Source: a phage. From it: a stretch of DNA of 64,000 nucleotides. The stretch is taken from sequence record PZ445440.1. The stretch is one strand, 5' to 3'. Both the position numbers and the translations under genes were made by a program. Of this stretch, positions 1 through 64,000 are shown piece by piece (positions within the stretch are counted from its first letter, which is position 1; each line of letters starts with the position of its first letter). The notes below the pieces were generated by a model. It had not been told where the DNA came from, ran no database searches, and worked only from the letters and a program-made list of their open reading frames with translations.

Positions 1-103
1 GTATTTGCGTTCGAAGTTGGTGTAGTTCATTTTATTCTCCAGATGTTTAAGTTGTTTGTTGGTACAGGTATATAATAACATATCCTGTACCAAAGTAAAT
101 ATT

Positions 104-475
104 TTATTTGATTTTTGTCCACTTAGCTGAATCAATAACACCTTTTGCTTTAATCTTCTCGATTAATGACTCTGCGCGATTTCTGGCATTTTCGTACCAT
201 ACAACATCTTCAGAGTAACCAGTTTCTTCATCTTCGTAAGTTTTAGAACGAATACAGCCATAAACTGTAGAATTCAGACGGTAAATTTCACCGGTGAAAA
301 AGTTTTCGATTTCGATATAATAACAAAAATCGTCTGAAGGGCCATCAGGAGTTGTACAATAAACCACATCACCTTGAACTGAACGAACCATCCACTGTAA
401 CTCGTTAACAACTTGAGATTTATATCCATCATGGTCACGGCATTTAATTGTAGCATTTAAATTGATAATGTTCAT
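104..475 (-). CDS. hypothetical protein (123 aa)
   Basis: ORF track; member of the tightly packed minus-strand early cluster downstream of rIII; no recognisable motif. Confidence 0.45.
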   Translation of the reverse strand: MNIINLNATIKCRDHDGYKSQVVNELQWMVRSVQGDVVYCTTPDGPSDDFCYYIEIENFFTGEIYRLNSTVYGCIRSKTYEDEETGYSEDVVWYENARNRAESLIEKIKAKGVIDSAKWTKIK

Positions 476-581
476 TTTATTCTCCGGCTGTTTTATTGAT
501 TAGATGGTACAAGTCTATAGTAACACATCCTACAGGAGAGTAAACATCTTTTTAAACTTTTTCTGCCCTAAACGCACAAAA

Positions 582-599
582 GGGAGACCGAAGTCTCCC
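582..599 (-). terminator. stem-loop GGGAGAC-UUCG-GUCUCCC followed by U-run
   Basis: Perfect 7-bp inverted repeat with UUCG loop when read on minus strand, immediately after stop of the 59-aa ORF. Confidence 0.5.
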
Positions 600-604
600 T
601 AAAA

Positions 605-784
605 TTATGCAACAACCTTTCCAAAACGAGAAGCATCATCTCGAAGAACTGCACGTGCTCTGCGCATGATCTTCTCAATGGTTTGATTAATACGAGAGTT
701 CGACCCACGCTTGTATCCAGCGCGTTTAGAGGTACCATCAACTTTCTTTTCAACTGCTTTCTTTGCTTTAGCTTGTTTTGCCAT
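605..784 (-). CDS. small basic protein (59 aa, MAKQAKAKKAVEKK...), not in ORF track (<60 aa)
   Basis: Hand translation; Lys/Arg-rich; AAGAG RBS-like sequence upstream; ends directly at the terminator hairpin. Confidence 0.4.
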   Translation of the reverse strand: MAKQAKAKKAVEKKVDGTSKRAGYKRGSNSRINQTIEKIMRRARAVLRDDASRFGKVVA

Positions 785-1078
785 TATAAATTCTCTTTAA
801 ATGAAAATGCAGGACTTATTGACATTGCCTGCGCAAGCCCTCAAGGGGAACATAGGTTTTGGATATTTAACGACAGGATAACCATAAACCCGTCATCATA
901 CCAACCACGACTTAGACAGATAACCTTTTTCTGACGCGTGATAGTACAAAATACATTCAAGAGGTACACCGTAAAACTGCCGGGGCCTTAAAACTATAAT
1001 GATTCGCAAATCATTAATCAGACAGTTCGACGGCTCCTCGATTTTCTAGCCGCACTAAGGTAGCGAATCACCTAAAAC

Positions 1079-1327
1079 TTATTTAAGGGTAATAACAAAA
1101 TGACGTACTGCTTTACGAGCTGCAGAAGCCAAAGGCTTAGCATATTTCAGTTCATCTTTTGCTTCCAGTTCAGAAGCCAAAGCTGCCTGTACCGGGTTCA
1201 GATGTTTGAAATAACGCAGGATTTCCAGTGCTTCGGCTTCAACATCAATTGACGCGCCGTAGTTTTCGTGACCGTTATTCCATGCGTTTCGTTGCAGTTC
1301 AAGAGCGTGTTGTAATTGTTTAATCAT
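1079..1327 (-). CDS. rIII: lysis-inhibition accessory protein rIII
   Basis: 82 aa, same length and near-identical to recalled T4 rIII; position next to gene 31. Confidence 0.8.
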   Translation of the reverse strand: MIKQLQHALELQRNAWNNGHENYGASIDVEAEALEILRYFKHLNPVQAALASELEAKDELKYAKPLASAARKAVRHFVITLK

Positions 1328-1451
1328 TTTAAATTCTCAATTCGAGATAATATTTAGTAGCCACGTTCGTCTGAATTTCACCTTCTTTCGACAAGTCTCT
1401 CAGTTGTAGGCTACCGCTTAGAAGAGTGTTCTCTTCATATAGTTATTTATA

Positions 1452-1784
1452 TCACTTATAAAGACACGGAATAGCTTTATAGTGGCATGTTACGAATTTC
1501 TGTTTAATTTCTTTAGGTTGTTTAAGTCCCAAAGCCACAAATGGATGTGGAACATTTCGAATTTGTCCAACTGGTAGTGGAGTCAAATCACCGACTTCAA
1601 CAAAACCTTCAGGAACATCAGGACCTACAGAATGAACTACACATAGTTCAGGAACTTCACCTTGAACACGTTTACCAATCACGAGTCCTGATTCGGTAAC
1701 TTCTTCATCACCTGCTTGAGCGGGTTCAGAAACCAGAATGACATATTCACCAACAGCACGAATTGGGAGTTGTACTTCAGACAT
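1452..1784 (-). CDS. 31: capsid-folding co-chaperonin gp31 (GroES-like)
   Basis: 110 aa; sequence matches recalled T4 gp31 almost residue for residue. Confidence 0.85.
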
Positions 1785-1841
1785 CTTATTTCCTTGTTGT
1801 TTGACGATAGATTAATAATACCATACTATTCGTAAAGCATA

Positions 1842-2150
1842 TTACATAAGAAGCAAACGTTCTACCGGAGTACCGTCAACCGAAATTACTTTATCAAGGC
1901 GGAAAGAACGCCACTGACCTAACTTGGTATCGAATGCTCGAACTGATTCACGAGGTTCAGAACGAACTTCTGTTGCCGGATTGTTATTTTCATATTTGAC
2001 TTCAAGTTCATCGCGCGAAGCAAACATAGTGCGTACCTCACCGTTAGCCTTTTCAAATACAACACAATGAACGCCTACAGACAGAATAGTTTTAATACGT
2101 TCACGAAGAACCATAGTTTCTTGTTCAGTTAAAATCATATTATTCACCAC
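1842..2150 (-). CDS. hypothetical protein (102 aa), 31.1-position
   Basis: ORF track; between 31 and cd; stop overlaps cd region. Confidence 0.5.
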   Translation of the reverse strand: MVNNMILTEQETMVLRERIKTILSVGVHCVVFEKANGEVRTMFASRDELEVKYENNNPATEVRSEPRESVRAFDTKLGQWRSFRLDKVISVDGTPVERLLLM

Positions 2151-2721
2151 AAAAGTTTCGGATTTGTTCCCAATTCAGAGAACGAAGATTATTACGAGAG
2201 TACTGAATTACTTCAATACCAGCTTGTTTAAGAATGTCTGTCCAATTTTCAGGAGACCGGTCATATAATTCTGCATATACAACCTTTTTAATGCCTGACT
2301 GTGTGATAGCTTTAGTGCAATCAGGACACGGAGAAAGCGTAGTATATAACGTAGCACCTTCAATAGAATTACCTTTACGAGCAGCAAACAAAATTGCATT
2401 CAATTCCGCATGGATTTCGTTATTAGCAGACCATGCACTATGAGCGGCCCGATGTTCTTTAGCCAAAACAAAATTATCTGCCCGTCCAAATGCTGTAGTG
2501 CCTTCTTTATGCCCAGCAACGATGACCGGGCTTGGTTTATTCTTCAACCAACCTTGTTCGGTAGCATGGTCACAACAGTTTGTACCACCTGAAGGAGACC
2601 CATTATAACCCGTAGAGATAATGCGCCCATCTTTTTCAATGACGGCACCAACTTTCCATGAACAACATTTTGATTCTTGAGAAATCAAATAAGCAATTTG
2701 AAGATATGTGCTAGCTTTCAT
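2140..2721 (-). CDS. cd: dCMP deaminase
   Basis: 193 aa; zinc-deaminase motifs HAELNA...PCxxC (CDA fold); length equals T4 Cd. Confidence 0.9.
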   Translation of the reverse strand: MKASTYLQIAYLISQESKCCSWKVGAVIEKDGRIISTGYNGSPSGGTNCCDHATEQGWLKNKPSPVIVAGHKEGTTAFGRADNFVLAKEHRAAHSAWSANNEIHAELNAILFAARKGNSIEGATLYTTLSPCPDCTKAITQSGIKKVVYAELYDRSPENWTDILKQAGIEVIQYSRNNLRSLNWEQIRNFCGE

Positions 2722-3713
2722 TATTGAACCTTATTAATATAAGTTAACAGCTCTTTAGTTTGTTCCCAACTGATGCACGCATCGGTAACGGAAACGCCAT
2801 AGGACATATTATCAGAAATTTTTTGATTTCCTTCATGTAGGAATGATTCTATCATAATTCCTTTGACCAAATCATTAGCTGCTAAATTTTTACCAATACC
2901 AATTTGATTGCTATAATGCCCATCAGCGTTTGCATGGCTACAGTCAACCATTACATAATGATTCAGACCTACTGCCCTTGCTTTGTTAGAAGCTTCTTGA
3001 ATATCAGAAGAATGATAGTTCGGGCCGTTGGTCCCGCCACGCAATACGATATGCGTATTCTGATTACCTTCAGCTTCAACAATGCCTACAGTACCATCGA
3101 CGTCCATACCCATATACCGATGAGGCCAGGCGGCACTATACATCGCGTCTGTAGCTACTTTAATAGAACCATTAGTTGCGTTCTTGAAGCCTACGCACAT
3201 CGGTAGACCTGAAGCAATTTCACGATGTGTCTGACTTTCAGTCGTACGGGCGCCAATAGCAACCCATGAGAAAATACCAGAAAGATACTTAATCGTGAAT
3301 GGGTCTAATACTTCAGTTGCTAATGGAAGTCCCATACGTAGAAGTTTACGACACAATGTTCGTGCAACTATAAGTCCGTGGTTCATATCAAAACTTCCGT
3401 CAAGATATGGATCATTTACAAGACCTTTCCAACCTACGGTAGTTCGAGGCTTTTCAAAATAAACGCGCATCACTAACAGAACATTAGGAAGACGAGTTTG
3501 AAGTTCAGCCAGACGTTTGCCGTATTCAACAGCAGCAATAGGGTCATGAATTGAACAAGGACCTACAACAATAAGTTTGCGTGGGTCTTCACCGTTCATA
3601 ATCGAATTAACTTGTTCGCGATGAGAAGCCACTTGTGAGGCGTAAGCTTCCGACAAAGGAATAATCTCGGCCAGTTCTTTTGGAGAAATAAGTTTTCCGA
3701 CGACAGGTAACAT
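2721..3713 (-). CDS. 3-deoxy-D-arabino-heptulosonate-7-phosphate (DAHP) synthase, class I (AroG/AroF-like)
   Basis: 330 aa; long colinear blocks shared with recalled E. coli AroG (VVGPCSIHDP, VMRVYFEKPRTTVGWKGL, GARTTESQ.HRE.ASGL, GFKN, ILRGG, SHAN, ESHL.EGNQ, TDAC); TAAGGA RBS. Confidence 0.85.
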   Translation of the reverse strand: MLPVVGKLISPKELAEIIPLSEAYASQVASHREQVNSIMNGEDPRKLIVVGPCSIHDPIAAVEYGKRLAELQTRLPNVLLVMRVYFEKPRTTVGWKGLVNDPYLDGSFDMNHGLIVARTLCRKLLRMGLPLATEVLDPFTIKYLSGIFSWVAIGARTTESQTHREIASGLPMCVGFKNATNGSIKVATDAMYSAAWPHRYMGMDVDGTVGIVEAEGNQNTHIVLRGGTNGPNYHSSDIQEASNKARAVGLNHYVMVDCSHANADGHYSNQIGIGKNLAANDLVKGIMIESFLHEGNQKISDNMSYGVSVTDACISWEQTKELLTYINKVQ

Positions 3714-3833
3714 AACAATCCTTAGGAGATATAAACAGATTCTGATTCAACAATACCTTTAACCGGATTAGACAGGCTAAGTTGGTAGTGCTCAGATTTA
3801 TGACCATTCTCGATAGTAATGAGATAGCTCTCA

Positions 3834-4070
3834 TTATAGTGTTCCATATACTCGAGTTGCTTCAACAAGACCATCACTGCCTAATTTAAGATTAGTAATT
3901 TGGTCACCATCTTTAGGATTAACGATTATGAGAAAAGAACGTGGAGATTCTTGAATAACTCGTAATGTTGCATCTTGGAAACGTTCAGACACTTTATTGA
4001 TGAGTGCTTGAGCAAATTCTTTTACTTTAATCTGAAATTCGTGTACTGTAATTGGGTTTTCACTTAGCAT
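3834..4070 (-). CDS. hypothetical protein (78 aa)
   Basis: ORF track; preceded by early promoter. Confidence 0.5.
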   Translation of the reverse strand: MLSENPITVHEFQIKVKEFAQALINKVSERFQDATLRVIQESPRSFLIIVNPKDGDQITNLKLGSDGLVEATRVYGTL

Positions 4071-4098
4071 TTCTATTTCCTCATTTGTTGGTAGAGTT

Positions 4099-4128
4099 AT
4101 AGTATCACAACTCTACGGTGTTGTAAAC
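4099..4128 (-). promoter_or_regulatory. T4-type early promoter (GTTTACA-N17-TACTAT)
   Basis: Read on minus strand: GTTTACA, 17-nt spacer, TACTAT; -10 lies in loop of inverted repeat GTAGAGTT/AACTCTAC. Confidence 0.55.
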
Positions 4129-4404
4129 TTAAATTGCAAAACATTTAATTTCTTGTGAATCGAAATCAACTTCGCACTGAATTACTAGTTCAGCATCAAG
4201 TCCAAACACAACAATCACATGAGCCGAGCTGGGCAACAGTGTAACAGACACAGAATCCACTTGGTCAGGCACCAACGTATTCAAAACGTAGAGTAGTTCA
4301 GAGTGGATCTTAAGCTCGGTAGCCGTGTCCAGCTTATCAAAGAAATGATTTGCGATAATCTGACTAAAAACGACCTTTACAATTTCAGAATATTTAGGGA
4401 ACAT
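4129..4404 (-). CDS. hypothetical protein (91 aa)
   Basis: ORF track. Confidence 0.45.
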   Translation of the reverse strand: MFPKYSEIVKVVFSQIIANHFFDKLDTATELKIHSELLYVLNTLVPDQVDSVSVTLLPSSAHVIVVFGLDAELVIQCEVDFDSQEIKCFAI

Positions 4405-4411
4405 AATTACC

Positions 4412-4636
4412 TCAGTGTACAGTATTTACTTTAACACGAACAACAAATTGCTCGGTCGGTTCGCCTACAGGAACAAACTCTACATGATATTCGCCTTTGT
4501 AACGAGTATTCAGGTCGTTACGAATTTCGGTAAGCTTGTTGATTAATGTAGAACTCATATTAAGTCCCACTAGTTTACGAAGCATTTTGTATGCTTCATC
4601 TTCGATTTCATGATGTTTATCGCACATAGTTTTCAT
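4412..4636 (-). CDS. hypothetical protein (74 aa)
   Basis: ORF track. Confidence 0.45.
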   Translation of the reverse strand: MKTMCDKHHEIEDEAYKMLRKLVGLNMSSTLINKLTEIRNDLNTRYKGEYHVEFVPVGEPTEQFVVRVKVNTVH

Positions 4637-4807
4637 TTAACCATTCAATTGCCTGGTCGACGTTATCAAATATACCACCGTCCAAACGTTCTTCATACTC
4701 ATAGTCCAGCACATCAATACCGAACTGTCCATTTACTAAAGGCCAGGCTACAAACAAATATTCTTTATGCTGTTCGATGGCCTCAATCACTTCATATAAT
4801 CGTTTCA

Positions 4808-4808
<1 letters not shown>
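4617..4808 (-). CDS. hypothetical protein (63 aa)
   Basis: ORF track; stop abuts pseT start. Confidence 0.4.
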
Positions 4809-5894
<1,086 letters not shown>

Positions 5895-5895
<1 letters not shown>

Positions 5896-6194
5896 TATTT
5901 TATTCCTAAGAAAGTTTCAAGAATACGAATGTTATGCTCGCGCCGGTCTTTATTAATTTCAGCAACGTTTTTATTAATTGACGTACTTCTAACGTTTGAA
6001 GAAATAAATTTAATCATATGACTTTTGAGTTGTTGCAAATCCAACCCTTTTTCTTTAGCAGCTTTACGAAGAGCTTTACCTGCTTCATCTAGTGCCTTTG
6101 CTGCATCTTTGTCATAATTGCCAAGTGACATTCCACGGCAGATATCAATATACTCATCAGACCGTTTGATGTAATTCTCTAGTAATGTTTTCAT
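5895..6194 (-). CDS. hypothetical protein (99 aa)
   Basis: ORF track; GAGGAAA RBS and early promoter upstream. Confidence 0.5.
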
Positions 6195-6222
6195 TTAGAT
6201 TTCCTCAATTATCCATAGGAGC

Positions 6223-6252
6223 ATTATACTCTGCTCCTGAGAGTTTGTAAAC
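6223..6252 (-). promoter_or_regulatory. T4-type early promoter (GTTTACA-N17-TATAAT)
   Basis: Minus strand GTTTACA...TATAAT; -10 inside inverted repeat AGGAGC/GCTCCT; near-duplicate of promoter at 34467. Confidence 0.55.
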
Positions 6253-6476
6253 TATTTTACTAAAGATTCAATATACTCGTGAAGAGCTTTAGTCGCTACT
6301 GCCCACTTATTCTGATATTCATTTTTCAGATTAGCACGAGACTGAACTAACAAGCGGTCATTAGTCGGAGGCAAAGATTCTAATCGTTGAATCTGACGAC
6401 CATAAATCATAGCCGCCATTTCAGAGTCATAGATAAGTCCTTTAAGGTATTCATGCTGTTCTTTAGTCATTGACAT
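6252..6476 (-). CDS. hypothetical protein (74 aa)
   Basis: ORF track. Confidence 0.45.
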   Translation of the reverse strand: MSMTKEQHEYLKGLIYDSEMAAMIYGRQIQRLESLPPTNDRLLVQSRANLKNEYQNKWAVATKALHEYIESLVK

Positions 6477-6757
6477 TTTTCCTCTTTTAAACCACTACGA
6501 TAATAACATAACATAGTCTTCTGGTCATGTACATATCTTTTTACGTCGTTTAACCAGATACGAAATTCTTGAGAGTCTTCAAACGGCATTCCAACCCACG
6601 GATTACCATCAATAACCTTTACTTGCCATTTCTGGTTATATTCAACAATAGATTCAGGCCATTGCGGATGTAAAGTTTCTTTAGGGCTTAAGGGCACATC
6701 CTGGGCACATCCAGCCAAAATGCCAATAGATAATACAACTGCGGTTAATTTAATCAT
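6467..6757 (-). CDS. outer-membrane spanin (o-spanin lipoprotein)
   Basis: 96 aa; signal peptide with lipobox LAGC; immediately downstream of i-spanin candidate; matches T4 pseT.2/pseT.3 arrangement. Confidence 0.65.
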   Translation of the reverse strand: MIKLTAVVLSIGILAGCAQDVPLSPKETLHPQWPESIVEYNQKWQVKVIDGNPWVGMPFEDSQEFRIWLNDVKRYVHDQKTMLCYYRSGLKEEKCQ

Positions 6758-7110
6758 TCTGAGAGCTTCCTGAGGTCTTCTGCAAAGGAATCGAAGGACC
6801 TGTTGATTTGTTTTTCGACCAATCCTGGCTTACTTGCCACCACGTTCTTCTTCTTCGAATCCTGACGGAGCTTTTCATTTTCGGCCTTAAGTTGGTCAAC
6901 TAAAACACGGTTCTTATAAGTCATTTCTTCGATTGACTGATATTGAACCTTGAAGTCGTCTAATACTTTAGCATTGTTTTTAGCGGTCTCTTTGACAGAA
7001 GCTAATTCAGTATTCAACGAATCAACTTTGTTGTTTAAGACAACTATTGTTACCGTAGAAACTAGAGCAAAAGCTGCTACTATAGCATAAATCGGATTTA
7101 CTTTAAGCAT
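6754..7110 (-). CDS. inner-membrane spanin (i-spanin)
   Basis: 118 aa; N-terminal TM helix then charged coiled-coil-like region; overlaps o-spanin start. Confidence 0.6.
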   Translation of the reverse strand: MLKVNPIYAIVAAFALVSTVTIVVLNNKVDSLNTELASVKETAKNNAKVLDDFKVQYQSIEEMTYKNRVLVDQLKAENEKLRQDSKKKNVVASKPGLVEKQINRSFDSFAEDLRKLSE

Positions 7111-7598
7111 GTTTTAATAATCTCAATGATTTCATCTCGGGATAATCCATTGATAAGAACGGTTTTCAAACCATCACACTGGATTTTGTACGATTCAAAC
7201 AATACACACAACTCTTCTGCTGTATGATACGGGCTTGAAATTCCGAGGCGGTTGAATTTGTCGGTAAGAGGGTCGCAAATAATGTAGAATTTTATACCTG
7301 CGATATGTACGTTTGGTTGACTAATATTAATGAACACATTAGCGTCGTATTTAGTCAAATTGTTTTGAAGAAATTCTACCATGGCATTAACTGCTTCCGG
7401 CATTGCTTCACGTTTCTCTTCAGCGTATCGGGTGGAATACTCTTTTTGTTTTACTTTCTTTTTAAGATTTTTGGCTAGTGTAACACGTAGGTCAGTAAGA
7501 TAACCAACTGGACGTCCTTTCTTAAAGACTCGGATTCCGTCAGTTGTGTCTCCAAAAGCGGTTACGACCATATCGTTAGTAATCAATTGCATATTCAT
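7098..7598 (-). CDS. alc: host transcription inhibitor Alc (by synteny and size)
   Basis: 166 aa vs 167 aa for T4 Alc; lies between pseT cluster and rnlA as in T4; sequence not independently recognised. Confidence 0.5.
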   Translation of the reverse strand: MNMQLITNDMVVTAFGDTTDGIRVFKKGRPVGYLTDLRVTLAKNLKKKVKQKEYSTRYAEEKREAMPEAVNAMVEFLQNNLTKYDANVFINISQPNVHIAGIKFYIICDPLTDKFNRLGISSPYHTAEELCVLFESYKIQCDGLKTVLINGLSRDEIIEIIKTCLK

Positions 7599-7628
7599 AA
7601 TTTTCTCCTCGGGTTGTTGTTAAAAGCC

Positions 7629-7658
7629 ATAGTAACACCTTCCTTGGTGTTTGTAAAC
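7629..7658 (-). promoter_or_regulatory. T4-type early promoter
   Basis: Minus strand GTTTACA-N17-TACTAT upstream of alc. Confidence 0.5.
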
Positions 7659-7660
7659 CA

Positions 7661-8794
<1,134 letters not shown>

Positions 8795-8811
8795 TCAGTT
8801 AGTTTTTTTAA

Positions 8812-8841
8812 ATTGTACCACAATCCTTGTGGTGTGTAAAC
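8812..8841 (-). promoter_or_regulatory. T4-type early promoter
   Basis: Minus strand GTTTACA-N17-TACAAT upstream of rnlA; inverted repeat CCACAA/TTGTGG in spacer. Confidence 0.5.
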
Positions 8842-9251
8842 TACTTTTTCTTATGTTGGATATTCCAAGGCGGGTTGAACTTTTTGATAAAAAGTGGTTC
8901 TTCAAGGTCCATTGTTGCGATGGTCATTGAACCAAGTTCGTTGGTGACTGAAAGGTCAAAACATTGGCGGGCCCAGAATTCAACCTTTTTGCCTTGCATT
9001 AAGGCATCCAAAATCATAAGTGATTTTCTTGAATCTGAAGTCTGGTCTTTTCGATTTATGGCTGTTCGATAATAGTTAATGCGTTTCTTTAAATTCTTGG
9101 TTTTACCAATATACACAAGTTCGTCATCTATAGCAATAGCGTATATGACATTTTTCTTATTAGGGACATCGACTGTTTTAATTGTTGCATCTTCTAATAG
9201 CTCCAATTCTGTATATTTAATAAAGGAATATTCGGCGGCAATATCTTTCAT
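8841..9251 (-). CDS. denA: endonuclease II (GIY-YIG)
   Basis: 136 aa; GIY-YIG-like motifs (VYIGKT ... RINYY); position between rnlA and nrdB as in T4. Confidence 0.8.
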   Translation of the reverse strand: MKDIAAEYSFIKYTELELLEDATIKTVDVPNKKNVIYAIAIDDELVYIGKTKNLKKRINYYRTAINRKDQTSDSRKSLMILDALMQGKKVEFWARQCFDLSVTNELGSMTIATMDLEEPLFIKKFNPPWNIQHKKK

Positions 9252-9277
9252 AATAAAGTGGGACCGAAGTCCCGTCC

Positions 9278-10456
9278 TTAGAAATATTTTTTGTATGAAT
9301 TGATTACATTTTGGTCTACATCATTATCAATTTGTGCGACAAGATAAGAACTGATTTCAACTTCCTGAGGAGCTGCTTGAACTAAATCGGAATTCAGATA
9401 TTCACGAATCCATGGAATAGGATGGCGAGTTGATACGTCTTTAAGTGGACAAGGTAGACCACAACTACGCATACGAGATACAGTAAGGTAATCCACAAAT
9501 TCGCTTAGAATTTTAACATTTAGCCCTGGCAGAGCACCATCTTTAAACAAGTGTTCAGCCCATTCTTTTTCTTGAGCATTAACTTCCATAAAGATATCAA
9601 CGGCTTCTTTCTCACATTCTTTTGTGATCTGAACCCACTCATCACCATCTTCACCGTCTTGTAAAGCACGAATAATATATTGAGTGCCTTTAAGGTGAAG
9701 CTGTTCATCACGTGCGATGAACTTCATAATCTTCGCATTACCTTCCATAATTTCCATATTTTTATGGAAGTTGAAAGTACAAGCAAAAGATACATAAAAA
9801 CGAATAGCTTCCAAGGCGTTAATAACATGCAGGCAGAGATAAAGAGATTTCATTAGCTCACGCTTCCAATATGTCTCATGCTCAATAGCATCTTCAATAA
9901 CGTCTTCGTCTGCATTAATTTCTTTTTGGTATTCGATATCAGCTTTAGCATTTTCCCAATAACGAGTTTTAACTAAGACATCGTCGTAATAACGTCCGAT
10001 AGATTCAGCACGTTTCATAATAGCTTCGTCTAATACAATTTCATCAAATACCTTCGATGGATCGGTATAAAGATTTCGCATGATATGAGTATATGAACGG
10101 GAGTGAATAGTTTCACTGAAAGTCCATGTAGCAACCCATGTATCTAATGAAGGGTCTGAAAGCAATGACATAAGTACCGCAGATGGTGCCCTGCCTTGGA
10201 TAGAATCTAATAATGATTGATACTTAAGGTTGTTGGTAAAGATATTCTGTTGGAACTGAGGAAGCTTATTGAACTGGGCTGAATCCAGCATCAGGTTTAC
10301 TTCTTCTGGGCGCCAAAAGAACGAGAGTTGCTTTTCGATAAGCTCTTCAAAAACTTTATGACGTTGGATATCGTAACGTGCAAGACCAAGACCAGAACCA
10401 AAGAACATCGGTTCATTCAAAACATCGACTTGTTGTGTATTAAAAACTGTACTCAT
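9278..10456 (-). CDS. nrdB: ribonucleotide reductase small subunit (class Ia)
   Basis: 392 aa; di-iron ligand pattern (E..H motifs) and synteny; uninterrupted ORF. Confidence 0.85.
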   Translation of the reverse strand: MSTVFNTQQVDVLNEPMFFGSGLGLARYDIQRHKVFEELIEKQLSFFWRPEEVNLMLDSAQFNKLPQFQQNIFTNNLKYQSLLDSIQGRAPSAVLMSLLSDPSLDTWVATWTFSETIHSRSYTHIMRNLYTDPSKVFDEIVLDEAIMKRAESIGRYYDDVLVKTRYWENAKADIEYQKEINADEDVIEDAIEHETYWKRELMKSLYLCLHVINALEAIRFYVSFACTFNFHKNMEIMEGNAKIMKFIARDEQLHLKGTQYIIRALQDGEDGDEWVQITKECEKEAVDIFMEVNAQEKEWAEHLFKDGALPGLNVKILSEFVDYLTVSRMRSCGLPCPLKDVSTRHPIPWIREYLNSDLVQAAPQEVEISSYLVAQIDNDVDQNVINSYKKYF

Positions 10457-10511
10457 TATATTTTCTCACTTAGTTATTAACTCATCCATGAGTAAATTAT
10501 AATCAAAAGAC

Positions 10512-12767
10512 TTAAAGCTTACAAGCAGAACAATCTTCAGCTTTAGGTGTTTCTAATTCATAGTCATCTGTACCTGACCCATCACGGGTGTTATGATAGT
10601 AGAGGTTTTTTCCGCCAAAGTACCAAAAGTAAAGCAGATCGTCAAGCATTACTGACATTGGCACTTTACCTTTCTCAAATACTGCAGGGTCATAGTAAGT
10701 ATTAGCAGAAGCAGATTGGCACACCCATTTCAACATGATAGCAACTTGGGTCAAATAAGGTTTATTACCTTTCTTAGCAAGTTTCCACGCATAGTCGTAA
10801 AGACTCATGTTATGTTCGATATTAGGAACAACCTGTCGGAAGTTGCCTTCTTTAGATTCTTTAATACTTACTGGACCGCGTGGGGGCTCAATCCCGTTTG
10901 TAGAGTTTGATACTTGACTGCTTGACTCACAAGGCATGAGTGCAGACAACGTTGAGTTACGAATTCCATGTTCTTTGAGTTCAGCTCGAAGTTCTTCCCA
11001 GTCGCAGACGTAGTTCGGGGCTGCGATTTGGTCAATCTTTTTATTGTACCAGTCGATAGGTAATTCGCCTCTAGACCATTTAGTGTCTGAATAATACTCG
11101 CAAGGTCCTTTTTCTTTGGCGAGTTTGATTGAAGCTTTGATAAGGCCATATTGCAATCTCTCAAACAATTCATGAGTCAAATCGTTAGCGTCTTCATATG
11201 AAGCAAAGTTAGAAGCTAACCATGCAGCATAGTTCGTCACACCGACACCGAGATTTCGACGCTTTTTAGCTTTTAAAGCTTCTGGAACCGGATAATCTTG
11301 ATAGTCTAACAGGTTATCAAGTGCACGTACTTGTACTTCAGCAAGTTCATTAATTTTATCTTGGTCTTGCCAATCAAATTTATCTAATACAAAAGCAGAT
11401 AATGTGCATAAACCGATTTCAGCATCAGGACCATTCACATCATTAGTTGGAATAGCGATTTCACAACATAAGTTACTCTGACGAATTGGAGCTTTTTCAC
11501 GAATAAATGGAGTGTAGTTATTCGTGTTATCAACAAACTGTGGATAAATTCGAGCAGTACCAGAACGTTCAGTCATGAACAATTCAAAGAGTTCTAGTGC
11601 TTTGATTCTTTTCTTTCTGATTGTTGGGTCTTTTTCAGCTTTCTCATAAAGCTCACGGAATTTATCTTGATCTTCAAAAAACGAGTAGTATAATTCGCCT
11701 GACATTTCGTGAGGGCTAAATAAAGTAATATAATCATTTTTACCAAGGCGTTCCATCATAAGGTCATTAATTTGAATTCCGTAGTCCATATGTCGAATAC
11801 GGTTTTCATCCACGCCTTTGTTATTTTTCAGAACTAATAGGTTCTCTACTTCTAAGTGCCACATCGGATAATACGCTGTAGCAGCACCACCACGAATACC
11901 ACCTTGAGAACAAGATTTTACTGCAGTTTGGAAATGTTTCCAGAATGGAATAACACCTGTATGTCGAACTTCACCCATACCGATCTTAGAACCTTCTGCA
12001 CGAAGCATGCCAACGTTGATACCGATACCAGCTCGTTTAGAAATATATTCAATAATTGACGCCGAAGTTTTGTTAATAGATTTTAACGAATCACCTGCTT
12101 CAATAACTACACAACTAGAGAACTGGCGAGTTGGAGTACGAGCACCTGCCATAATTGGGGTTGGCAATGAAACTTGATGAGTAGAAACAGCATCATAAAA
12201 ACGAATAATATGTTTCAAACGGTCATGAGTTTCGTCTTGATGTAAGGCCATACCAATAGCCATGATAGCAAACTGGGGAGTTTCATAAATCTTACCAGTT
12301 GTTTTATCTTTAACCAGGTATTTTTCTTTAAGCTGCATAGCACCAGCATAAGTCAGGTCAAAATCTCGCTCATGTTTAATCCGAGAATCAAGATAAATGA
12401 TTTCTTCTGCAGAATATCTAGACAACAACTCAGGATCGTATTTGCCTTCATTAACACAGTAAGAAATATGGTCGATAAAAGCAGGCGGTTCAAACTGCCC
12501 ATATACATCTTTACGAAGTGCAAACATTAATCCTTTAGCAGCAACATATTGATAGTCAGGTTCTTCGACAGAAATCGAGTTAGCTGCAACTTTAATACAA
12601 ATCTTCTGAATATCTTTGGTGCTCATCCCATCGACAAGATGGGTCTTAATTTCTTCGTACAATTCATATGGGTCGATTTGTGTTCCTTCACATTGCCAAG
12701 TTAAGACTTGAATAATTTTCTGTGCATCAAAATTTTGGGATACACCACTGCTCTTAGTTACTTGCAT
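10512..12767 (-). CDS. nrdA: ribonucleotide reductase large subunit (class Ia)
   Basis: 751 aa; ATP-cone N-terminus, catalytic NLCCEI-type motif (SNLCCEIAIP), C-terminal Cys pair. Confidence 0.9.
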   Translation of the reverse strand: MQVTKSSGVSQNFDAQKIIQVLTWQCEGTQIDPYELYEEIKTHLVDGMSTKDIQKICIKVAANSISVEEPDYQYVAAKGLMFALRKDVYGQFEPPAFIDHISYCVNEGKYDPELLSRYSAEEIIYLDSRIKHERDFDLTYAGAMQLKEKYLVKDKTTGKIYETPQFAIMAIGMALHQDETHDRLKHIIRFYDAVSTHQVSLPTPIMAGARTPTRQFSSCVVIEAGDSLKSINKTSASIIEYISKRAGIGINVGMLRAEGSKIGMGEVRHTGVIPFWKHFQTAVKSCSQGGIRGGAATAYYPMWHLEVENLLVLKNNKGVDENRIRHMDYGIQINDLMMERLGKNDYITLFSPHEMSGELYYSFFEDQDKFRELYEKAEKDPTIRKKRIKALELFELFMTERSGTARIYPQFVDNTNNYTPFIREKAPIRQSNLCCEIAIPTNDVNGPDAEIGLCTLSAFVLDKFDWQDQDKINELAEVQVRALDNLLDYQDYPVPEALKAKKRRNLGVGVTNYAAWLASNFASYEDANDLTHELFERLQYGLIKASIKLAKEKGPCEYYSDTKWSRGELPIDWYNKKIDQIAAPNYVCDWEELRAELKEHGIRNSTLSALMPCESSSQVSNSTNGIEPPRGPVSIKESKEGNFRQVVPNIEHNMSLYDYAWKLAKKGNKPYLTQVAIMLKWVCQSASANTYYDPAVFEKGKVPMSVMLDDLLYFWYFGGKNLYYHNTRDGSGTDDYELETPKAEDCSACKL

Positions 12768-12854
12768 ATATTCCTCAGTATAGGTTGATAGACATTACTC
12801 CAAACGGGATAGTATTTATCCCGTTAATTTATTATACACTTTTAAACTGAAGCG

Positions 12855-13109
12855 TTAATTATTCTTAGCAATAATTTCTTTGTATTCTTTAGGAGTCAAG
12901 ACTGTGATATCGAAATAAACCATTGGTTCTTTTTCCATACCGTAACCACCACAAAATTCACGATATTCATAAATTCGTTCATGTGAATAACAAACGAATC
13001 GTTCACCTTTAACTGTGATTTCACTATTTGGTGAAGGGATATCTAGTTCGGTAGGATTTTTCATTTCAAAAATTGTGGTGCCATATGAATTAATAAAACG
13101 TAAAATCAT
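12855..13109 (-). CDS. hypothetical protein (84 aa)
   Basis: ORF track; between nrdA and td. Confidence 0.45.
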   Translation of the reverse strand: MILRFINSYGTTIFEMKNPTELDIPSPNSEITVKGERFVCYSHERIYEYREFCGGYGMEKEPMVYFDITVLTPKEYKEIIAKNN

Positions 13110-13110
13110 T

Positions 13111-13971
13111 TTATACCGCCATTTTAGCTTTGATAACTGGATGTGATTCGTAATTTTTAAGAACGAAATCAGAATGTGTCATTGTTCCGGTAACCCAGTC
13201 CATTTGGATTTTTGTAGGCCAATTCTCAAAATTACTAGGCCAATTAATTTCAAGAGAACATAACTCTTTAGGTTCACGACGAAGAACTTCTTTGCATTGT
13301 TCTACATGATTGCTGTAGATATGCGTGTTGCCGCCCGAGAACACTAAATCACCCGGGATAAGATTACACATCTTCGCTACAATATGCGTCAAGGCAGCGT
13401 ACGAGGCAATGTTGAATGGCAGGCCCAAGAAAACATCTACACTGCGTTGATACCATTGTAAATCAAGATGCCCATTACGCACATTAAATTGATAGAACAT
13501 ATGACAAGGAGGAAGAGCCATTTGGTCAATTTCGGCTGGGTTCCATGCAGAAACTATTTGACGACGATCATTAGGAAGAGCTTTAATACGGTCGATAGTT
13601 TTGACCAATTGGTCTACACCACCAAAATCACGCCATTGCTTACCATAAATAGGACCAAGTTCACCACTATGATATCCAAGGTCTTTTGCCTGATTTTCAT
13701 AGTTGTCGTCCCAAATAGTTTTACCTTGAATAAGACTACCATGAGTACGAATACGCAAATCATTAACATTGGTAGAACCAGACATGAACCACAGTAACTC
13801 GGCAATACAAGCTTTCCATGCTAATTTCTTAGTTGTTACCGCAGGGAATCCTTTAGTCAGATCCCAACGTAATTTAGTTCCGAACAGGGCAATAGTGCCG
13901 GTACCTGTACGGTCGTCTGTTTCATAACCATTTTCTAGGATATCATTAATCAGGTATTGGTATTGTTTCAT
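13111..13971 (-). CDS. td: thymidylate synthase
   Basis: 286 aa; ThyA signature (PCHMFYQF, DVFLGLPFNIASYA); uninterrupted (no intron). Confidence 0.9.
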   Translation of the reverse strand: MKQYQYLINDILENGYETDDRTGTGTIALFGTKLRWDLTKGFPAVTTKKLAWKACIAELLWFMSGSTNVNDLRIRTHGSLIQGKTIWDDNYENQAKDLGYHSGELGPIYGKQWRDFGGVDQLVKTIDRIKALPNDRRQIVSAWNPAEIDQMALPPCHMFYQFNVRNGHLDLQWYQRSVDVFLGLPFNIASYAALTHIVAKMCNLIPGDLVFSGGNTHIYSNHVEQCKEVLRREPKELCSLEINWPSNFENWPTKIQMDWVTGTMTHSDFVLKNYESHPVIKAKMAV

Positions 13972-14555
13972 TTATATACGCTCTCAGTAATTTCGGTGAG
14001 TTCATCGATTCTGTAGTAATGAGATTCTACCATAGAACGTTGAAGCATAATATCCTGGACGAAATCTTTATCAAGTTGAACATCTGAATTAACACGACAT
14101 TTCTTAATGATTTTAGTCATCACAATTTCATCAGCATAAGGCAATGCTTGTTTAAGTAGAGCAGGACCGCCGATAACAGATACATCAACATGTTCAGTAG
14201 AAAGTTTAAACGGTACGTCGGTTGAAGGGCTAAACAAGTTAATTTCACCACCAGTCACCAAGGTAATAAATTCAGATTGGGTGATATAGAACCGTGCAAG
14301 TTCGTTGGTTTTAGTCCTAGGCAGTTTTCTGGCCATATCAGTGACAACCACATGAGTACGATCTGGGAGTAGACGAGGTAATGATGCAAATGTATTAGCA
14401 CCCATAACCATTACAGTGTTTTTAGTGCGAGCAACAAAGTTACTCATATCTTGTTTGATATGCTTCCATGGAAGTCCATCACCTAATCCAAAAGCATATT
14501 CCAGTTTATCATCAACTGTTTTAGATGGTGCGCATGCGAATACTAATTTAAGCAT
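13968..14555 (-). CDS. frd: dihydrofolate reductase
   Basis: Track ORF 13968..14639 trimmed to internal Met (MLKLVFAC...) giving 195 aa, as in T4 Frd (193 aa); DHFR motifs GLGDGLPW. Confidence 0.8.
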   Translation of the reverse strand: MLKLVFACAPSKTVDDKLEYAFGLGDGLPWKHIKQDMSNFVARTKNTVMVMGANTFASLPRLLPDRTHVVVTDMARKLPRTKTNELARFYITQSEFITLVTGGEINLFSPSTDVPFKLSTEHVDVSVIGGPALLKQALPYADEIVMTKIIKKCRVNSDVQLDKDFVQDIMLQRSMVESHYYRIDELTEITESVYK

Positions 14556-14796
14556 TTTTAAGTCCTTTAATAACTTTTTGGATTTGTGATTTAGAAGAAA
14601 CCAAATCAGTCTGGATTTGACAACCATCGGTTGGGTCAAATATTATAACACAAACGCGAGGTTTTGTTGTGTATCGCCCGGACAAATCAAATGCGTCACC
14701 AATGAATTCGGCCAAATCCGGATGGTCTAAATTAACTGAAGTATAAACTTCATATCCGACATCAGCGCCTTGAGAGTATTCAACAACAACATTCAT
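14548..14796 (-). CDS. hypothetical protein (82 aa)
   Basis: ORF track; stop overlaps frd start. Confidence 0.45.
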   Translation of the reverse strand: MNVVVEYSQGADVGYEVYTSVNLDHPDLAEFIGDAFDLSGRYTTKPRVCVIIFDPTDGCQIQTDLVSSKSQIQKVIKGLKNA

Positions 14797-14798
14797 AA

Positions 14799-15062
14799 TT
14801 ATTTCCTCAGATTTTTCTTAACAACTTTCCAATCAGCTTTAAACGATTCAACATCAGAGTGGTGAATCCAGAATCCTGCACTTTCACCATCTTCGTAGAG
14901 TGGACATCCATCACATTCTTCGTTCCAACCCATTTCACGTAAAGCTTCTTCAGCTTGTTCAAGGAGTTCAGCGTCTTTACCAGCGATGTTGAAGTACCAT
15001 TTACCTCTAACTTCAGAATCTTTGATGCTCTGGCGTTGCAATCTCATTTTATTCTCCTTCAC
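14799..15062 (-). CDS. hypothetical protein (87 aa)
   Basis: ORF track. Confidence 0.45.
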   Translation of the reverse strand: MKENKMRLQRQSIKDSEVRGKWYFNIAGKDAELLEQAEEALREMGWNEECDGCPLYEDGESAGFWIHHSDVESFKADWKVVKKNLRK

Positions 15063-15108
15063 TTTTATTTGATAGGGCTACTATAACATAGCCCTATCTT
15101 GTTGTACA

Positions 15109-15501
15109 CTACTTTTTAAAAGTTTTTTGCAAAAGTTTGATGATTTCGTCGACGTTGGTTTCATCTACGATACAATGGATTTTTGTTACACCTAAAGTTA
15201 TACCTTCGTTAGTAGGTTGAGGCTTTACTAAATCTACCTCAGTAAAGTATTTGAACTCGTCAGGATAAATCTCAAAATAAGTTTCAATTTCACCACCGGC
15301 AGAACATACAGTACCATCTTCCATAGTTACACTTACTACGTTTGACGTATCGCTATCATAATCAGGTTCCATTCCGTTTACAACAAAACTGGGCCCGTGG
15401 AGTTCAATCAATTTTAACATCTTAGCGTTATTGTGTGGTGCTTCTTGAACAAAGTCGTCTTTAAATAAAGGGTTAATGATATAAGATTTTCCAATTTCCA
15501 T
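15109..15501 (-). CDS. hypothetical protein (130 aa)
   Basis: ORF track; early promoter upstream. Confidence 0.5.
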   Translation of the reverse strand: MEIGKSYIINPLFKDDFVQEAPHNNAKMLKLIELHGPSFVVNGMEPDYDSDTSNVVSVTMEDGTVCSAGGEIETYFEIYPDEFKYFTEVDLVKPQPTNEGITLGVTKIHCIVDETNVDEIIKLLQKTFKK

Positions 15502-15591
15502 TTTGATTTCCTCATGTTGTTGATAGGTTCTATACTAACACATCTAGGGAAGAAGTAAACAACTTTTTCGACAATTTACAGATACTCAAAA

Positions 15592-15609
15592 GGGAGACCG
15601 AAGTCTCCC
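15592..15609 (-). terminator. stem-loop GGGAGAC-UUCG-GUCUCCC + U-run downstream of gene 32
   Basis: Same 18-nt hairpin as at 582; follows gene 32 stop. Confidence 0.55.
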
Positions 15610-15615
15610 AATTTA

Positions 15616-16518
15616 TTATAGACCAGCTAACAGGTCATCGAGGTCGCCATCATCAGAGGATGAGGTAGAGCTCATGAAGTCATCTTCAGTTTTTGCAGAA
15701 CTAAAGGCTTCCATGTCTTTATCAAAATCGTCAAGGTCAGAAGCAACTTTATCTGCAACAGAAGCTGCTGCGGCTGCTGCACCACCAAGAGCGGCAGTAC
15801 CAAGAACCTTAGCGAAAGATTCATTTAATTTTTCAAAGGATTTGAACTGGTCTTTAGCCGTCAAAGTAGTAAGGTCTACCATCTGGTCATATAGTTCTTT
15901 CTGGAATGCTTCGTCATTAATACGAGGAATTTCAGATTGACCCAAGAATTTAGATTCGTCATAGTTGCTAAAACCGGAAACCTGCTTAGCTTTCAGAACG
16001 AAGTTAGCACCTTCAAATGGGCAAGTAACATCAACTGGAGTTTCACCCATTTCGGTATCAACTGCAATCATTGCATTGATTTTGTCCCAAATCTTTTTAC
16101 CGAAACGATATTTAAATACTTTACCTTCGTTATCTGGAGCTTGAGGGTCTTTAACAACCAGAATATTGGCCCAATAAGAGGTTTTACGTTTCAGTTGAGA
16201 ATATTCAGCTTTGTTGGTATTGTACAGGTCATTTTTACTAATGTACTGACATACAGGACAAGAGTCGTAATCACCATGTGTAGAAGAGCAATTTTCAATA
16301 TACCATTTACCATTTTTCTTGAAACCGTGGTTAACAAGAATTGCAAATGGTAGTGCATCATCAGTTTTTGCTGGCAAGAAACGAATTACCGCTTGACCAT
16401 TACCGGATGCATCTAGCTTCAGCTTCCATTCGCCTTTATCTTCTGAAGAGAAACCTTTGTTACCATTCAGTTTAGCCATTTGAGCAGCGAGGTCAGCAGT
16501 AGATTTACGTTTAAACAT
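15616..16518 (-). CDS. 32: single-stranded DNA-binding protein gp32
   Basis: 300 aa; near-identity to recalled T4 gp32 over the core (zinc-site [14 protein letters not shown]), acidic C-terminal tail. Confidence 0.95.
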
Positions 16519-16600
16519 GGATTATTACCTTTTATTTAGATTATTTAATTTATTTACTTACAGTTGGTTGCTACGACACTTATACCTCGTAGCTGGTATG
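16519..16600 (-). promoter_or_regulatory. gene 32 translational operator: AU-rich leader plus upstream pseudoknot
   Basis: Minus-strand leader is almost pure A/U with AAAGG RBS; upstream interleaved helices AUACC/GGUAU and AGCUACGA/UCGUAGC(U) form an H-type pseudoknot like the T4 gene 32 autoregulatory site. Confidence 0.55.
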
Positions 16601-16603
16601 ATT

Positions 16604-16611
16604 TATTTATA
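16604..16611 (-). promoter_or_regulatory. late promoter TATAAATA (minus strand) upstream of gene 32
   Basis: Exact TATAAATA octamer on minus strand about 85 nt upstream of gene 32 start. Confidence 0.45.
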
Positions 16612-16640
16612 AAGTAATTTTAACACACAAGAAATAAAGC

Positions 16641-17294
16641 TTAATACTTACATGATTTGATTGTTTCTATGAACAATTTCTTAGCAGCATTTCCATCGAT
16701 TTGAAGTATTTTTCGATATGCCTTTAATTTGGTAGAATAATTTTGCCAGACTAAATTGTCAGTAAGTTCATCATGCTTATCTATAATATTCAAGAATGAA
16801 TCCAACAACAAGAAGGTTTCAAACGAAATTATATTGCTTTGTAGCAATTTAAATATGTAGCTCGACTGAACTTTATTATTATAATCAAATATCTCTTGAA
16901 GCGCACTAACTTCCACTTTCTTACTGAAATAGTAGATGTTACGCACATCTTCAGCAAACGTCTCCTTGGCTTGTTTGAGACGTCCAATATATTCCCTATA
17001 GAAAACTAATGCATCAGCGTCTGATATCTCACCAATCCATGCATCTTGGTTAGCAACTAAGTTACTGATGAATATCAAAGTGAGTTCCTTTAACTTATAT
17101 TTCTCTGCTAGTTTCTCAAAGAAATATTTATCTCGGCGTTTTTGATACGCATTATCCGAAACACGCATGCACCAGTTATATTTGATTACGTCATACCGAC
17201 CATTAAAATGTTGTTTGCACATCAAGTATAGTTTGTATACCGATTTTCCATTAATATAACGTTCTCCGTCAGGAGGCATGCGTATTTTAATCAT
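16641..17294 (-). CDS. 59: helicase loader gp59
   Basis: 217 aa, same length as T4 gp59 with extensive identity. Confidence 0.9.
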   Translation of the reverse strand: MIKIRMPPDGERYINGKSVYKLYLMCKQHFNGRYDVIKYNWCMRVSDNAYQKRRDKYFFEKLAEKYKLKELTLIFISNLVANQDAWIGEISDADALVFYREYIGRLKQAKETFAEDVRNIYYFSKKVEVSALQEIFDYNNKVQSSYIFKLLQSNIISFETFLLLDSFLNIIDKHDELTDNLVWQNYSTKLKAYRKILQIDGNAAKKLFIETIKSCKY

Positions 17295-17629
17295 AATAAG
17301 AAATCTAACGTATTAGTTTTTTCACCACGAGCAACTGATGGGCGAAGCATGTTTTCGTCAATTGCTTCGCTTGTAATTTTTTCAACAATTCCTGTAGGAA
17401 TAAATTTAGCAAATTGTGTTTCTGGAATAGAATTTTCTTCCAAGAAAGCAGTTGTTGCTTCTAAATAAGACATACCAAATTGTTCAACCATGGATTCGAT
17501 AATGAATCCGTTTTCTTGTCGGTCAAGCAATTTAGCGATATCATCTTTATCATGTTTTACTGCTAATTCTTGTTCAGATAAACCGGCCTCATCAACCGGT
17601 TTAATATCACTTAGTGAAAACTGTGTCAT
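17291..17629 (-). CDS. 33: late transcription co-activator gp33
   Basis: 112 aa, same size and position as T4 gp33. Confidence 0.8.
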   Translation of the reverse strand: MTQFSLSDIKPVDEAGLSEQELAVKHDKDDIAKLLDRQENGFIIESMVEQFGMSYLEATTAFLEENSIPETQFAKFIPTGIVEKITSEAIDENMLRPSVARGEKTNTLDFLL

Positions 17630-17876
17630 AAAGCTCGACTACCTCTTCGTTTTCAGCTTCAAATTGGTCACGAGCGTCTTTATGATAAAGAGCCAACAAA
17701 CGATTAAACATTTTTCCATCTACGCCAAGCTCTTCTTTAGCGCGAGTACGAATGTCTTTAATCAGTTCATTATAACCAGAAATTTTAAGTTTGTTATCGG
17801 AAGCTTCCTTGACTAGTTTAGCCAGTTCTTCACCATGCACATCTTGATTAAATTCAACCGCTTCTTTCTTAGCCAT
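17607..17876 (-). CDS. dsbA: dsDNA-binding protein DsbA
   Basis: Track ORF trimmed to Met7 (MAKKEAV) giving 89 aa as in T4 DsbA; avoids overlap with rnh. Confidence 0.7.
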   Translation of the reverse strand: MAKKEAVEFNQDVHGEELAKLVKEASDNKLKISGYNELIKDIRTRAKEELGVDGKMFNRLLALYHKDARDQFEAENEEVVELYDTVFTK

Positions 17877-17883
17877 GTTTACC

Positions 17884-18801
17884 TCAGAATTCATTAATTA
17901 CACTTGTTAATTTAGAAAGACCCGATTTTACAAAGTATGAATAAATCTTGCCTTTAGGTTGTGGTTTATACGAGTTATAATACTCTATAATGGTTGAAGC
18001 AATATTATCAGGGATATAATCAAAATCAATGAGAACCAAATTTTCTTGATACCGTTTATATTCTTCTGCACTTAATAATACTTCAGCTTGAGAACGGTCA
18101 TTGGCAATTGCTTCAATAATCGTTGTTTTCATGCTCGGAGTTCGTTCACCATCAACTCTGGTAAACCAGAAGTCGCCACGAACTCGAACAGATGCAACAC
18201 CATCTTTACGGTCGCCTTTAAGAATTTTAGTCATGCAATCAATTTCGGCAGAACCATTCTTAATTTTAACCCATTTTTTCTGTGGTGGCGACCACTGTTT
18301 AACGTTAGGGTATTTGTGTAATTGTGTAAAGTCGCCATCTGATGCAACAATACACACCTTATGACCAGCTAATGACAAATATTTAGTTAATACACCGATA
18401 TGGTCATCCGCTTCATATTTGTCAATATCCATTACAACGTATGGCATGTATTTCTTAATCTCATCAACAACTTGATGGAGTGCAGTAAAATATCCTTCCC
18501 AATCCCACTTTGAAGCTTCACGATCGGTTTTACGATTTTTCTTGTAATAGTAAGCAAAGTCACGTCGCCAATAACCTGAAGTAGCATTATCCATACACAA
18601 TACAAATTTTGTATAGCCTTGCCTACGGAACATCACTACGTTTTTACGAATTGAATTCAAGATTACATGGCGAACCATCGGAACAGTAATTTTATCGCCG
18701 TCTTCAAAGTTGTTTAATGCGGCTGCCAATGCAATGTTACTAAAGTCGGCAAGCGCAATACCTTCTTTGTAATCTTCATCCAACATCATTTCTAAATCCA
18801 T
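17884..18801 (-). CDS. rnh: RNase H (5'-3' exonuclease/FEN)
   Basis: 305 aa; near-identical to recalled T4 RNase H N-terminus (MDLEMMLDEDYKEG) and same length. Confidence 0.9.
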   Translation of the reverse strand: MDLEMMLDEDYKEGIALADFSNIALAAALNNFEDGDKITVPMVRHVILNSIRKNVVMFRRQGYTKFVLCMDNATSGYWRRDFAYYYKKNRKTDREASKWDWEGYFTALHQVVDEIKKYMPYVVMDIDKYEADDHIGVLTKYLSLAGHKVCIVASDGDFTQLHKYPNVKQWSPPQKKWVKIKNGSAEIDCMTKILKGDRKDGVASVRVRGDFWFTRVDGERTPSMKTTIIEAIANDRSQAEVLLSAEEYKRYQENLVLIDFDYIPDNIASTIIEYYNSYKPQPKGKIYSYFVKSGLSKLTSVINEF

Positions 18802-18879
18802 ATGAACCTCTTGTTCAGTTAGTCAACTTGGACTATAGTAACATACTAGTTCGAAAGCGTAAATAGTCTTTTACTCATT

Positions 18880-18887
18880 TATAAATA
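18880..18887 (+). promoter_or_regulatory. late promoter TATAAATA upstream of gene 34
   Basis: Exact octamer about 35 nt upstream of gene 34 start codon on plus strand. Confidence 0.6.
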
Positions 18888-18921
18888 GTAAAATAGAACA
18901 CATAATGATAAGAGGACTACC

Positions 18922-21900
18922 ATGGTTGACATCAAACGTAAGTTCAGGGCCGAAGACGGTCTTGACGCAGGCGGTGATAAGATAGTTAACGTTGCGCTTG
19001 CTGACCGCACAGTTGGCACCGATGGCGTGAACGTTGACTTTTTGGTGCAAGAAAACACCGTACAGAATTATGACGATACGCGCGCGTATACAAAAGATTT
19101 TATTGTTCTTTATGATAATCGTTTTTATCAAGCTTTAAGTGATATTCCAGCTCCGGCAGGCCCTTTCTCTTTGGCTAAATGGAAGGCAACTCGTACAGAT
19201 GCAGAATGGATTACAGTTCAAGGCGGAGATTTCCAATTATCAGTAGGTAACTCTATTGCGGTTGATACTTCAGCTGGCACTGATATTAATTTCACTTTGC
19301 CTCAAAATCCTTTAGATGGCGATACAGTTATTTTGTCTGATATTGGTGGTAGAGTAGGCTATGTAAAAGTTCAAATTACTGCAGAGGCTCAAAGTATTGT
19401 AAACTTTAGAGGACAACAGGTTCGTTCAGTTTTAATGACGCACCCAAAATCTAAAATGGTCTTCATTTTTAGCAACCGCCTATGGCAAATGTATGTTTCT
19501 GATTACGAACGTAATGCAGTCACAGTAACTCCTGCTACGCCGTATCAGGCGCAACCTAATGATTTTATCATTCGACGTTTTACATCAGCCGCTCCTATTA
19601 ATATTACATTGCCTCGTAATGCTAATAACGGCGATATTATTAATTTAGTGGATTTAGACAAATTAAACCCATTATATCACACAATTGTCAAAACTTACGA
19701 TGAAACAACTTCTATACGAGAAGCTGGTGTTCATGTAGCAGAAGGACGTAATACTGCGGAAGCATTCTTTGTTTATGATTCTGCCAATAGTTTATGGCGT
19801 GTTTGGGAAGGTGACCAGAAATCTCGTTTACGTATAGTTCGTAATGATACTGATTTACGCCCTAATGAAGAAGTTCTTGTTTTTGGAACTAATAATGATA
19901 CAATCTCGACGGTAAATCTTACTTTGCCTACAGATATTTTGTCTGGCGATACTGTTAAAATATCGTTGAATTATATGCGTAAAGGGCAAACTGTAAAAAT
20001 TAAAGCTGCTGAAGGCGATACAATTGCTAGCAGTATTTCTTTATTACAGTTCCCAAAACGTTCGGAGTATCCACCTGATGCACAATGGGTTTCTGTTAGT
20101 GAGCTGGAATTTAATGGTGATACTTCGTATGTACCTGTACTTGAGTTAGCTTATATAGAAGATTATTCATCTGAAACAAAATATTGGGTAGTTCAACAAA
20201 ACACCGTAACCGTTGAACGAGTCGATGCATCGAGCAATACAACTCGAGCTCGTTTAGGTGTTATTGCTCTTGCTTCTCAAGCGCAAGCAAATGTTGATTT
20301 AGAAAATGCTCCTGGTAAAGAACTGGCTATTACTCCGGAAACATTAGCAAATCGTACAGCAACTGAAACTCGTCGTGGTATTGCTCGTATTGCAACAACT
20401 GCACAAGTTAACCAGAATACCGATTTTGCATTCCAAGACGACTTGATTATTTCTCCTAAGAAATTGAACGAACGTACAGCAACTGAAACCCGTAGAGGTG
20501 TTGCTGAAGTTGCAACTCAGGCTGAAACTAATGCTGGAACAGATGATACCACTATTATTACTCCTAAGAAATTGGATGCCCGTCAAGGTTCTGAAGTTTT
20601 ATCTGGTATTGTAAAATACACATCTACGACTGGTACTACAGCTGCTACTATTCGTGGTAATGCTGGGACTAATGTTTATAACAAAGCCGTAGATAATTTA
20701 ACTATTTCTCCAAAGGCTCTTGACCAGTATAAAGCTACCCCTACTCAGCAGGGTGCAGTAATTCTTGCTATTGAAAGTGAAGTTATCGCTGGCGAATCAC
20801 AAGCAGGTTGGGCTAATGCTGTAGTGACCCCTGAAACTCTGCATAAGAAAACTTCTACTGATGGACGTATTGGTTTAATTGAAATTGCTACGCAAGTAGA
20901 AACTAACACTGGAACTGATTATACTAGAGCAGTAACGCCTAAGACGTTAAATGATAGGAAAGCTACGGAAGGATTATCTGGCATAGCTGAAATTGCTACG
21001 CAAGTTGAATTTGATACTGGAACTGATGATACTCGTATCTCGTCTCCACTGAAAATTAAAACTCATTTTGATTCTTCTGACCGTACCAGTGTTAATTCTG
21101 ATTCCGGACTTATTGAAGAAGGAACCTTGTGGAACCATTATACTCTTGATATTTCTAAAGCAAATGAAACACAACGTGGTACACTTCGAGTAGCGACCCA
21201 GGCAGAATCTAATGCAGGAACTTTAGATGATGTTCTTATTACTCCTAAAAAGCTTTTAGGGACTAAGTCCACTGAAACATCTGAAGGCGTAATTAAGGTT
21301 GCTACTCAGGCTGAAACTGTAACAGGAACTTCTGCTAATACTGCTGTATCACCTAAGAATTTAAAATGGATTGTTCAATCAGAACCGTCATGGACTGCTA
21401 CTACGGCAATTCGTGGATTCGTTAAAACTTCATCTGGTTCTATTACATTTGTTGGTAATGATACAGTTGGTTCAACACAATCTTTAGAATCATATGAGAA
21501 AAATAGCTATGCGGTGTCACCATATGAATTAAACCGTGTACTTGCTAACTACTTACCGTTGAAAGCTAAAGCAGCTGATAGTAATTTGTTAGATGGTCTA
21601 GATTCTCTTCAGTTCATCCGTAGAGACATCGACCAGACGGTTAATGGTTCTTTAAGTCTTACTAAACAGACCAACCTGAGTGCTCCTTTAGTATCTACAA
21701 GCACTGCTTCTTTTGGTTCCGAAGCATCTGTTACTCGTAGATTAACTCTTAATGACTCTAGCGGTTCCGAAATAGTTTTCACTAAAGGAACCCAATCTCT
21801 TAGTAATAAAGAGAATTTCGTTGTTAGAGCATGGGGTAATAGCGCTACAGATGGTGCCCGTGATACAGTATTTGAAGCGGGTGACGAAACCGGATACCAT

Positions 21901-22755
21901 TTCTATTCTCAGCGCGCTGCTGATAATAGAGTATCATTTAATATTAATGGAACACTTTATTCAACAGGTATTGTTTCTACAAATGGATTAAATGTTACAG
22001 GTGTTTCTACCTTTACAGGGCCTATTAGTGCTACAGGCGAAATTGTTTCTAGTTCTCCTATTGCATTCAGAGCTATTAACGGTAACTATGGTGTTATGCT
22101 TTATAATGCTGGTAACAGTTCTTATATTGCATTAACTAACTCAGGTGACCAGACCGGGACGTTTAATAACTTACGCCCGATCACGATTAACAACGCCACA
22201 GGCTTAGTTCGTCTTGACAATGGTGTTCAAATCACAAGTGGTGCAACAATAACTACCGGTGGGTTAACTGTAAATAACAGAATTATTTCTAACGGCGTTA
22301 AAACTGCCACTGTTTATACCGATAAACCAACAGCTTCTACTGTAGGTTTTTGGTCTATTGACATTAACGATTCTGCTGTATATAGCCAATTCCCTGGATA
22401 CTGGACGCGTGATAACAAAGGTAACCGTGACCAAGAAATTAAATATCCTGGTACTTTGACTCAATTTGGTAATAGCTTAGATTCGCTTTATCAGGATTGG
22501 ATTTGTTATCCTACAGGTGCAAATGGCGGTAGTATTCGTTATACTCGTACCTGGCAGAAAAATAAAGATGCTTGGACTTCATTTGCAATGGTATTTGATA
22601 GTGGCAACCCACCTTCACCTAGCGATGTCGGTGCTATCCCATCTGATAATGCTGTTATTGGAAACCTTACTGTTCGAGACTTCTTACAATTAGGAAATGT
22701 GAGAATTGTTCCAGACCCGGTTAACAAAACAGTTAAATTTATATGGGTTGAATAA
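18922..22755 (+). CDS. 34: long tail fibre proximal subunit gp34
   Basis: 1277 aa; colinear with recalled T4 gp34 including repeated TETRRG...ATQAE...TD...PKKL motifs. Confidence 0.95.
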   Translation: MVDIKRKFRAEDGLDAGGDKIVNVALADRTVGTDGVNVDFLVQENTVQNYDDTRAYTKDFIVLYDNRFYQALSDIPAPAGPFSLAKWKATRTDAEWITVQGGDFQLSVGNSIAVDTSAGTDINFTLPQNPLDGDTVILSDIGGRVGYVKVQITAEAQSIVNFRGQQVRSVLMTHPKSKMVFIFSNRLWQMYVSDYERNAVTVTPATPYQAQPNDFIIRRFTSAAPINITLPRNANNGDIINLVDLDKLNPLYHTIVKTYDETTSIREAGVHVAEGRNTAEAFFVYDSANSLWRVWEGDQKSRLRIVRNDTDLRPNEEVLVFGTNNDTISTVNLTLPTDILSGDTVKISLNYMRKGQTVKIKAAEGDTIASSISLLQFPKRSEYPPDAQWVSVSELEFNGDTSYVPVLELAYIEDYSSETKYWVVQQNTVTVERVDASSNTTRARLGVIALASQAQANVDLENAPGKELAITPETLANRTATETRRGIARIATTAQVNQNTDFAFQDDLIISPKKLNERTATETRRGVAEVATQAETNAGTDDTTIITPKKLDARQGSEVLSGIVKYTSTTGTTAATIRGNAGTNVYNKAVDNLTISPKALDQYKATPTQQGAVILAIESEVIAGESQAGWANAVVTPETLHKKTSTDGRIGLIEIATQVETNTGTDYTRAVTPKTLNDRKATEGLSGIAEIATQVEFDTGTDDTRISSPLKIKTHFDSSDRTSVNSDSGLIEEGTLWNHYTLDISKANETQRGTLRVATQAESNAGTLDDVLITPKKLLGTKSTETSEGVIKVATQAETVTGTSANTAVSPKNLKWIVQSEPSWTATTAIRGFVKTSSGSITFVGNDTVGSTQSLESYEKNSYAVSPYELNRVLANYLPLKAKAADSNLLDGLDSLQFIRRDIDQTVNGSLSLTKQTNLSAPLVSTSTASFGSEASVTRRLTLNDSSGSEIVFTKGTQSLSNKENFVVRAWGNSATDGARDTVFEAGDETGYHFYSQRAADNRVSFNINGTLYSTGIVSTNGLNVTGVSTFTGPISATGEIVSSSPIAFRAINGNYGVMLYNAGNSSYIALTNSGDQTGTFNNLRPITINNATGLVRLDNGVQITSGATITTGGLTVNNRIISNGVKTATVYTDKPTASTVGFWSIDINDSAVYSQFPGYWTRDNKGNRDQEIKYPGTLTQFGNSLDSLYQDWICYPTGANGGSIRYTRTWQKNKDAWTSFAMVFDSGNPPSPSDVGAIPSDNAVIGNLTVRDFLQLGNVRIVPDPVNKTVKFIWVE

Positions 22756-22763
22756 GAGGTTAT

Positions 22764-23888
22764 ATGGAAAAATTTATGGCAAGGTTTGGACAGGGATACG
22801 TCCAAACGCCGTTTTTATCGGAAAGCAATTCAGTTAGATTTAAGCTAAGTATAGCGGGTTCATGCCCGCTTTCAACAACTAATCCGTATATTTTGTTCCA
22901 AAACGAGCCTTTAGGGTTGCAGTCTTTTGGTATTGGACTAAATGTTAGGGTGATAAATCCGGAAAATGGAACTATAGTTGATAGTAAATTATACAATTTT
23001 GCGCCTACAAATAATGCAACTTCAGCTGCATTTATTTCGTTTGTTAATACATACGCAGATAATTTCATTTTCGCATTTATTTCCAATAACAAATTTAATT
23101 TGCCACCAGAAATAATTGAATGGTTTAAAGCTGCTGGGAGTTCAGTTATACCGTCAATTGAAGTTGCTAGTCTTGTTGATATTTCATATTCAGCGTTTTA
23201 TGTTTCAGGTAAAAATACTATTGCATTAGAACACATAAAATACAGTAATAAGAAAACAATTTCTGATTACGCAACTCCATTAGATATTGTATATGACTCT
23301 ATTGCTGATATAGGTGCTACCGGCTATCCTAGACGTACATATGAAGCTCTAGAAACGTTTTTATCTCCTGTTGGAGGAACTAACAATGAAATAAAAAGGA
23401 TGCCTACGTCATCCCTTGTTACTCCTATCGCAAACTATGGATTAAAGCCTACAGATTTTCTTTATTTGAAATTTCAATTAACGGCTGATGAAGAATTATT
23501 AGAGGAAGGAACCACAAGACTTTCAATTCGTTTCTTTAAGTCTCCATCTAGCTCTCCTATATCATCTAAAGATATAAACTTTGATGGAATTGCCGGGGAG
23601 TGGAAGCTATATGAAGAATACGTTGAAATACCAGCTGAAGCTGATGGCTTTACAGTATATTGTTACCGTACGGCCTCAGTCGGTCAAGGTGGACTAAGAA
23701 ATGTTATTTTCACTGAAGTATCATGTAACGGAAGTATAGCAAAACCCGCTGAGTTTGGTATAAACGGTATTCGTGTTAATTACATTGATGAATCATTAAC
23801 CGGTAATGATATAATGGACTTGCCTACTCAGTTATCTAACGACACAGGTAAGGTATTTGGGCAGGAATTTAAAGAGTACACAGAATAA
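22764..23888 (+). CDS. 35: long tail fibre hinge protein gp35
   Basis: 374 aa; N-terminus MEKFMA.FGQGYVQTPFLSESNSVR as in T4 gp35. Confidence 0.9.
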   Translation: MEKFMARFGQGYVQTPFLSESNSVRFKLSIAGSCPLSTTNPYILFQNEPLGLQSFGIGLNVRVINPENGTIVDSKLYNFAPTNNATSAAFISFVNTYADNFIFAFISNNKFNLPPEIIEWFKAAGSSVIPSIEVASLVDISYSAFYVSGKNTIALEHIKYSNKKTISDYATPLDIVYDSIADIGATGYPRRTYEALETFLSPVGGTNNEIKRMPTSSLVTPIANYGLKPTDFLYLKFQLTADEELLEEGTTRLSIRFFKSPSSSPISSKDINFDGIAGEWKLYEEYVEIPAEADGFTVYCYRTASVGQGGLRNVIFTEVSCNGSIAKPAEFGINGIRVNYIDESLTGNDIMDLPTQLSNDTGKVFGQEFKEYTE

Positions 23889-23890
23889 AG

Positions 23891-23906
23891 GAGACTTCGG
23901 TCTCCT
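23891..23906 (+). terminator. stem-loop GGAGAC-UUCG-GUCUCC + U-run after gene 35
   Basis: Hairpin oriented for plus-strand transcripts, followed by TTTT. Confidence 0.5.
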
Positions 23907-23913
23907 TTTCGCG

Positions 23914-23921
23914 TATAAATA
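23914..23921 (+). promoter_or_regulatory. late promoter TATAAATA upstream of gene 36
   Basis: Exact octamer about 27 nt upstream of gene 36 start; T4 has a late promoter at this position. Confidence 0.6.
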
Positions 23922-23947
23922 CTTTAATATTAATAAGGAGACACGAA

Positions 23948-24604
23948 ATGGCCGATTTAAAAGCCGGAAGTACAGTTGGTGGTTCCGTCATATGGCATCA
24001 AGGCAATTTTCCTTTAATGCCAGCTGGCGACGACATCCTATATAAAACATTTAAATTATACACCGAATATAACAAGCCAAAAGCGGCTGATAACGATTTC
24101 GTATCTAAAGCAAATGGTGGGACATATCTCAAAAAGGTAATCTTTAACGAAGGTATTTCAGTCAAAACAGCAGATGACCAAACGAATGGTATTTTTTCTG
24201 GTGGTGGTGACGCCGCGACATTCGACCAAACAAACATGGATATTGTTTCGTGGTATGGTATTGGGTTTAAATCATCTCAAGGTACAGGTGAAAGAACTGT
24301 TGTAATTGATACTCGCACCGGTAATATAGGTTCTAAAGGCGTTATTGAAGCATCTCAATTCAGAGCCACAACGTTAGCACCTTTAAATAATTACGACCTT
24401 ACTCGCAAAGATTATGTTGATAGTCAAATAAATACAGTTAATGCTAATGCAAACTCTAGGGTATCACGCTCTGGAGATATGATGACCGGCGCTCTAACCG
24501 CCCCAAACTTTTTCTCACAGAATCCTGCATCTCAACCCTCACATGTTCCACGATTTGACCAAATTGTTATTAAGGATTCTGTTCAAGATTTCGGCTATTA
24601 TTAA
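23948..24604 (+). CDS. 36: long tail fibre distal connector gp36
   Basis: 218 aa; strong identity to recalled T4 gp36 (MADLK.GST.GGSVIWHQGNFPL). Confidence 0.9.
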   Translation: MADLKAGSTVGGSVIWHQGNFPLMPAGDDILYKTFKLYTEYNKPKAADNDFVSKANGGTYLKKVIFNEGISVKTADDQTNGIFSGGGDAATFDQTNMDIVSWYGIGFKSSQGTGERTVVIDTRTGNIGSKGVIEASQFRATTLAPLNNYDLTRKDYVDSQINTVNANANSRVSRSGDMMTGALTAPNFFSQNPASQPSHVPRFDQIVIKDSVQDFGYY

Positions 24605-24612
24605 GAGGACTT

Positions 24613-27600
24613 ATGGCTACTTTAAAACAAATACAATTTAAAAGAAGCAAAACTGCAGGAGCACGTCCTGCCGCTTCAGTATTAGCCGAAGGTGAATTGG
24701 CTATAAACTTAAAAGACCGTGTACTTTTTACTAAAGATGACCAAGGAAATATTATTGATCTGGGTTTTGCTAAAGGCGGTAGTATTGACGGGAATGTTAT
24801 TCATACAGGTAATTATAACCAAACTGGCGATTATACTTTAAATGGCACCTTCACTCAGACAGGTAATTTTAATTTAACTGGTATTGCTCGAGTAACTCGC
24901 GATATTATTGCCGCTGGGCAGATTATGACTGAAGGCGGAGAACTTATTACAAAAAGTTCAGGTACGGCACATGTTCGTTTTTTCGATGGCAATAGCCGCG
25001 AACGTGGAATCATTTATGCCCCGGCTAATGATGGATTAACTACACAAGTACTTAATATCAGGGTTCAAGACTACGCCGCTGGTAGCGAAAGCACTTATGC
25101 ATTTTCAGGCAATGGACAATTTACTTCACCTGAAGTATCGGCATGGAAATCTATGTCAACTCCTCAGATTTTGACTGACAAAGTCATTACAGACGGGAAG
25201 AAGGCCGGTGATTACGACATCTATTCATTAGCAAATAATAATTCTAACACAGATAAAAATAATTTACGTGTCGTACGTACCGACCCGGCGGCCGCAATGC
25301 TCCATGAAATTTGTGAAAACAACGGCATCAGTTGGTATTCTGGTTCAACCCCTACTGATTATATGTTATCTTTTGCTTATTCCGGCGGTTTTCAAGCAGG
25401 CCATTCGATTGCAGTAGGTATGGAATCAGGGCCTATGACATATTCAACCTTAGGTAAAGGTTCTATTGTTCTTGGGGATAATGATACTGGATTTAAATGG
25501 CATCAAGACGGATATTATTTCAGTGTTAATAATGGAACAAAAACGTTTTTATTTGGTCCTAGCGAAACAACTAGCCTAAGAAAATTTGTAGCCGGATATT
25601 CTACTAATGGAACCGATTTAACTACTCCTCCAACTGAAAACTATGCTCTTGCTACTGTTGTGACATATCACGATAATAACGCGTTTGGAGATGGTCAGAC
25701 TCTTTTGGGATATTATCAAGGCGGTAATTATCATCACTATTTCCGTGGTAAGGGTACCACAAACATTAATACTCACGGCGGTTTGTTGGTTACTCCTGGT
25801 AATATTGATGTTATCGGCGGTTCTGTTAATATAGATGGTAGAAATAATTCTTCTACACTAATGTTTAGAGGCAACACAACAGGATACAGCTCGGTTGATA
25901 ATATGGATATTAAAGTTTGGGGTAATACGTTTGTTGATCCAAGCGGAGGTATCCGTAAAAACATTATGGAAATTTCTGATGCAACTAGCTGGATGAGCTA
26001 TATTCAAAGACTTACTACTGGCGAAGTAGAAATGAACGTTAATGGTTCATTTGAATCATCTGGTGTTACTGCTGGAGATAGAGGAGTTCACACAACAGGC
26101 GAAATTTCATCTGGTGCAGTGAATGCTCTTCGTATTTGGAACGCAGATTATGGAGTCATTTTTAGACGTTCAGAAGGAAGTCTTCATATTATTCCAACTG
26201 CTTATGGCGAAGGCAAAGATGGCGATATCGGTCCACTTCGTCCGTTTAGTATGTCTTTAGATACAGGTAAGGTCGTTATTCCTGACCTAGATTTGAGTCA
26301 TACAACTTTTGCTGAAAATGGTTTTATTAAATTCGGTGGGCATGGAGCAGGCGCTGGTGGTTATGACATTCAATATGCTCAAGCGGCTCCTATTTTCCAG
26401 GAAATTGATGATGATGCTGTAAGCAAATATTATCCTATTGTTAAACAGAAGTTTTTAAACGGTAAATCCGTTTGGTCTTTAGGTACCGAAATTGAATCAG
26501 GTACATTCGTTATTCATCATCTGAAAGAAGATGGTTCACAAGGCCATACATCAAGATTTAATATGGATGGTACTGTTAATTTCCCTGATAATGTTCTGGT
26601 CGGCGGTGATATTAACATGAAAGGCGTGATGACTTTTGACGCCGGACGTTTAGGATCACGAGATTATTTTAAATTTAACCATTGGGGTGATAGTAATAAT
26701 GCTCGTGATAACATCATCCAGTTAGAAGATAGTCAAGGCGCTCATTTTTCCACTGAACGTACTTTAGCGACAGGTGCAATTAAAACTCGTTTCTTTGGCG
26801 AAACATTTACTGATGGTACATTATACCTAAATCAGATGAATAATAGCTCTGAACGATTCCATATCAATAATTGGGGAAATTCAGAAGTTGGTCGCGCGGC
26901 GGTGGTGGAAGTCGGTGATTCCAAAGGTTATCACTTCTATACAGAACGCAGGACAGATAACAGTTTGACGTTTGATGTTGCTGGCACTTTTACCGTGCAT
27001 GGATCTAGCGGGATCACTATCAAAAACTCTGCTGGCGCTCGCCGCATCTGGTTTAAAGATGATAGCGAATCGGAAAAGGCTGTTATCTGGGCTACAGATG
27101 AGGGTATTTTACATATACGAAATAATTATGGGGGTTCATTTAGTCATCACTTCCAGGGTGCAATGATTCTAGCGGGAGAGCGTGTTCCATATAATAGTGA
27201 ATACGCTCTTATCCGTGGTAATATTTCCGGTGGTGCATGGGTAGACTGGCGAGATCGTCCGGCTGGATTGTTGGTAGACTGTCAGGACTCACGAAATCAA
27301 GCATATAACATTTGGAAAGCTACTCATTGGGGCGAACAGCACATTGCGGCGATGGGTGTTCATGCTGGTGGTGGTAATCCTCATGTTGTATTGCATGTGG
27401 GTGGGAGTGATTATGCATTTGGATTTAACGGTGATTTTACTGCTGGCGCTGCTGTATATTGTAACGACGTTTATATTCGTTCTGACCGTCGTCTGAAAAT
27501 TAATGTTGAAGACTACGAAGAGAATGCGGTAGATAAGGTAAATAAACTCAAAGTTAAAACCTATGATAAAGTTAAATCTCTTTCTGACCGCGAAGTTATC

Positions 27601-27834
27601 GGCCATGAGATTGGTATTATCGCACAGGATTTGCAAGAAGTATTACCGGAAGCTGTTAGCACTTCTAGTGTCGGATCTCAGGATAACCCAGAAGAAATTT
27701 TAACAATTTCTAACTCTGCTGTGAACGCGCTTTTAATTAAGGCCATTCAGGAAATGAGCGAAGAAATTAAAGAATTGAAAACGCCTCTCTTTACTAAAAT
27801 TGCTCGCAAAATTAGTAAATATTTTAAATTCTAA
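24613..27834 (+). CDS. 37: long tail fibre distal subunit gp37, T2-type with C-terminal intramolecular chaperone domain
   Basis: 1073 aa; N-terminus MATLKQIQFKRSK as in T4 gp37; C-terminal about 100 aa resembles self-cleaving chaperone domains of phage fibres/endosialidases; no His-rich T4-type tip. Confidence 0.9.
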   Translation: MATLKQIQFKRSKTAGARPAASVLAEGELAINLKDRVLFTKDDQGNIIDLGFAKGGSIDGNVIHTGNYNQTGDYTLNGTFTQTGNFNLTGIARVTRDIIAAGQIMTEGGELITKSSGTAHVRFFDGNSRERGIIYAPANDGLTTQVLNIRVQDYAAGSESTYAFSGNGQFTSPEVSAWKSMSTPQILTDKVITDGKKAGDYDIYSLANNNSNTDKNNLRVVRTDPAAAMLHEICENNGISWYSGSTPTDYMLSFAYSGGFQAGHSIAVGMESGPMTYSTLGKGSIVLGDNDTGFKWHQDGYYFSVNNGTKTFLFGPSETTSLRKFVAGYSTNGTDLTTPPTENYALATVVTYHDNNAFGDGQTLLGYYQGGNYHHYFRGKGTTNINTHGGLLVTPGNIDVIGGSVNIDGRNNSSTLMFRGNTTGYSSVDNMDIKVWGNTFVDPSGGIRKNIMEISDATSWMSYIQRLTTGEVEMNVNGSFESSGVTAGDRGVHTTGEISSGAVNALRIWNADYGVIFRRSEGSLHIIPTAYGEGKDGDIGPLRPFSMSLDTGKVVIPDLDLSHTTFAENGFIKFGGHGAGAGGYDIQYAQAAPIFQEIDDDAVSKYYPIVKQKFLNGKSVWSLGTEIESGTFVIHHLKEDGSQGHTSRFNMDGTVNFPDNVLVGGDINMKGVMTFDAGRLGSRDYFKFNHWGDSNNARDNIIQLEDSQGAHFSTERTLATGAIKTRFFGETFTDGTLYLNQMNNSSERFHINNWGNSEVGRAAVVEVGDSKGYHFYTERRTDNSLTFDVAGTFTVHGSSGITIKNSAGARRIWFKDDSESEKAVIWATDEGILHIRNNYGGSFSHHFQGAMILAGERVPYNSEYALIRGNISGGAWVDWRDRPAGLLVDCQDSRNQAYNIWKATHWGEQHIAAMGVHAGGGNPHVVLHVGGSDYAFGFNGDFTAGAAVYCNDVYIRSDRRLKINVEDYEENAVDKVNKLKVKTYDKVKSLSDREVIGHEIGIIAQDLQEVLPEAVSTSSVGSQDNPEEILTISNSAVNALLIKAIQEMSEEIKELKTPLFTKIARKISKYFKF

Positions 27835-27840
27835 CAACAA

Positions 27841-27855
27841 GGGGGAAATGCCCCC
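27841..27855 (+). terminator. stem-loop GGGGG-AAAUG-CCCCC after gene 37
   Basis: GC hairpin followed by TTT directly after gp37 stop. Confidence 0.4.
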
Positions 27856-27870
27856 TTTGGAGTATAAATT

Positions 27871-28650
27871 ATGGCAGTAGTTGGAGTTCCTGGCTGGATT
27901 GGAAGTTCAGCCGTAAATGAAACGGGTCAGCGCTGGATGAGTCAAGCAGCTGGTCAATTAAGATTGGGTGTTCCTTGCTGGATGAGTCAATTTGCAGGTC
28001 GCTCAAGAGAAATAATTCACACACTTGGAGCAGACCATAACTTCAATGGTCAATGGTTCCGAGATAGATGTTTTGAGGCAGGTAGTGCACCTATAGTGTT
28101 TAATATCACCGGAAATTTAGTATCATATAGTAAAGATGTTCCATTATTCTTTATGTATGGCGATACACCAAATGAATATGTTACTTTGAATATTCATGGT
28201 GGAGTTCATATGTGGGGACGAGGTGGTAACGGCACTGTAAACGGAAACCCAGGCACAAATGGCGGCGATGTAATCCAAAATGATATCGGCGGAAGACTTC
28301 GTATTTGGAACTATGGCGTTATTGCATCAGGTGGCGGTGGTGGTGGTGCAGTGTCATTACAGAATAGCTGGGCGCCAAATGCTACAGCAGGTGGCGGTGG
28401 CGGCAGACCATTTGGCCTCGGTGGTGGTGGCGTTAATTGGCCTGGCGGTAATGCTAGTTATGACGCCCCGGGCGGTGCCGGTTACACTTCCCAATTCGGC
28501 GGTGGTAATGGTGGCGATGCTGGGGGTCGGGGCGGAGATGGATGGGGTAATCACTTATCTAGATCTGGCGGTGGTGCTCCTGGCAGAGCAGTATTCGGAA
28601 GTTCACCGTCATGGGGTGCTACAGGCACAATCTACGGCTCCTGGATTTAA
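27871..28650 (+). CDS. 38: tail fibre adhesin gp38 (T2/T6-type, glycine-rich motifs)
   Basis: 259 aa; multiple poly-Gly motifs (GGGGGGA, GGGGG, GGGG, GGGNGG) separated by short variable segments, the architecture of T2-type receptor-binding gp38. Confidence 0.85.
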
Positions 28651-28668
28651 ACGATATTACCTCTCAAT

Positions 28669-28676
28669 TATAAATA
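28669..28676 (+). promoter_or_regulatory. late promoter TATAAATA upstream of holin t
   Basis: Exact octamer about 20 nt upstream of t start. Confidence 0.55.
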
Positions 28677-28695
28677 TTGATAAATGGGAGGTAAT

Positions 28696-29355
28696 ATGGC
28701 AGCACCAAAAGTATCATTTTCGCCTAGTGATATTTTATTTGGGTTGCTAGACCGCATTTTCAAAGATAACGCCTCTGGAAATATTCTTATTTCAAGAGTT
28801 GCTGTTGTAGTTCTTTTGTTCCTAATGGCACTAATATGGTACAAAGGGAATATTTTTATGGATTATTACGTGAGGTCGAAATATGATACTTACACAGAAG
28901 TAATTCAAAAAGAAAGAAATACACGATTTGAATCTGCGGCTTTAGAACAACTACAAATAGTCCACGTCACATCAAGGGCGGATTTTAGTTCGGTGTATTC
29001 TTTCAGACCTAAAAATCTAAATTATTTCGTCGACCTTATTGCGTATGAAGGTAAGTTACCTAGCACAGTAACTGAAAAATCTATGGGAGGATTTCCTGTT
29101 GATAAAACGACAGCAGAATATTCGGTCCATTTAAGTGGACTTCACTTTACTTCTAAAACAGATTTTGCTTTCTTACCTACAAAATCAAAAACTCCGGAAC
29201 TGGTGTATATGTATAGTTGTCCTTACTTCAATTTGGATAACATATATGCTGGAACTGTTTCTATGTATTGGTATAAGGGGTCGGATGTGTTAAATGAAGA
29301 ACGCTTGGCTGCAATATGCAACCAAGCAGCAAGGATATTAGGGCGGGCTAAATAA
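28696..29355 (+). CDS. t: holin T
   Basis: Track ORF trimmed to Met5 (MAAPK) behind GGGAGG RBS; 219 aa; near-identical to recalled T4 holin (single N-terminal TM plus large periplasmic domain). Confidence 0.9.
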   Translation: MAAPKVSFSPSDILFGLLDRIFKDNASGNILISRVAVVVLLFLMALIWYKGNIFMDYYVRSKYDTYTEVIQKERNTRFESAALEQLQIVHVTSRADFSSVYSFRPKNLNYFVDLIAYEGKLPSTVTEKSMGGFPVDKTTAEYSVHLSGLHFTSKTDFAFLPTKSKTPELVYMYSCPYFNLDNIYAGTVSMYWYKGSDVLNEERLAAICNQAARILGRAK

Positions 29356-29628
29356 TTAGTTGTTAGAATACATCGTCAAATGGCGATAAATATTTTCAAA
29401 ACCTTCATTGAATTCACTAATCAGTGTTTTCTTTTCTTCGGCAGTTAAATTTGTAATTAGTTTTCTGAACGAATTCTGATTTAGCTGCCGACCATCTTTT
29501 TTAATTCCAATCTCATTCAAGAATCCGATGAAATTTGCTCGGTCTTCAACAATATCTTCCCTCGAGAATTTAATCAAAATAGAAGCAACCGTAATAATTT
29601 CACGTACAATTTCAATATCTTTATTCAT
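29356..29628 (-). CDS. asiA: anti-sigma70 factor AsiA
   Basis: 90 aa; matches recalled T4 AsiA (REIITVASILIKFSREDIVE). Confidence 0.9.
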   Translation of the reverse strand: MNKDIEIVREIITVASILIKFSREDIVEDRANFIGFLNEIGIKKDGRQLNQNSFRKLITNLTAEEKKTLISEFNEGFENIYRHLTMYSNN

Positions 29629-29662
29629 AACGTTTTATTCATTCCATTTGGTTGATATGAGT

Positions 29663-29692
29663 ATAGTACCATTATCAGTGTTGATTGTAAAC
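29663..29692 (-). promoter_or_regulatory. T4-type early promoter upstream of asiA
   Basis: Minus strand GTTTACA-N17-TACTAT. Confidence 0.5.
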
Positions 29693-29836
29693 AGCTTTTT
29701 CTACACTTTTAACGTAATCAGTGTAGTCTTCCTGTTCATACGAGTGTAAGGCCAAGAACGTGGCTAATAGTTCATTATAGACTAAAGCCTCACGCCCACG
29801 TTCTGCCTCTACTACGTTCTGTAGATTATGGCTCAT
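29675..29836 (-). CDS. hypothetical protein (about 53 aa; start uncertain)
   Basis: Track ORF 29675..29890 trimmed to internal Met to avoid overlap with upstream gene. Confidence 0.3.
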   Translation of the reverse strand: MSHNLQNVVEAERGREALVYNELLATFLALHSYEQEDYTDYVKSVEKAVYNQH

Positions 29837-29837
29837 A

Positions 29838-30125
29838 TCATTCCTTATAACTATCAATGTAGTCCTGTATGTCAAAGAATGACATTTCATATTCTAGGAC
29901 ATTAAGAGCCCGTTCTTCAGTATAGTCAGAACCAAATACGATAGTGATTTCACCAGGCTTCATGTGATTGAAATCGACACTAAAAGGAATACGAGAACAT
30001 ACTTCGTCTGCCATATCTACAACAACACTACGATACACTTCTCGGTTAACCTGATAAAGCTCTGCAAGTTCTTCACATCGAATAACAAGTTCAGTGGCAG
30101 GATTTTCTTTGATTTTAGTAAGCAT
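29838..30125 (-). CDS. arn: acidic protein, candidate anti-restriction nuclease Arn (by position and composition)
   Basis: 95 aa, strongly acidic; located between asiA and motA as T4 arn (92 aa); sequence itself not recognised. Confidence 0.4.
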   Translation of the reverse strand: MLTKIKENPATELVIRCEELAELYQVNREVYRSVVVDMADEVCSRIPFSVDFNHMKPGEITIVFGSDYTEERALNVLEYEMSFFDIQDYIDSYKE

Positions 30126-30199
30126 AGTCTTTACCCTTATGTTTTTGTTTGCGTTTAGATTGAAGTTCTGATTTCTTCTTATCCTTATGGACAGAAGCC

Positions 30200-30427
30200 T
30201 TATTGAAATCGTGTTTTGCTACAAGATTGTTCATAATGATTTATAACCTCATTTAAACATTTATCGGTAAAAGAAAACTTTTTAGCCACAGAACATTCGA
30301 TGATGTGTTCTTTCAAATCTTTAGAGTCAGTATAACCCATCTCAGTAATAAAGCGGCGAATTAAAGCTTTATTCTTATCATTAACAGAATTAAAATAATC
30401 TGCTTTAGAATCAATTATTCTCATCAT
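30200..30427 (-). CDS. hypothetical protein (75 aa)
   Basis: ORF track. Confidence 0.45.
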   Translation of the reverse strand: MMRIIDSKADYFNSVNDKNKALIRRFITEMGYTDSKDLKEHIIECSVAKKFSFTDKCLNEVINHYEQSCSKTRFQ

Positions 30428-30692
30428 CTAATTTCCTTAATTGATATTGCAACGAGCTAATAATTTCTTCGTTCATTTTAATATACATGTCACGCAAGAA
30501 AGGTTTTAACCCATCACGAATAATTGCTAATGTATCACCTTTACATAAATTGACCAAATAAGGGTGCTCTAAAGCGTCCCAACCAGGCTGATTAGCATAC
30601 ATACCATAGTTTTCTTCCATCATATGATTAAGACGTTTGATATCTTGGATACGTGATTCAATAGCATCTTTCTGGAGTTGTTTAATATTCAT
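30411..30692 (-). CDS. hypothetical protein (93 aa)
   Basis: ORF track. Confidence 0.45.
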   Translation of the reverse strand: MNIKQLQKDAIESRIQDIKRLNHMMEENYGMYANQPGWDALEHPYLVNLCKGDTLAIIRDGLKPFLRDMYIKMNEEIISSLQYQLRKLDDENN

Positions 30693-31153
30693 TAATAAAG
30701 GTCCTCTGAATAAAGTTCTTTCTCACTTCCACCACGTTCAATACGTACCTGTCCAGCATACGTTGCAATAATCATTGCTTCTTCACGCGTCCAGTAATTA
30801 GAGTATTGGTCAATAAAACCTTGGTCGTCACCACAAACTTGTTGCGAGACTAATTGAGGACCAACTATATCAAGTACTTCAGCCATATCTTTAGAGTAAT
30901 GACGAACTCCAGGAATAACCAGAGTTCCGCCGCTCTTCAATTTAAATCTATTAGCTGCACATACTATAACACGTTGAACTTTTTGGTCATTGTTCCAATA
31001 GCACGTTTGCCAACAGATTTCAGGAACTTCATTCATTATATCATCAGCAGAATAATTATAACCGTAGGACTGGAATTTTTCTGCTAGACTTTCAGGAGTC
31101 TCACGAGACAAGGCCAAATCTAATAGCTCTAAACGTTCTTTAAATGATTTCAT
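30692..31153 (-). CDS. hypothetical protein (153 aa)
   Basis: ORF track; overlapping stop/start with neighbours. Confidence 0.5.
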
Positions 31154-31479
31154 TTAAACCATTCCTTAATACGTTGCCAAATAGATTTTTGTGCTTGTTT
31201 ATTTACACCAATCGAACGAATAACCGGTTGTGACTGCTGATATTCTTTATAATCTTCTTTATAGATTTCGTAAGCTGCATCAACAAATGAACTGATCGCT
31301 GCCATATAGTTTTTACGAAGGCCAAATGGCGCATCATTATTTTCACGAATAACCGTATATTGGCCTGCTTTAATCTTTACAATTGTCCCTAAATAAGCCC
31401 CGTGGTACCAAATATCCCATCCTTCCTGAGTAGGTTCTGCACATTTACGAAGTTCGTTAATAATATTCAGCTTATTCAT
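31150..31479 (-). CDS. hypothetical protein (109 aa)
   Basis: ORF track. Confidence 0.5.
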
Positions 31480-31489
31480 TATGTATTCC

Positions 31490-32122
31490 TCACAGTACGT
31501 TAGTTACAAGGGTAATGATTTCTTTGGACACATTAGGGAAGTCAATGTAAGTATATTTACCACCGATCTTAATCTTAACATCATTTTCAAGAGAAGTAAA
31601 CAGCTTTGATTCAGTTTCTGACATGTTGTATGCAAAGATTCTAAGAGCGCCATCTCGTCGAATTTCAATTTGGCGAATACCTAGAACTCGTTTTGCAAAT
31701 CGAACTTCCAAGTTACTACGGTTTTCACCAATTTCTTTAACTTCGACTTTATCTTTAATATTTTCAAAAACAAAGTTTGCCAGTTCATGCATTTCAGGAG
31801 TAACTCCACGGGCTTTTCTGGTGTTACGTTTCTGAAGAAGTTCTGGAGCATTTTCTTGGGCAAAGAGGTCTGCAGCTTTTTGGATAATATCCATTGCTTC
31901 GCCTGTTGCTACAAGTCCATCACCGGATTTTTCGACTAAACCTTTCTTAATCAATACACCAATGTTAGAGTTAACAACCGATGCATTGTATTCTGCTTCC
32001 AGAGCTTCACGGACATTGGCAGCAGTGGTGAAGTTGTTCTTAATGATATAAACCATTATTGCAGCAGTTTTTTCATTCAGAGCGTTTTCAGAAGCTTTGA
32101 TGATGTAAGTAACTTTAGACAT
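31490..32122 (-). CDS. motA: middle-transcription activator MotA
   Basis: 210 aa; N-terminal MSKVTYIIKAS and NSNIGVLIKKGLVEKSGDGL match recalled T4 MotA. Confidence 0.85.
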   Translation of the reverse strand: MSKVTYIIKASENALNEKTAAIMVYIIKNNFTTAANVREALEAEYNASVVNSNIGVLIKKGLVEKSGDGLVATGEAMDIIQKAADLFAQENAPELLQKRNTRKARGVTPEMHELANFVFENIKDKVEVKEIGENRSNLEVRFAKRVLGIRQIEIRRDGALRIFAYNMSETESKLFTSLENDVKIKIGGKYTYIDFPNVSKEIITLVTNVL

Positions 32123-32215
32123 TTTATTTCTCCAATTTGGTTGTTTTGTTTTGATAGGTCTATAATATCATGTTTGAAGCACATGTAAACTGTTTTGTGA
32201 GAAAAATGCACAAAG

Positions 32216-32231
32216 GGGAGCCGAAGCTCCC
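32216..32231 (-). terminator. stem-loop GGGAGC-UUCG-GCUCCC between 52 and motA
   Basis: Hairpin with UUCG loop on minus strand. Confidence 0.35.
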
Positions 32232-32307
32232 TAATCATGTTTATCCAACCAGTACAGCCAAATCACTAGTGCAGCTATTGCACCGAGAAATCCTAAGGCT
32301 AGGGCAC

Positions 32308-33633
32308 TCAAAGTGCCTCCAAGTCTTTAGTGTACTCTGTCACAACATCAGTAGACTTCCAATACTCATTTTCTTCTTTCTTAGCTTTAGCTTCTTCTGC
32401 TAGTTTACGTGCTTCATCGGAAGTGATATGGAAGATGTTAAGTCCTACCAGTTTATCGACATGTTCTTTATACATTTCGATTTGTGCTAGCTCTTCAGTC
32501 AAAGCTTTACGGGTCTTGCCCTGAATCACAATTTCGCCACTGATAACTTTTTTGATGAAGTGTGCCTTAGCAAAAGCAAGTTTAAATGCTTTTTCAGATT
32601 CAAGGATTTTGTTGTCAATACGTTTCTGAACGTAAGTCTTACGGACTTCAACAAAATCTTTGATTAAGTCCACTACGTTATCGTAGACAGCTAATTTACC
32701 CTTTTCATTAATCACTGTGATGTTTTGTGAACGACGTTCGATGAGACTAAAATCTTTCATGATTTTTTCATGACGTAGCTCTTCATCATCAGGAAGCGAG
32801 TACTCTTTACGGAACTTCACCTTAAACCCAAAGCCGTGTTCACCACAATCATCTTCCCATGAGATTAGACCTTTGTCTTCCAACGGGTCAAGAACCTTAC
32901 TCACATACGTTTCACGGTCGAATTTATATGGGATTTCAGTTATCTGCATTTGAGTACGAGATGTGAACTTATATGTTCCGTGAATCTCATAACGCCCATC
33001 AACTTCATGCACTTCACCACGGAATTCCGGGAATTCAACTTTTGGCTTAGTGACATTTTTACCTTGAAGAGCTTGTAATACAGCCTTTTTAACTGATTTA
33101 AAACTATGAGGCAGAATATTTGTTGCGTAACCGGTTGCAATACCAGAGACGCCATTCAAAAGAACTGTCGGAATAATAGGAAGATAGAATTTTGGTGGAA
33201 CGTGTTCTTTATCTTCATGTGCTGGAGCATATTCAGTATCTTTATAGACATTATAGAAATTTTTACTTACACGAGCAAAAATATAACGAGATGCTGCAGC
33301 TTTTTGGACTGTTCTAGAACCAAAGTTGCCCTGGCCGTCTAACAGTGGATAGTTGTTATTCCACGTATTAGCCATCAATGCACCTGCATCTTGCGCAGAA
33401 GATTCGCCATGATGATAACCTAAATCTGCAACACCTCCTGCAATTGATGCAAGTTTATGAAATTTTTCTTTATTACCACGAGCCAAATCTAACGCACGAT
33501 GAACAACAAAACGTTGAACCGGCTTAAATCCATCAATCATGTTTGGGATTGCACGGTTTTCAACGGTGTACATCGCATATGCTAAGGCTTCGTTATCAAT
33601 AATACTTTTTAGATTACGAGAATTCAATTGCAT
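32308..33633 (-). CDS. 52: topoisomerase II medium subunit gp52 (GyrA-like)
   Basis: 441 aa; GyrA/ParC N-terminal motifs (AYAMYTVENRAIP, catalytic Tyr region). Confidence 0.9.
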   Translation of the reverse strand: MQLNSRNLKSIIDNEALAYAMYTVENRAIPNMIDGFKPVQRFVVHRALDLARGNKEKFHKLASIAGGVADLGYHHGESSAQDAGALMANTWNNNYPLLDGQGNFGSRTVQKAAASRYIFARVSKNFYNVYKDTEYAPAHEDKEHVPPKFYLPIIPTVLLNGVSGIATGYATNILPHSFKSVKKAVLQALQGKNVTKPKVEFPEFRGEVHEVDGRYEIHGTYKFTSRTQMQITEIPYKFDRETYVSKVLDPLEDKGLISWEDDCGEHGFGFKVKFRKEYSLPDDEELRHEKIMKDFSLIERRSQNITVINEKGKLAVYDNVVDLIKDFVEVRKTYVQKRIDNKILESEKAFKLAFAKAHFIKKVISGEIVIQGKTRKALTEELAQIEMYKEHVDKLVGLNIFHITSDEARKLAEEAKAKKEENEYWKSTDVVTEYTKDLEAL

Positions 33634-33637
33634 ATTT

Positions 33638-33778
33638 TCACCATATTAATGAACGAATAACCATTATAACATCTGAAATGAAAAGCACTACTTGGATTAG
33701 TCCAAACATCACACCATAATACAGAACCGTAAGCAACAACAAGAGCCCGAAGGCTCCTGCTAAGATTTTCTTAATCAT
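33638..33778 (-). CDS. small hydrophobic protein (about 46 aa), not in track
   Basis: Hand translation MIKKILAGAFGLLLLLTVLYYGV...; occupies the ac/stp position between 52 and ndd. Confidence 0.3.
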   Translation of the reverse strand: MIKKILAGAFGLLLLLTVLYYGVMFGLIQVVLFISDVIMVIRSLIW

Positions 33779-33924
33779 TACTCGCCTTTTAACACGTTAA
33801 GAAGAGCTAAGACCGCTAAGGTGCCTTGTGATACGGCCTGTTGAAATACTGTTGTTTCGCCTGTAACTAAAGTATTAACGAATAAAAACGACCAACACAA
33901 CAATGCAATAATCCATGTTACCAT
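33778..33924 (-). CDS. small hydrophobic protein (about 48 aa), not in track
   Basis: Hand translation MVTWIIALLCWSFLFVNTLVTG...; membrane-like; position of T4 ac. Confidence 0.3.
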   Translation of the reverse strand: MVTWIIALLCWSFLFVNTLVTGETTVFQQAVSQGTLAVLALLNVLKGE

Positions 33925-33975
33925 TTTATTACCTCAAAAATAAATTAAAGGGCCAACTTAATATGCCTGTATAAA

Positions 33976-34422
33976 TTAGTAACTCTGCAGAATGAATTTG
34001 AAATTATCTGCCAGAAGACGGTTCATTTCAGTGAGTGTTTGATATTCTGATGTATGATTGCGAGTGAATGCCAGAGCCAATTGTCCTTTACCATAACCAG
34101 TAGTCAGTGGTTTCATGTTCTTAGCTGCAACAAAAATTACATCATATTCAATATTGTTAGTGCCCATGGTGCGGGCTAGTTGCGAACGGCCTTGACGAAT
34201 GTGAGAAAGAATTGCATCCAACCCTTGTTTAGAACGTTGACGTCCTACAAAAAATCGTGCTGCTACTTGTCGCCAATCAGATGAACCTTTAACAAAGAAG
34301 TAAAAACCTTCACGAGAACGAAACTCTTTAGAAACTTCGGAACCGTATTCGCCATTACGAACTACTGCAACAACTTCACCGCCAACTGCCAGAAGGTCTT
34401 TACGAGTTAAATATTTGGACAT
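33976..34422 (-). CDS. ndd: nucleoid disruption protein Ndd
   Basis: 148 aa; clear match to recalled T4 Ndd ([70 protein letters not shown]). Confidence 0.85.
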
Positions 34423-34466
34423 GCTAATTTCCTCAATTGATTAATGTTTTTGTAATCCATGAGAGC

Positions 34467-34496
34467 ATTATACCCTGCTCTCAAGAGTTTGTACAA
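34467..34496 (-). promoter_or_regulatory. T4-type early promoter upstream of ndd
   Basis: Minus strand TTGTACA-N17-TATAAT; -10 in loop of inverted repeat GAGAGC/GCTCTC; about 40-nt near-duplicate of promoter at 6223. Confidence 0.5.
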
Positions 34497-34498
34497 TT

Positions 34499-34699
34499 TT
34501 ATTCGGCCATATCAGAACGTTCAAAAAGCTCTTCAACAGTTAAACATTCGGTGTCATCTTCAATAAAGAATCGAGTCCAACACGTTGGGGCAATACAGTT
34601 ATGAGTTTGTCCGGCGATAGAAGCTACACGAATAAGCTGCTGACCATTATTCAGAACAAATTTTTCACCAATTTCAACGTCTTTAAAAAGCTTAGCCAT
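34499..34699 (-). CDS. hypothetical protein (66 aa)
   Basis: ORF track. Confidence 0.45.
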   Translation of the reverse strand: MAKLFKDVEIGEKFVLNNGQQLIRVASIAGQTHNCIAPTCWTRFFIEDDTECLTVEELFERSDMAE

Positions 34700-34949
34700 T
34701 TTGTGTTCCTCATGTTTCAGTAGGACTACTATACCATAATCCTACCGTGATGTAAACAATTAAATTACATTAAAATATGTTAAAGCCAACCATGTTCCAG
34801 TGAACGAACATGCAATGTAAAAACCCGTATCGCAAATTGTTCTTAGTACAATAAGAAGTGCATTTTTCATAAGTACCTCAATACAATTGAAAATATTATA
34901 CAAATCATAGGGATACTAAGCAACCATATTCCGATCCACATTTTAGAGC

Positions 34950-35213
34950 TCATATCTCAACTTCCGCAAGTTCCATATATCCTTTGTTGATAACCTCTTT
35001 AAGGTCTTTAGAAAGAATAACACTAAAATGGTCGTTCATATGTCCATTAACTAAACGAGTTATTTCGGCTTCAGATGACATATAAGGCACGTCTGAGTCC
35101 CAATGAGATAGACCCAAATGGGTATAAATCATCCCTTCGTCATCTGTGGTGTTGTACATTGAAACAAACTCACCGGTCACTTTATGTTTTGCGTAGAAAA
35201 ATTTAAATTTCAT
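34950..35213 (-). CDS. hypothetical protein (87 aa)
   Basis: ORF track. Confidence 0.45.
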   Translation of the reverse strand: MKFKFFYAKHKVTGEFVSMYNTTDDEGMIYTHLGLSHWDSDVPYMSSEAEITRLVNGHMNDHFSVILSKDLKEVINKGYMELAEVEI

Positions 35214-35281
35214 GATGTTATCCTCTTTTAGATAGGACTACTATATCATAGTCCTACTTAGTTGTAAACACTTTTATGAAA

Positions 35282-35839
35282 TTAAAGATGAAGATACCAC
35301 CCGTTGTAGTTGCTCTTGCGGACGATTTTCTTTAGGTCTTCATGGTCTCCCACGAACTTTATAGAATAAGAGAAGACGTCAGGTGAGGTTTCTTTGACAT
35401 CTAATATAATAATGCAATCTGCGACTCGATGATTCAAGAAGGGCCCTATATTGATTCCATTACCACCTGGGTAATCACCACTGTATCCTGTGGTAACCGA
35501 AATCCATTTAGAATCTATCTGGTGCGTCTTGACTTCTACACGAATTCCACAATACTTGGGATGGGCTAACACGTCCCATGCATACGTGTACGGGTCTTCT
35601 ACATCTTCAATACCTTTATTAACATATCCGTCTAGCCAATTTGCTACTACATACTCTGCAAAGACCGCAACCTTACAACGTCGAACAACGCCTTCTTTTA
35701 TTTGTCCTGGATCTTGTTTCAACGAGTACCGAGCAGTATCAGCGATCTTAACCTTCATTTCGCTAGTCAAAAACTCATTCGACAGGATAAATGTCGGAAG
35801 ACTCTTCAGCCTCAACAACCCCAAGTTCGTCTTTACCAT
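35282..35839 (-). CDS. denB: endonuclease IV (by synteny and size)
   Basis: Track ORF trimmed to Met22 gives 185 aa, the length of T4 DenB; lies between ndd and rIIB. Confidence 0.5.
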   Translation of the reverse strand: MVKTNLGLLRLKSLPTFILSNEFLTSEMKVKIADTARYSLKQDPGQIKEGVVRRCKVAVFAEYVVANWLDGYVNKGIEDVEDPYTYAWDVLAHPKYCGIRVEVKTHQIDSKWISVTTGYSGDYPGGNGINIGPFLNHRVADCIIILDVKETSPDVFSYSIKFVGDHEDLKKIVRKSNYNGWYLHL

Positions 35840-36062
35840 AGATACCTCTGATGTGTAGTTCGCCAAAATAAATGCGGTCTCCTTCTTCAAGATATTCTGC
35901 ATCTACCGGTGGGATTTCAATAACAACTTCGTCGCATTCTAACCAGCCGTAGTGTGCATCGCCAGGATGTTTTACCAATTTAGCACAATAAACTGATTTA
36001 CACTTATGGTGACCACGAAGATTAGCAATTTTGGATTCTGATACGTCAAATGGATGAATCAT
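35775..36062 (-). CDS. hypothetical protein (95 aa)
   Basis: Track ORF trimmed to Met14 which follows AGGGG RBS and the rIIB terminator. Confidence 0.45.
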   Translation of the reverse strand: MIHPFDVSESKIANLRGHHKCKSVYCAKLVKHPGDAHYGWLECDEVVIEIPPVDAEYLEEGDRIYFGELHIRGIYGKDELGVVEAEESSDIYPVE

Positions 36063-36083
36063 AATTACCCCTAAAGAAAAAAA

Positions 36084-36099
36084 GGGGACCGAAGTCCCC
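36084..36099 (-). terminator. stem-loop GGGGAC-UUCG-GUCCCC + U7 after rIIB
   Basis: Perfect hairpin followed by UUUUUUUCUUU on minus strand. Confidence 0.6.
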
Positions 36100-36104
36100 A
36101 ATTA

Positions 36105-37040
36105 TTATTCTGCAAATAATTCAGTAACGTCTGAAATTACTTCATAACGACAAGTACGCATCTTAGCATCACCATAGTCAACCGGGATGGATACAACATC
36201 ACGTGGATGAACTTTAACTTTCACAACTTTATCTGAGCTTGAACCAAAGTGGCGAATATAAGATTTAGCACAAACGTGGAGACCGCGAGAACAGGTTTGA
36301 GTATCATCGTCGTTAACTCGAGTACGAGGCATTGAAACAACTTTACCTGGGGAGTTATCAAATGTACCACTATAGCAGTCTAAATAGTCCTTACGAACTA
36401 CTTTCCATGCATAGAAATGTCCGTCTTCAGTGATTTCAATATCATTTGCAACCAAGAAGTCGAATAAACGTTGTACAGCTTTTTCGCTCGGGTTTTCTAA
36501 CAGGTTTTCAAGGAACGGCAGATAGAATTTAAAGTCTTCACCTTTTTCCATGGAATCAATAATACGGTTAACCAGTCCTGAACGAATCTCTATACCTTGA
36601 TAAAATAAACTACCACCTTCAATAGTAACATTACCATCAACAAACTTAGTAATAGCTTTCTTGACGTTAATAAGTTCGACAGCTTTACTAAGGTTTCCTG
36701 CGACCAGATTAGCTTTAATTTCTTCAAAATTTGCATGACTTGATGGGGTCGCATTGTATGCTACGCGTCCTTCAATAATTGAAATAAATTTAGATGACGC
36801 GTTCCATACGATTTCAGGACGGTGTCCGCCGATAATAGGTTCATCATTTTCTGGGATCTGTTCTTCGTCTTCAAATTCAGCTGCTTTCTCTTCAGCTTTA
36901 AAATTCTTAACAATCTTACGAAGAGTATCTGTTGAAATGTCGAAGTAATCGGCAATTTCTTTACGAGTCCATTTGCCTGATTCAACCAGGCCGTAAGCTT
37001 CTAACTGTTCTTCTTGGGACAAGCATTTAATATTGTACAT
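36105..37040 (-). CDS. rIIB: rIIB protein
   Basis: 311 aa (T4 312 aa); adjacent to rIIA. Confidence 0.85.
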   Translation of the reverse strand: MYNIKCLSQEEQLEAYGLVESGKWTRKEIADYFDISTDTLRKIVKNFKAEEKAAEFEDEEQIPENDEPIIGGHRPEIVWNASSKFISIIEGRVAYNATPSSHANFEEIKANLVAGNLSKAVELINVKKAITKFVDGNVTIEGGSLFYQGIEIRSGLVNRIIDSMEKGEDFKFYLPFLENLLENPSEKAVQRLFDFLVANDIEITEDGHFYAWKVVRKDYLDCYSGTFDNSPGKVVSMPRTRVNDDDTQTCSRGLHVCAKSYIRHFGSSSDKVVKVKVHPRDVVSIPVDYGDAKMRTCRYEVISDVTELFAE

Positions 37041-37049
37041 AATGTTTCC

Positions 37050-39263
37050 TTATTTGGCCGCTTCCACGGCCTTCATGAATTTAACGATTTGAGCGACCTG
37101 TTCTTTGGAAAGAGTACCACGTCGTCCCATGTATTCTGACACAATATGATAATTGGTTTCGAATTCAATAACCATTTTATCATCATTATCGTAAGCATTA
37201 TCTTTAAGCTTATCGAAAATTTTAGCACACAATTCTAACTTCTTATTCAGGTCTGTATTAGTAGCACCTGCGAATCGATTCCATCCCCAACGATTATTTA
37301 CTGTTGAGAGTTTTGCAAAGTCTTTACTGATTTCTTTGTTCTTAGAGCTAAAATACTTACTAAGGAAATTAAGCTCTTCATTACGAGTAATATGATTCAA
37401 ATAAGGCTGTGCTCTACGACTTGGTGATACATACTCATCATAATCTACTTTATCGATTAGCATAATATAGTCATTAATTGATTTTTCGAACAAGCATTCT
37501 ACTTCACCAAGTTTACGAACTTTCTTAGCAATCTGTGGACGAACTACATTGAACTCTTTAATACCTGACAAATCAGCAATACGGGTCAAGAAATTAGAGT
37601 CATAGTTCAACCAACCTTTATCTGCGTCAAGACATTCAGCATTAGAACGATTACGAACTATAGCATAACCTTGGATTTCATCAGCTTCACTCGCTGGAAT
37701 AAAGAGATCTTCTGATACCCAAACATCGTTTTCATTCTTAAAGAACCGATGAGCACTTGGCGATTTAGGACGAGGCTCATTAGTCCGTTTCCTGACTTCA
37801 ATCCATGGCTTAACGATTTGTAAAAGCTCTGAAGTCTTGTACATGTTAATGTTGTCGCCATCAAAGATAACTTTAAGGCGTTCCAGAAGTTTCATTGCAT
37901 CTTCGTCTGTAGGGTCAACGAATAGTACGCTTTTACCAAAACCGCGTGGAACTTTACCAGTTAATTTAACCTCGTCTTTAGACATTTCAATTGAATTAAG
38001 AGCTCGCATTAATGGAACGCGTCCCTTAACGTCGTCAATAACAATTTCAACGTTTTTAATGTTAATGCCAATCAGACTGTTAATTGAAATGGTTGCCGTT
38101 GAGCTACCGCTTTCACGAATACGACGAAGACGAGGGGATTCAACGATATCGTATACGACGCCAAGATTACACCATTCAGGTCCCATTTTAAAACGTTTGT
38201 ACAACTCAGAATAAGTTAGTTGTTCTTTAGAGTATTTCAGTGATTCAATATTAGACCCGGCCTTTTCCATGTATTTACGAGCGGTATAGCCAAGAGAATC
38301 AATTTCACGGAACACATGACGTGGGTATTTACAATCAATCCATTTCTTAGAATCTTCAGCGAACAATTTAGCATCGATTTCTGCAACGCGTTTATGGATA
38401 TTTGCTACTGTACGTTTATCAAATGACAATGCTTCACGAGACGGGGCTACATCTAGTTCACCCATAGGGAATTTAATATAAGCTGTAGTGCACCGCGTCA
38501 TCATCCATGTTTGTTCTTTAATAACACTTCCGATTGGATATACAATACCACCATAAACAGCCATGATATTACCACGTTCACCCCATGGAGCTTCCTTGGC
38601 CAAATATACATCGTCAAATTCTGGGAAGTATTTAATATCTTTAACACCGCGAACTTCTGCAATATCACCTAGAGGACGCATAACATATGCAATTTCGGAT
38701 GCGAACTTTTCAAAATCTTCCGGGTTAACCGGTACAACTACTTCTACACCCGTACGGTCATTAGGGCCCATCTTATCTACAAAGGTCGGCTTAATTTGTG
38801 GACCTGTGTCATCTTGGTAGATTACGTAACCACGAACTTCGCCATTGTGATAAGACGTAAGGTTAAACGTATCAGTATATGCTAGTGGAGCTTTAGAACC
38901 GAGTCCGAATCCACCAATGAAATCGTTACTCGATGTTTTAGTTGAAGCAAAATATGAGTTATAAATTCCTGGTTCTTCATCATTACCACGAATAGTGAAA
39001 TCACTCATACCAGGACCAAAGTCTCGAACTACAAAACGTGGGTCTAAACGACCTGGAGCCTGAACAATAAATTTATCAGTGCAACCATTAAGAATTTGTC
39101 CATCTATACAGTTTGTGATTAATTCACGTACACAAGCCAATTCTTTGTTTGTATAAAGGTCATTAGACAAAATCTTATAAACTTTACTATTGCCTTGAAT
39201 AGTGAATGCTGTGCTCTTACCGCCTGAACCAATAATCGTTTCTTTAGCCGTTTCAATAATCAT
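37050..39263 (-). CDS. rIIA: rIIA protein (GHKL-type ATPase fold N-terminus)
   Basis: 737 aa (T4 725 aa); N-terminal ATPase-like motifs; synteny with rIIB. Confidence 0.85.
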   Translation of the reverse strand: MIIETAKETIIGSGGKSTAFTIQGNSKVYKILSNDLYTNKELACVRELITNCIDGQILNGCTDKFIVQAPGRLDPRFVVRDFGPGMSDFTIRGNDEEPGIYNSYFASTKTSSNDFIGGFGLGSKAPLAYTDTFNLTSYHNGEVRGYVIYQDDTGPQIKPTFVDKMGPNDRTGVEVVVPVNPEDFEKFASEIAYVMRPLGDIAEVRGVKDIKYFPEFDDVYLAKEAPWGERGNIMAVYGGIVYPIGSVIKEQTWMMTRCTTAYIKFPMGELDVAPSREALSFDKRTVANIHKRVAEIDAKLFAEDSKKWIDCKYPRHVFREIDSLGYTARKYMEKAGSNIESLKYSKEQLTYSELYKRFKMGPEWCNLGVVYDIVESPRLRRIRESGSSTATISINSLIGINIKNVEIVIDDVKGRVPLMRALNSIEMSKDEVKLTGKVPRGFGKSVLFVDPTDEDAMKLLERLKVIFDGDNINMYKTSELLQIVKPWIEVRKRTNEPRPKSPSAHRFFKNENDVWVSEDLFIPASEADEIQGYAIVRNRSNAECLDADKGWLNYDSNFLTRIADLSGIKEFNVVRPQIAKKVRKLGEVECLFEKSINDYIMLIDKVDYDEYVSPSRRAQPYLNHITRNEELNFLSKYFSSKNKEISKDFAKLSTVNNRWGWNRFAGATNTDLNKKLELCAKIFDKLKDNAYDNDDKMVIEFETNYHIVSEYMGRRGTLSKEQVAQIVKFMKAVEAAK

Positions 39264-39275
39264 ATTTTTCTCTCA

Positions 39276-39476
39276 TCACAAGTTACGTTTAAAAATTTCT
39301 GCTACTTCAAGAAGTTCTTCTTTAGTAGCTGTATCGGTTTGTATTTTATATCGAATTTCTTTAAAGCGTTCTTTAAAGGACTCGGCTGATTCGATATCAA
39401 AAAATCTTTGGATAAGCCGGAATTCCCGGAGCACTGCTTTATCAAAAAGTTCCAAGTCCACGTTATATGTTCTCAT
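39276..39476 (-). CDS. hypothetical protein (66 aa), rIIA.1-position
   Basis: ORF track. Confidence 0.45.
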   Translation of the reverse strand: MRTYNVDLELFDKAVLREFRLIQRFFDIESAESFKERFKEIRYKIQTDTATKEELLEVAEIFKRNL

Positions 39477-39568
39477 AATATTCTCTTCAGTAGATTCCTA
39501 GGGCACTATTACTAAAGACCATATAATCTATCATCTTATGTGTAATAGTGCCTCAGGCTATTCAGGAT

Positions 39569-40669
39569 TTACGCTGTGAAGATTTTATCCCACATCGCAA
39601 CAACTGCATCTCGATTATACTTCTTCCATACTGCTTCAGCACGTTTAACTCGAGCTTCGTATGTGTCAGTGAATTCTAATACAGCTTTTGTGTAAAGCGC
39701 AACTACTTCTTTCTTAGGAGTAGAGGAATCAATTTCTACACGCACAGTATCTGGGTCGTATTCGAATGTCGCATGAGGATAATCCTTAAAAACTAACTGG
39801 ATTACAGGGACACCTTTAGAGATGGCTTCAATAGAACTATTCTCTACCGTACCTGTGTCAGGACACGTATTAATAAGTGCTTTAGCTGTTTTAAGACGTT
39901 CCATGATTTCACTGTGTGGAGCATCAATAATAACAGGATACTTAGCCGGTGGTGCCCATTTGCTTGGACAGTATCCTGCACCATTTTCGCCTAGTGCTTT
40001 AATCGCTTCAAGAGCAACATCAGTACGACGCATTTTAGTGTCATAACGTTGTGCACTAATAATCAGATCAGTCGCCGGAAGAACTTCAGGTTTCTCATTC
40101 AAACAAATAACTGGATAATCTTCGGCTTCAAACAACGGATTTGCTCGCCAATAATCATAATCAATTTTGTCAGTCAGACCTGAAGTCATATAACAATATT
40201 TGCGTTCAAATTCACGGAAGGCTTTAGTAGGAGCATAACTCTTACCACCATTCTTATGAATTTGAATAGTCTGGTCCCAAATTTGAACAATGCCACGAGA
40301 TACCGGTTCAAATGGTGTTGCCATAAAATTCTTATGAACTTTAGAGAGACCTGCGTCTTTAATTGCCTGAACGGTTAGTTTAGTCGGTTCCGTAGTAACA
40401 ACAAAATCGTATTCATGGATGTCGGCTAGTTCAACAATCTTACGAGCCATAGTATAACTCATACCTAGACTGAATTTAGTCAGATGACCAACAGGATGAT
40501 GATTAACTTTCCAGTCACCAAACGTGTCATTATCAAAACCGATATAATCAATATCGGCACCAATAGAAACTAAATATTTCAACACATTTAAATGTACTGC
40601 TTCAAGACCACCTTGTACACGTTCTGGGTTAAATGGGACTGCGCGCGATGGGATAAACATAACTTTCAT
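39569..40669 (-). CDS. putative GT-B fold glycosyltransferase (candidate DNA glycosyltransferase)
   Basis: 366 aa; N-terminal GG.E sugar-donor-binding-like segment (ERVQGGLEAVHLNVLKYL) and C-terminal E-x7-E-like/GxPVI segment (ENSSIEAISKGVPVIQ) typical of GT4-like enzymes; not similar to recalled T4 a-gt or b-gt. Confidence 0.55.
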   Translation of the reverse strand: MKVMFIPSRAVPFNPERVQGGLEAVHLNVLKYLVSIGADIDYIGFDNDTFGDWKVNHHPVGHLTKFSLGMSYTMARKIVELADIHEYDFVVTTEPTKLTVQAIKDAGLSKVHKNFMATPFEPVSRGIVQIWDQTIQIHKNGGKSYAPTKAFREFERKYCYMTSGLTDKIDYDYWRANPLFEAEDYPVICLNEKPEVLPATDLIISAQRYDTKMRRTDVALEAIKALGENGAGYCPSKWAPPAKYPVIIDAPHSEIMERLKTAKALINTCPDTGTVENSSIEAISKGVPVIQLVFKDYPHATFEYDPDTVRVEIDSSTPKKEVVALYTKAVLEFTDTYEARVKRAEAVWKKYNRDAVVAMWDKIFTA

Positions 40670-40711
40670 AATTAAGCCTTATTAAAATTAAAATGAAGCT
40701 CCCGAAGGAGC

Positions 40712-42529
40712 TTAGGACATCCATTCTTTACGAAGTTCTGAATCATCACCCATCAACATTTCAAAGAGTTCTTTCCAATTTTCAGGAAGTTTAACTACGT
40801 CGTACACAGGGTTCTGAATCATTTCACGATATTCTGACTTTTCAAGGGAGCCTAATCCCTTGATGTATCGAATACTATGCTTAGGCAGTGTATCTTTAAC
40901 TTCTTCATACTCAGCTACAGTATAAAACCATTTTTGAGTTTTGCCAATTTGTGCAATAATTACAGGCGTTTTAACAAAGCGAATACGTCCTTGTTCGAAC
41001 AATTCAGGCCAATTACTAAAGAAAGCAAGCAAAGCCGGATAGATACTTCCAAGACCGTCGTGATCTGCATCAGTCATAATTGCAATATTACGATAGTTCG
41101 TATTCTCTGCCTTTTCACCAAGAATAAGACCTGTGATAGCACAGATATCGAAGAGCTCTTTGTTCTTCATCATATCAGCATATGACATACCCCAGCTATT
41201 CATCACCTTACCACGTAATGGGAATCCGCCGTGTAGTTCACGGTCACGAACATCAATGAGATAACCAATTGCCGAATCACCTTCTGTTAAGAACAATGTC
41301 GTATCTGCATCTTTACCACATTGGTTAGCTTTAATATGCTTATGAACCTTAGCTTTAGTTGCCTTTTTAGCTGCTTTAGTTTCTGCAGCCTTTTCTGCTG
41401 CCAATTTACGAGCTAATGCTGCTTCAACAATAGGCATAATCAAGGCTTCGTTTTTAAGAAGCGCCTGAGCAATTTTCTTAGCATCTAATTGGATATGATT
41501 ACGAATATCACCATACGTTGACGTTAAACGTTCTTTAGTCTGAGAATCAAAACGCATGTTGCTCATGTCTCTAATAAACATCAACATTGTGAGGCATTCT
41601 TTAACACGAGCTTTAGTGACTTCAATACCCTTATATTTCTTTTTAATACCCGGCAAAAGATGTTCGCAGATATCATCCATTACACATTCAACATGATGAC
41701 CACCATTTTTAGTATGGATGTTATTCACATAAGTTAAATGACGGAAGCCATCTGGTGATGTTGTGAATGCTATAGAGACTTTATCATTTTCTTGAATGAT
41801 GTTATCTTCACCAAATTGTTTAGCAAATCGTTTAAAATTACCATCAACCTTTTTACCATTAAATGTGAACTTGATGTCAGGATAAACGACTGCCAATGTT
41901 TGAAGTCGGTCTAAAGTAATATCTAAATAAATTTGAGATAAATTATGCTCTTCAAATGAAGTGAAATCAGGAGTGAAGATTACTTTAGTGCCTCTACCTT
42001 TAGATTTCTTAGAAGACCATGATTTGTTTTCCATTCCGTTTGAACAGTTAACAGTGATTTCATTTTCGCCATCTGACGTGATGCCTGTAAACAACGTAGA
42101 GAAGATATTAGTTAAACTACTCCCGACACCGTTCATACCACCAGTCTTGCGTTCAGAGTCATCGCCAAAGTTACCACCGGCCTTTGGAATAGTCCAGGCT
42201 GCTACAGGCCCAGGAATTTGTTCACCTGTTTGGTCGGTAACTAAACCTTGAGGAATACCACGTCCGTTATCTTCCACCGAAACTTGATTATTTTTAATTT
42301 GCACATCAATTTTATTTGCAAACTTAAATGATGTACGAATAGCTTCATCAACCGAGTTGTCAATAATCTCATCGATTAATTTAACCAGACCAGGAACATA
42401 TTCAACTTGTTGATATTTACCAAACAAAAAACGCTCGTGGGCTTCTTTAGCCGAAGAACCAATATACATACCACTACGTTTCTTAATATGTTCTACATCT
42501 GACAATACCTTAATTTCATTTTTAATCAT
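40712..42529 (-). CDS. 39: topoisomerase II large subunit gp39 (GyrB-like ATPase + TOPRIM), single fused ORF
   Basis: 605 aa; GHKL ATPase motifs (EIIDNSVDEA, GGMNGVG) and TOPRIM (EGDSA, DADHDG); no separate gene 60. Confidence 0.9.
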   Translation of the reverse strand: MIKNEIKVLSDVEHIKKRSGMYIGSSAKEAHERFLFGKYQQVEYVPGLVKLIDEIIDNSVDEAIRTSFKFANKIDVQIKNNQVSVEDNGRGIPQGLVTDQTGEQIPGPVAAWTIPKAGGNFGDDSERKTGGMNGVGSSLTNIFSTLFTGITSDGENEITVNCSNGMENKSWSSKKSKGRGTKVIFTPDFTSFEEHNLSQIYLDITLDRLQTLAVVYPDIKFTFNGKKVDGNFKRFAKQFGEDNIIQENDKVSIAFTTSPDGFRHLTYVNNIHTKNGGHHVECVMDDICEHLLPGIKKKYKGIEVTKARVKECLTMLMFIRDMSNMRFDSQTKERLTSTYGDIRNHIQLDAKKIAQALLKNEALIMPIVEAALARKLAAEKAAETKAAKKATKAKVHKHIKANQCGKDADTTLFLTEGDSAIGYLIDVRDRELHGGFPLRGKVMNSWGMSYADMMKNKELFDICAITGLILGEKAENTNYRNIAIMTDADHDGLGSIYPALLAFFSNWPELFEQGRIRFVKTPVIIAQIGKTQKWFYTVAEYEEVKDTLPKHSIRYIKGLGSLEKSEYREMIQNPVYDVVKLPENWKELFEMLMGDDSELRKEWMS

Positions 42530-42580
42530 GTTGTCTCCTCGTTATGAAGGTATTCTATCATCCGAAATCTAAAGCAAAAA

Positions 42581-42592
42581 GGGCCGAAGCCC
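42581..42592 (-). terminator. stem-loop GGGC-UUCG-GCCC + U-run upstream of gene 39
   Basis: Short GC hairpin followed by UUUUUG on minus strand. Confidence 0.4.
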
Positions 42593-43018
42593 TTATTTAA
42601 ATTTAATTTTCTGAAGTGCATCAATTGCAGCCAAACGCCCTTGTTCACTTTTAACTGTAATGACCACATCGCCTGATACGATCACCGAACCATCAACAAA
42701 TTCTATAGAGCCTTTTTTGAAATCGACAGCTGTATCTGGTTCCGGAACTTCTTCAAAGAATTTAAATTCTGCACCATAAAGCAGAATATCACCTTGCATA
42801 CTATGAATAGTTCGGCCATAATCGCCTACGGCTTCTACAGCAATAACCGAAACACCGTAGCCAATCATCTCTTCCACAATAAAATCTTTGGACAATAAAG
42901 TAGTATGCAGATTAGTATTAAGACGTTTACCAGTCGTATTAAGAATTCTCAAGAAATTATCTTCCTGTCCTTTGATAATACGATATTTCTTACCAACTTC
43001 AAAACCTTTAAAAGCCAT
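42593..43018 (-). CDS. hypothetical protein (141 aa)
   Basis: ORF track. Confidence 0.5.
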   Translation of the reverse strand: MAFKGFEVGKKYRIIKGQEDNFLRILNTTGKRLNTNLHTTLLSKDFIVEEMIGYGVSVIAVEAVGDYGRTIHSMQGDILLYGAEFKFFEEVPEPDTAVDFKKGSIEFVDGSVIVSGDVVITVKSEQGRLAAIDALQKIKFK

Positions 43019-43020
43019 AA

Positions 43021-43200
43021 TTAACCCTTCTTAAGTAAATCGTAAAAACCACCGTTCACATGTTTAGGAGCAGAAACCCGACGAGTAGACATACGATGAC
43101 ATTCAGGGCAAACATCGTTTTCTCGTTCAGAAATTCTTTTAATTTTTTCATATTCATGACCACAATCTTCAGATTGGCATTTATAGTCGTATAACGGCAT
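43021..43200 (-). CDS. small zinc-ribbon protein (FmdB-like CxxC...CPxC), 59 aa, not in track
   Basis: Hand translation MPLYDYKCQSEDCGHEYE...CPECH...; tightly packed between neighbours. Confidence 0.5.
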   Translation of the reverse strand: MPLYDYKCQSEDCGHEYEKIKRISERENDVCPECHRMSTRRVSAPKHVNGGFYDLLKKG

Positions 43201-43202
43201 TA

Positions 43203-43613
43203 TTATTCCTTAAAATGTGCTTTCAACATTTGATACAAAGACCATGCCTGGTCATTATTTTTGATAGTAATCGTCATCACAGGAAATTCAGACAATTCAT
43301 CAAGTTCACCAGAATCTTGCTCTTCGGACGCTTGATATGGATTTCCAACTTCGTCAAAGAACTCTGCTTCATTCGTGGAGAGCCAGATAAAGTTTTCATC
43401 AAGGATATCACCGCCTGCTGCATATCCAACCATGCCAGTAGATGTCACAATTTTAGTAGGACGACCAAGATGGTCAACATCTAATACTTTAAATGGTTCC
43501 ATGCCAAGACGTCGTGCATAAATCCCATTATCAGTGTGGTCTTTAATAAACTCTTCTTGGGCACGTTTATCTTTAAATTGGTACCATGAGTTAACGCGGA
43601 ATTTATTAGCCAT
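43203..43613 (-). CDS. hypothetical protein (about 136 aa)
   Basis: Track ORF trimmed to Met7 whose ATG overlaps upstream stop (TAATG coupling). Confidence 0.45.
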
Positions 43614-43885
43614 TAGTAAGTTTCCTTCCAATAAGTTGTACCATTTTCAGTGATTTCACGGAAGATACCATAGATAGGCATTTCATCACCGAGTTTTTCG
43701 TAAACGTAAACCACTTCAGTGTAGCATAAAAATTCGGTCCAGTTTTTCTGTACAACAACTAAATCAGGATTAAACAGAACATCTTCAAACTCGTCGATGT
43801 TTGAATCAGTAGTTACATTTTTAATGATTTGACGTTTCATAATATTCTCCTCTTGTTTTGATAGGTCTATAGTATCATAGACCAT
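43613..43885 (-). CDS. hypothetical protein (90 aa)
   Basis: ORF track; early promoter upstream. Confidence 0.45.
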
Positions 43886-43897
43886 AGTTGTTGTACA

Positions 43898-44422
43898 TCA
43901 TTTTAGCAAAATAAAATCAACTTGTTCTGCCAATGAACGTCTAAACATTAATTGACAACTTCCGAGGATGAAATCAGGTGCTTCATAGACGGCGATGTAG
44001 TATCCTTTAGCTTTCAAGAGTTCAACATCCACCTGGTCATCAAACCATGCATAAACCGCGTCAACACTTTCAAATCCAAAATAGAACCCTTGAGCCCAAT
44101 CTTCACTCAATTCAAATGTGTGCTCAATTCTATAGTATCTTAAGATATTTTGTTCAAGGAGTTTGTCTTCATTTACTGTAGGACGATTAGGGACATTATA
44201 GTTGTCACCGTGATGGTAGAAGTTACCTGAGAGTATTCCATGCTTATCAAGGAACTCCCATGTTTCTTCAGAGTTGTCGGTGCCTGACCAACCGTATGGC
44301 GAACGAGGTTCTTTATTCCAAGAGGTTTCCCAAATTCTGACGGCTTTACCGTCTTCAATAGCAATTCCTGGTAATGATTCACGTTGAGTACAAAAACTAC
44401 GTTCTACGCGGTAAACTAACAT
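43898..44422 (-). CDS. hypothetical protein (174 aa)
   Basis: ORF track; motB-region position. Confidence 0.45.
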   Translation of the reverse strand: MLVYRVERSFCTQRESLPGIAIEDGKAVRIWETSWNKEPRSPYGWSGTDNSEETWEFLDKHGILSGNFYHHGDNYNVPNRPTVNEDKLLEQNILRYYRIEHTFELSEDWAQGFYFGFESVDAVYAWFDDQVDVELLKAKGYYIAVYEAPDFILGSCQLMFRRSLAEQVDFILLK

Positions 44423-44481
44423 ATTATTCTCCTCTGGTTGATATGGTTATAATATCAAAACCAGAGGAGAAGTAAACAACT

Positions 44482-44901
44482 TTATGCGAAAGCAGCTGGG
44501 CTATATTTTTTAATTTGGAATTCAGGAACTACCATGAACTGTCCAGCGAAAACGATGTTATAAAGCTTAACACCATCTTCTACCCAACGGTCGCTAATAA
44601 ATCCGGCGATTTGCTTAGTTTTCCATGGTGTTCCATCAGTTGCCGCAGCAATAGTGAATTCATGGTCTTTTTCAACAGAAACTGATCTGCATAGTCCCCA
44701 TTTGAACGCTTTTTCTTCTGGTTCAATGAATTGGCTTGAGACGTAGCCAATATTACCATTAGCATCACGAACTTTAACTTGGTTACGACCAAAAACCGGA
44801 TCACTCACAGAAAGAACTTCAACCAACTTCCCGGCAACTTTAGAGCGAGAAGCAACAGATACATATACGTAATCACCTGTAGAGAGATTTACAATATTCA
44901 T
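44482..44901 (-). CDS. hypothetical protein, member A of tandem paralog family
   Basis: 139 aa; shares ASRSK.AGKLVEV, KW.LC, GFISD.WVEDG.KLYNIVF motifs with next gene. Confidence 0.5.
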   Translation of the reverse strand: MNIVNLSTGDYVYVSVASRSKVAGKLVEVLSVSDPVFGRNQVKVRDANGNIGYVSSQFIEPEEKAFKWGLCRSVSVEKDHEFTIAAATDGTPWKTKQIAGFISDRWVEDGVKLYNIVFAGQFMVVPEFQIKKYSPAAFA

Positions 44902-44910
44902 AATAATTCC

Positions 44911-45375
44911 TTAAGCTTTACGAGGAGACACATAGCGAGTGATTTCAGATTCTTTAACAACTCGGAAGTCACCTAAGAATACGATATTGTATAACTTTTC
45001 ACCATCTTCAACCCATTGGTCACTAATGAAGCCACACATAGTATCAGTTTTGCTTGGATAACCGTATTCATCGATGAAGTCAAATTCTTTATCAGTCTGG
45101 AATTCAACACCTTTACACAAGGCCCATTTGAACTGTGTAGTAGGCTCAACGATATCGCTTGAAGCAAAGTGGGCACTTACACGAGTTTCCAAGAATTTAG
45201 GACTTACATAGGCGAACTGAGTTTCAGTTTTTCCAGAACTAGGAATGATTCGAACTTTAACTTCTTTAATATGGCCCATGCCATTAGTACGAAGTCCTAC
45301 TACTTCAACCAGCTTTCCTGCAGCTTTAGAACGAGACGCTGTCGATACACGTTTAATTTCACCAATATTAATCAT
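44911..45375 (-). CDS. hypothetical protein, member B of tandem paralog family
   Basis: Track ORF trimmed to Met22 (MINIGEIK); about 154 aa; paralogous to 44482..44901. Confidence 0.5.
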   Translation of the reverse strand: MINIGEIKRVSTASRSKAAGKLVEVVGLRTNGMGHIKEVKVRIIPSSGKTETQFAYVSPKFLETRVSAHFASSDIVEPTTQFKWALCKGVEFQTDKEFDFIDEYGYPSKTDTMCGFISDQWVEDGEKLYNIVFLGDFRVVKESEITRYVSPRKA

Positions 45376-45437
45376 ATTTTTTCTCTCTTTGTTTAAGTTG
45401 AATTCATTATACTCCATCCATCCTTGGATGTAAAACA

Positions 45438-45974
45438 TTAATTAAGAATATTAACTACTGCACTACGTGGAACAACACTAAAATCACCTGCATGAACAAC
45501 GTTCAGAAGTTCAACACCGTCTTCAATCCACTGGTCAGTTACCCAGCCACTTACCGGTCCAGCGAACGGACGTCGAATTGAAACAGCTTTACACAACAAA
45601 TCAGTAGGCTCAATAGGCTTAATCAGAGTACCGTACATACAAGCGATATCCATATCAATACAGATGTCTTTAACGGGTTCTACTTCTTCAATCAACAGTT
45701 CAAAGTCGGTGTTTGGAAGGGCGGTAGTAGAAATTGTACCGTATGAATTTTTAATTTCTAAGAATAACCAAGGGCCTTCAGCTTGTTTGATAAAGTTAAC
45801 AATAGTGAAACTATTACCTTGAGTGGCACCTAAAATTTCGCAAAACTTTTCATAAGCTCGCACTGAAGCGCCGTACCAGTTGATTTGTTTTTCGTCTTTC
45901 AGGATGTAAGTAGCCGTAGTATTGATATTCATAATGTTTTCCCGTTTGGTTAAGATAGAAAGATTATACTCCAA
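45438..45974 (-). CDS. hypothetical protein, member C of tandem paralog family
   Basis: 178 aa; C-terminal GWVTDQWIEDGVELLNVVHAGDF.VVP matches motif of members A and B. Confidence 0.5.
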   Translation of the reverse strand: MEYNLSILTKRENIMNINTTATYILKDEKQINWYGASVRAYEKFCEILGATQGNSFTIVNFIKQAEGPWLFLEIKNSYGTISTTALPNTDFELLIEEVEPVKDICIDMDIACMYGTLIKPIEPTDLLCKAVSIRRPFAGPVSGWVTDQWIEDGVELLNVVHAGDFSVVPRSAVVNILN

Positions 45975-45997
45975 CCATCCTTGGTTGTAAACTGGTT

Positions 45998-46675
45998 TTA
46001 TCGCTGTTTTACACTTAACGGGTCAGGATTCTCAGGGACATCTTCAAGGCCAAGCGCATAACGCTGAGCATATTTTAACATCAAAATATCTTTAGCACAA
46101 TCATGAATACTATCATGGGCAACGAATCCTTTTAGCGTACCCATCGGTAATGGACACATACTTAATCCTCGTGTCAACGAGTAAGCTTCGATTGCCGTAC
46201 GAATATCACGTTGAGCCCAGAATTTAACAGGTTCTAATTTATCGGTATCAATATCTGGTTCAAGAACACCTTCATCACGATAGAGGTCACGAATCAAATC
46301 GACTAAGATCGGGAAGTCAAAGCTCATACCACGGCACCACATCTGTGATTTCCATTGGTCAACTTTATTAGCTCGACAATAATCTAAAAAGATTTTAATG
46401 CCTTCAAGCGTAGTGACATCATCTTCAGACGGAGCCAGGTTTTTACGTGCTTCTGCTGATTGTTCTTTCCACCATTTCATAGTGGATTTAGCGAAAACTC
46501 GCTTCCCTTTCTGAGAAGCTAGATTAAATTTAATTCGCTTACCTCGTTGAACAAGTTCTTCAAATGATTCAACAACTTCAGGGTCGGAATTATATGCAAT
46601 AACCGCAAGGTCAATAACAGCCGCTTTTGATGTATTGCCGAATGTTTCAAAATCTATAATAACATCAGTGCTCAT
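45998..46675 (-). CDS. dexA: exonuclease A (DEDD family)
   Basis: 225 aa; DFETFG exonuclease motif; position upstream of dda as in T4. Confidence 0.8.
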   Translation of the reverse strand: MSTDVIIDFETFGNTSKAAVIDLAVIAYNSDPEVVESFEELVQRGKRIKFNLASQKGKRVFAKSTMKWWKEQSAEARKNLAPSEDDVTTLEGIKIFLDYCRANKVDQWKSQMWCRGMSFDFPILVDLIRDLYRDEGVLEPDIDTDKLEPVKFWAQRDIRTAIEAYSLTRGLSMCPLPMGTLKGFVAHDSIHDCAKDILMLKYAQRYALGLEDVPENPDPLSVKQR

Positions 46676-46684
46676 AATTTTCTC

Positions 46685-47998
46685 TCAAATAAAATGGACG
46701 TCAAAACGACCACGAGTTGTGCCGACATACAATAACTGTTTAGCTAATTCTGAATCGGCATAATGGATACACGGCGTATAAACAAAGGCCGTGTCAACAG
46801 ACATACCCTGGGCCTTATGGAAGGTTGATACAGGTAGTGCCTTCACCTTAGTGAACATACGTTTAGCATCCCAGAATTCGCTCCATGGGGCTTTACCACC
46901 TTTATTCCAAAATTTGTATGTTTCTGCGGTCTTAGCCAAAAACAAATTGAATTTATAAAGCTCTTCTTCAGAAGAAATAACCTTTATATCTTCGCGGATG
47001 TATTCTTCATCATCCCCATATGTTTCTACTGTAAGATTCCAGTATCGTATCATATATTCGCCTGAAACACCACGTGCTTTAACGAATGTAGACGTTTCTA
47101 CAGCATCTCGAATACGAACGAATTGCCCGTTATTGAAAAGCATTTCAGTCATATTTTTGCCATCTAGCTTGTACGTCTTAGTAAACGGCTCTTGTAGAAC
47201 AATGACTTCGTCTTTAATAAATGGTTTTTCTGTTTCAAGAAGTTTTCGGCGAATAATTGAATTTAACTTGTCCACCGACTTATTTGTGAATGCCATCATT
47301 CGATTTTCGAAAAGGTCTTCAGGAGTTTTAACGACGTTAAAATAGTTCATCATATACGATTTAAGGTCTGTATACCCATGAACACCGTGTCCATCAACTA
47401 CTTTATCGTAAATCCATTTGCCATTACGAATATCAGTCGCAACATCAATAATTGGTGCATTGCTACGTTTAACTTCTGTAAGGTTGCATTGCACGAAGTC
47501 TTTGTGAGTGAAGAAAGGACTTAGATATGCAGTTGATTCGCCTGGGTCTACCGGTCGAATCTGGCATCGGTCACCAATTCCAATTACTGTGCACCATTTA
47601 GGGATACTAGCTAACATTATTTTAAACAGAGAACGGTCGCACATTGATGCTTCATCAAATAACAGTACACGACACAAGGCTAAGTCGGGAACCTTTTTCT
47701 GTTCAAACAATACGTTTTCTTCGTATGTAGTTGGGTTGATTTTAAGAATGCTATGAATAGTCGATGCTTCTTGACCTGCAAGTTTGCTTAGAACCTTTTT
47801 AGCTGCATGTGTAGGGGCTGCTAAAATAATACCTGATTCTCCAGAAGAAATAAGGGCTTCAACGATGAATCTAGTAAGGGTTGTTTTACCTGTACCAGCA
47901 GGCCCATTAATAGTTACGTGATGTTTCTTTTCTTTAATAGCGTTCATAACAACATTGAAGGCGTTTTTCTGGCCGTCAGTCAAATCATCAAATGTCAT
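46685..47998 (-). CDS. dda: Dda DNA helicase (SF1B)
   Basis: 437 aa; near-identical N-terminus to recalled T4 Dda (MTFDDLT.GQKNAFN.VM.AIKEKKHHVTINGPAGTG). Confidence 0.9.
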   Translation of the reverse strand: MTFDDLTDGQKNAFNVVMNAIKEKKHHVTINGPAGTGKTTLTRFIVEALISSGESGIILAAPTHAAKKVLSKLAGQEASTIHSILKINPTTYEENVLFEQKKVPDLALCRVLLFDEASMCDRSLFKIMLASIPKWCTVIGIGDRCQIRPVDPGESTAYLSPFFTHKDFVQCNLTEVKRSNAPIIDVATDIRNGKWIYDKVVDGHGVHGYTDLKSYMMNYFNVVKTPEDLFENRMMAFTNKSVDKLNSIIRRKLLETEKPFIKDEVIVLQEPFTKTYKLDGKNMTEMLFNNGQFVRIRDAVETSTFVKARGVSGEYMIRYWNLTVETYGDDEEYIREDIKVISSEEELYKFNLFLAKTAETYKFWNKGGKAPWSEFWDAKRMFTKVKALPVSTFHKAQGMSVDTAFVYTPCIHYADSELAKQLLYVGTTRGRFDVHFI

Positions 47999-48306
47999 CG
48001 TAAAGTCCCTGCAATTGGAATACTAACAATACGGCCTGTGTCCAGGATTCGTTGATACAATCTTTGCGTCTCCGCATCTAGTTTAATGTGTTTCATTTCA
48101 AGCTTATTAAACCAGAACTTACGCGGAGTTTCGACCATTCTTAGAACTCCCATTTTTAAATCTGTTTTATACTGTGTTTTCAAAGTATCGAAAACTTTAT
48201 CTGCAATATCCTTTCTAAAAAATACTGCAGGACGATGCTCATCAAGTGGAACCGGGACAGTAAATCCTTCCATATCTCGATAAACTATTGCATATACATA
48301 AACCAT
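47995..48306 (-). CDS. hypothetical protein (103 aa)
   Basis: ORF track; overlaps dda start. Confidence 0.5.
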   Translation of the reverse strand: MVYVYAIVYRDMEGFTVPVPLDEHRPAVFFRKDIADKVFDTLKTQYKTDLKMGVLRMVETPRKFWFNKLEMKHIKLDAETQRLYQRILDTGRIVSIPIAGTLR

Positions 48307-48308
48307 AA

Positions 48309-49055
48309 TTAACCTTTAATCAGTTGGAATAATAATGCGCTAAGTGGTAAGCCACGTTTCAATTTTAATTTACCAATGAAACCAATCTTTTCAAAACGTT
48401 GCAGACCTTGGATAACTTTATCATATGTATCGAAAAGCGATTCAGCGTCAGTTAATTTAGTTTTAGTTTTCCAGTCAGAGCCTTTAAGAAGAACGTTGAG
48501 TTTAGTAAGTTCATGGCCTTCTGCTTGATGTGAGCCGTTAATGCGTGCTTTCAAAGCAACAATTCTAAGTTTAGATTCGTTAGATAAAGGTTGATTTTTC
48601 ATCATGTTCGCCATATGCTTAACACGATTTTCACGTTTTGCTCGGATTTTTAAAATAGTACCATAAACCTTTTTAATTTGGGCCCATTTCTTCTCGTCGA
48701 GATTAAGTTTCTCTACTTTACGGGCAGAAGGATTAGCGATACGTCTTGCAACGGCATCACGTTTCTCAATAAGTTCTTCTAATGTTAAATCAGAACGAGC
48801 TGTGTTATATTTTTTCTTAACCGGGATAACATTACCTTTAATGTAGCCTATATCATTATTAAAACGTTCTAAGGATAATTTCTCACCTTCAACAGAGTTA
48901 TTGAAAGATTCACCTGAGTAAGCGCAGACCTTTTGATCAAGAATGTTTTTAAGGTAATTAAAGTCTAAGTTAAAATCCTTAGAGCGTCTCTTCGCAGAAG
49001 CTCTGGTGTGGTCAAGACGACGATTGATTTTGTTAATTTTATTATTTGATAACAT
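48309..49055 (-). CDS. srd: Srd-like protein (by synteny and size)
   Basis: 248 aa, basic; between dda and modA/B where T4 srd (about 250 aa) lies. Confidence 0.45.
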   Translation of the reverse strand: MLSNNKINKINRRLDHTRASAKRRSKDFNLDFNYLKNILDQKVCAYSGESFNNSVEGEKLSLERFNNDIGYIKGNVIPVKKKYNTARSDLTLEELIEKRDAVARRIANPSARKVEKLNLDEKKWAQIKKVYGTILKIRAKRENRVKHMANMMKNQPLSNESKLRIVALKARINGSHQAEGHELTKLNVLLKGSDWKTKTKLTDAESLFDTYDKVIQGLQRFEKIGFIGKLKLKRGLPLSALLFQLIKG

Positions 49056-49207
49056 AATATTTTCCTCTGTCTTACGGACGTTAGGACATTTAGCTGATAA
49101 GCTTATAATATCATGCCCTCAGGTAGTGTACACTCTTTTTTCATAAAATGCTTTAATTTTTTATGTGTTATAATGGTTCTGAGTTCCATCCGGTTATTCC
49201 AATTCAG

Positions 49208-49816
49208 TCAGTAACTGACAATAGACAGATTCCAGATTGTATAACTTCCATCCTGAATAATAGAATCTACACGCAGTGTAGTCCCTATAGGGAGCATAAA
49301 TTCACATTCGTCAGATATAAGTCTAGCATTAGACCGTCTTGTCGCTTCAGGGAAAGCTCCATTGAACTCACAAGATGGCGCAGCCAGAATCATGTTAAGC
49401 ATATGTTCACGGAAGTTGAAAGCAAATGGTGCATCTTTGATGCAGAACATATTAAATGTTCCGTAAAAATTATACGAAGCAAAGTTACGTGCTACACCGA
49501 ACACTGGACTGAAGCTCATTACTCTGTCAAATTTAATAATACTACCAATGCCTTTATCATCGAGTGTGGCCATAGTTTTCTTAGAGATTCCACGATACAT
49601 TGTCTCAGGAACAGAAGACGTCCAATTTCTACGAACGATTGAACTTAAATCTTGTTGGATGCTATCAGGCTTGTTTTCCATACACTGCCACAGTACACTT
49701 TGTTCAATGTCGCTGAATTGCTCATCGATTTTGTACTGAAGCATATCTTGATAATCTGGACATTGGGCACGACGAACCATTTCTTCAATTTCACACTCGT
49801 TATACGGCATAAACAT
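49208..49816 (-). CDS. modB: ADP-ribosyltransferase (ModB-like, downstream paralog)
   Basis: 202 aa; R-S-E ART-type motifs (YRG, SFS, ECEF); paralogous to adjacent ORF; A/B assignment by order only. Confidence 0.5.
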   Translation of the reverse strand: MFMPYNECEIEEMVRRAQCPDYQDMLQYKIDEQFSDIEQSVLWQCMENKPDSIQQDLSSIVRRNWTSSVPETMYRGISKKTMATLDDKGIGSIIKFDRVMSFSPVFGVARNFASYNFYGTFNMFCIKDAPFAFNFREHMLNMILAAPSCEFNGAFPEATRRSNARLISDECEFMLPIGTTLRVDSIIQDGSYTIWNLSIVSY

Positions 49817-49873
49817 TTAGGTTTCTCCTGTGGTTGATAAAGGTATAGTATCATCATCGGAAGAGTTTGTACA

Positions 49874-50455
49874 CTAAAAATTCAACATTTTCAAATGAAT
49901 GATTTTGTATAATCGAGATAAAGGGTCATATTCTAAGTCTTCAATTTCCACAATCTCAAATCTAGAGATACCTGAGACCATGTACTCTTGTTCAGATTCA
50001 ATCATATCTAGGACGTCAACACGCGTTTCTTCCATAACATGCTTAGGGTTCTTTCCGGCGAGTACAATGTTAACCATGTTTTGGTAGTAATCAAAAATGA
50101 ATGGAGCATTCCTGAGACTAAGAATAGTGTACGTCTGATATTCCCATCTCCCAGAGAATTGACGAGCTGTACTGAAATCAGTTGTGAACGATGTTACTCG
50201 TCCAGGAGACCAATGGCATCCAACAGAAAGAAGGGAAAGACGTTCTACTTCTTCTGGAGTTACACCACGGTAGAGTTCTACTGGTACTGTAGAAGTCATA
50301 TGCTTACGAACAAGATGGTCTAATTCATAGTGGAAATCCGGGTCTTCCTTAGAATCGGTGCAAGCCCAGAGAATGTTTTGTTCTTGGCGGGTGAATTTGC
50401 TATCAATCAGATTTGTTAGGTATTCGCGTTCTTGAAGTTCAGATTGACATGTCAT
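49874..50455 (-). CDS. modA: ADP-ribosyltransferase (ModA-like, upstream paralog)
   Basis: 193 aa; motifs LYRG, TSFT, EQEYMV; A/B assignment by order only. Confidence 0.5.
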   Translation of the reverse strand: MTCQSELQEREYLTNLIDSKFTRQEQNILWACTDSKEDPDFHYELDHLVRKHMTSTVPVELYRGVTPEEVERLSLLSVGCHWSPGRVTSFTTDFSTARQFSGRWEYQTYTILSLRNAPFIFDYYQNMVNIVLAGKNPKHVMEETRVDVLDMIESEQEYMVSGISRFEIVEIEDLEYDPLSRLYKIIHLKMLNF

Positions 50456-50671
50456 GATAGACCTCCATTTAAAGATAAGTCTATCATAACACGAGAGGAG
50501 GGAATGTAAACTACTTTTTAAGCTTTCCTACTAAAGGCCCATCAGGACTAGGTTGTTCTAACATGAATAAGGATGCTTTAAAAAGCAATGTCAACCCTTT
50601 CACCATTCGATACCATGTCTCAAAGTCTTTTTCCTTGATTTCTAGTAAGAATTTCTCTTTAAATTTCTCTT

Positions 50672-50860
50672 TCATTTCCAAGGACTCCATGGTGGAGGGT
50701 CGTCATAATAAGATGCAAGGTCTTTCAGGGCTTCAACAGGTAAACTAAAGCCGTGTCGTTGTATAATACTATCTAGTTCATCAACAAGTTCACTACGATG
50801 CACTTTAGGAGCCTCAACTTCAGGCTCGTCAAACATACTCATAAGGTCCATATTATTCAC
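50672..50860 (-). CDS. hypothetical acidic protein (62 aa)
   Basis: ORF track. Confidence 0.4.
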   Translation of the reverse strand: MNNMDLMSMFDEPEVEAPKVHRSELVDELDSIIQRHGFSLPVEALKDLASYYDDPPPWSPWK

Positions 50861-50913
50861 CTAAATAAAAACTAGGCTGCTCGGAGAATGTTTCTAGCGC
50901 TACACCTTTTGTC

Positions 50914-51318
50914 TTAAAAAATTTCCAAATAGCTCGTTGCAAATGGACTAAATCTGCTAATGATGTAATAAAGTATTTTTTTGGCAAAATACTTATGGTC
51001 TCGCTTTTCAAACAAGTCTAAACGCTTTTCAGGATTCACATAAACTGCATTTTCCGTAGATTCATAACCTAAGTCCTTTATGCCTTCTTCAAGACTAAAT
51101 GGAGAATTTTTAGAACGAGTAATAGCTCCAACTCGCTCTACACGAATTTTGTAACCTTTAGGAATCTGCAATTTGTAGAATTCTTCTACGATATATTGCG
51201 GATTATTTAGACTTTTGTTAATTAGAATAGCTATTTCTAGTGGAGTCTTATCTTCCACTGGTATATGTTTAAACGATTTGGCTTCAAGCAAATACATTTT
51301 AAATAGCATAGCATCCAT
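50914..51318 (-). CDS. hypothetical protein (134 aa)
   Basis: ORF track. Confidence 0.45.
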   Translation of the reverse strand: MDAMLFKMYLLEAKSFKHIPVEDKTPLEIAILINKSLNNPQYIVEEFYKLQIPKGYKIRVERVGAITRSKNSPFSLEEGIKDLGYESTENAVYVNPEKRLDLFEKRDHKYFAKKILYYIISRFSPFATSYLEIF

Positions 51319-51493
51319 TATAATTTCCTCGATGGTTCACCCATATAAAGTTTTACAATACGTTCGCCTTCATCTTCGACGAGCTTCTCTTCATGTTTCT
51401 GGAATTCTTTAGCCATATTCTCTTCAAGAACATCTAACCAATCTTCTGGTTCGACTCCATCATTCCAGCTTTTAAACCATTTTACTATTCTGT

Positions 51494-51694
51494 TCATTCA
51501 CAGCTCCCTGAGCTTGAACCACAATCAGAATAACTTGACCCAGAATCACCAGGCCAAGACGATACGTATGAATGATTATAACTTGAAGAGTTTGAAGCAT
51601 TAACATGTTTTGTTTTTGGACGAACAACTTCTTCCATCATGCCGTCACCAATGTATTCCCAAGCCTTTTCATGTGTATCTGGAATCGGCATCAT
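51494..51694 (-). CDS. hypothetical Ser-rich protein (start uncertain)
   Basis: Track ORF 51494..51817 overlaps next ORF in another frame; trimmed to internal Met. Confidence 0.3.
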   Translation of the reverse strand: MMPIPDTHEKAWEYIGDGMMEEVVRPKTKHVNASNSSSYNHSYVSSWPGDSGSSYSDCGSSSGSCE

Positions 51695-51707
51695 ACCTTC
51701 GCCTGGT

Positions 51708-52004
51708 TTAACAGCAAACAACTTCTTCAGTATCGTAAGCATTAATTGTTCCTCGAACAAAACGAACACTACCGTCGTCCCAGCGGATTTCGGCATTAAA
51801 TTTGACGTCTTCACCATCCATCATGAATGAGTGTACGACTACATCATCATAATATCCAAGACCGTATTTCAACGAAACTTCTTGAGCAATCAAAGCACCT
51901 AATGTGTTATTAGGTTTAATCCAACGATTTAACATATTGTTCTCCTCTTGAGTAAGTAAGAATATCTTAACATAGTTTTTAGTGGTTGTAAACTGTAGAA
52001 ACAA
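51708..52004 (-). CDS. hypothetical protein (98 aa or shorter)
   Basis: ORF track; follows soc terminator. Confidence 0.4.
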   Translation of the reverse strand: MFLQFTTTKNYVKIFLLTQEENNMLNRWIKPNNTLGALIAQEVSLKYGLGYYDDVVVHSFMMDGEDVKFNAEIRWDDGSVRFVRGTINAYDTEEVVCC

Positions 52005-52012
52005 AAAAAAAA

Positions 52013-52030
52013 AGGAATCCCGAAGGATTC
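52013..52030 (-). terminator. strong intrinsic terminator GGAAUCC-UUCG-GGAUUCC + U11 after soc
   Basis: Perfect hairpin followed by 11 consecutive U on minus strand. Confidence 0.7.
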
Positions 52031-52040
52031 CTTAAATTAT

Positions 52041-52277
52041 TTAACCACTTACTGGTGTAGGGGTAAACATTGCAGCGTTCTTAGTTTTCCAGTCAGCTGC
52101 ATCAGAAACTACAGTAGAATAAGCTGCCTTTTCTGATGGAAAGATTTGGTAATGAGCATCAGCAATCCGATGTTCGTTTGAATAAATCTCAAACGGTACG
52201 GAAACTTCCATACCTTTAACTTCTTTACCTTCACCCGCAGGATGCGTAAAGGTTTTGATGTTTACATAACCACCCAT
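52041..52277 (-). CDS. soc: small outer capsid protein Soc
   Basis: 78 aa; GYVNIKTF and HYQ.FPSEKAAYSTV match recalled T4 Soc; late promoter upstream, strong terminator downstream. Confidence 0.8.
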   Translation of the reverse strand: MGGYVNIKTFTHPAGEGKEVKGMEVSVPFEIYSNEHRIADAHYQIFPSEKAAYSTVVSDAADWKTKNAAMFTPTPVSG

Positions 52278-52308
52278 AATTAACTCCTTTGTTGTTTAAT
52301 TACAGGTG

Positions 52309-52316
52309 TATTTATA
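52309..52316 (-). promoter_or_regulatory. late promoter TATAAATA (minus strand) upstream of soc
   Basis: Exact octamer on minus strand about 32 nt upstream of soc start. Confidence 0.55.
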
Positions 52317-52322
52317 ACTTAA

Positions 52323-52844
52323 TTAGTAACCATTATCCTGACGTTCAAAGTTGTGTTGGTTTTTCAGATAATACAGTTTGAAGATTTCTTCAGCAGAAAG
52401 TCCTAGACCTTGGAACATATTCAGAACAAAGTGGAGGATATCAATCATCTCGAATTTAATTTCAAGCTGGTCTTCAGGAGACAGTTCATCGATACGACGA
52501 TTTCGATATTCAGCATGTTGTGCTTTCCAAGGCTTCCATACAGAGCTAGCGGCTTTTTCACCATTGCTCATACCGCCGAGTGAAGTCAGCAGTTCACGGA
52601 ATTCATCATCAATATAATCTTTCTGATTACGCAGCCAATCAACAACATCACCAGCAGTAGCCAATTCATCAGGATGTTTGTTATGTTCAGGCTTGTCATT
52701 TGCCAGACGAACCTGTAAAGATTTCTGCATATCAAGCATTACCTGCAGTGGGTCTTTATCTTCGTGAATCAGAGCATTAAAATAAGCTTCTTCTGCTTTA
52801 TCAACACCAGAAATAAGTTGTGAACATTCGTTAAAGTGTGCCAT
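52323..52844 (-). CDS. 56: dCTP pyrophosphatase gp56 (MazG-like)
   Basis: Track ORF trimmed to MAHFNEC start; about 173 aa; close match to recalled T4 gp56. Confidence 0.85.
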   Translation of the reverse strand: MAHFNECSQLISGVDKAEEAYFNALIHEDKDPLQVMLDMQKSLQVRLANDKPEHNKHPDELATAGDVVDWLRNQKDYIDDEFRELLTSLGGMSNGEKAASSVWKPWKAQHAEYRNRRIDELSPEDQLEIKFEMIDILHFVLNMFQGLGLSAEEIFKLYYLKNQHNFERQDNGY

Positions 52845-52933
52845 TATTTTTCCTTTCAATTCAGTATAAGAGAGTTTAATTCTAACATTAATTTTATAAA
52901 GCGTAATAAATAATAGGTAACTAAGGAGATATT

Positions 52934-53131
52934 ATGTTTAAACTTCCATCGTTAATCAACGCTATTAAAGGCAATAAAAAGAAAACTGCTATCGCTGCAA
53001 TAGTTGTAGGTGGCATTATTTCATGGAACTTCGGGATTGCACCATTGTTAGTTGCCCATGGTATTATAGTTCCTTCTGTTCCGTTGGATACTGTGGTTGA
53101 TTTGGCCTTTGCTATTATAGGGCTTGTTTAA
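52934..53131 (+). CDS. small hydrophobic protein (65 aa) on opposite strand
   Basis: ORF track; strong AAGGAG RBS 7 nt upstream; two predicted hydrophobic helices; convergent with gene 61. Confidence 0.4.
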   Translation: MFKLPSLINAIKGNKKKTAIAAIVVGGIISWNFGIAPLLVAHGIIVPSVPLDTVVDLAFAIIGLV

Positions 53132-54150
53132 ATCTTCGAATAACGAGATAATCTCATTTTAGCATGCAACCCACTTGAAATATTCTGTTTCATATATTCT
53201 AAAATTTCTTGTGGTGTTGCATTTTCTTTCATTACCATATCATTCACATCCTTTGAACTCCATGGAGCTCTATCCCAGAACATAACACGTTCGCCTGCAT
53301 CTACTAATCGCTTCATACGAGCTATAGTATCCGGATGCCTAGGTTCATTATCCATCACCCATACCCGACGTTCTTTAAATGGTACCACATCTAAATCTAT
53401 TGAGCCGCCTGTAATAGCGATTGCATTGGGTATGAATAAACTATCAATAGGGCCTTCCATTACCCAGACGTCTCCTTCCTTAACACGTTCAACACCGTAA
53501 ATTTTTGTTGCCGACTCAAACGCTTTAATAGTGATATATTTCTGAGGAGCATCTTTACGAAGTGCACGTCCTTGGAATGACTCGGCCTTACCATCTTTAT
53601 TAAAAATAGGAATCACTAAACGTGGTTCGGGAATCTCTTTCTTATACGTACCAGGTTGAATCTTGTTGACCAATTTAGGCCATTCTAATGTGAACCATAG
53701 TCTATTCCATGATTCTTTAGGAATGCATCTAGACTTAACATATTTCACAATAGGATGCTCTTCAGGCAGCTTGTCCAGACGAGAACAAGACGGCAAAGAA
53801 TTTATAGTCTTTTTCTCCGGTTCTGGTTTGTGTTCAGGAACCTTTTCAATCTTTGGTTCCATTCTAGCTTTTTCTTTACGAACTTCCATTAGATACTCGC
53901 GATAAAGCTCTTCATCATACTCTTTTAAGTATCCGGAAATTGTATTATGGTATTGACAGTTATAGCAATGTACATTACCAGGAGTACCGCCATAATACCA
54001 TCCGCGAGCTTTCATTGCATCTGTCTGGGAGTCGCCACAAACCGGACATCGAAATGTTAATTTAAATGTGCTTGAATTATTGATTTGTCTAAAACGAGGT
54101 AGGTGAGAAAACGCACGATAAGCAAATTCATTATCTATCCATTCAGCCAT
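53128..54150 (-). CDS. 61: DNA primase gp61
   Basis: 340 aa; zinc ribbon CPVCGDS...CYNC and TOPRIM core; near-identical blocks to recalled T4 gp61. Confidence 0.9.
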   Translation of the reverse strand: MAEWIDNEFAYRAFSHLPRFRQINNSSTFKLTFRCPVCGDSQTDAMKARGWYYGGTPGNVHCYNCQYHNTISGYLKEYDEELYREYLMEVRKEKARMEPKIEKVPEHKPEPEKKTINSLPSCSRLDKLPEEHPIVKYVKSRCIPKESWNRLWFTLEWPKLVNKIQPGTYKKEIPEPRLVIPIFNKDGKAESFQGRALRKDAPQKYITIKAFESATKIYGVERVKEGDVWVMEGPIDSLFIPNAIAITGGSIDLDVVPFKERRVWVMDNEPRHPDTIARMKRLVDAGERVMFWDRAPWSSKDVNDMVMKENATPQEILEYMKQNISSGLHAKMRLSRYSKI

Positions 54151-54189
54151 AGTATTCTCCAGAGGCCTTAAATTAATAAGGCCATCTTA

Positions 54190-54684
54190 TCACAACTTAT
54201 TAATATTTACTTTAATTCGCTTTCTTTTCTTGGAAGGAATTTGTTCGGGACCTTTATTTACAATTGCACCTGTAGTAGTTCCTGATGCAATAGCTTGAGG
54301 ATTGCCGTCTGAATCACCAGCAACCATATCCTCAAATAAAGGGAGTTCTTTAAATATTTCTTTCTGTTGTTCTTCAGTAATGTTATAGCGTGAAGCTACA
54401 GCACTCCAAGCAGACATCATTGATGCCATTCCATTAAGACCTGGAACAGTGTTCATCATTCGCTTCATTGAACGAACTGAAGCATGAAAAGGTGTATACG
54501 CCGCTTTCTCTTCAGGAGTGGAAGGACGTTTAAGAACACTTCCACGTTCATCGATGATTTTGGCTTCATATGCTTTCCATTCGGTAAAAGGTTTTTGCAT
54601 TAGTCGAATAAACTTATATGCGTAAACAGAATCTATTGCAGTGTTAATAATACCCATAGGTACCTCCTGAGTATATTTAATCAA
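54190..54684 (-). CDS. hypothetical protein (164 aa), 61.1-position
   Basis: ORF track. Confidence 0.45.
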   Translation of the reverse strand: MIKYTQEVPMGIINTAIDSVYAYKFIRLMQKPFTEWKAYEAKIIDERGSVLKRPSTPEEKAAYTPFHASVRSMKRMMNTVPGLNGMASMMSAWSAVASRYNITEEQQKEIFKELPLFEDMVAGDSDGNPQAIASGTTTGAIVNKGPEQIPSKKRKRIKVNINKL

Positions 54685-54874
54685 TTACAAAGATTGCTTT
54701 GTCACCGTTTATATCTGTGACTTCATATGTAGTACCTTCATACTGTGGAATATTCCAAATTACACCGTCATTAGCTTTTACGCTAATATGGCATTGGTGT
54801 TTTGAAACAACTTCATAATCTTCAAAACTTGTAAAAACACTAATTTTAGAACCAGTGCAAATTGCAGTAGTCAT
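54677..54874 (-). CDS. hypothetical protein (65 aa)
   Basis: ORF track. Confidence 0.4.
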   Translation of the reverse strand: MTTAICTGSKISVFTSFEDYEVVSKHQCHISVKANDGVIWNIPQYEGTTYEVTDINGDKAIFVID

Positions 54875-54875
54875 T

Positions 54876-55535
54876 TTAACCTCGATTCATAAATGCATTA
54901 AATATTTGGTCATCAACAGAAATTTCTAATTCGACTTCAATTGCTTCGGCCTTTTCTTCAGGTGGTAATTCGTATCCACACACTACAATTTTTTCATCGA
55001 TATCAAAATATACAGAAGCAATACGATTAATGTTATTTTCAGTTAAGTCCAAATCAACATCAACATCTTTTTGGCCTACACTTAGAGGATAACTAATACG
55101 GGTTATTTTATTATCTTTAACAAAGAGTCCACCAACATACTCTGTACTGCGTTTGAAGTTTACACGTTTCCGAATTGAAAGATATGATACATCTTTACCG
55201 TGAGCTCGGCTCATAGGACATAATGAATAGCTAGAATAAGAGATGTCAAATCCCACACCTTCAATATGAGCCAACGTGTCATGATTAAACCAATTATAAT
55301 CATATGCCAAATCCATTATATTGTAATATGTGAAAGGCACAGGATTAACATCATATGTTGTACCTTTAAAATCTGCCCAGGCAACGATTTCGTTATCTTT
55401 AACAATTACAAAAATTACACCGAGATGGTATCCGTTATTATTTTCATTCGGCGTTATATTATAACATTGTGCATTAGGAAATTTACCATATTTAAATGGT
55501 GCATTTTTGTGCATATAATAAATCATATTATTCAC
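54876..55535 (-). CDS. hypothetical protein (219 aa)
   Basis: ORF track. Confidence 0.5.
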   Translation of the reverse strand: MNNMIYYMHKNAPFKYGKFPNAQCYNITPNENNNGYHLGVIFVIVKDNEIVAWADFKGTTYDVNPVPFTYYNIMDLAYDYNWFNHDTLAHIEGVGFDISYSSYSLCPMSRAHGKDVSYLSIRKRVNFKRSTEYVGGLFVKDNKITRISYPLSVGQKDVDVDLDLTENNINRIASVYFDIDEKIVVCGYELPPEEKAEAIEVELEISVDDQIFNAFMNRG

Positions 55536-55821
55536 CTGTGATTTCGGTTACGATATCTTTGTTATCGAAATTAGGGTCACAATACAAAACATAGTTGTAT
55601 TGCATGATACCACCAGACTTAAGTTGTTCAACAACTTTATTAACCATATTAGGACGGTCTCGTTTAGTGATGTTCATGATATCAGAGAAGATTTGTTGTT
55701 CAACATCTTCTTGATTTGCAGTCATTGACCACTCACAGAGGTCTTTATCATAACCTGCCGTAACTGGAGCCGGTGCACATGATACTGCAAGTAAGATTGC
55801 TGCCAATGATAACTTTTTCAT
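55528..55821 (-). CDS. sp: periplasmic Spackle-like protein (superinfection exclusion, gp5 lysozyme inhibitor)
   Basis: 97 aa with cleavable signal peptide, same length as T4 Sp; conserved YDKDLCEWSM and GG.MQYNYVLYCD motifs as recalled; between 61 and 41. Confidence 0.65.
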   Translation of the reverse strand: MKKLSLAAILLAVSCAPAPVTAGYDKDLCEWSMTANQEDVEQQIFSDIMNITKRDRPNMVNKVVEQLKSGGIMQYNYVLYCDPNFDNKDIVTEITGE

Positions 55822-55884
55822 TTTAACTCCTTAGTTGATTTGATAGGACTACTATACTATAGTCCATCTATAATGTAAACAAAT

Positions 55885-56133
55885 TTATTCTTTTTCGCGA
55901 ATAATAATTACTTGTTGAGGCTGCTGAGCCGATTTCTTTTCGGCAACGATAGACCAAATTAAAGTTCCAATCCAACCAACCATCGTCCAGTTAAAGAGTA
56001 AAGATACAAAGAAGATTGCTGTTGTGCTTTTTGTGCCACGAATAAGTGCGATTACCCAAGGCAACATGTAAATGATGATTGAACCAATACCTGCGATTAA
56101 AACTGCTACTGAACTAGCTACGAATAATTCCAT
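55885..56133 (-). CDS. small membrane protein (82 aa, two TM helices)
   Basis: ORF track; hydrophobic segments. Confidence 0.45.
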   Translation of the reverse strand: MELFVASSVAVLIAGIGSIIIYMLPWVIALIRGTKSTTAIFFVSLLFNWTMVGWIGTLIWSIVAEKKSAQQPQQVIIIREKE

Positions 56134-56194
56134 GTTAATTTCCTCTTGATTTGTTATGTTTATAGTATCTTATTTTAACTTTGGTGTAAACCAA

Positions 56195-56563
56195 TTAATT
56201 AAATTTGTTTAAACGTTCAATACACTGCACGTAGTTATTCGCGATTTGTTTCTGGGTAGGCTCTTTACCAGTTGTTTCAACATAGCGAATGAATGCGATT
56301 TCAGTAGCCTGTAAGCAATGTTCTTTAACGCGCTGTTCTTTTGACATAGCTACAGTATCAGAATCACGATATCGTTGAGCATGAGCATCAGCTTGAATCA
56401 TTCGATTACCTACAGTAACCGGGTCTTCCACTTCAACTTTAGGTTGGTCATACTGTTTAACATTAGGATTGTAAATCAATTGGCCAACGTTATTAGGGAT
56501 AAAGCCATGGGCACCACATCCGGTTAATCCAAATACCATTGCTAAAGCGATTAATTTTTTCAT
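56195..56563 (-). CDS. putative lipoprotein (122 aa)
   Basis: Signal peptide with lipobox LTGC. Confidence 0.5.
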   Translation of the reverse strand: MKKLIALAMVFGLTGCGAHGFIPNNVGQLIYNPNVKQYDQPKVEVEDPVTVGNRMIQADAHAQRYRDSDTVAMSKEQRVKEHCLQATEIAFIRYVETTGKEPTQKQIANNYVQCIERLNKFN

Positions 56564-56591
56564 TTCAATTTCCTCTGTAGTTGATATAAAG

Positions 56592-56621
56592 ATAGTAACA
56601 CAGTATGTAGTGCTTGTAAAC
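56592..56621 (-). promoter_or_regulatory. T4-type early promoter
   Basis: Minus strand GTTTACA-N17-TACTAT upstream of lipoprotein gene. Confidence 0.5.
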
Positions 56622-56632
56622 AGTTTTTAAAA

Positions 56633-56821
56633 TTATCGAAAATCTGCTTCGAAAACTTTCTCGTCATTAACAAATGCTTTAACTAATGCGTTGTTCACTT
56701 CAGCAAGTTGTACCGCAACCCACTCGATTTCTTCGCGATCTCCTGATAACATGATATCTTTAGTGAACATCTCACCGCTTTTAAACCAACCGATAAAAGT
56801 AACTTTAGTTAATTTGCTCAT
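56633..56821 (-). CDS. dmd: Dmd-like antitoxin (inhibitor of host RnlA/LsoA RNase toxins)
   Basis: 62 aa (T4 Dmd 60 aa); position 61.5; motifs V.F.GWFK...MFTK and AEVN.ALVKAF as recalled. Confidence 0.55.
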   Translation of the reverse strand: MSKLTKVTFIGWFKSGEMFTKDIMLSGDREEIEWVAVQLAEVNNALVKAFVNDEKVFEADFR

Positions 56822-57135
56822 ATTTCCTCACAGAACGCCCATTCAGCATGATAAACTGTAGCGCCTTTAGTAACATTCATTTGAACTACATCTACCGGAG
56901 AAATTACTCGATAGAGACGTGGTTCACCTCCATAAGAGCGTGCCGCTCGTCCTGCATAAATCTTTGCTAAACCTATATCTTCAGTAAAGAATACACGATC
57001 CAAGTTTTTCTTACGTCCTGTTTCAGACAGAACTCCTGTTTCTTCAGGAGGACAAAGCATGTTTTCGATGTTAGCTGAACTACTTGAACCGTGATAAAAA
57101 ATCTTAAATTCTGCTTTACAATCGATGGTTTTCAT
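56818..57135 (-). CDS. hypothetical protein (105 aa)
   Basis: ORF track. Confidence 0.45.
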   Translation of the reverse strand: MKTIDCKAEFKIFYHGSSSSANIENMLCPPEETGVLSETGRKKNLDRVFFTEDIGLAKIYAGRAARSYGGEPRLYRVISPVDVVQMNVTKGATVYHAEWAFCEEI

Positions 57136-57190
57136 TTTGTTCTCCAGTAGTTGATAGGTCTATAATAACACAACTACTGGAGAAGTAAAC

Positions 57191-57565
57191 TTAAAAATGT
57201 AATTTAGATACATCTGCGTTGATTTCGGTTTGGTTTGCGTCATATGCAATTAAACGAACCGCTTTAGATGGGTCATTCAATGCATAGAAATGATGGAACA
57301 TTGCTCGAACGATATCACCATTTACGAGTTCTACCTGGATAGGAGAACCTTTTTCGAGTTGGAAATGTTCATAAGCTTTGATGGTTCGTAGATAATCAAG
57401 TTTTTGATTTCCAGCTCCAACGATTTGTACGATACGTTTGCCCATGTTTTCCATACGAGATACAATAGTTTTAGGAGCAAGAATAACGTAGGTTGCCAGC
57501 GGAGAAACTACTTCAACAGTTGTGTTTTCGGTGATTGCAGTAAAAATTGCTTGAGACATATTCAT
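57191..57565 (-). CDS. hypothetical protein (124 aa)
   Basis: ORF track. Confidence 0.45.
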   Translation of the reverse strand: MNMSQAIFTAITENTTVEVVSPLATYVILAPKTIVSRMENMGKRIVQIVGAGNQKLDYLRTIKAYEHFQLEKGSPIQVELVNGDIVRAMFHHFYALNDPSKAVRLIAYDANQTEINADVSKLHF

Positions 57566-57630
57566 AATGTTTTCCTCTTGGTTGGTGTAAGTACATCATA
57601 TCATGCCTAGAGGAAGATGTAAACCCCGAA

Positions 57631-57648
57631 AGGAGACCGAAGTCTCCT
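57631..57648 (-). terminator. stem-loop AGGAGAC-UUCG-GUCUCCU after gene 41
   Basis: Same hairpin family as 582/15592; directly follows gene 41 stop. Confidence 0.5.
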
Positions 57649-57653
57649 TTTTA

Positions 57654-59096
57654 TTAAAATTTTAACTCATTGGCTAAGCTATCTAGGTCAGCACGTGTTG
57701 CTTTGGCTTTACCTACGCGTTCCGTACGATTCACCTCTGCCTGACGCATCTGAGCACCTGCGTTTTCATTTACTGTGTTAGGTGTGTTCATGCCTTCTTG
57801 CTCAATCTCAATCCATTTCTGGTTGCCTTTACGTACACCCATCAGGAATTTATTCCACTTATTCTTATCACCATATCGTGATTTGATTTGTTTGATAAGT
57901 TGTTGTTCAGCTTGTGCAAGTTCTTCGGTTTCAATTACAGCCAACATGAAATCTGCCGTTGCTGGTAAACCTGCTGATTCTGCGATATCACTCATGTTCA
58001 TGTCTGAAGCATCCCATGCTGCACGTCCTACTTGAGCTGCAGTCCATAGAACTGTTTCAGATTCTACTGCTAATGCACGAAGTTCTTCTGCGATAGCTTT
58101 AACTAATGTGTAGCTATTTTCAGTGTAAACTCTGATACGACAAGACCCGCAAATACCTAAGTAATCAACCATGATTACAGATGGCACAAAGTTCTTCTTA
58201 AGTTTTAACTCATTAAGCAATGCACGAAATGTATTAGCATTAGCTCCACCAGTAGGATACTGTTTAACTACTAAACGTCCTAATGTGGATTTTGAACGCC
58301 ATTTTTCCATCTTGGCTTTATATTCAGCATAAGATACGTTACCATCATCAATATCATCAAGTGATACGTCAAGCATGTTTGCATCTATACGCTTAGCACA
58401 AACTTCTTCAGCCATTTCCATGGAAATATAAAGAACATTATGACCTGTTTGAAGATAATCTGCAGCAAGTGAACAAAGGCCTAAAGATTTACCAACGTTA
58501 ACACCTGCCATTAAAACATTCAGTGTACCGGTTTCAGCACCACCTTTAGTGATTTTATTCAGAATGTTTAATTTGAACGGGACCTTACGTGCTTTGTTCA
58601 GATAAGAAAGCCAGCGTGCTTCATAGTCTTCCATCCAGTCATGCCCAACATAACTATCAAACGAAATTGAAAGTGCTTGACGCATAATATCAGGAATAGC
58701 TCCTACGTCAGGCATTTTCTTGTTACGTTGTTCTGGAGGTAGTTCAGCATTAGACTGAATCTCAATGATTTTGGATGTAGCATTATACATCGCTTTTTGC
58801 TGGACATATTTCTCAGTTTCTTTAACCAACCATTCGTGGTCTTCAGGAGTATCAGCCAATTTTTCAATTAGGTCTGAAGTTCCTTTATATTCGGCTTCAG
58901 TTAAAGAACTGTTATCTAAAGCCACCTTTAATGCATTGATAGATGGCATTGCATTATATTCGTTAACGTGGCTCTTTATAATTTTAAAGACATTTTTTGC
59001 CGGTCCACGCTCAAAATACTCAGAATCCATATAAGGCCAGACCTTAGAAAAATAAGCCTGGTCGTATACTAGATGAGACAAAATAATTTCTACCAC
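57654..59096 (-). CDS. 41: replicative DNA helicase gp41 (DnaB-like)
   Basis: 480 aa; Walker A GVNVGKS; RecA-like helicase core; synteny with 61. Confidence 0.9.
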   Translation of the reverse strand: MVEIILSHLVYDQAYFSKVWPYMDSEYFERGPAKNVFKIIKSHVNEYNAMPSINALKVALDNSSLTEAEYKGTSDLIEKLADTPEDHEWLVKETEKYVQQKAMYNATSKIIEIQSNAELPPEQRNKKMPDVGAIPDIMRQALSISFDSYVGHDWMEDYEARWLSYLNKARKVPFKLNILNKITKGGAETGTLNVLMAGVNVGKSLGLCSLAADYLQTGHNVLYISMEMAEEVCAKRIDANMLDVSLDDIDDGNVSYAEYKAKMEKWRSKSTLGRLVVKQYPTGGANANTFRALLNELKLKKNFVPSVIMVDYLGICGSCRIRVYTENSYTLVKAIAEELRALAVESETVLWTAAQVGRAAWDASDMNMSDIAESAGLPATADFMLAVIETEELAQAEQQLIKQIKSRYGDKNKWNKFLMGVRKGNQKWIEIEQEGMNTPNTVNENAGAQMRQAEVNRTERVGKAKATRADLDSLANELKF

Positions 59097-59105
59097 GATA
59101 ACTCC

Positions 59106-59468
59106 TTAAAAGAATTTAAATTTTTTCTTGGTCCGTTCATTAAAAGCTTGTTGTACTTGCATTGTAACACATTTTTCAACATGCGGTGCAAGTTCTGCTT
59201 TTCTGTCCTGGTCAAGAACTGCAAAGTCCATTACGATTTTACCATCAACCCAGTCTAGTTTTGTAATATAGACTATATGATGGGAACCGTCTTCAAGTGT
59301 AATCAGAATCTCTTGAATGACATTTTCCATTGCTGAACGGACAATTTTAAGAGATTCATTAAACACTCGTTCTTTGCGAATGTCTTCCCCTTCCGAAGAA
59401 GGGGATTCATCAACGATTTCTAGATTTAAATCATCGAGATTATTCATCGAAATCTTCCATTTCGTCAA
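59106..59468 (-). CDS. 40: gp40-like protein (by position and size)
   Basis: 120 aa between 41 and uvsX. Confidence 0.5.
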   Translation of the reverse strand: MTKWKISMNNLDDLNLEIVDESPSSEGEDIRKERVFNESLKIVRSAMENVIQEILITLEDGSHHIVYITKLDWVDGKIVMDFAVLDQDRKAELAPHVEKCVTMQVQQAFNERTKKKFKFF

Positions 59469-60612
59469 GGTCGTTTTCTATATCTGCTGCAGATGGAGCA
59501 TCAGAAGTTTTAACTGGAACCTTAGTTGTTGCTTTGCAATTAATAAGGTCGTTAACAGCGTCATCAACTTCTTTAATAGAAGAGATAGCACCTAGTTTAT
59601 ATTTGGTTTCAATTGCATCTCGGAAAGGTTTGTGTTTAAACAACGGTCCCCAGAATTCTACACAATCAGTAGCTTTAGCACGCCACGATTTCTCTTCACG
59701 AATCATTTCACCTGTTTCTTCGTCAAGGAATTCACGAGCATACCAACCAGCTTTAGGCTTAACTACAAAACCAATTTCAGTTGCCATTTCTAACAAGCCA
59801 CTGAATGGATCAATACCGCCATCAAAATTAACCGTGATTGGGAAAGTAGATTTCTCTTTAACTGTACGAGATTTTTCTGCTTTCAACGTGAAGTCATAAC
59901 CGGTCAATTCTGTACCTTCTTTAACCTGACGTTTAGAGATAAAAAATACCGTGTTGGCAGAGTAAAGAATACCTGTACCACCACCCATAATCTCTTTAGG
60001 ATATAGTCCGCCGATTTCCATTGCTGTATGGTTGATTGCAACACACGGAATATCTTTAATAGTCAGATAAGGAGTCACAATGCGGAACAGAGATTTAAGT
60101 GCCTTAGCACGAGACATATCACCTACAACTTTTTCGTTCAACGCATCTTCGGTTTCTTTCTTAGATGCAGTATTACCGATTGAATCGATAAAGATAATAA
60201 CTTTATCACCGCGTTCAATAGCGTCAAGCTGATTAGTCATATCGACTTTAAGTTGTTCGACAGACTGAATTGGTGTATGAACTACGCGGTCTAAATCAAC
60301 ACCCATCGAACGGAAGTAAGATTCTGAAGCACCGAATTCTGAGTCATAAAACAAACAGATCGCATCTTTATATTTCTTCATATACGCTGCGACCATAGTT
60401 AGTCCAAACAATGTTTTAAAATGTTTAGAAGGTGCAGCAAAAATAGTCAAGCCTGATTGCAATCCTGCATTCAGAGCACCACCTAGTGCAATATTCAACA
60501 TCGGAATACGAGTAGGGACTTCATCACGATTATTAAACAGCTTAGACTTAGTCAAGTCTGCAGTCATTTTAGAAGTAGAAGCTTTAATCAGACGAGATTT
60601 TAAATCAGACAT
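59440..60612 (-). CDS. uvsX: UvsX recombinase (RecA-like)
   Basis: 390 aa; RecA fold Walker A-like (AAPSKHFKT), acidic C-terminus; T4 UvsX 391 aa. Confidence 0.9.
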   Translation of the reverse strand: MSDLKSRLIKASTSKMTADLTKSKLFNNRDEVPTRIPMLNIALGGALNAGLQSGLTIFAAPSKHFKTLFGLTMVAAYMKKYKDAICLFYDSEFGASESYFRSMGVDLDRVVHTPIQSVEQLKVDMTNQLDAIERGDKVIIFIDSIGNTASKKETEDALNEKVVGDMSRAKALKSLFRIVTPYLTIKDIPCVAINHTAMEIGGLYPKEIMGGGTGILYSANTVFFISKRQVKEGTELTGYDFTLKAEKSRTVKEKSTFPITVNFDGGIDPFSGLLEMATEIGFVVKPKAGWYAREFLDEETGEMIREEKSWRAKATDCVEFWGPLFKHKPFRDAIETKYKLGAISSIKEVDDAVNDLINCKATTKVPVKTSDAPSAADIENDLDEMEDFDE

Positions 60613-60710
60613 TGTATTTTTCCATAGGCATCATTATATTTTACTCATGTTTAAAAGATAAGATGATTATATACTAAGGGTTATACAGCATTTAAAACTT
60701 TAAATGGCTC

Positions 60711-61259
60711 TTAACGAGCCCATTTGATGATTTCTGTAATCAAATCATTACGTTCGCTTGCATTAAATCCTATAACTTTGTTAGCACCATCATGATTAAG
60801 TAATTGATACGTTTGGATTTTGTTATGAATTGCAAACTCTTCAAAATGTGAAATGACTGTATTAAAACCGAATGAAGACAAAGTAATAAGGTCGTCTTCA
60901 AAACTTTCAGTCATTTCGTTACGTGTTAAAATAATTGTGAACACATCATGGTTTTGGCAAAGACGAATATAATCCTGTTCATAAACGTCAAGAACCGAGT
61001 CCGCATCTTGTCGAATACGTCCATAAACCCAGTTACTAATATACCCACGGTCTAACAGATAAATCTTAGTAGGGTCTAAATAATTCAACATCGTTTCGAA
61101 ACAGCCAACTTCGTTTCGAGACTTAACATCGAAACGCCCATCAACTGTTCGTTTAGGGAAATCAATCTTTACATATCTTTCACTAATTTCCATTACGTCA
61201 TTAATGAAAGTTGTTTTACCAGCATTATCCGGGCCGTCTACTAAAATAATTTTAGCCAT
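60711..61259 (-). CDS. P-loop nucleotide/nucleoside kinase-like protein
   Basis: 182 aa; Walker A GPDNAGKTT and DRGY motif (LLDRGYISNW) typical of dNMP/thymidylate-kinase fold; no T4 counterpart recalled at this position. Confidence 0.55.
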   Translation of the reverse strand: MAKIILVDGPDNAGKTTFINDVMEISERYVKIDFPKRTVDGRFDVKSRNEVGCFETMLNYLDPTKIYLLDRGYISNWVYGRIRQDADSVLDVYEQDYIRLCQNHDVFTIILTRNEMTESFEDDLITLSSFGFNTVISHFEEFAIHNKIQTYQLLNHDGANKVIGFNASERNDLITEIIKWAR

Positions 61260-61260
61260 T

Positions 61261-62160
61261 TTATTCCTCGATTACGACATCTTCGTATTTAGGTATATTA
61301 TACGGTGAAGAAATTAAAGCATTAAAGTAGATGAACTCACCAAGACCTGGATGGAATACTTCTTCAGGATTTTCGAAATATTGAATCTTCGGACGTCCTT
61401 TAAGAATTTGATAGTACTCAGTTTTAGTTGGTTTAAAAATTCGAATCAGCGCTTCTTCAGGATACTTATTTCTGTCGAAGCTATTATTTGGATCGGTTAT
61501 ATAAAGCGGTTGACCTAATTGAATTGCACATTCAACCACTTGTTCAAAACGATAGCATGGGTCACTAATTCGAAATGGATGAAAAATACCATCTAGATGA
61601 ATAGGAGCCAAATCACCTACAAGACGCTGCATGATGGAAGGACGTATAACTTTCTGGGTTATGATAATCTTATTACCATCGGCACCTGCGTTAACCAGCA
61701 CTTCTTTTTGACGTTCATTCAACACAGTAGTTTGAAGTGAACGATTAACAGACAACATATCGGTTTTTAAGAATTCGTCAATATAAAAACGTGGTTTATT
61801 AGGGTCTGCAGTGATATTGAAATTGAATTCTACATCAAAAGCGCCGTCATATCCAGTGATATCTGTGATTAGAAAATCACAATCATAATAAGCAATTAAT
61901 GAATCAACCACAAATTCATTTTCAGACCAGAAATATTTACGAGTGTTATACGCGTTATCTTTATACCATAATGGAACAAACTTAAATTCTGGGAAAAGAC
62001 GTTCACATTCTTTAATATCAGATGCATTACGTGGATATGTAATCACATCACCCGGATTAGCACGGTGCAAATGAAGTTGGAAGTTGCCATCCTTAAGGAT
62101 AGCATACTGTCCAGTTTCATAAGACCGCATACTCAAGATAGGTACGCGGAAAATAGCCAT
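61261..62160 (-). CDS. hypothetical protein in the beta-gt slot (possible divergent DNA glycosyltransferase)
   Basis: 299 aa; occupies the uvsX-42 interval where T4 encodes beta-glucosyltransferase; weak motif resemblance only (YY...TDI; RFEQVVECAIQLGQPLYITD). Confidence 0.35.
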   Translation of the reverse strand: MAIFRVPILSMRSYETGQYAILKDGNFQLHLHRANPGDVITYPRNASDIKECERLFPEFKFVPLWYKDNAYNTRKYFWSENEFVVDSLIAYYDCDFLITDITGYDGAFDVEFNFNITADPNKPRFYIDEFLKTDMLSVNRSLQTTVLNERQKEVLVNAGADGNKIIITQKVIRPSIMQRLVGDLAPIHLDGIFHPFRISDPCYRFEQVVECAIQLGQPLYITDPNNSFDRNKYPEEALIRIFKPTKTEYYQILKGRPKIQYFENPEEVFHPGLGEFIYFNALISSPYNIPKYEDVVIEE

Positions 62161-62876
62161 TAGTCAAGGAATCCTTTAACATAATCAAAATCACGTTCAA
62201 ACACATGGGCACTTACCATGGTATGAGTATAATCACCAACTTCTACACCACATTCGTTAGCGATATAATGAAGTAATTTTCCTTGGAGATAAAAATCCAA
62301 CTGCATAACAACAGCACAGTTCTGAGAACGCATATGACAGTGGGTATAAAGCTTACCATCACGAATATAATAAGTCACTGAGTCAGTACATGGATATTCA
62401 AGCGTTTCGTCTGAATCAAGCAAAGCCTGATCAGAACTTTCTAGAATTTGGAACACAACTCTTCGAGAGTTAGGCTTCTCTTTAAGTTCTTTTAGAAGAG
62501 CTGGTAATTGGGCCGCAATGCGAGGACCGTAGAAAGTGTTGAAGTTCGCAGGCAAAGCATCTGATTTTGGTTTAGAAATAAATTTAGCGACATTAGGATA
62601 TGCCTTAAACGCTTCTTCTGCATCAGTACCACCAGAAATCATAAACTTCCAGAAGTCTTCGGCATATTCATAAGAGATGCGGTTAATACGTGGGTCGGTC
62701 ATTTTGAATGATGATGGAGTGTCAACAACTACTGTCATAGACCCAATTTCATTACAACGTCCAATACGAGAATCAGTTACGAATTCCGGGTTTTCTAAAA
62801 TTTCACGATTGACTGCTTTAAATGCGGTTTGAAAATCTGCGGCTTTGATATATTTCATTGTGTTATGTTTTCCCAT
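62160..62876 (-). CDS. 42: dCMP hydroxymethylase-like protein (ThyA superfamily), divergent
   Basis: 238 aa; ThyA-fold catalytic region (YPCTDS...YYIRD...HMRSQN...) and position upstream of uvsX; clearly divergent from recalled T4 gp42 sequence. Confidence 0.65.
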   Translation of the reverse strand: MGKHNTMKYIKAADFQTAFKAVNREILENPEFVTDSRIGRCNEIGSMTVVVDTPSSFKMTDPRINRISYEYAEDFWKFMISGGTDAEEAFKAYPNVAKFISKPKSDALPANFNTFYGPRIAAQLPALLKELKEKPNSRRVVFQILESSDQALLDSDETLEYPCTDSVTYYIRDGKLYTHCHMRSQNCAVVMQLDFYLQGKLLHYIANECGVEVGDYTHTMVSAHVFERDFDYVKGFLD

Positions 62877-62918
62877 GTTTACCTCAATACAATTTATTAT
62901 ATACTCGATTCGTAAAGC

Positions 62919-63158
62919 TTATTTGAATTTCTTGGCAGTGTTGATATACCGTAAAGCTTCAGCATCGATACTTCCAAGAACACTATGAAGAAATGCATCA
63001 GCGTAGTATTCTAATTGAACAGGTTCTTTAATCACTTTAGCCGCTTTGGTTTCAAACAGGCCCATCAGGGCCTTTTTAAGAATTTGTTCGTTGCTGTTAA
63101 TTTTAATAGTCAAAATCTCTTCATTAAGTTGGTGGTTAAAAGTTTTTCTAGAAATCAT
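62919..63158 (-). CDS. hypothetical protein (79 aa)
   Basis: ORF track; not hydrophobic, so not an Imm homologue. Confidence 0.45.
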   Translation of the reverse strand: MISRKTFNHQLNEEILTIKINSNEQILKKALMGLFETKAAKVIKEPVQLEYYADAFLHSVLGSIDAEALRYINTAKKFK

Positions 63159-63961
63159 TCCGGGTACCTCAAAGCGTCGTCAGAGTTAGTTATATCAATA
63201 ATAGATATAGAATTTTCTGATAACCCATTTTTAGATAACTGACGTTTATAATATCTTTCACAATATGTACACGTCGTCCCGCAGATTTCATTAGCACAAT
63301 CGAAATCTGGATGTCTGAACCACCTTTTTTCTAAAAAGCCATCTAACAAAGAGGTTTCAATATTTACTGTATGTGAAAACTCAGTTTCGTTTTCAAGAGT
63401 GAAAATAGTCTCTAAAGGCTTCCACAGTTCTAACAAATTACCTTCAAACTTTTCAGAAGCGTATGCTTCAAGAACTTTCAAAATGTAGTCTGTGCTACCT
63501 GTACGTCCTGAAACTTTGAATTGAGTGATACCAATATCATTATAAAGTTTCAAATCTTGGGGACGAACAAAACGAGTTCTCAACCAGTTAAATGGGTCTG
63601 TATCACGAGCTTTAATACAGTGCTGCATTGGATACCCGTTTAAGGATTTAGCATCATCAGCTGTAACATCAGTACTATGGAAAATATAGCAAGAGTCACG
63701 ATAGCTACAATGTGTTGTATACCCTTTACCAGCATTAGAACAGAACTCATTTACAAGAACTTCAAATATTATATTGTTCTTATTGCAAAACTCTGCTGCA
63801 CGCTTCAGGAAAGAAACTGAACGGTTCTTATGAATTCCACAGCAGACCTTTTTGATATTATATTGGTCATGCAAGTATTTGATTTGAGTTACAGCATCGA
63901 CATGTAGAATTGTTGAAACTTCAATCTCAATGTCTTTATTGACTTCACGAACAATTTCCAT
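63155..63961 (-). CDS. Cys-rich protein, possible metal/Fe-S binding (268 aa)
   Basis: 11 Cys including CC pair and C-terminal CxxxCxxC (CGTTCTYC); no T4 counterpart recalled between 42 and 43. Confidence 0.5.
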   Translation of the reverse strand: MEIVREVNKDIEIEVSTILHVDAVTQIKYLHDQYNIKKVCCGIHKNRSVSFLKRAAEFCNKNNIIFEVLVNEFCSNAGKGYTTHCSYRDSCYIFHSTDVTADDAKSLNGYPMQHCIKARDTDPFNWLRTRFVRPQDLKLYNDIGITQFKVSGRTGSTDYILKVLEAYASEKFEGNLLELWKPLETIFTLENETEFSHTVNIETSLLDGFLEKRWFRHPDFDCANEICGTTCTYCERYYKRQLSKNGLSENSISIIDITNSDDALRYPE

Positions 63962-64000
63962 AACAACAGGGTTAGCGATAGTAATACGCCATACGCCTAT

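Follow-up and report, generated by a model that had tools for sequence, protein, structure and literature searches.

What does a T4-like phage encode between its helicase gene 41 and its primase gene 61? In the window analysed here, a stretch of 64,000 nucleotides of phage DNA, the interval at 54190–57565 is flanked by the genes for the gp41 helicase (57654–59096) and the gp61 primase (53128–54150), and is filled by nine non-overlapping minus-strand ORFs in the ORF list. The initial annotation described it as a cluster of small envelope-targeted proteins. The whole window matches Escherichia phage ChristianSchoenbein (Bas46, Mosigvirus) at 100% identity; the phage is a T4-like coliphage and a relative of RB69, and the interval represents the accessory region that T-even phages have between genes 41 and 61, in its RB69-type version.

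This kind of locus is known, and this one has already been described and is annotated in the public record; it is textbook T-even biology, so the finding as first written adds little. As a whole, the interval is very probably best explained as a series of early units carrying a superinfection-exclusion set, counter-defence factors and genes without an assigned role, including the gene termed here ORF B. This account draws on the gene identities, fold, homology, promoters and synteny established in the analysis. Its new part is ORF B, a gene with an ADP-ribosyltransferase (ART) fold, which provides one good experimental lead.

Gene content and relation to T4 and RB69

All nine ORFs have PHROG matches (E 2.8e-131 to 8.8e-29), and codon changes relative to RB69 show an excess of synonymous over non-synonymous differences (10:1 in ORF B, 11:2 in imm.1, 3:0 in ORF H and 6:3 in adfA). 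Because of these matches, this synonymous excess and the early promoters described below, the nine ORFs are real genes and not chance ORFs. For two of them the start in the ORF list is probably too far upstream: adfA most likely begins at ATG 55526, giving 216 aa, and 61.1 probably at ATG 54657, giving 155 aa, with AGGAGG upstream.

The locus had been put forward as a hotspot for superinfection-exclusion and anti-toxin functions, in agreement with the literature: the T4 region, with dmd, tifA and adfA, was named the 'anti-TA island' by Srikant et al. in 2022 (PMC9391042), and sp also resides there in T4. The T4 region (dmd, tifA/61.4, sp/61.3, adfA/61.2 and 61.1) has the same 41 and 61 flanks, the same strand and early transcription, and shares with the present interval orthologous dmd, sp and adfA genes and the C-terminal part of 61.1. 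It differs in that here two extra genes (ORFs A and B) follow gene 41, an extra 65-aa ORF (ORF H) is present, imm.1–imm is inserted, 61.1 is full-length and tifA is missing. The RB69 region (ORF041c to 61.1) is alike gene for gene, with 95–100% protein identity; however, RB69 has kept tifA, and its reference 61.1 is split by a frameshift.

Early promoters and RNA elements

The T4-type early promoter, GTTTAC-N17/18-TANNAT, occurs 17 times in the 64,000-nt window, against 0.53 expected, and all 17 copies are on the minus strand. Expression signals for the small ORFs are thus present: four strict matches and one near match lie in the interval, within 1.8 kb. By pattern match, strict promoters precede ORF A (57595–57624, GTTTACA...TATGAT), ORF B (57162–57190), imm.1 (56592–56621, inside the dmd-to-imm.1 spacer) and imm (56162–56191), while the near match (TTTACA-17-TATAGT; 55851–55880) precedes sp, all on the minus strand. 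The island is probably divided into a series of short early transcription units, each having a strong ribosome site and driven by a separate sigma-70 early promoter, and the products would be made within minutes after infection.

Just 3' of the gene 41 stop codon, an inverted repeat on the minus strand (57629–57650) forms a 9-bp hairpin with a UUCG loop (RNA fold −12.8 kcal/mol, z −3.3). It is a probable terminator or RNA-stabilising element that splits the helicase transcript from the island. A larger minus-strand stem-loop of about 14 bp (57135–57189), with 19-nt inverted-repeat arms of 89% complementarity, folds at −21.5 kcal/mol (z −4.96), and none of 200 shuffles was equally stable. Its loop contains the −10 element of the ORF B promoter and its 3' arm the ORF B Shine–Dalgarno sequence, an arrangement which would mask the ORF B ribosome site in read-through transcripts only. 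A weak hairpin (GGCCUUA-UUAAUU-UAAGGCC, z −1.7) is found on the same strand at 54164–54183, between the 61.1 stop codon and the gene 61 ribosome site.

The superinfection-exclusion genes

The adjacent genes imm.1, imm and sp are predicted to form a contiguous superinfection-exclusion set. The Spackle-like ORF reported earlier is sp (55528–55821, minus strand; 97 aa), which matches Pfam PF25676 (T4_Spackle) at 145 bits (cutoff 27, E 1.1e-42) and is 66% identical to T4 Sp. Its 22-residue N-terminus is signal-like, with an MKK start, a hydrophobic core and VTA/G, in keeping with the signal peptide noted before. C29 and C81 are conserved; in T4 Spackle this pair forms a disulfide (PMC7677548). Sp would be exported to the periplasm, there to inhibit the gp5 tail lysozyme of a superinfecting phage.

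The two-TM membrane protein of the initial annotation is likewise real: it is the superinfection-immunity protein Imm (55885–56133, minus strand; 82 aa), a hydrophobic protein that matches PF14373 at 56.9 bits (cutoff 27.9, E 1.8e-15) and is 64% identical to T4 Imm over the full length. Its N-terminal part is strongly hydrophobic by hydropathy and membrane segments are present. From the membrane, Imm would block DNA entry of later-arriving phages.

The LTGC lipoprotein corresponds to Imm.1 (56195–56563, minus strand; 122 aa), which matches DUF5481 (PF17578) at 37.4 bits (cutoff 27) and is 32% identical to T4 Imm.1. It is a predicted bacterial-type lipoprotein by its lipobox, LTGC at residues 13–16 (LTG/C16), which fits [LVI][ASTVI][GAS]C; T4 Imm.1 has LAGC, and one homologue (P0273) is without the lipobox Cys. 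The AF2 model is poor overall, with helices 75–120 at pLDDT ~90, and depicts a disordered tether of about 30 aa with a conserved YNPNVKxY motif, followed by a helical domain; C83 and C114 are conserved. A search with this poor model found no structural match. The imm.1 and imm genes are adjacent and in the same order in 659 of the 811 phage records having a match, even though T4 has the pair between genes 42 and 43, whereas here it is found between 41 and 61. Imm.1 may be a lipid-anchored periplasmic partner of Imm, encoded in a constant two-gene module with imm and sharing in exclusion. That the two genes stay strictly linked even though the pair has moved points to a possible, overlooked lipoprotein component of T4 'immunity'.

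A lipoprotein, a membrane protein and a periplasmic protein side by side are what one would expect if the interval encoded mainly small envelope-targeted proteins, with the remaining ORFs as new exclusion factors acting at the membrane or in the periplasm. This is highly improbable. The other six products have neither a signal peptide nor a hydrophobic segment (maximum 19-residue hydropathy at most 1.43), and the known or inferred functions of Dmd, AdfA and ORF B place these three in the cytoplasm, ORF B because its ART fold would need cytoplasmic NAD+. The description as an envelope-targeted cluster stands for three of the nine products and so overstates the case.

The counter-defence genes and the loss of tifA

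The Dmd-like ORF was also correctly recognised. Encoded at 56633–56821 on the minus strand, Dmd (62 aa) matches PF17587 at 70.2 bits (cutoff 27, E 1.9e-19) and is 54% identical to T4 Dmd; the gene is syntenic, downstream of gene 41. Alignment thus upholds both the sp and the dmd assignments. By its sequence, Dmd would be antitoxin-like, binding and inhibiting the RNase toxins RnlA and LsoA.

The adfA gene (54876–55526, minus strand) encodes gp61.2, anti-DarT factor A. The 216-aa product matches PF23813 at 397 bits (E 1.5e-119) across profile positions 1–211 of 211 and is 66% identical to T4 gp61.2. AdfA needs H164 (RB69 numbering) to neutralise E. coli DarT1, and the Bas46 protein carries the non-neutralising R allele (PMC11257639). 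A residue check of the window confirmed R, not H, at this position (NNINRIASVY). AdfA binds DarT; the R164 allele present here is reported to be inactive against DarT1.

The anti-ToxN member of the island, tifA (61.4), has been lost. Alignment places its site in RB69 and T4 within the 69-nt spacer between dmd and imm.1 (56564–56632, minus strand), and no tifA homologue was found in the window (best tblastn match E 0.5); the gene is cleanly absent, which the initial annotation had not remarked on. Mosigvirus genomes divide roughly evenly into those with and those without it. Presence or absence of tifA, and R164 or H164 in AdfA, provide ready near-isogenic phage pairs for studying ToxIN and DarTG sensitivity.

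ORF B, a minimal Arr-like protein

ORF B (RB69ORF040c, PHROG 2110; 56818–57135, minus strand) encodes a minimal, 105-aa protein with an Arr-like ADP-ribosyltransferase fold, which the initial annotation had not recognised; the annotation in the GenBank record of the phage leaves out its NAD-binding strand. The split beta-sheet of the fold is found in ORF B, with the NAD-binding residue (His or Arg in the superfamily) on strand 1. A profile of the family (99 domains) aligns with verified Arr-3 over 75 columns (hhalign probability 96.3%, E 1.8e-9). ORF B itself reaches no Pfam threshold and does not match PF12120 (Arr-ms) even at E ≤10, and 3 of 36 homologues match it weakly (best E 0.026). Distant multidomain relatives do pass the PF12120 threshold (26.9–31.5 bits, cutoff 25), and do so in precisely the segment that the ORF B profile matches. 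On these profile comparisons, ORF B is homologous to Arr.

Arr is an NAD+-rifampin ADP-ribosyltransferase and a resistance gene, whereas ORF B is a phage early gene whose product is about 40 residues shorter and is without the rifamycin-binding C-terminal part of Arr. ORF B also has a family-specific SE-x-GRKKN loop. In the His-Tyr-Asp set of Arr, the His is present, the Tyr is replaced by an invariant F49, and the assignment of the Asp is uncertain. Because no acidic residue at the usual catalytic position is conserved family-wide (E103 is invariant in the stand-alone phage subfamily only), catalytic activity is not assured.

In all, 610 phage genomes carry the gene. Among the homologues sampled, which come from T4-like phages infecting Escherichia, Proteus, Acinetobacter, Vibrio and other hosts, identity is at least 58% and 25 residues are invariant; phages of Klebsiella and Aeromonas have the gene as well. 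ORF B lacks a neighbour that is constant across genera, so gene context gives no target. Nor does it fill an obvious gap, as the phage also encodes ModA/ModB-like transferases.

ART domains are known from the polyvalent proteins of phages and plasmids (Iyer et al. 2017, PMC5512222). Domains like ORF B occur inside proteins of 1,000–3,900 aa, beside Phage_portal_2 with a 2H phosphoesterase, PhageMin_Tail, ART-PolyVal, NUDIX, or GNAT with Toprim; ORF B, in contrast, is a separate early gene and not a virion-delivered domain. It belongs to a different ART family from ART-PolyVal, to which it has a single weak match (E 0.27).

We infer that ORF B is an early take-over or counter-defence effector, a role with which the portal, tail and polyvalent fusions fit. 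It would bind NAD+ through an invariant YHG(S/T) strand, a VFFT strand and Y60, and may place ADP-ribose on a conserved target, from the host or a nucleic acid, whose recognition would fall to the invariant basic loop SE-x-GRKKN and R63. The literature search found no functional study of ORF B, and no experiment on Imm.1, ORF A, ORF H or gp61.1. Tentatively, ORF B and its 600-plus homologues in T4-like phages may be active NAD+-dependent transferases and make up a separate family related to Arr, whose members would attach ADP-ribose to a conserved component of host defence or to a phosphate of a nucleic acid or nucleotide, while Imm.1 may, separately, be a third, lipid-anchored exclusion component; both parts are put forward together as a reasonable possibility rather than a likelihood.

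It is more doubtful that ORF B is a catalytically dead ART-fold binder, serving as a sponge for NAD+ or an ADP-ribose derivative or as a decoy for a host ART-related defence protein or antitoxin. The protein is very small, its canonical Tyr is Phe, no catalytic Glu or Asp is found family-wide, and both Dmd and AdfA, encoded nearby, work through stoichiometric binding (PMC9391042, PMC11257639). However, the NAD-contacting His-Gly-Ser/Thr strand and E38, R41, K43, N44, D53, Y60 and R63 are invariant or nearly so, a polar pattern typical of an active site, and this conservation spans very divergent members, including domains in multi-enzyme polyvalent proteins. Both Tpt1 and Arr, moreover, are active although they are without a catalytic Glu.

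The stop codon of ORF B overlaps the dmd start codon (ATGA), so that the two are translationally coupled, and an RNA-repair function alongside Dmd can be envisaged in which ORF B, like Tpt1/KptA RNA 2'-phosphotransferases, removes 2'-phosphates from toxin-cut RNAs. This is very unlikely. The coupling is confined to Mosigvirus-type genomes. Tpt1 uses an Arg-His-Arg-Arg catalytic tetrad, three residues of which lie in its N-terminal RNA lobe. That RNA-binding lobe is missing altogether from ORF B, which has the NAD+ lobe only, and the family profile has no significant match to E. coli KptA (probability 2.9–7.8%).

Were ORF B an active transferase, the family would represent an early enzyme of counter-defence or take-over with a wide distribution, whose activity other phages would deliver as a domain of a portal, tail or polyvalent protein. 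AcrIF11, an anti-CRISPR from a different phage group with no detected sequence relationship to ORF B, ADP-ribosylates Cas8f. With this precedent and those of Alt, ModA and ModB, anti-defence screens of ORF B would be inexpensive and look promising.

ORF A, ORF H and gp61.1

Besides the four proteins singled out in the initial annotation, five further small ORFs were counted, in agreement with the ORF list. Their description as unassigned candidates for host-interaction factors applies to the 124-aa and 65-aa ORFs, which have no assigned function, but not to AdfA, which was already named (PF23813), or to the widely conserved gp61.1. For ORF A, ORF H and gp61.1, roles can only be inferred.

ORF A (RB69ORF041c, PHROG 10668; 57191–57565, minus strand) encodes a cytoplasmic protein of 124 aa with no notable match in Pfam, PADLOC or PDB. 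ORF H (RB69ORF033c, PHROG 3249; 54677–54874, minus strand) encodes an acidic, cytoplasmic protein of 65 aa. That the two are evolutionary passengers of a hyperplastic region, functionless in the laboratory or in nature, would suit a region that gains and loses genes, such as tifA and the imm module. ORF A is moreover restricted to Mosigvirus (135 phage records, all but two at ≥95% identity). Nevertheless, ORF A is preceded by an early promoter and a ribosome site of its own and has a homologue at 36% identity in another phage, while ORF H, present in 263 phage records, has relatives as distant as 40% identity, in an unrelated 47-kb Shigella phage, and shows only synonymous changes relative to RB69. 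A passenger status for both is unlikely.

The 155-aa long form of gp61.1 (54190–54657, minus strand; PHROG 2086 and 1823) has a basic C-terminal tail. T4 gp61.1 (54 aa) matches only its C-terminal third, and the protein is found in 1471 phage records, including phages of Acinetobacter, Aeromonas and Pelagibacter.

Gene content of the interval between the helicase and primase genes

Nine consecutive minus-strand ORFs occupy positions 54190-57565, flanked by the gene 41 helicase (57654-59096) and the gene 61 primase (53128-54150). The interval is 100% identical to that of Escherichia phage ChristianSchoenbein (Bas46; MZ501056.1; Straboviridae, Mosigvirus), a phage close to RB69. From the helicase side the genes are ORF A (57191-57565; 124 aa; RB69ORF041c), ORF B (56818-57135; 105 aa; RB69ORF040c), dmd (56633-56821; 62 aa), imm.1 (56195-56563; 122 aa; DUF5481), imm (55885-56133; 82 aa; PF14373; 64% identity to T4), sp (55528-55821; 97 aa; PF25676), adfA, or 61.2 (54876-55526; 216 aa; PF23813, E 1.5e-119), ORF H (54677-54874; 65 aa; RB69ORF033c; 263 phage records) and a long form of gp61.1 (54190-54657; 155 aa). 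All nine products match a PHROG family (E 2.8e-131 to 8.8e-29), and synonymous changes predominate over non-synonymous ones in the comparison with RB69 (ORF B 10:1, imm.1 11:2, ORF H 3:0, adfA 6:3). PADLOC returned no match for any of the nine proteins, and Rfam none within 53000-59500.

The inventory given in the initial annotation, namely a signal-peptide protein, a Dmd-like protein, a lipoprotein with an LTGC lipobox, a two-TM protein and five further ORFs, is correct. Its assignments of sp and dmd are upheld by Pfam (145 and 70 bits, respectively) and by 66% and 54% identity to the T4 proteins; Sp retains C29 and C81. The description of the cluster as envelope-targeted holds for Imm.1, Imm and Sp, which carry the only export or membrane signals, and does not extend to the other six products, which have no hydrophobic segment. 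The reading of the locus as a hotspot for exclusion and anti-toxin functions is right yet not new: Srikant et al. 2022 (PMC9391042) called the region, with its genes dmd, tifA and adfA, a possible "anti-TA island" and explicitly termed its remaining genes "attractive anti-toxin candidates", while Sp is known to inhibit the gp5 lysozyme from the periplasm and to work with Imm in superinfection exclusion (PMC7677548). Overall the observation is confirmed, its interpretation is supported in part, and the locus is mostly known already.

Promoters and translation signals

The T4 early-promoter pattern GTTTAC-N17/18-TANNAT has 17 exact matches in the 64-kb window, compared with 0.53 expected by chance, and all 17 lie on the minus strand. 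The whole 64 kb appears to be a single leftward early and middle transcription block. ORF A, ORF B, imm.1 and imm each have one of these matches immediately upstream (four in all), sp is preceded by a near match (TATAGT), and every gene of the interval has a GGAG/GAGG ribosome site upstream. Since promoters and ribosome sites are present, the concern that the ORFs might lack expression signals falls away.

Around the ORF B promoter, a stem-loop of about 14 bp (57135-57189; -21.5 kcal/mol, z -4.96) encloses the -10 element and holds the ORF B ribosome site in its 3' arm. It is the only hairpin whose stability clearly exceeds that of shuffled sequence; the promoter regions of the four remaining genes show no such excess. 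In read-through RNA from ORF A, the stem-loop would mask the ribosome site and silence translation of ORF B in such transcripts only, while a transcript begun at the internal promoter would lack the 5' arm and leave the site free. The logic would be that of known hairpin-controlled genes of T4. The ORF B stop and the dmd start overlap (ATGA), and the two genes are therefore translationally coupled. In GenBank, ORF B is annotated as an 81-aa protein (bas46_0135; 56818-57060, start at 57060), which omits the invariant YHGS strand; the 105-aa start is backed by a GGAG ribosome site, by the RB69 annotation and by a full-length PHROG match.

ORF B is an ADP-ribosyltransferase-fold protein related to Arr

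Homologues of ORF B occur in 610 phage records, assigned by organism name to Escherichia (216), Klebsiella (116), Acinetobacter (68), Aeromonas (62) and others, and a few annotators have labelled some of them "putative ADP-ribosyl transferase". An alignment of 36 sequences shows at least 58% identity and 25 invariant residues. The AlphaFold model built from these sequences is confident (pLDDT 84.6, pTM 0.77), and its lower-ranked fold matches are diphtheria toxin, OspC3, PARPs and DarT. Direct searches of the PDB with the single sequence or the 36-sequence profile gave no match, nor did Pfam on ORF B itself.

The link to Arr, the NAD+-rifampin ADP-ribosyltransferase, emerges from the wider family. 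Among 1.84 billion representative proteins, a profile search recovered 221 relatives, many of them domains within proteins of 270-3,900 aa, and in multidomain relatives the segment matching ORF B is scored as Arr-ms by Pfam, above threshold. A 99-domain family profile matches Arr-3 with 96.3% probability (E 1.8e-9), whereas the narrow 36-sequence profile gives a probability of 39%, which is suggestive only; the link is significant solely with the broad profile. The Arr-3 sequence used was checked against annotated plasmid genes and agrees with them at 100% identity. The same 99-domain profile matches E. coli KptA, an RNA 2'-phosphotransferase (Tpt1/KptA), with a probability of only 7.8%. The family-wide signature is YHG(S/T) ... 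LPP..TG..SE.GRKKNLD.VFFT.D..A.IYAGRA....GG.P. H15 of ORF B aligns with the Arr His, while the invariant F49 stands where Arr has Tyr; conservation of E103 is limited to the stand-alone phage subfamily. ORF B is not an Arr orthologue, and it is not a Tpt1 either.

Partners of the ORF B-like domain include Phage_portal_2 with a 2H/Acb1-like phosphoesterase, PhageMin_Tail, ART-PolyVal, NUDIX, GNAT with Toprim, PcfJ and DUF7178. Fusions in the multidomain relatives P0172, P0146, P0141 and P0165 join the domain to a portal of the lambda type with a 2H/Acb1-like phosphoesterase, to a tape-measure-like minor-tail protein of 3,924 aa, or to ART-PolyVal and NUDIX. Such partner architectures are typical of virion-delivered polyvalent effectors (PMC5512222), which suggests that other phages deliver an ORF B-like domain with the virion.

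A role for ORF B as a substitute for ModA/ModB in RB69-type phages was rejected, as the window itself holds two ModA/ModB-like ADP-ribosyltransferase genes at ~49217-50398, on the minus strand beside srd (~49217-49810 and 49943-50398; 32-38% identity to T4 ModB). With two Mod-like transferases already in the phage, ORF B is therefore an additional one. In Klebsiella Kanagawavirus and Acinetobacter Lazarusvirus, too, the homologue is found in the 41-61 interval; in Aeromonas phiAS4 it has another location. Its neighbours vary between Kanagawavirus, Lazarusvirus, Tulanevirus and a Vibrio phage, and none of them has an informative domain, so that a constant functional partner beside ORF B was also rejected. 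The 21 kb of T4 examined (9.5-30.5 kb) contains no homologue.

A literature search on RB69ORF040c, its accessions and phage Arr-like ADP-ribosyltransferases found no functional study, and a 2022 survey of viral NAD+ and ADP-ribose systems mentions Arr-family transferases for actinobacterial and Sinorhizobium phages only (PMC9503650). We lean towards ORF B being catalytically active. That it serves as an active enzyme of counter-defence or take-over, directed at a specific target of the host or a nucleic acid, is a more tentative suggestion, and on balance a somewhat doubtful one. As an uncharacterised and highly conserved Arr-like mini-transferase, ORF B is a lead worth pursuing.

The imm.1-imm pair

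T4 carries imm.1-imm between genes 42 and 43, and the genome location of the pair thus differs between Tequatrovirus and Mosigvirus. A fused Imm.1 and Imm query matched 811 phage records, in 659 of which the two genes lie next to each other with their order retained. Imm.1 is 32% identical to its T4 counterpart; the lipobox is present in both (LTG|C16 here). As the Cys is followed by a residue other than Asp, the E. coli +2 rule would predict sorting to the outer membrane. A stretch of predicted disorder contains a conserved YNPNVKxY motif. The predicted model has a helical domain at the C-terminus and places the conserved C83 and C114 in its helices 2 and 3, a position which would fit a periplasmic disulfide. 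This model, built from three sequences, is poor overall (pLDDT 61.9), and Foldseek found no PDB match to it with E <4. A literature search on imm.1 found no functional study. With modest confidence, we infer that Imm.1 assists Imm; the fixed pair is a further lead worth pursuing.

Variation in tifA, adfA and gp61.1

In T4 the gene order is 41-dmd-tifA-sp-adfA-61.1-61, while RB69 has the order of the window with tifA added between dmd and imm.1. Only 69 nt (56564-56632) separate the dmd stop from the imm.1 start in the window, at the spot where RB69 and T4 carry tifA. Alignment shows that the ORF for this anti-ToxN factor (gp61.4) is cleanly missing and that the downstream promoter is kept; no tifA-like sequence occurs anywhere in the window. 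Phage records with RB69-type tifA DNA number 69, compared with 135-153 that have the Mosigvirus interval, so the genus is polymorphic for tifA.

At RB69 position 164, AdfA has Arg in the window (NNINRIASVY) and His in T4. The Arg agrees with the report that the Bas46 AdfA variant does not neutralise DarT1 (PMC11257639). The natural variation in tifA and AdfA is likewise worth following up.

T4 gp61.1 (54 aa) corresponds only to the C-terminal third of the 155-aa protein of the window. Relatives of the long form (1471 phage records) include proteins of Acinetobacter, Aeromonas and Pelagibacter phages. The intact 155-aa protein is the form kept in distant T4-like phages; in the RB69 reference locus (L003, 3318-3784) the gene is frameshifted into ORF032c and 61.1, while the Bas46 gene is intact. 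Neither gp61.1 nor ORF H has a sequence match in the PDB.

ORF A and neighbouring genes

ORF A falls into only two clusters among 5.8 billion proteins, and its 135 phage records are all from Mosigvirus except two at ~36% identity. A weak phmmer match over 78 residues (E 0.086) pairs it with the N-terminal region of the phosphoheptose isomerase 3trj_A (SIS fold). ORF A and the isomerase-like protein of RB69 itself are not similar, and the weak NCBIfam matches of ORF A are inconsistent; the isomerase match is probably due to chance.

On the plus strand, a 65-aa hydrophobic ORF, apparently with two TM segments (52934-53131; bas46_0126/RB69ORF029w), is convergent with the primase gene and abuts its 3' end. 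A TM-domain ORF lies at the same place in the Klebsiella Kanagawavirus locus (L004). Downstream of uvsX, RB69 has a sugar-nucleotide gene cluster (L003, ~10048-16001; in Bas46 just past the right end of the window), annotated with phosphoheptose isomerase-like, guanylyltransferase-like and arabinose-5-phosphate isomerase genes, where T4 has its beta-glucosyltransferase.

What the first reader, a model, noticed from the sequence alone, without database searches (positions are those of the whole stretch)
60711..63961. Remodelled gene-42 neighbourhood: P-loop kinase, beta-gt-slot protein, divergent hydroxymethylase and Cys-rich protein; candidate DNA-hypermodification cassette
In T4 the interval between uvsX and gene 42 holds only beta-glucosyltransferase, and 42 is followed by imm. 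Here a tightly coupled minus-strand operon reads 42-like hydroxymethylase (62160..62876), then a 299-aa protein unlike recalled beta-gt (61261..62160), then a 182-aa P-loop kinase with Walker A and DRGY motifs (60711..61259). Upstream sit a non-membrane 79-aa protein and a 268-aa Cys-rich protein with a CxxxCxxC motif instead of imm. The phage keeps cd, td and dCTPase 56, so cytosine is probably replaced by a modified base. A kinase beside a pyrimidine hydroxymethylase echoes pathways in which a hydroxymethyl pyrimidine is phosphorylated before group transfer; the functional link here is inference.
Basis: partly seen in the sequence, partly recalled or inferred. Interest (0 to 1): 0.85.

Follow-up and report, generated by a model that had tools for sequence, protein, structure and literature searches.

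The report
Known arabinosyl-5-hydroxycytosine DNA modification genes
This stretch is part of an already published gene cluster that lets RB69-like coliphages replace cytosine in their DNA with arabinose-decorated 5-hydroxycytosine, not hydroxymethylcytosine; one gene in it (a U32-family iron-sulfur protein) has no explained role in the papers I could read and may be an oxygen-independent back-up hydroxylase.

Summary
The five minus-strand ORFs are real, but the window is phage Bas46 (ChristianSchoenbein), an RB69-like Mosigvirus, and the region is the published RB69 gp45-gp50 segment of the arabinosyl-5-hydroxycytosine cluster. The "gene-42-like hydroxymethylase" is 238/238 identical to RB69 gp48. 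That enzyme is experimentally an FMN/O2-dependent 5-hydroxy-dCMP synthase, and near-identical crystal structures exist (9iqc). The 299-aa protein is the GT-B arabinosyltransferase gp46:47. The kinase is a Tmk/YorR-like nucleotide kinase. The "268-aa Cys-rich protein" is the C-terminal part of a 386-aa U32-family protein cut by the window end.

The chemistry was wrong: there is no hydroxymethyl group and no evidence for kinase-activated group transfer.

New here: the U32 protein keeps the Cys residues essential in RlhA, the rRNA 5-hydroxycytidine synthase. In metagenomic phages it sits with the same glycosyltransferase and kinase but without any gp48-type enzyme. It is linked to chorismate mutase and DAHP synthase genes, and one DAHP synthase lies in this window. 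Prephenate is the oxygen donor of U32 hydroxylases. I infer, untested, an O2-independent route to the hydroxylated base.

The parts
60711..61259 (-). Tmk/YorR-like P-loop nucleotide kinase (RB69 gp45 homolog, 179/182 identical). Substrate not determined.
   Evidence: ORF. PHROG 761 'thymidylate kinase', E 3e-45. Family profile against PDB: YorR 2axp/3kb2 at E 2.4e-8, then thymidylate kinases. Invariant G9, G14, K15, D70, R71, S75. Identity to RB69.
61261..62160 (-). GT-B glycosyltransferase, putative arabinosyltransferase 1. It equals RB69 gp47+gp46, which are split in the RB69 reference by a reported sequencing error.
   Evidence: 178/181 and 116/116 identical to RB69 gp47 and gp46. AF2 model with pLDDT 94. 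Foldseek top hit MshA 3c4q, E 2e-6, TMq 0.61, followed by other GT-B enzymes. No Pfam hit. Role predicted, not demonstrated, in Lee et al..
62160..62876 (-). 5-hydroxy-dCMP synthase: a thymidylate-synthase-fold, FMN/O2-dependent enzyme (RB69 gp48). It is not a dCMP hydroxymethylase.
   Evidence: 238/238 identical to RB69 gp48. 540 bits and near-identical to PDB 9iqc/9ir2. Catalytic C163, E160 (ThyA L143), N186 (ThyA D169), D194 (ThyA N177). Experimental function in PMC13326640.
62919..63158 (-). gp49 homolog, 79 aa, function unknown. Translationally coupled to the U32 gene by an ATGA overlap.
   Evidence: ORF. PHROG 8601, unknown function. No Pfam or NCBIfam family. In relatives it co-occurs with, and is distinct from, a chorismate-mutase-like mini-protein in the same slot.
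63155..64000 (-). The gene runs off the window end.
   Evidence: Open frame to the window end. Full gene at L001 8556-9716. Pfam PF01136: 42.2 bits full length, 24.8 bits for the window part, cut-off 22.4. Ten invariant Cys in the family. C203/C209 align with RlhA C169/C176. AF2 model of an 87%-identical homolog has pLDDT 91.7, best PDB hit U32 Mk0906 5d88.
39569..40669 (-). Second putative arabinosyltransferase (RB69 gp3 homolog), outside the finding's coordinates.
   Evidence: Annotated 'putative hmC-arabinosyltransferase' in Bas46. RB69 gp3 is proposed as arabinosyltransferase 2. No Pfam family.
52323..52844 (-). dCTPase/dCDPase (gene 56 homolog). It supplies dCMP and excludes dCTP.
   Evidence: Bas46 annotation. 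Intact ORF in the window.
2721..3713 (-). AroF/G/H-type DAHP synthase, abutting the dCMP deaminase gene. Inferred to feed the shikimate/prephenate supply for the U32 enzyme.
   Evidence: Pfam DAHP_synth_1 at 252 bits. NCBIfam TIGR00034 aroFGH at 427.7 bits against a 173.2 cut-off. Its genus distribution among phages parallels U32, not gp48.

Best explanation
The region is the promoter-distal part of the known arabinosyl-5-hydroxycytosine (ara-5hoC) DNA hypermodification cluster of RB69-like Mosigviruses. The window is phage Bas46.

Established in the literature: dCMP is hydroxylated at C5 by the thymidylate-synthase-fold enzyme (62160-62876) using a flavin and O2. 5hodCMP is phosphorylated; the phage gp1-type dNMP kinase was shown to do this. 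The base is incorporated in place of C. UDP-arabinofuranose, made from arabinose-5-phosphate by enzymes whose homologs are encoded just beyond the window end, supplies the sugars found on the 5-O.

Predicted: the 299-aa GT-B enzyme adds the first arabinose and the gp3 homolog (39569-40669) the second. The Tmk-like kinase phosphorylates 5hodCMP or its arabinosylated form.

My inference, untested: the U32-family protein (63155 to beyond the window) is a prephenate-dependent, O2-independent C5 hydroxylase. It would make the same hydroxylated base when oxygen is absent. The phage DAHP synthase (2721-3713) would raise prephenate supply, as the chorismate mutase gene beside U32 would in related phages.
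For: Identity of the locus:
- 100% DNA identity to MZ501056.1 and 98.5% to RB69.
- Protein identities to RB69 gp45-gp50 of 96-100%.
- Near-identical solved structures, 9iqc/9ir2/9iqu.
- Upstream genes for arabinose-5-P isomerase, NTP-transferase/kinase and HAD phosphatase.
- Published chemistry and enzymology. Bas46 is named among phages with arabinosylated 5hodC.
- GT-B fold confirmed here and U32 fold and family confirmed here.

For the U32 inference:
(a) The characterised U32 members (RlhA for ho5C in rRNA, TrhP for ho5U in tRNA, UbiU/V for ubiquinone) are all linked genetically to prephenate-dependent hydroxylation. RlhA needs Fe-S cluster biogenesis and UbiU/V are Fe-S proteins.
(b) Phage C203/C209 align with the essential RlhA C169/C176, and C233 aligns with a Cys invariant in all four E. 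coli paralogs. hhalign is best to RlhA, at E 2.5e-5.
(c) Of 39 non-T4-like viral or metagenomic loci with this U32, many of them near-duplicates, none has a gp48-type enzyme within about 10 kb. One has a canonical ThyA. 26 have the gp46:47-type GT and 28 the gp45-type kinase, often as a contiguous kinase-GT-U32 run.
(d) gp48-only lineages exist (Acinetobacter phages, Dhakavirus IME08; for Rhizobium phage RL38J1 only the U32 genus tally and published Table 1 were checked), as do lineages with both genes.
(e) A chorismate-mutase (CM_2) gene lies between U32 and gp48 in 13 of 15 T4-like loci and in 51 phage records. CM and/or DAHP synthase, often fused, flank U32 in 13 of 39 non-T4 loci.
(f) An AroFGH DAHP synthase lies in this window, with a U32-like genus distribution.
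Against: - No experiment touches gp50. Lee et al. list it only as 'sugar or heterocycle reductase'.
- gp48 alone suffices for 5hodC formation in aerobic E. coli, and U32-less phages (DLP3, Maestro) make ara-5hoC, so U32 is dispensable at least with oxygen.
- E. coli Dhakaviruses lack U32, so a facultatively anaerobic host does not require it.
- The fourth Fe-S ligand position of UbiU/RlhA is not obviously conserved. The phage family has its own C-terminal four-Cys motif instead.
- Among T4-like phages the U32/CM/DAHPS co-distribution may partly reflect shared ancestry.
- I saw only about 10 kb on each side of the metagenomic U32 genes, so a gp48-type gene could lie elsewhere on those contigs.
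- Two key papers could not be read and may already assign or exclude this role: He et al. 2026 (Nat Chem Biol) and Mahler et al. 2025.
Confidence: 0.9

Rival explanations
1. A divergent gene-42 dCMP hydroxymethylase makes hmC, the P-loop kinase phosphorylates the hydroxymethyl group, and the 299-aa protein then transfers a group onto it, as in 5-hmdU kinase pathways of thymidine hypermodification.
For: The enzyme has the thymidylate-synthase fold with a catalytic Cys and the dCMP-specifying Asp. A P-loop kinase is adjacent.
Against: The protein is identical to RB69 gp48, whose product is 5-hydroxy-dCMP, with oxygen from 18O2 and a bound flavin. It has Asn at the ThyA Asp169 position, the published 5hodCMP-synthase signature. 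NMR and MS of RB69 DNA show arabinose ether-linked directly to C5-O. The kinase family resembles nucleotide monophosphate kinases.
Confidence: 0.02
2. The U32 protein belongs to the sugar branch. It would be an epimerase or reductase needed to make or reshape the UDP-arabinose donor, as database annotations ('putative enzyme involved in UDP-arabinose biosynthesis') and Lee et al. ('sugar or heterocycle reductase') suggest.
For: It sits next to the HAD phosphatase and NTP-transferase/kinase genes. In 17 of 39 non-T4 loci it is near a gp52:53 homolog, and in about 10 near an arabinose-5-P isomerase homolog. Its fold is a TIM barrel, common among sugar enzymes.
Against: As reported by Lee et al., UDP-Araf synthesis from arabinose-5-P was reconstituted with two other enzymes (AfhE, AfhF). 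U32-less phages make ara-5hoC. At least seven loci have only kinase-GT-U32 with no arabinose genes nearby. No characterised U32 member acts on a sugar. The chorismate mutase and DAHP synthase linkage is unexplained by a sugar role.
Confidence: 0.15
3. The U32 protein is a phage copy of an RNA hydroxylase (RlhA/TrhP-like). It would modify host or phage tRNA or rRNA, and its place in the DNA-modification cluster would be incidental.
For: The only known pyrimidine substrates of U32 enzymes are RNAs. T4-like phages encode tRNAs (general knowledge).
Against: It lacks the long C-terminal region of RlhA. It is translationally coupled into the DNA-modification operon. It is conserved next to the DNA-modification GT and kinase in unrelated phages, and next to dCMP deaminase, dUTPase/DCD, dNK and NT5C genes.
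Confidence: 0.08
4. The Tmk-like kinase acts on an arabinosylated mononucleotide. The first arabinose would be added to 5hodCMP before replication, and gp45 would convert Ara-5hodCMP to the diphosphate.
For: GT and kinase genes are adjacent in almost every locus and fused into one 550-606-aa protein in L035, L044, L050 and L056. Lee et al. saw no arabinosylation of 5hoC-DNA by single GTs and state that the level of the first transfer is unresolved. The gp1-type kinase already handles 5hodCMP.
Against: In T4, the paradigm for this phage group, glucosylation is post-replicative (general knowledge), and the third arabinose of DLP3 is added on DNA. A simple 5hodCMP kinase role explains the co-occurrence equally well, especially in phages without a gp1 homolog. 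He et al. crystallised an HY126 GT with UDP (9ir0) and may have defined the acceptor; I could not read that paper.
Confidence: 0.3

Closest known systems
RB69 gp45-gp55 arabinosyl-5-hydroxycytosine cluster (Thomas et al. 2018; Mahler et al. 2025; He et al. 2026; Lee et al. 2026)
   Same: Same genes in the same order, at 96-100% protein identity. The phage in the window (Bas46) is itself one of the studied phages.
   Different: Nothing material. In the window the GT is one intact ORF, where the RB69 reference shows two (gp46 and gp47).
T4 gene 42 dCMP hydroxymethylase plus alpha/beta-glucosyltransferases (glucosyl-hmC)
   Same: Same genomic slot between uvsX and DNA polymerase. Same logic: dCTPase, a TS-fold enzyme acting on dCMP, a dNMP kinase, then glycosylation.
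   Different: 27% identity to gp42. Asn replaces the ThyA-Asp169 equivalent. The cofactor is a flavin with O2 rather than methylene-tetrahydrofolate. The product is 5-hydroxy, not 5-hydroxymethyl. The sugar is arabinofuranose, and the GT matches no T4 glucosyltransferase family.
U32-family prephenate-dependent hydroxylases: RlhA (ho5C2501 of 23S rRNA), TrhP (ho5U34 of tRNA), UbiU/UbiV (anaerobic ubiquinone)
   Same: Pfam U32 domain above its cut-off. The RlhA-essential Cys pair is conserved. C5-hydroxypyrimidine chemistry matches the cluster's product. There is genomic linkage to prephenate-making enzymes.
   Different: About 20% identity or less. It is a separate subfamily of roughly 455 clusters at 50% identity. 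It has six further invariant Cys, including a C-terminal CX4CX3CX2C motif, and no RNA-binding extension. The substrate would be a deoxynucleotide or DNA, and no biochemistry exists.
Paired O2-dependent and O2-independent routes to one product: TrhO/TrhP for ho5U, UbiI/H/F versus UbiU/V, phage NrdAB versus NrdDG
   Same: An O2-using enzyme (gp48, a flavin enzyme like UbiI/H/F) and a U32 enzyme sit in the same pathway context. Lineages carry one, the other or both.
   Different: For the phage pair the redundancy is inferred from gene distribution only.
5-hmdU DNA kinase (5-HMUDK) pathways of thymidine hypermodification
   Same: A P-loop kinase is encoded beside a TS-fold pyrimidine-modifying enzyme.
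   Different: Here no hydroxymethyl group exists to be activated. The kinase's nearest structural relatives by sequence profile are YorR and thymidylate kinases. I did not compare it directly with a 5-HMUDK sequence.

Membership tests
RB69-type ara-5hoC hypermodification cluster | TS-fold 5hodCMP synthase with Asn at the ThyA-D169 position, Asp at N177 and Glu at L143 | tested here: met
   N186, D194, E160 and catalytic C163. 238/238 identical to RB69 gp48.
RB69-type ara-5hoC hypermodification cluster | gp46:47-type GT-B glycosyltransferase adjacent to the synthase | tested here: met
   More than 98% identical to RB69 gp47+gp46. GT-B fold model with pLDDT 94; MshA top hit.
RB69-type ara-5hoC hypermodification cluster | UDP-arabinofuranose synthesis genes (arabinose-5-P isomerase, bifunctional NTP-transferase/kinase, HAD phosphatase) in the same cluster | tested here: met
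   Present just beyond the window end in the identical record (L001): SIS domain, NTP_transferase plus kinase-like domain, and an annotated phosphatase.
RB69-type ara-5hoC hypermodification cluster | Virion DNA contains mono- and di-arabinosyl-5-hydroxycytosine | not testable with these tools
   Reported for RB69, and Bas46 is listed among such phages in PMC13326640.
T4 gp42 dCMP hydroxymethylase | Asp at the ThyA-D169-equivalent position (retained by T4 gp42 and E. coli ThyA) and hmdCMP as product | tested here: not met
   Asn186 replaces the Asp. The identical RB69 protein yields 5hodCMP, not hmdCMP.
T4 beta-glucosyltransferase | Sequence match to the T4 glucosyltransferase family | tested here: not met
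   No Pfam or NCBIfam family for the 299-aa protein. No PDB sequence hit. T4 beta-gt does not appear among the top 50 Foldseek PDB hits.
Thymidylate kinase (Tmk) | P-loop and DR(Y/F/H) motif | tested here: met
   GPDNAGKT and D70-R71-G-Y. G9, G14, K15, D70 and R71 are invariant.
Thymidylate kinase (Tmk) | Score above the curated family threshold | tested here: not met
   TIGR00041 scores 16.2 bits against a cut-off of 83.25. There is no significant Pfam hit. It resembles Tmk/YorR only at profile level.
Peptidase-U32 family | U32 domain above Pfam's gathering score, and the U32 fold | tested here: met
   PF01136 at 42.2 bits against a 22.4 cut-off for the full-length protein. Best PDB fold hit is U32 Mk0906 5d88, E 2.6e-7.
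U32 prephenate-dependent hydroxylases (RlhA/TrhP/UbiU/UbiV) | Conserved Cys pair of the U32 motif (RlhA C169/C176, essential) | tested here: met
   Phage C203/C209 align with it in MAFFT and hhalign. Both are invariant in 32 family members. Essentiality is from Kimura et al. 2017.
U32 prephenate-dependent hydroxylases (RlhA/TrhP/UbiU/UbiV) | Complete four-Cys ligand set for a [4Fe-4S] cluster | tested here: inconclusive
   A third Cys (C233) aligns with a Cys invariant in all four E. coli paralogs. The fourth canonical position is not matched. The family has other invariant Cys (C158, C177, C192, C340, C345, C349, C352) that could serve.
U32 prephenate-dependent hydroxylases (RlhA/TrhP/UbiU/UbiV) | Dependence on prephenate and independence from O2 | not testable with these tools
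   Only contextual support: CM_2 and DAHP synthase genes linked to U32 in T4-like and unrelated phages.
5-hmdU DNA kinase (5-HMUDK) family | Homology to characterised 5-HMUDK enzymes and a hydroxymethyl-pyrimidine substrate in DNA | not tested
   No reference sequence was compared. The substrate is absent according to the published chemistry.

The most novel reading that the evidence does not exclude
The U32-family protein (RB69 gp50; window 63155 to beyond the end) is a prephenate-dependent, O2-independent C5 hydroxylase of a cytosine deoxynucleotide (or of DNA). It would be the anaerobic counterpart of the flavin/O2-dependent 5hodCMP synthase encoded two genes downstream. On this reading, the chorismate mutase genes beside U32 in related phages, and the DAHP synthases including the one in this window, are auxiliary genes that supply the stoichiometric oxygen donor. 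That amounts to about 64,000 hydroxylations per genome copy. In many uncultured phages this U32 enzyme, not a thymidylate-synthase homolog, would be the sole source of the hydroxylated base that a conserved glycosyltransferase-kinase pair then processes. This would be the first DNA-pathway substrate for the U32 hydroxylase family and a second, independent origin of 5-hydroxypyrimidine DNA.
Probability: 0.5. Interest if true: 0.8.

Novelty: already known. Interest (0 to 1): 0.5.

Why it matters
The cassette itself adds nothing new. It is the published ara-5hoC system, which shields phage DNA from restriction and CRISPR nucleases and is targeted by type IV systems.

What could matter is the unexplained U32 gene inside the finding. 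If it is an oxygen-independent hydroxylase, it would explain three things:
- how gut coliphages keep their DNA fully modified without O2, given that the known hydroxylase needs O2;
- why these phages carry DAHP synthase and chorismate mutase genes;
- how a large group of uncultured phages that lack the thymidylate-synthase-type enzyme could make a glycosylated hydroxypyrimidine.

It would also extend prephenate-dependent hydroxylation from RNA and quinones to DNA precursors. It further predicts oxygen-dependent differences in phage fitness and in sensitivity to host defences, which is relevant to phage therapy in anoxic niches.

Tried and rejected
- gp49 (79 aa) as a degenerate chorismate mutase: rejected. 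It has no CM_2 match, and gp49-like and CM-like genes co-occur side by side in L014, L019, L021 and L027.
- The DAHP_synth_1 proteins next to U32 as Kdo-8-P synthases using the phage's arabinose-5-P: rejected. NCBIfam scores are 124-237 bits for DAHP synthase models against 30-63 for KDO8PS, several carry a fused CM_2 domain, and the in-window enzyme passes the aroFGH equivalog cut-off.
- U32 as an obligate partner or flavin reductase of gp48: rejected. Each gene occurs without the other.
- The single ThyA-family gene near a non-T4 U32 (L028) as a hidden hydroxylase: rejected. It keeps D169, N177 and L143.
- Sequence searches of PDB with the U32, GT and kinase proteins alone gave nothing useful.
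- Literature searches for a prior U32/chorismate mutase/phage-DNA link found none in the held library. He et al. 2026 is not held, and Mahler et al. 2025 did not turn up in the library searches.
- Promoter and terminator scans were uninformative.
- The habitat (oxic or anoxic) of the metagenomic U32-only phages could not be established.

Full report
WHAT IS THERE

- 60711-61259, 182 aa
- 61261-62160, 299 aa
- 62160-62876, 238 aa
- 62919-63158, 79 aa
- 63155-63961, 268 aa

They are packed as an operon-like run. The 238-aa stop and the 299-aa start overlap as TAATG. One base separates the 299-aa stop from the 182-aa start. An ATGA overlap joins the last two ORFs. A 42-nt gap lies before the 238-aa gene. 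No terminator-like site occurs in 60400-64000 and promoter-like matches are at chance level.

One correction concerns the 268-aa ORF. Its frame is open to the window end, so it is a truncated reading. In the matching GenBank record the gene encodes 386 aa, and PHROG 5757 aligns the window part to profile positions 120-387 of 387.

WHERE IT COMES FROM

Window 60600-64000 is 100% identical to Escherichia phage ChristianSchoenbein (Bas46, MZ501056.1, genus Mosigvirus) and 98.5% identical to RB69. The whole window equals record positions 32479-96478, with two mismatches in the first 50 kb.

Protein identities to RB69:
- kinase: 179/182 to gp45
- 299-aa protein: 178/181 to gp47 plus 116/116 to gp46
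- 238-aa protein: 238/238 to gp48
- 79-aa protein: 76/79 to gp49
- U32 protein: 385/386 to gp50

WHAT IS ALREADY KNOWN (from papers, not from my tools)

Lee et al. (NAR 2026, PMC13326640) report the following.
- RB69 DNA contains mono- and di-arabinosylated 5-hydroxycytosine. The sugar is ether-linked directly to C5-O.
- gp48 converts dCMP to 5-hydroxy-dCMP. The oxygen comes from 18O2 and the enzyme binds an FMN-like flavin.
- The gp1-type dNMP kinase phosphorylates 5hodCMP.
- gp45-gp55 form the modification cluster.
- gp46:47 and gp3 are predicted arabinosyltransferases.
- gp51, gp52:53 and gp55 are proposed to make UDP-arabinofuranose. The paper says homologs in phage HY126 (AfhE, AfhF) were characterised biochemically by He et al. 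2026.
- Bas46 is named among phages containing arabinosylated 5hodC.
- gp45 is listed only as 'nucleotide kinase' and gp50 only as 'sugar or heterocycle reductase'. Neither is discussed in the text.
- The authors state that they cannot tell whether the first arabinose is added to the mononucleotide or to DNA.

A June 2026 paper still says the full pathway is uncharacterised.

WHAT I VERIFIED

- The TS homolog has Pfam Thymidylat_synt. It carries catalytic C163, E160 (ThyA L143), D194 (ThyA N177) and N186 at the ThyA D169 position, the published 5hodCMP-synthase signature. It is near-identical (540 bits) to PDB 9iqc/9ir2/9iqu.
- The 299-aa protein has no Pfam, NCBIfam or PDB sequence match. An AlphaFold2 model (pLDDT 94) is a GT-B fold, with top hit MshA 3c4q at E 2e-6.
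- The kinase family has an invariant P-loop and DR motif. Its profile finds SPbeta YorR (E 2.4e-8) and then thymidylate kinases. It fails the curated Tmk threshold.
- The U32 protein passes Pfam PF01136 (42.2 bits against 22.4). A model of an 87%-identical homolog (pLDDT 91.7) best matches the U32 structure 5d88.
- cd, td, dCTPase and imm are all in the window.

The cassette is already known.

WHAT IS NOT EXPLAINED, AND WHAT I FOUND: THE U32 PROTEIN

(1) Family chemistry. The characterised U32 members are linked to prephenate-dependent hydroxylation. They are RlhA (5-hydroxycytidine 2501 of 23S rRNA), TrhP (5-hydroxyuridine 34 of tRNA, paired with the O2-dependent TrhO) and UbiU/V (paired with flavin monooxygenases). 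RlhA needs Fe-S cluster biogenesis and UbiU/V are Fe-S proteins.

(2) Conserved residues.
- Phage C203 and C209 align with RlhA C169 and C176, which are essential.
- C233 aligns with a Cys invariant in all four E. coli paralogs.
- hhalign gives the best match to RlhA: E 2.5e-5 over 203 columns, against 0.005 for TrhP and 0.008 for UbiU.
- The phage subfamily has ten invariant Cys, including a C-terminal CX4CX3CX2C motif.
- It comprises about 455 clusters at 50% identity with E up to 1e-30.

(3) Gene displacement. I collected 15 T4-like and 39 non-T4-like loci that carry this U32; many of the latter are near-duplicates.
- All 15 T4-like loci have gp48.
- None of the 39 non-T4 loci has a gp48-type enzyme within about 10 kb. 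The single ThyA-family hit (L028) is a canonical thymidylate synthase.
- 26 of the 39 have a gp46:47-type GT and 28 a gp45-type kinase. In at least seven loci these form a contiguous kinase-GT-U32 run with no arabinose genes nearby.
- In four loci the GT and kinase are fused into one protein.
- Conversely, gp48 with GT and kinase occurs without U32 in Acinetobacter phage Maestro and in Dhakavirus IME08.
- By tblastn, U32 is found in 222 phage records, all from enterobacterial or Shewanella-type hosts as far as the genera are listed. gp48 is found in 374 records, including 57 Acinetobacter and 20 Rhizobium phages.
- The pattern (gp48 only, both, or U32 only) is what non-orthologous displacement of one step looks like.

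(4) Link to prephenate.
- A 78-132-aa protein lies between U32 and gp48 in 13 of 15 T4-like loci. Six representatives all pass the Pfam CM_2 cut-off at 36-50 bits (cut-off 27). The same gene is present in Serratia phage LC53 and Erwinia phage Virsaitis27, where it is annotated as chorismate mutase.
- tblastn finds this gene in 51 phage records. Every listed genus also appears among the U32-positive hosts or homologs.
- R11, R28, K39 and S84 of E. coli chorismate mutase are invariant in these proteins, and Q88 is mostly kept.
- In 13 of 39 non-T4 loci U32 is flanked by a chorismate mutase and/or a class I-beta DAHP synthase, often fused.
- Mosigviruses lack the chorismate mutase. This window nevertheless encodes an AroF/G/H-type DAHP synthase at 2721-3713, next to the dCMP deaminase gene.
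- That DAHP synthase occurs in 213 phage records. Its genus profile parallels U32 rather than gp48: Escherichia 125 against 137 (U32) and 177 (gp48), Acinetobacter 4 against 57 for gp48, and no Rhizobium among the ten commonest genera.
- Two different DAHP synthase classes are thus associated with U32 in unrelated phages.

INFERENCE, WITH ITS STATUS

Shown:
- the identity of the locus;
- the U32 fold and family;
- the conserved Cys pair;
- the gene-distribution and linkage patterns.

Taken from papers:
- the chemistry of the DNA;
- the gp48 activity and its O2 dependence;
- prephenate as the requirement or oxygen donor of U32 hydroxylases.

Inferred:
- gp50 hydroxylates C5 of a cytosine deoxynucleotide (or DNA) using prephenate, giving an O2-independent route.
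- The phage DAHP synthase and chorismate mutase raise donor supply. About 64,000 cytosines per genome copy would each need one prephenate.

Caveats:
- There are no experiments on gp50.
- U32 is dispensable aerobically, and U32-less E. coli phages exist.
- The fourth Fe-S ligand is unclear.
- T4-like lineages are phylogenetically non-independent.
- Only about 10 kb on each side of the metagenomic genes was examined, and their habitats are unknown.
- He et al. 2026 and Mahler et al. 2025 could not be read, so the idea may already be published or refuted there.

THE KINASE

Its constant pairing with the GT, and the fusion in some phages, fits two roles. It could be a dedicated 5hodCMP kinase, which is the simplest reading. 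Or it could be a kinase for an arabinosylated mononucleotide, which would mean pre-replicative glycosylation. The data do not decide between these.

gp49

Its function remains unknown. It is not the chorismate mutase.

SCORES

The cassette is already known. The moderate interest score reflects the testable U32-prephenate hypothesis that emerged from the 'Cys-rich protein' in the finding.

Noticed in passing
window 2721-3713 (-), abutting cd at 2140-2721: A complete AroF/G/H-type DAHP synthase gene (330 aa; TIGR00034 at 427.7 bits) lies in a T4-like phage. It occurs in 213 phage records, and its genus distribution parallels the U32 gene rather than the 5hodCMP synthase.
   Followed up: partly
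L035 2594-4411, L044/L056 5237-7057, L050 5354-7006: In uncultured phages the gp46:47-type glycosyltransferase and the gp45-type kinase are fused into one 550-606-aa protein. This suggests the two act on the same or consecutive substrates.
   Followed up: partly
L061 6660-7004 (Serratia phage LC53), L062 6660-7004, L014-L025 and L027 around 11150-11900: A chorismate-mutase (CM_2) mini-protein is translationally coupled between the U32 gene and the 5hodCMP synthase gene in most non-Mosigvirus relatives. It is absent from the window's phage.
   Followed up: yes
L003 13227-14360 and L004 8422-9555: A second, very divergent U32 paralog (22% identity) lies 5 kb from the first. Between and around them are genes for a radical-SAM/SPASM protein, deoxynucleoside kinase, 5'-nucleotidase, NMN transporter and nucleoside deoxyribosyltransferase. 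This may be a two-subunit U32 system like UbiU/UbiV.
   Followed up: no
L002 7447-9086; L006/L007 7504-9083: In megaphage-like contigs (PolIII-alpha, UDG, SSB) the U32 gene directly follows a dCMP deaminase gene; in L002 the two overlap. This hints that the substrate there might be a uracil rather than a cytosine nucleotide.
   Followed up: no
L008 9098-10000 and 13073-14179: A U32-only locus also carries a T4 alpha-glucosyltransferase-like (TAGT) gene, a dUTPase/DCD gene and a UDP-galactopyranose mutase gene. This suggests a different sugar (galactofuranose) on the hydroxylated base.
   Followed up: no
window 55885-56133 (-): The imm superinfection-immunity gene is present but relocated downstream of uvsX/41 rather than next to the gene-42 slot. 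It was displaced, not replaced.
   Followed up: yes
L065 (RB69 NC_004928) 2162-3062: The RB69 reference splits the glycosyltransferase into ORF046c and ORF047c. The window has one intact 299-aa ORF, consistent with the published view that the RB69 split is a sequencing error.
   Followed up: yes
window 24329 and 27044: These are the only two differences between the window and GenBank MZ501056.1 in the first 50 kb. Both lie in long-tail-fibre genes.
   Followed up: no
window 62877-62918: The 42-nt gap before the 5hodCMP synthase gene contains TATATAATAAAT followed by GAGG. This could be an internal promoter plus ribosome-binding site that lets gp48, the GT and the kinase be expressed separately from U32 and gp49. 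The generic scan did not call it.
   Followed up: no
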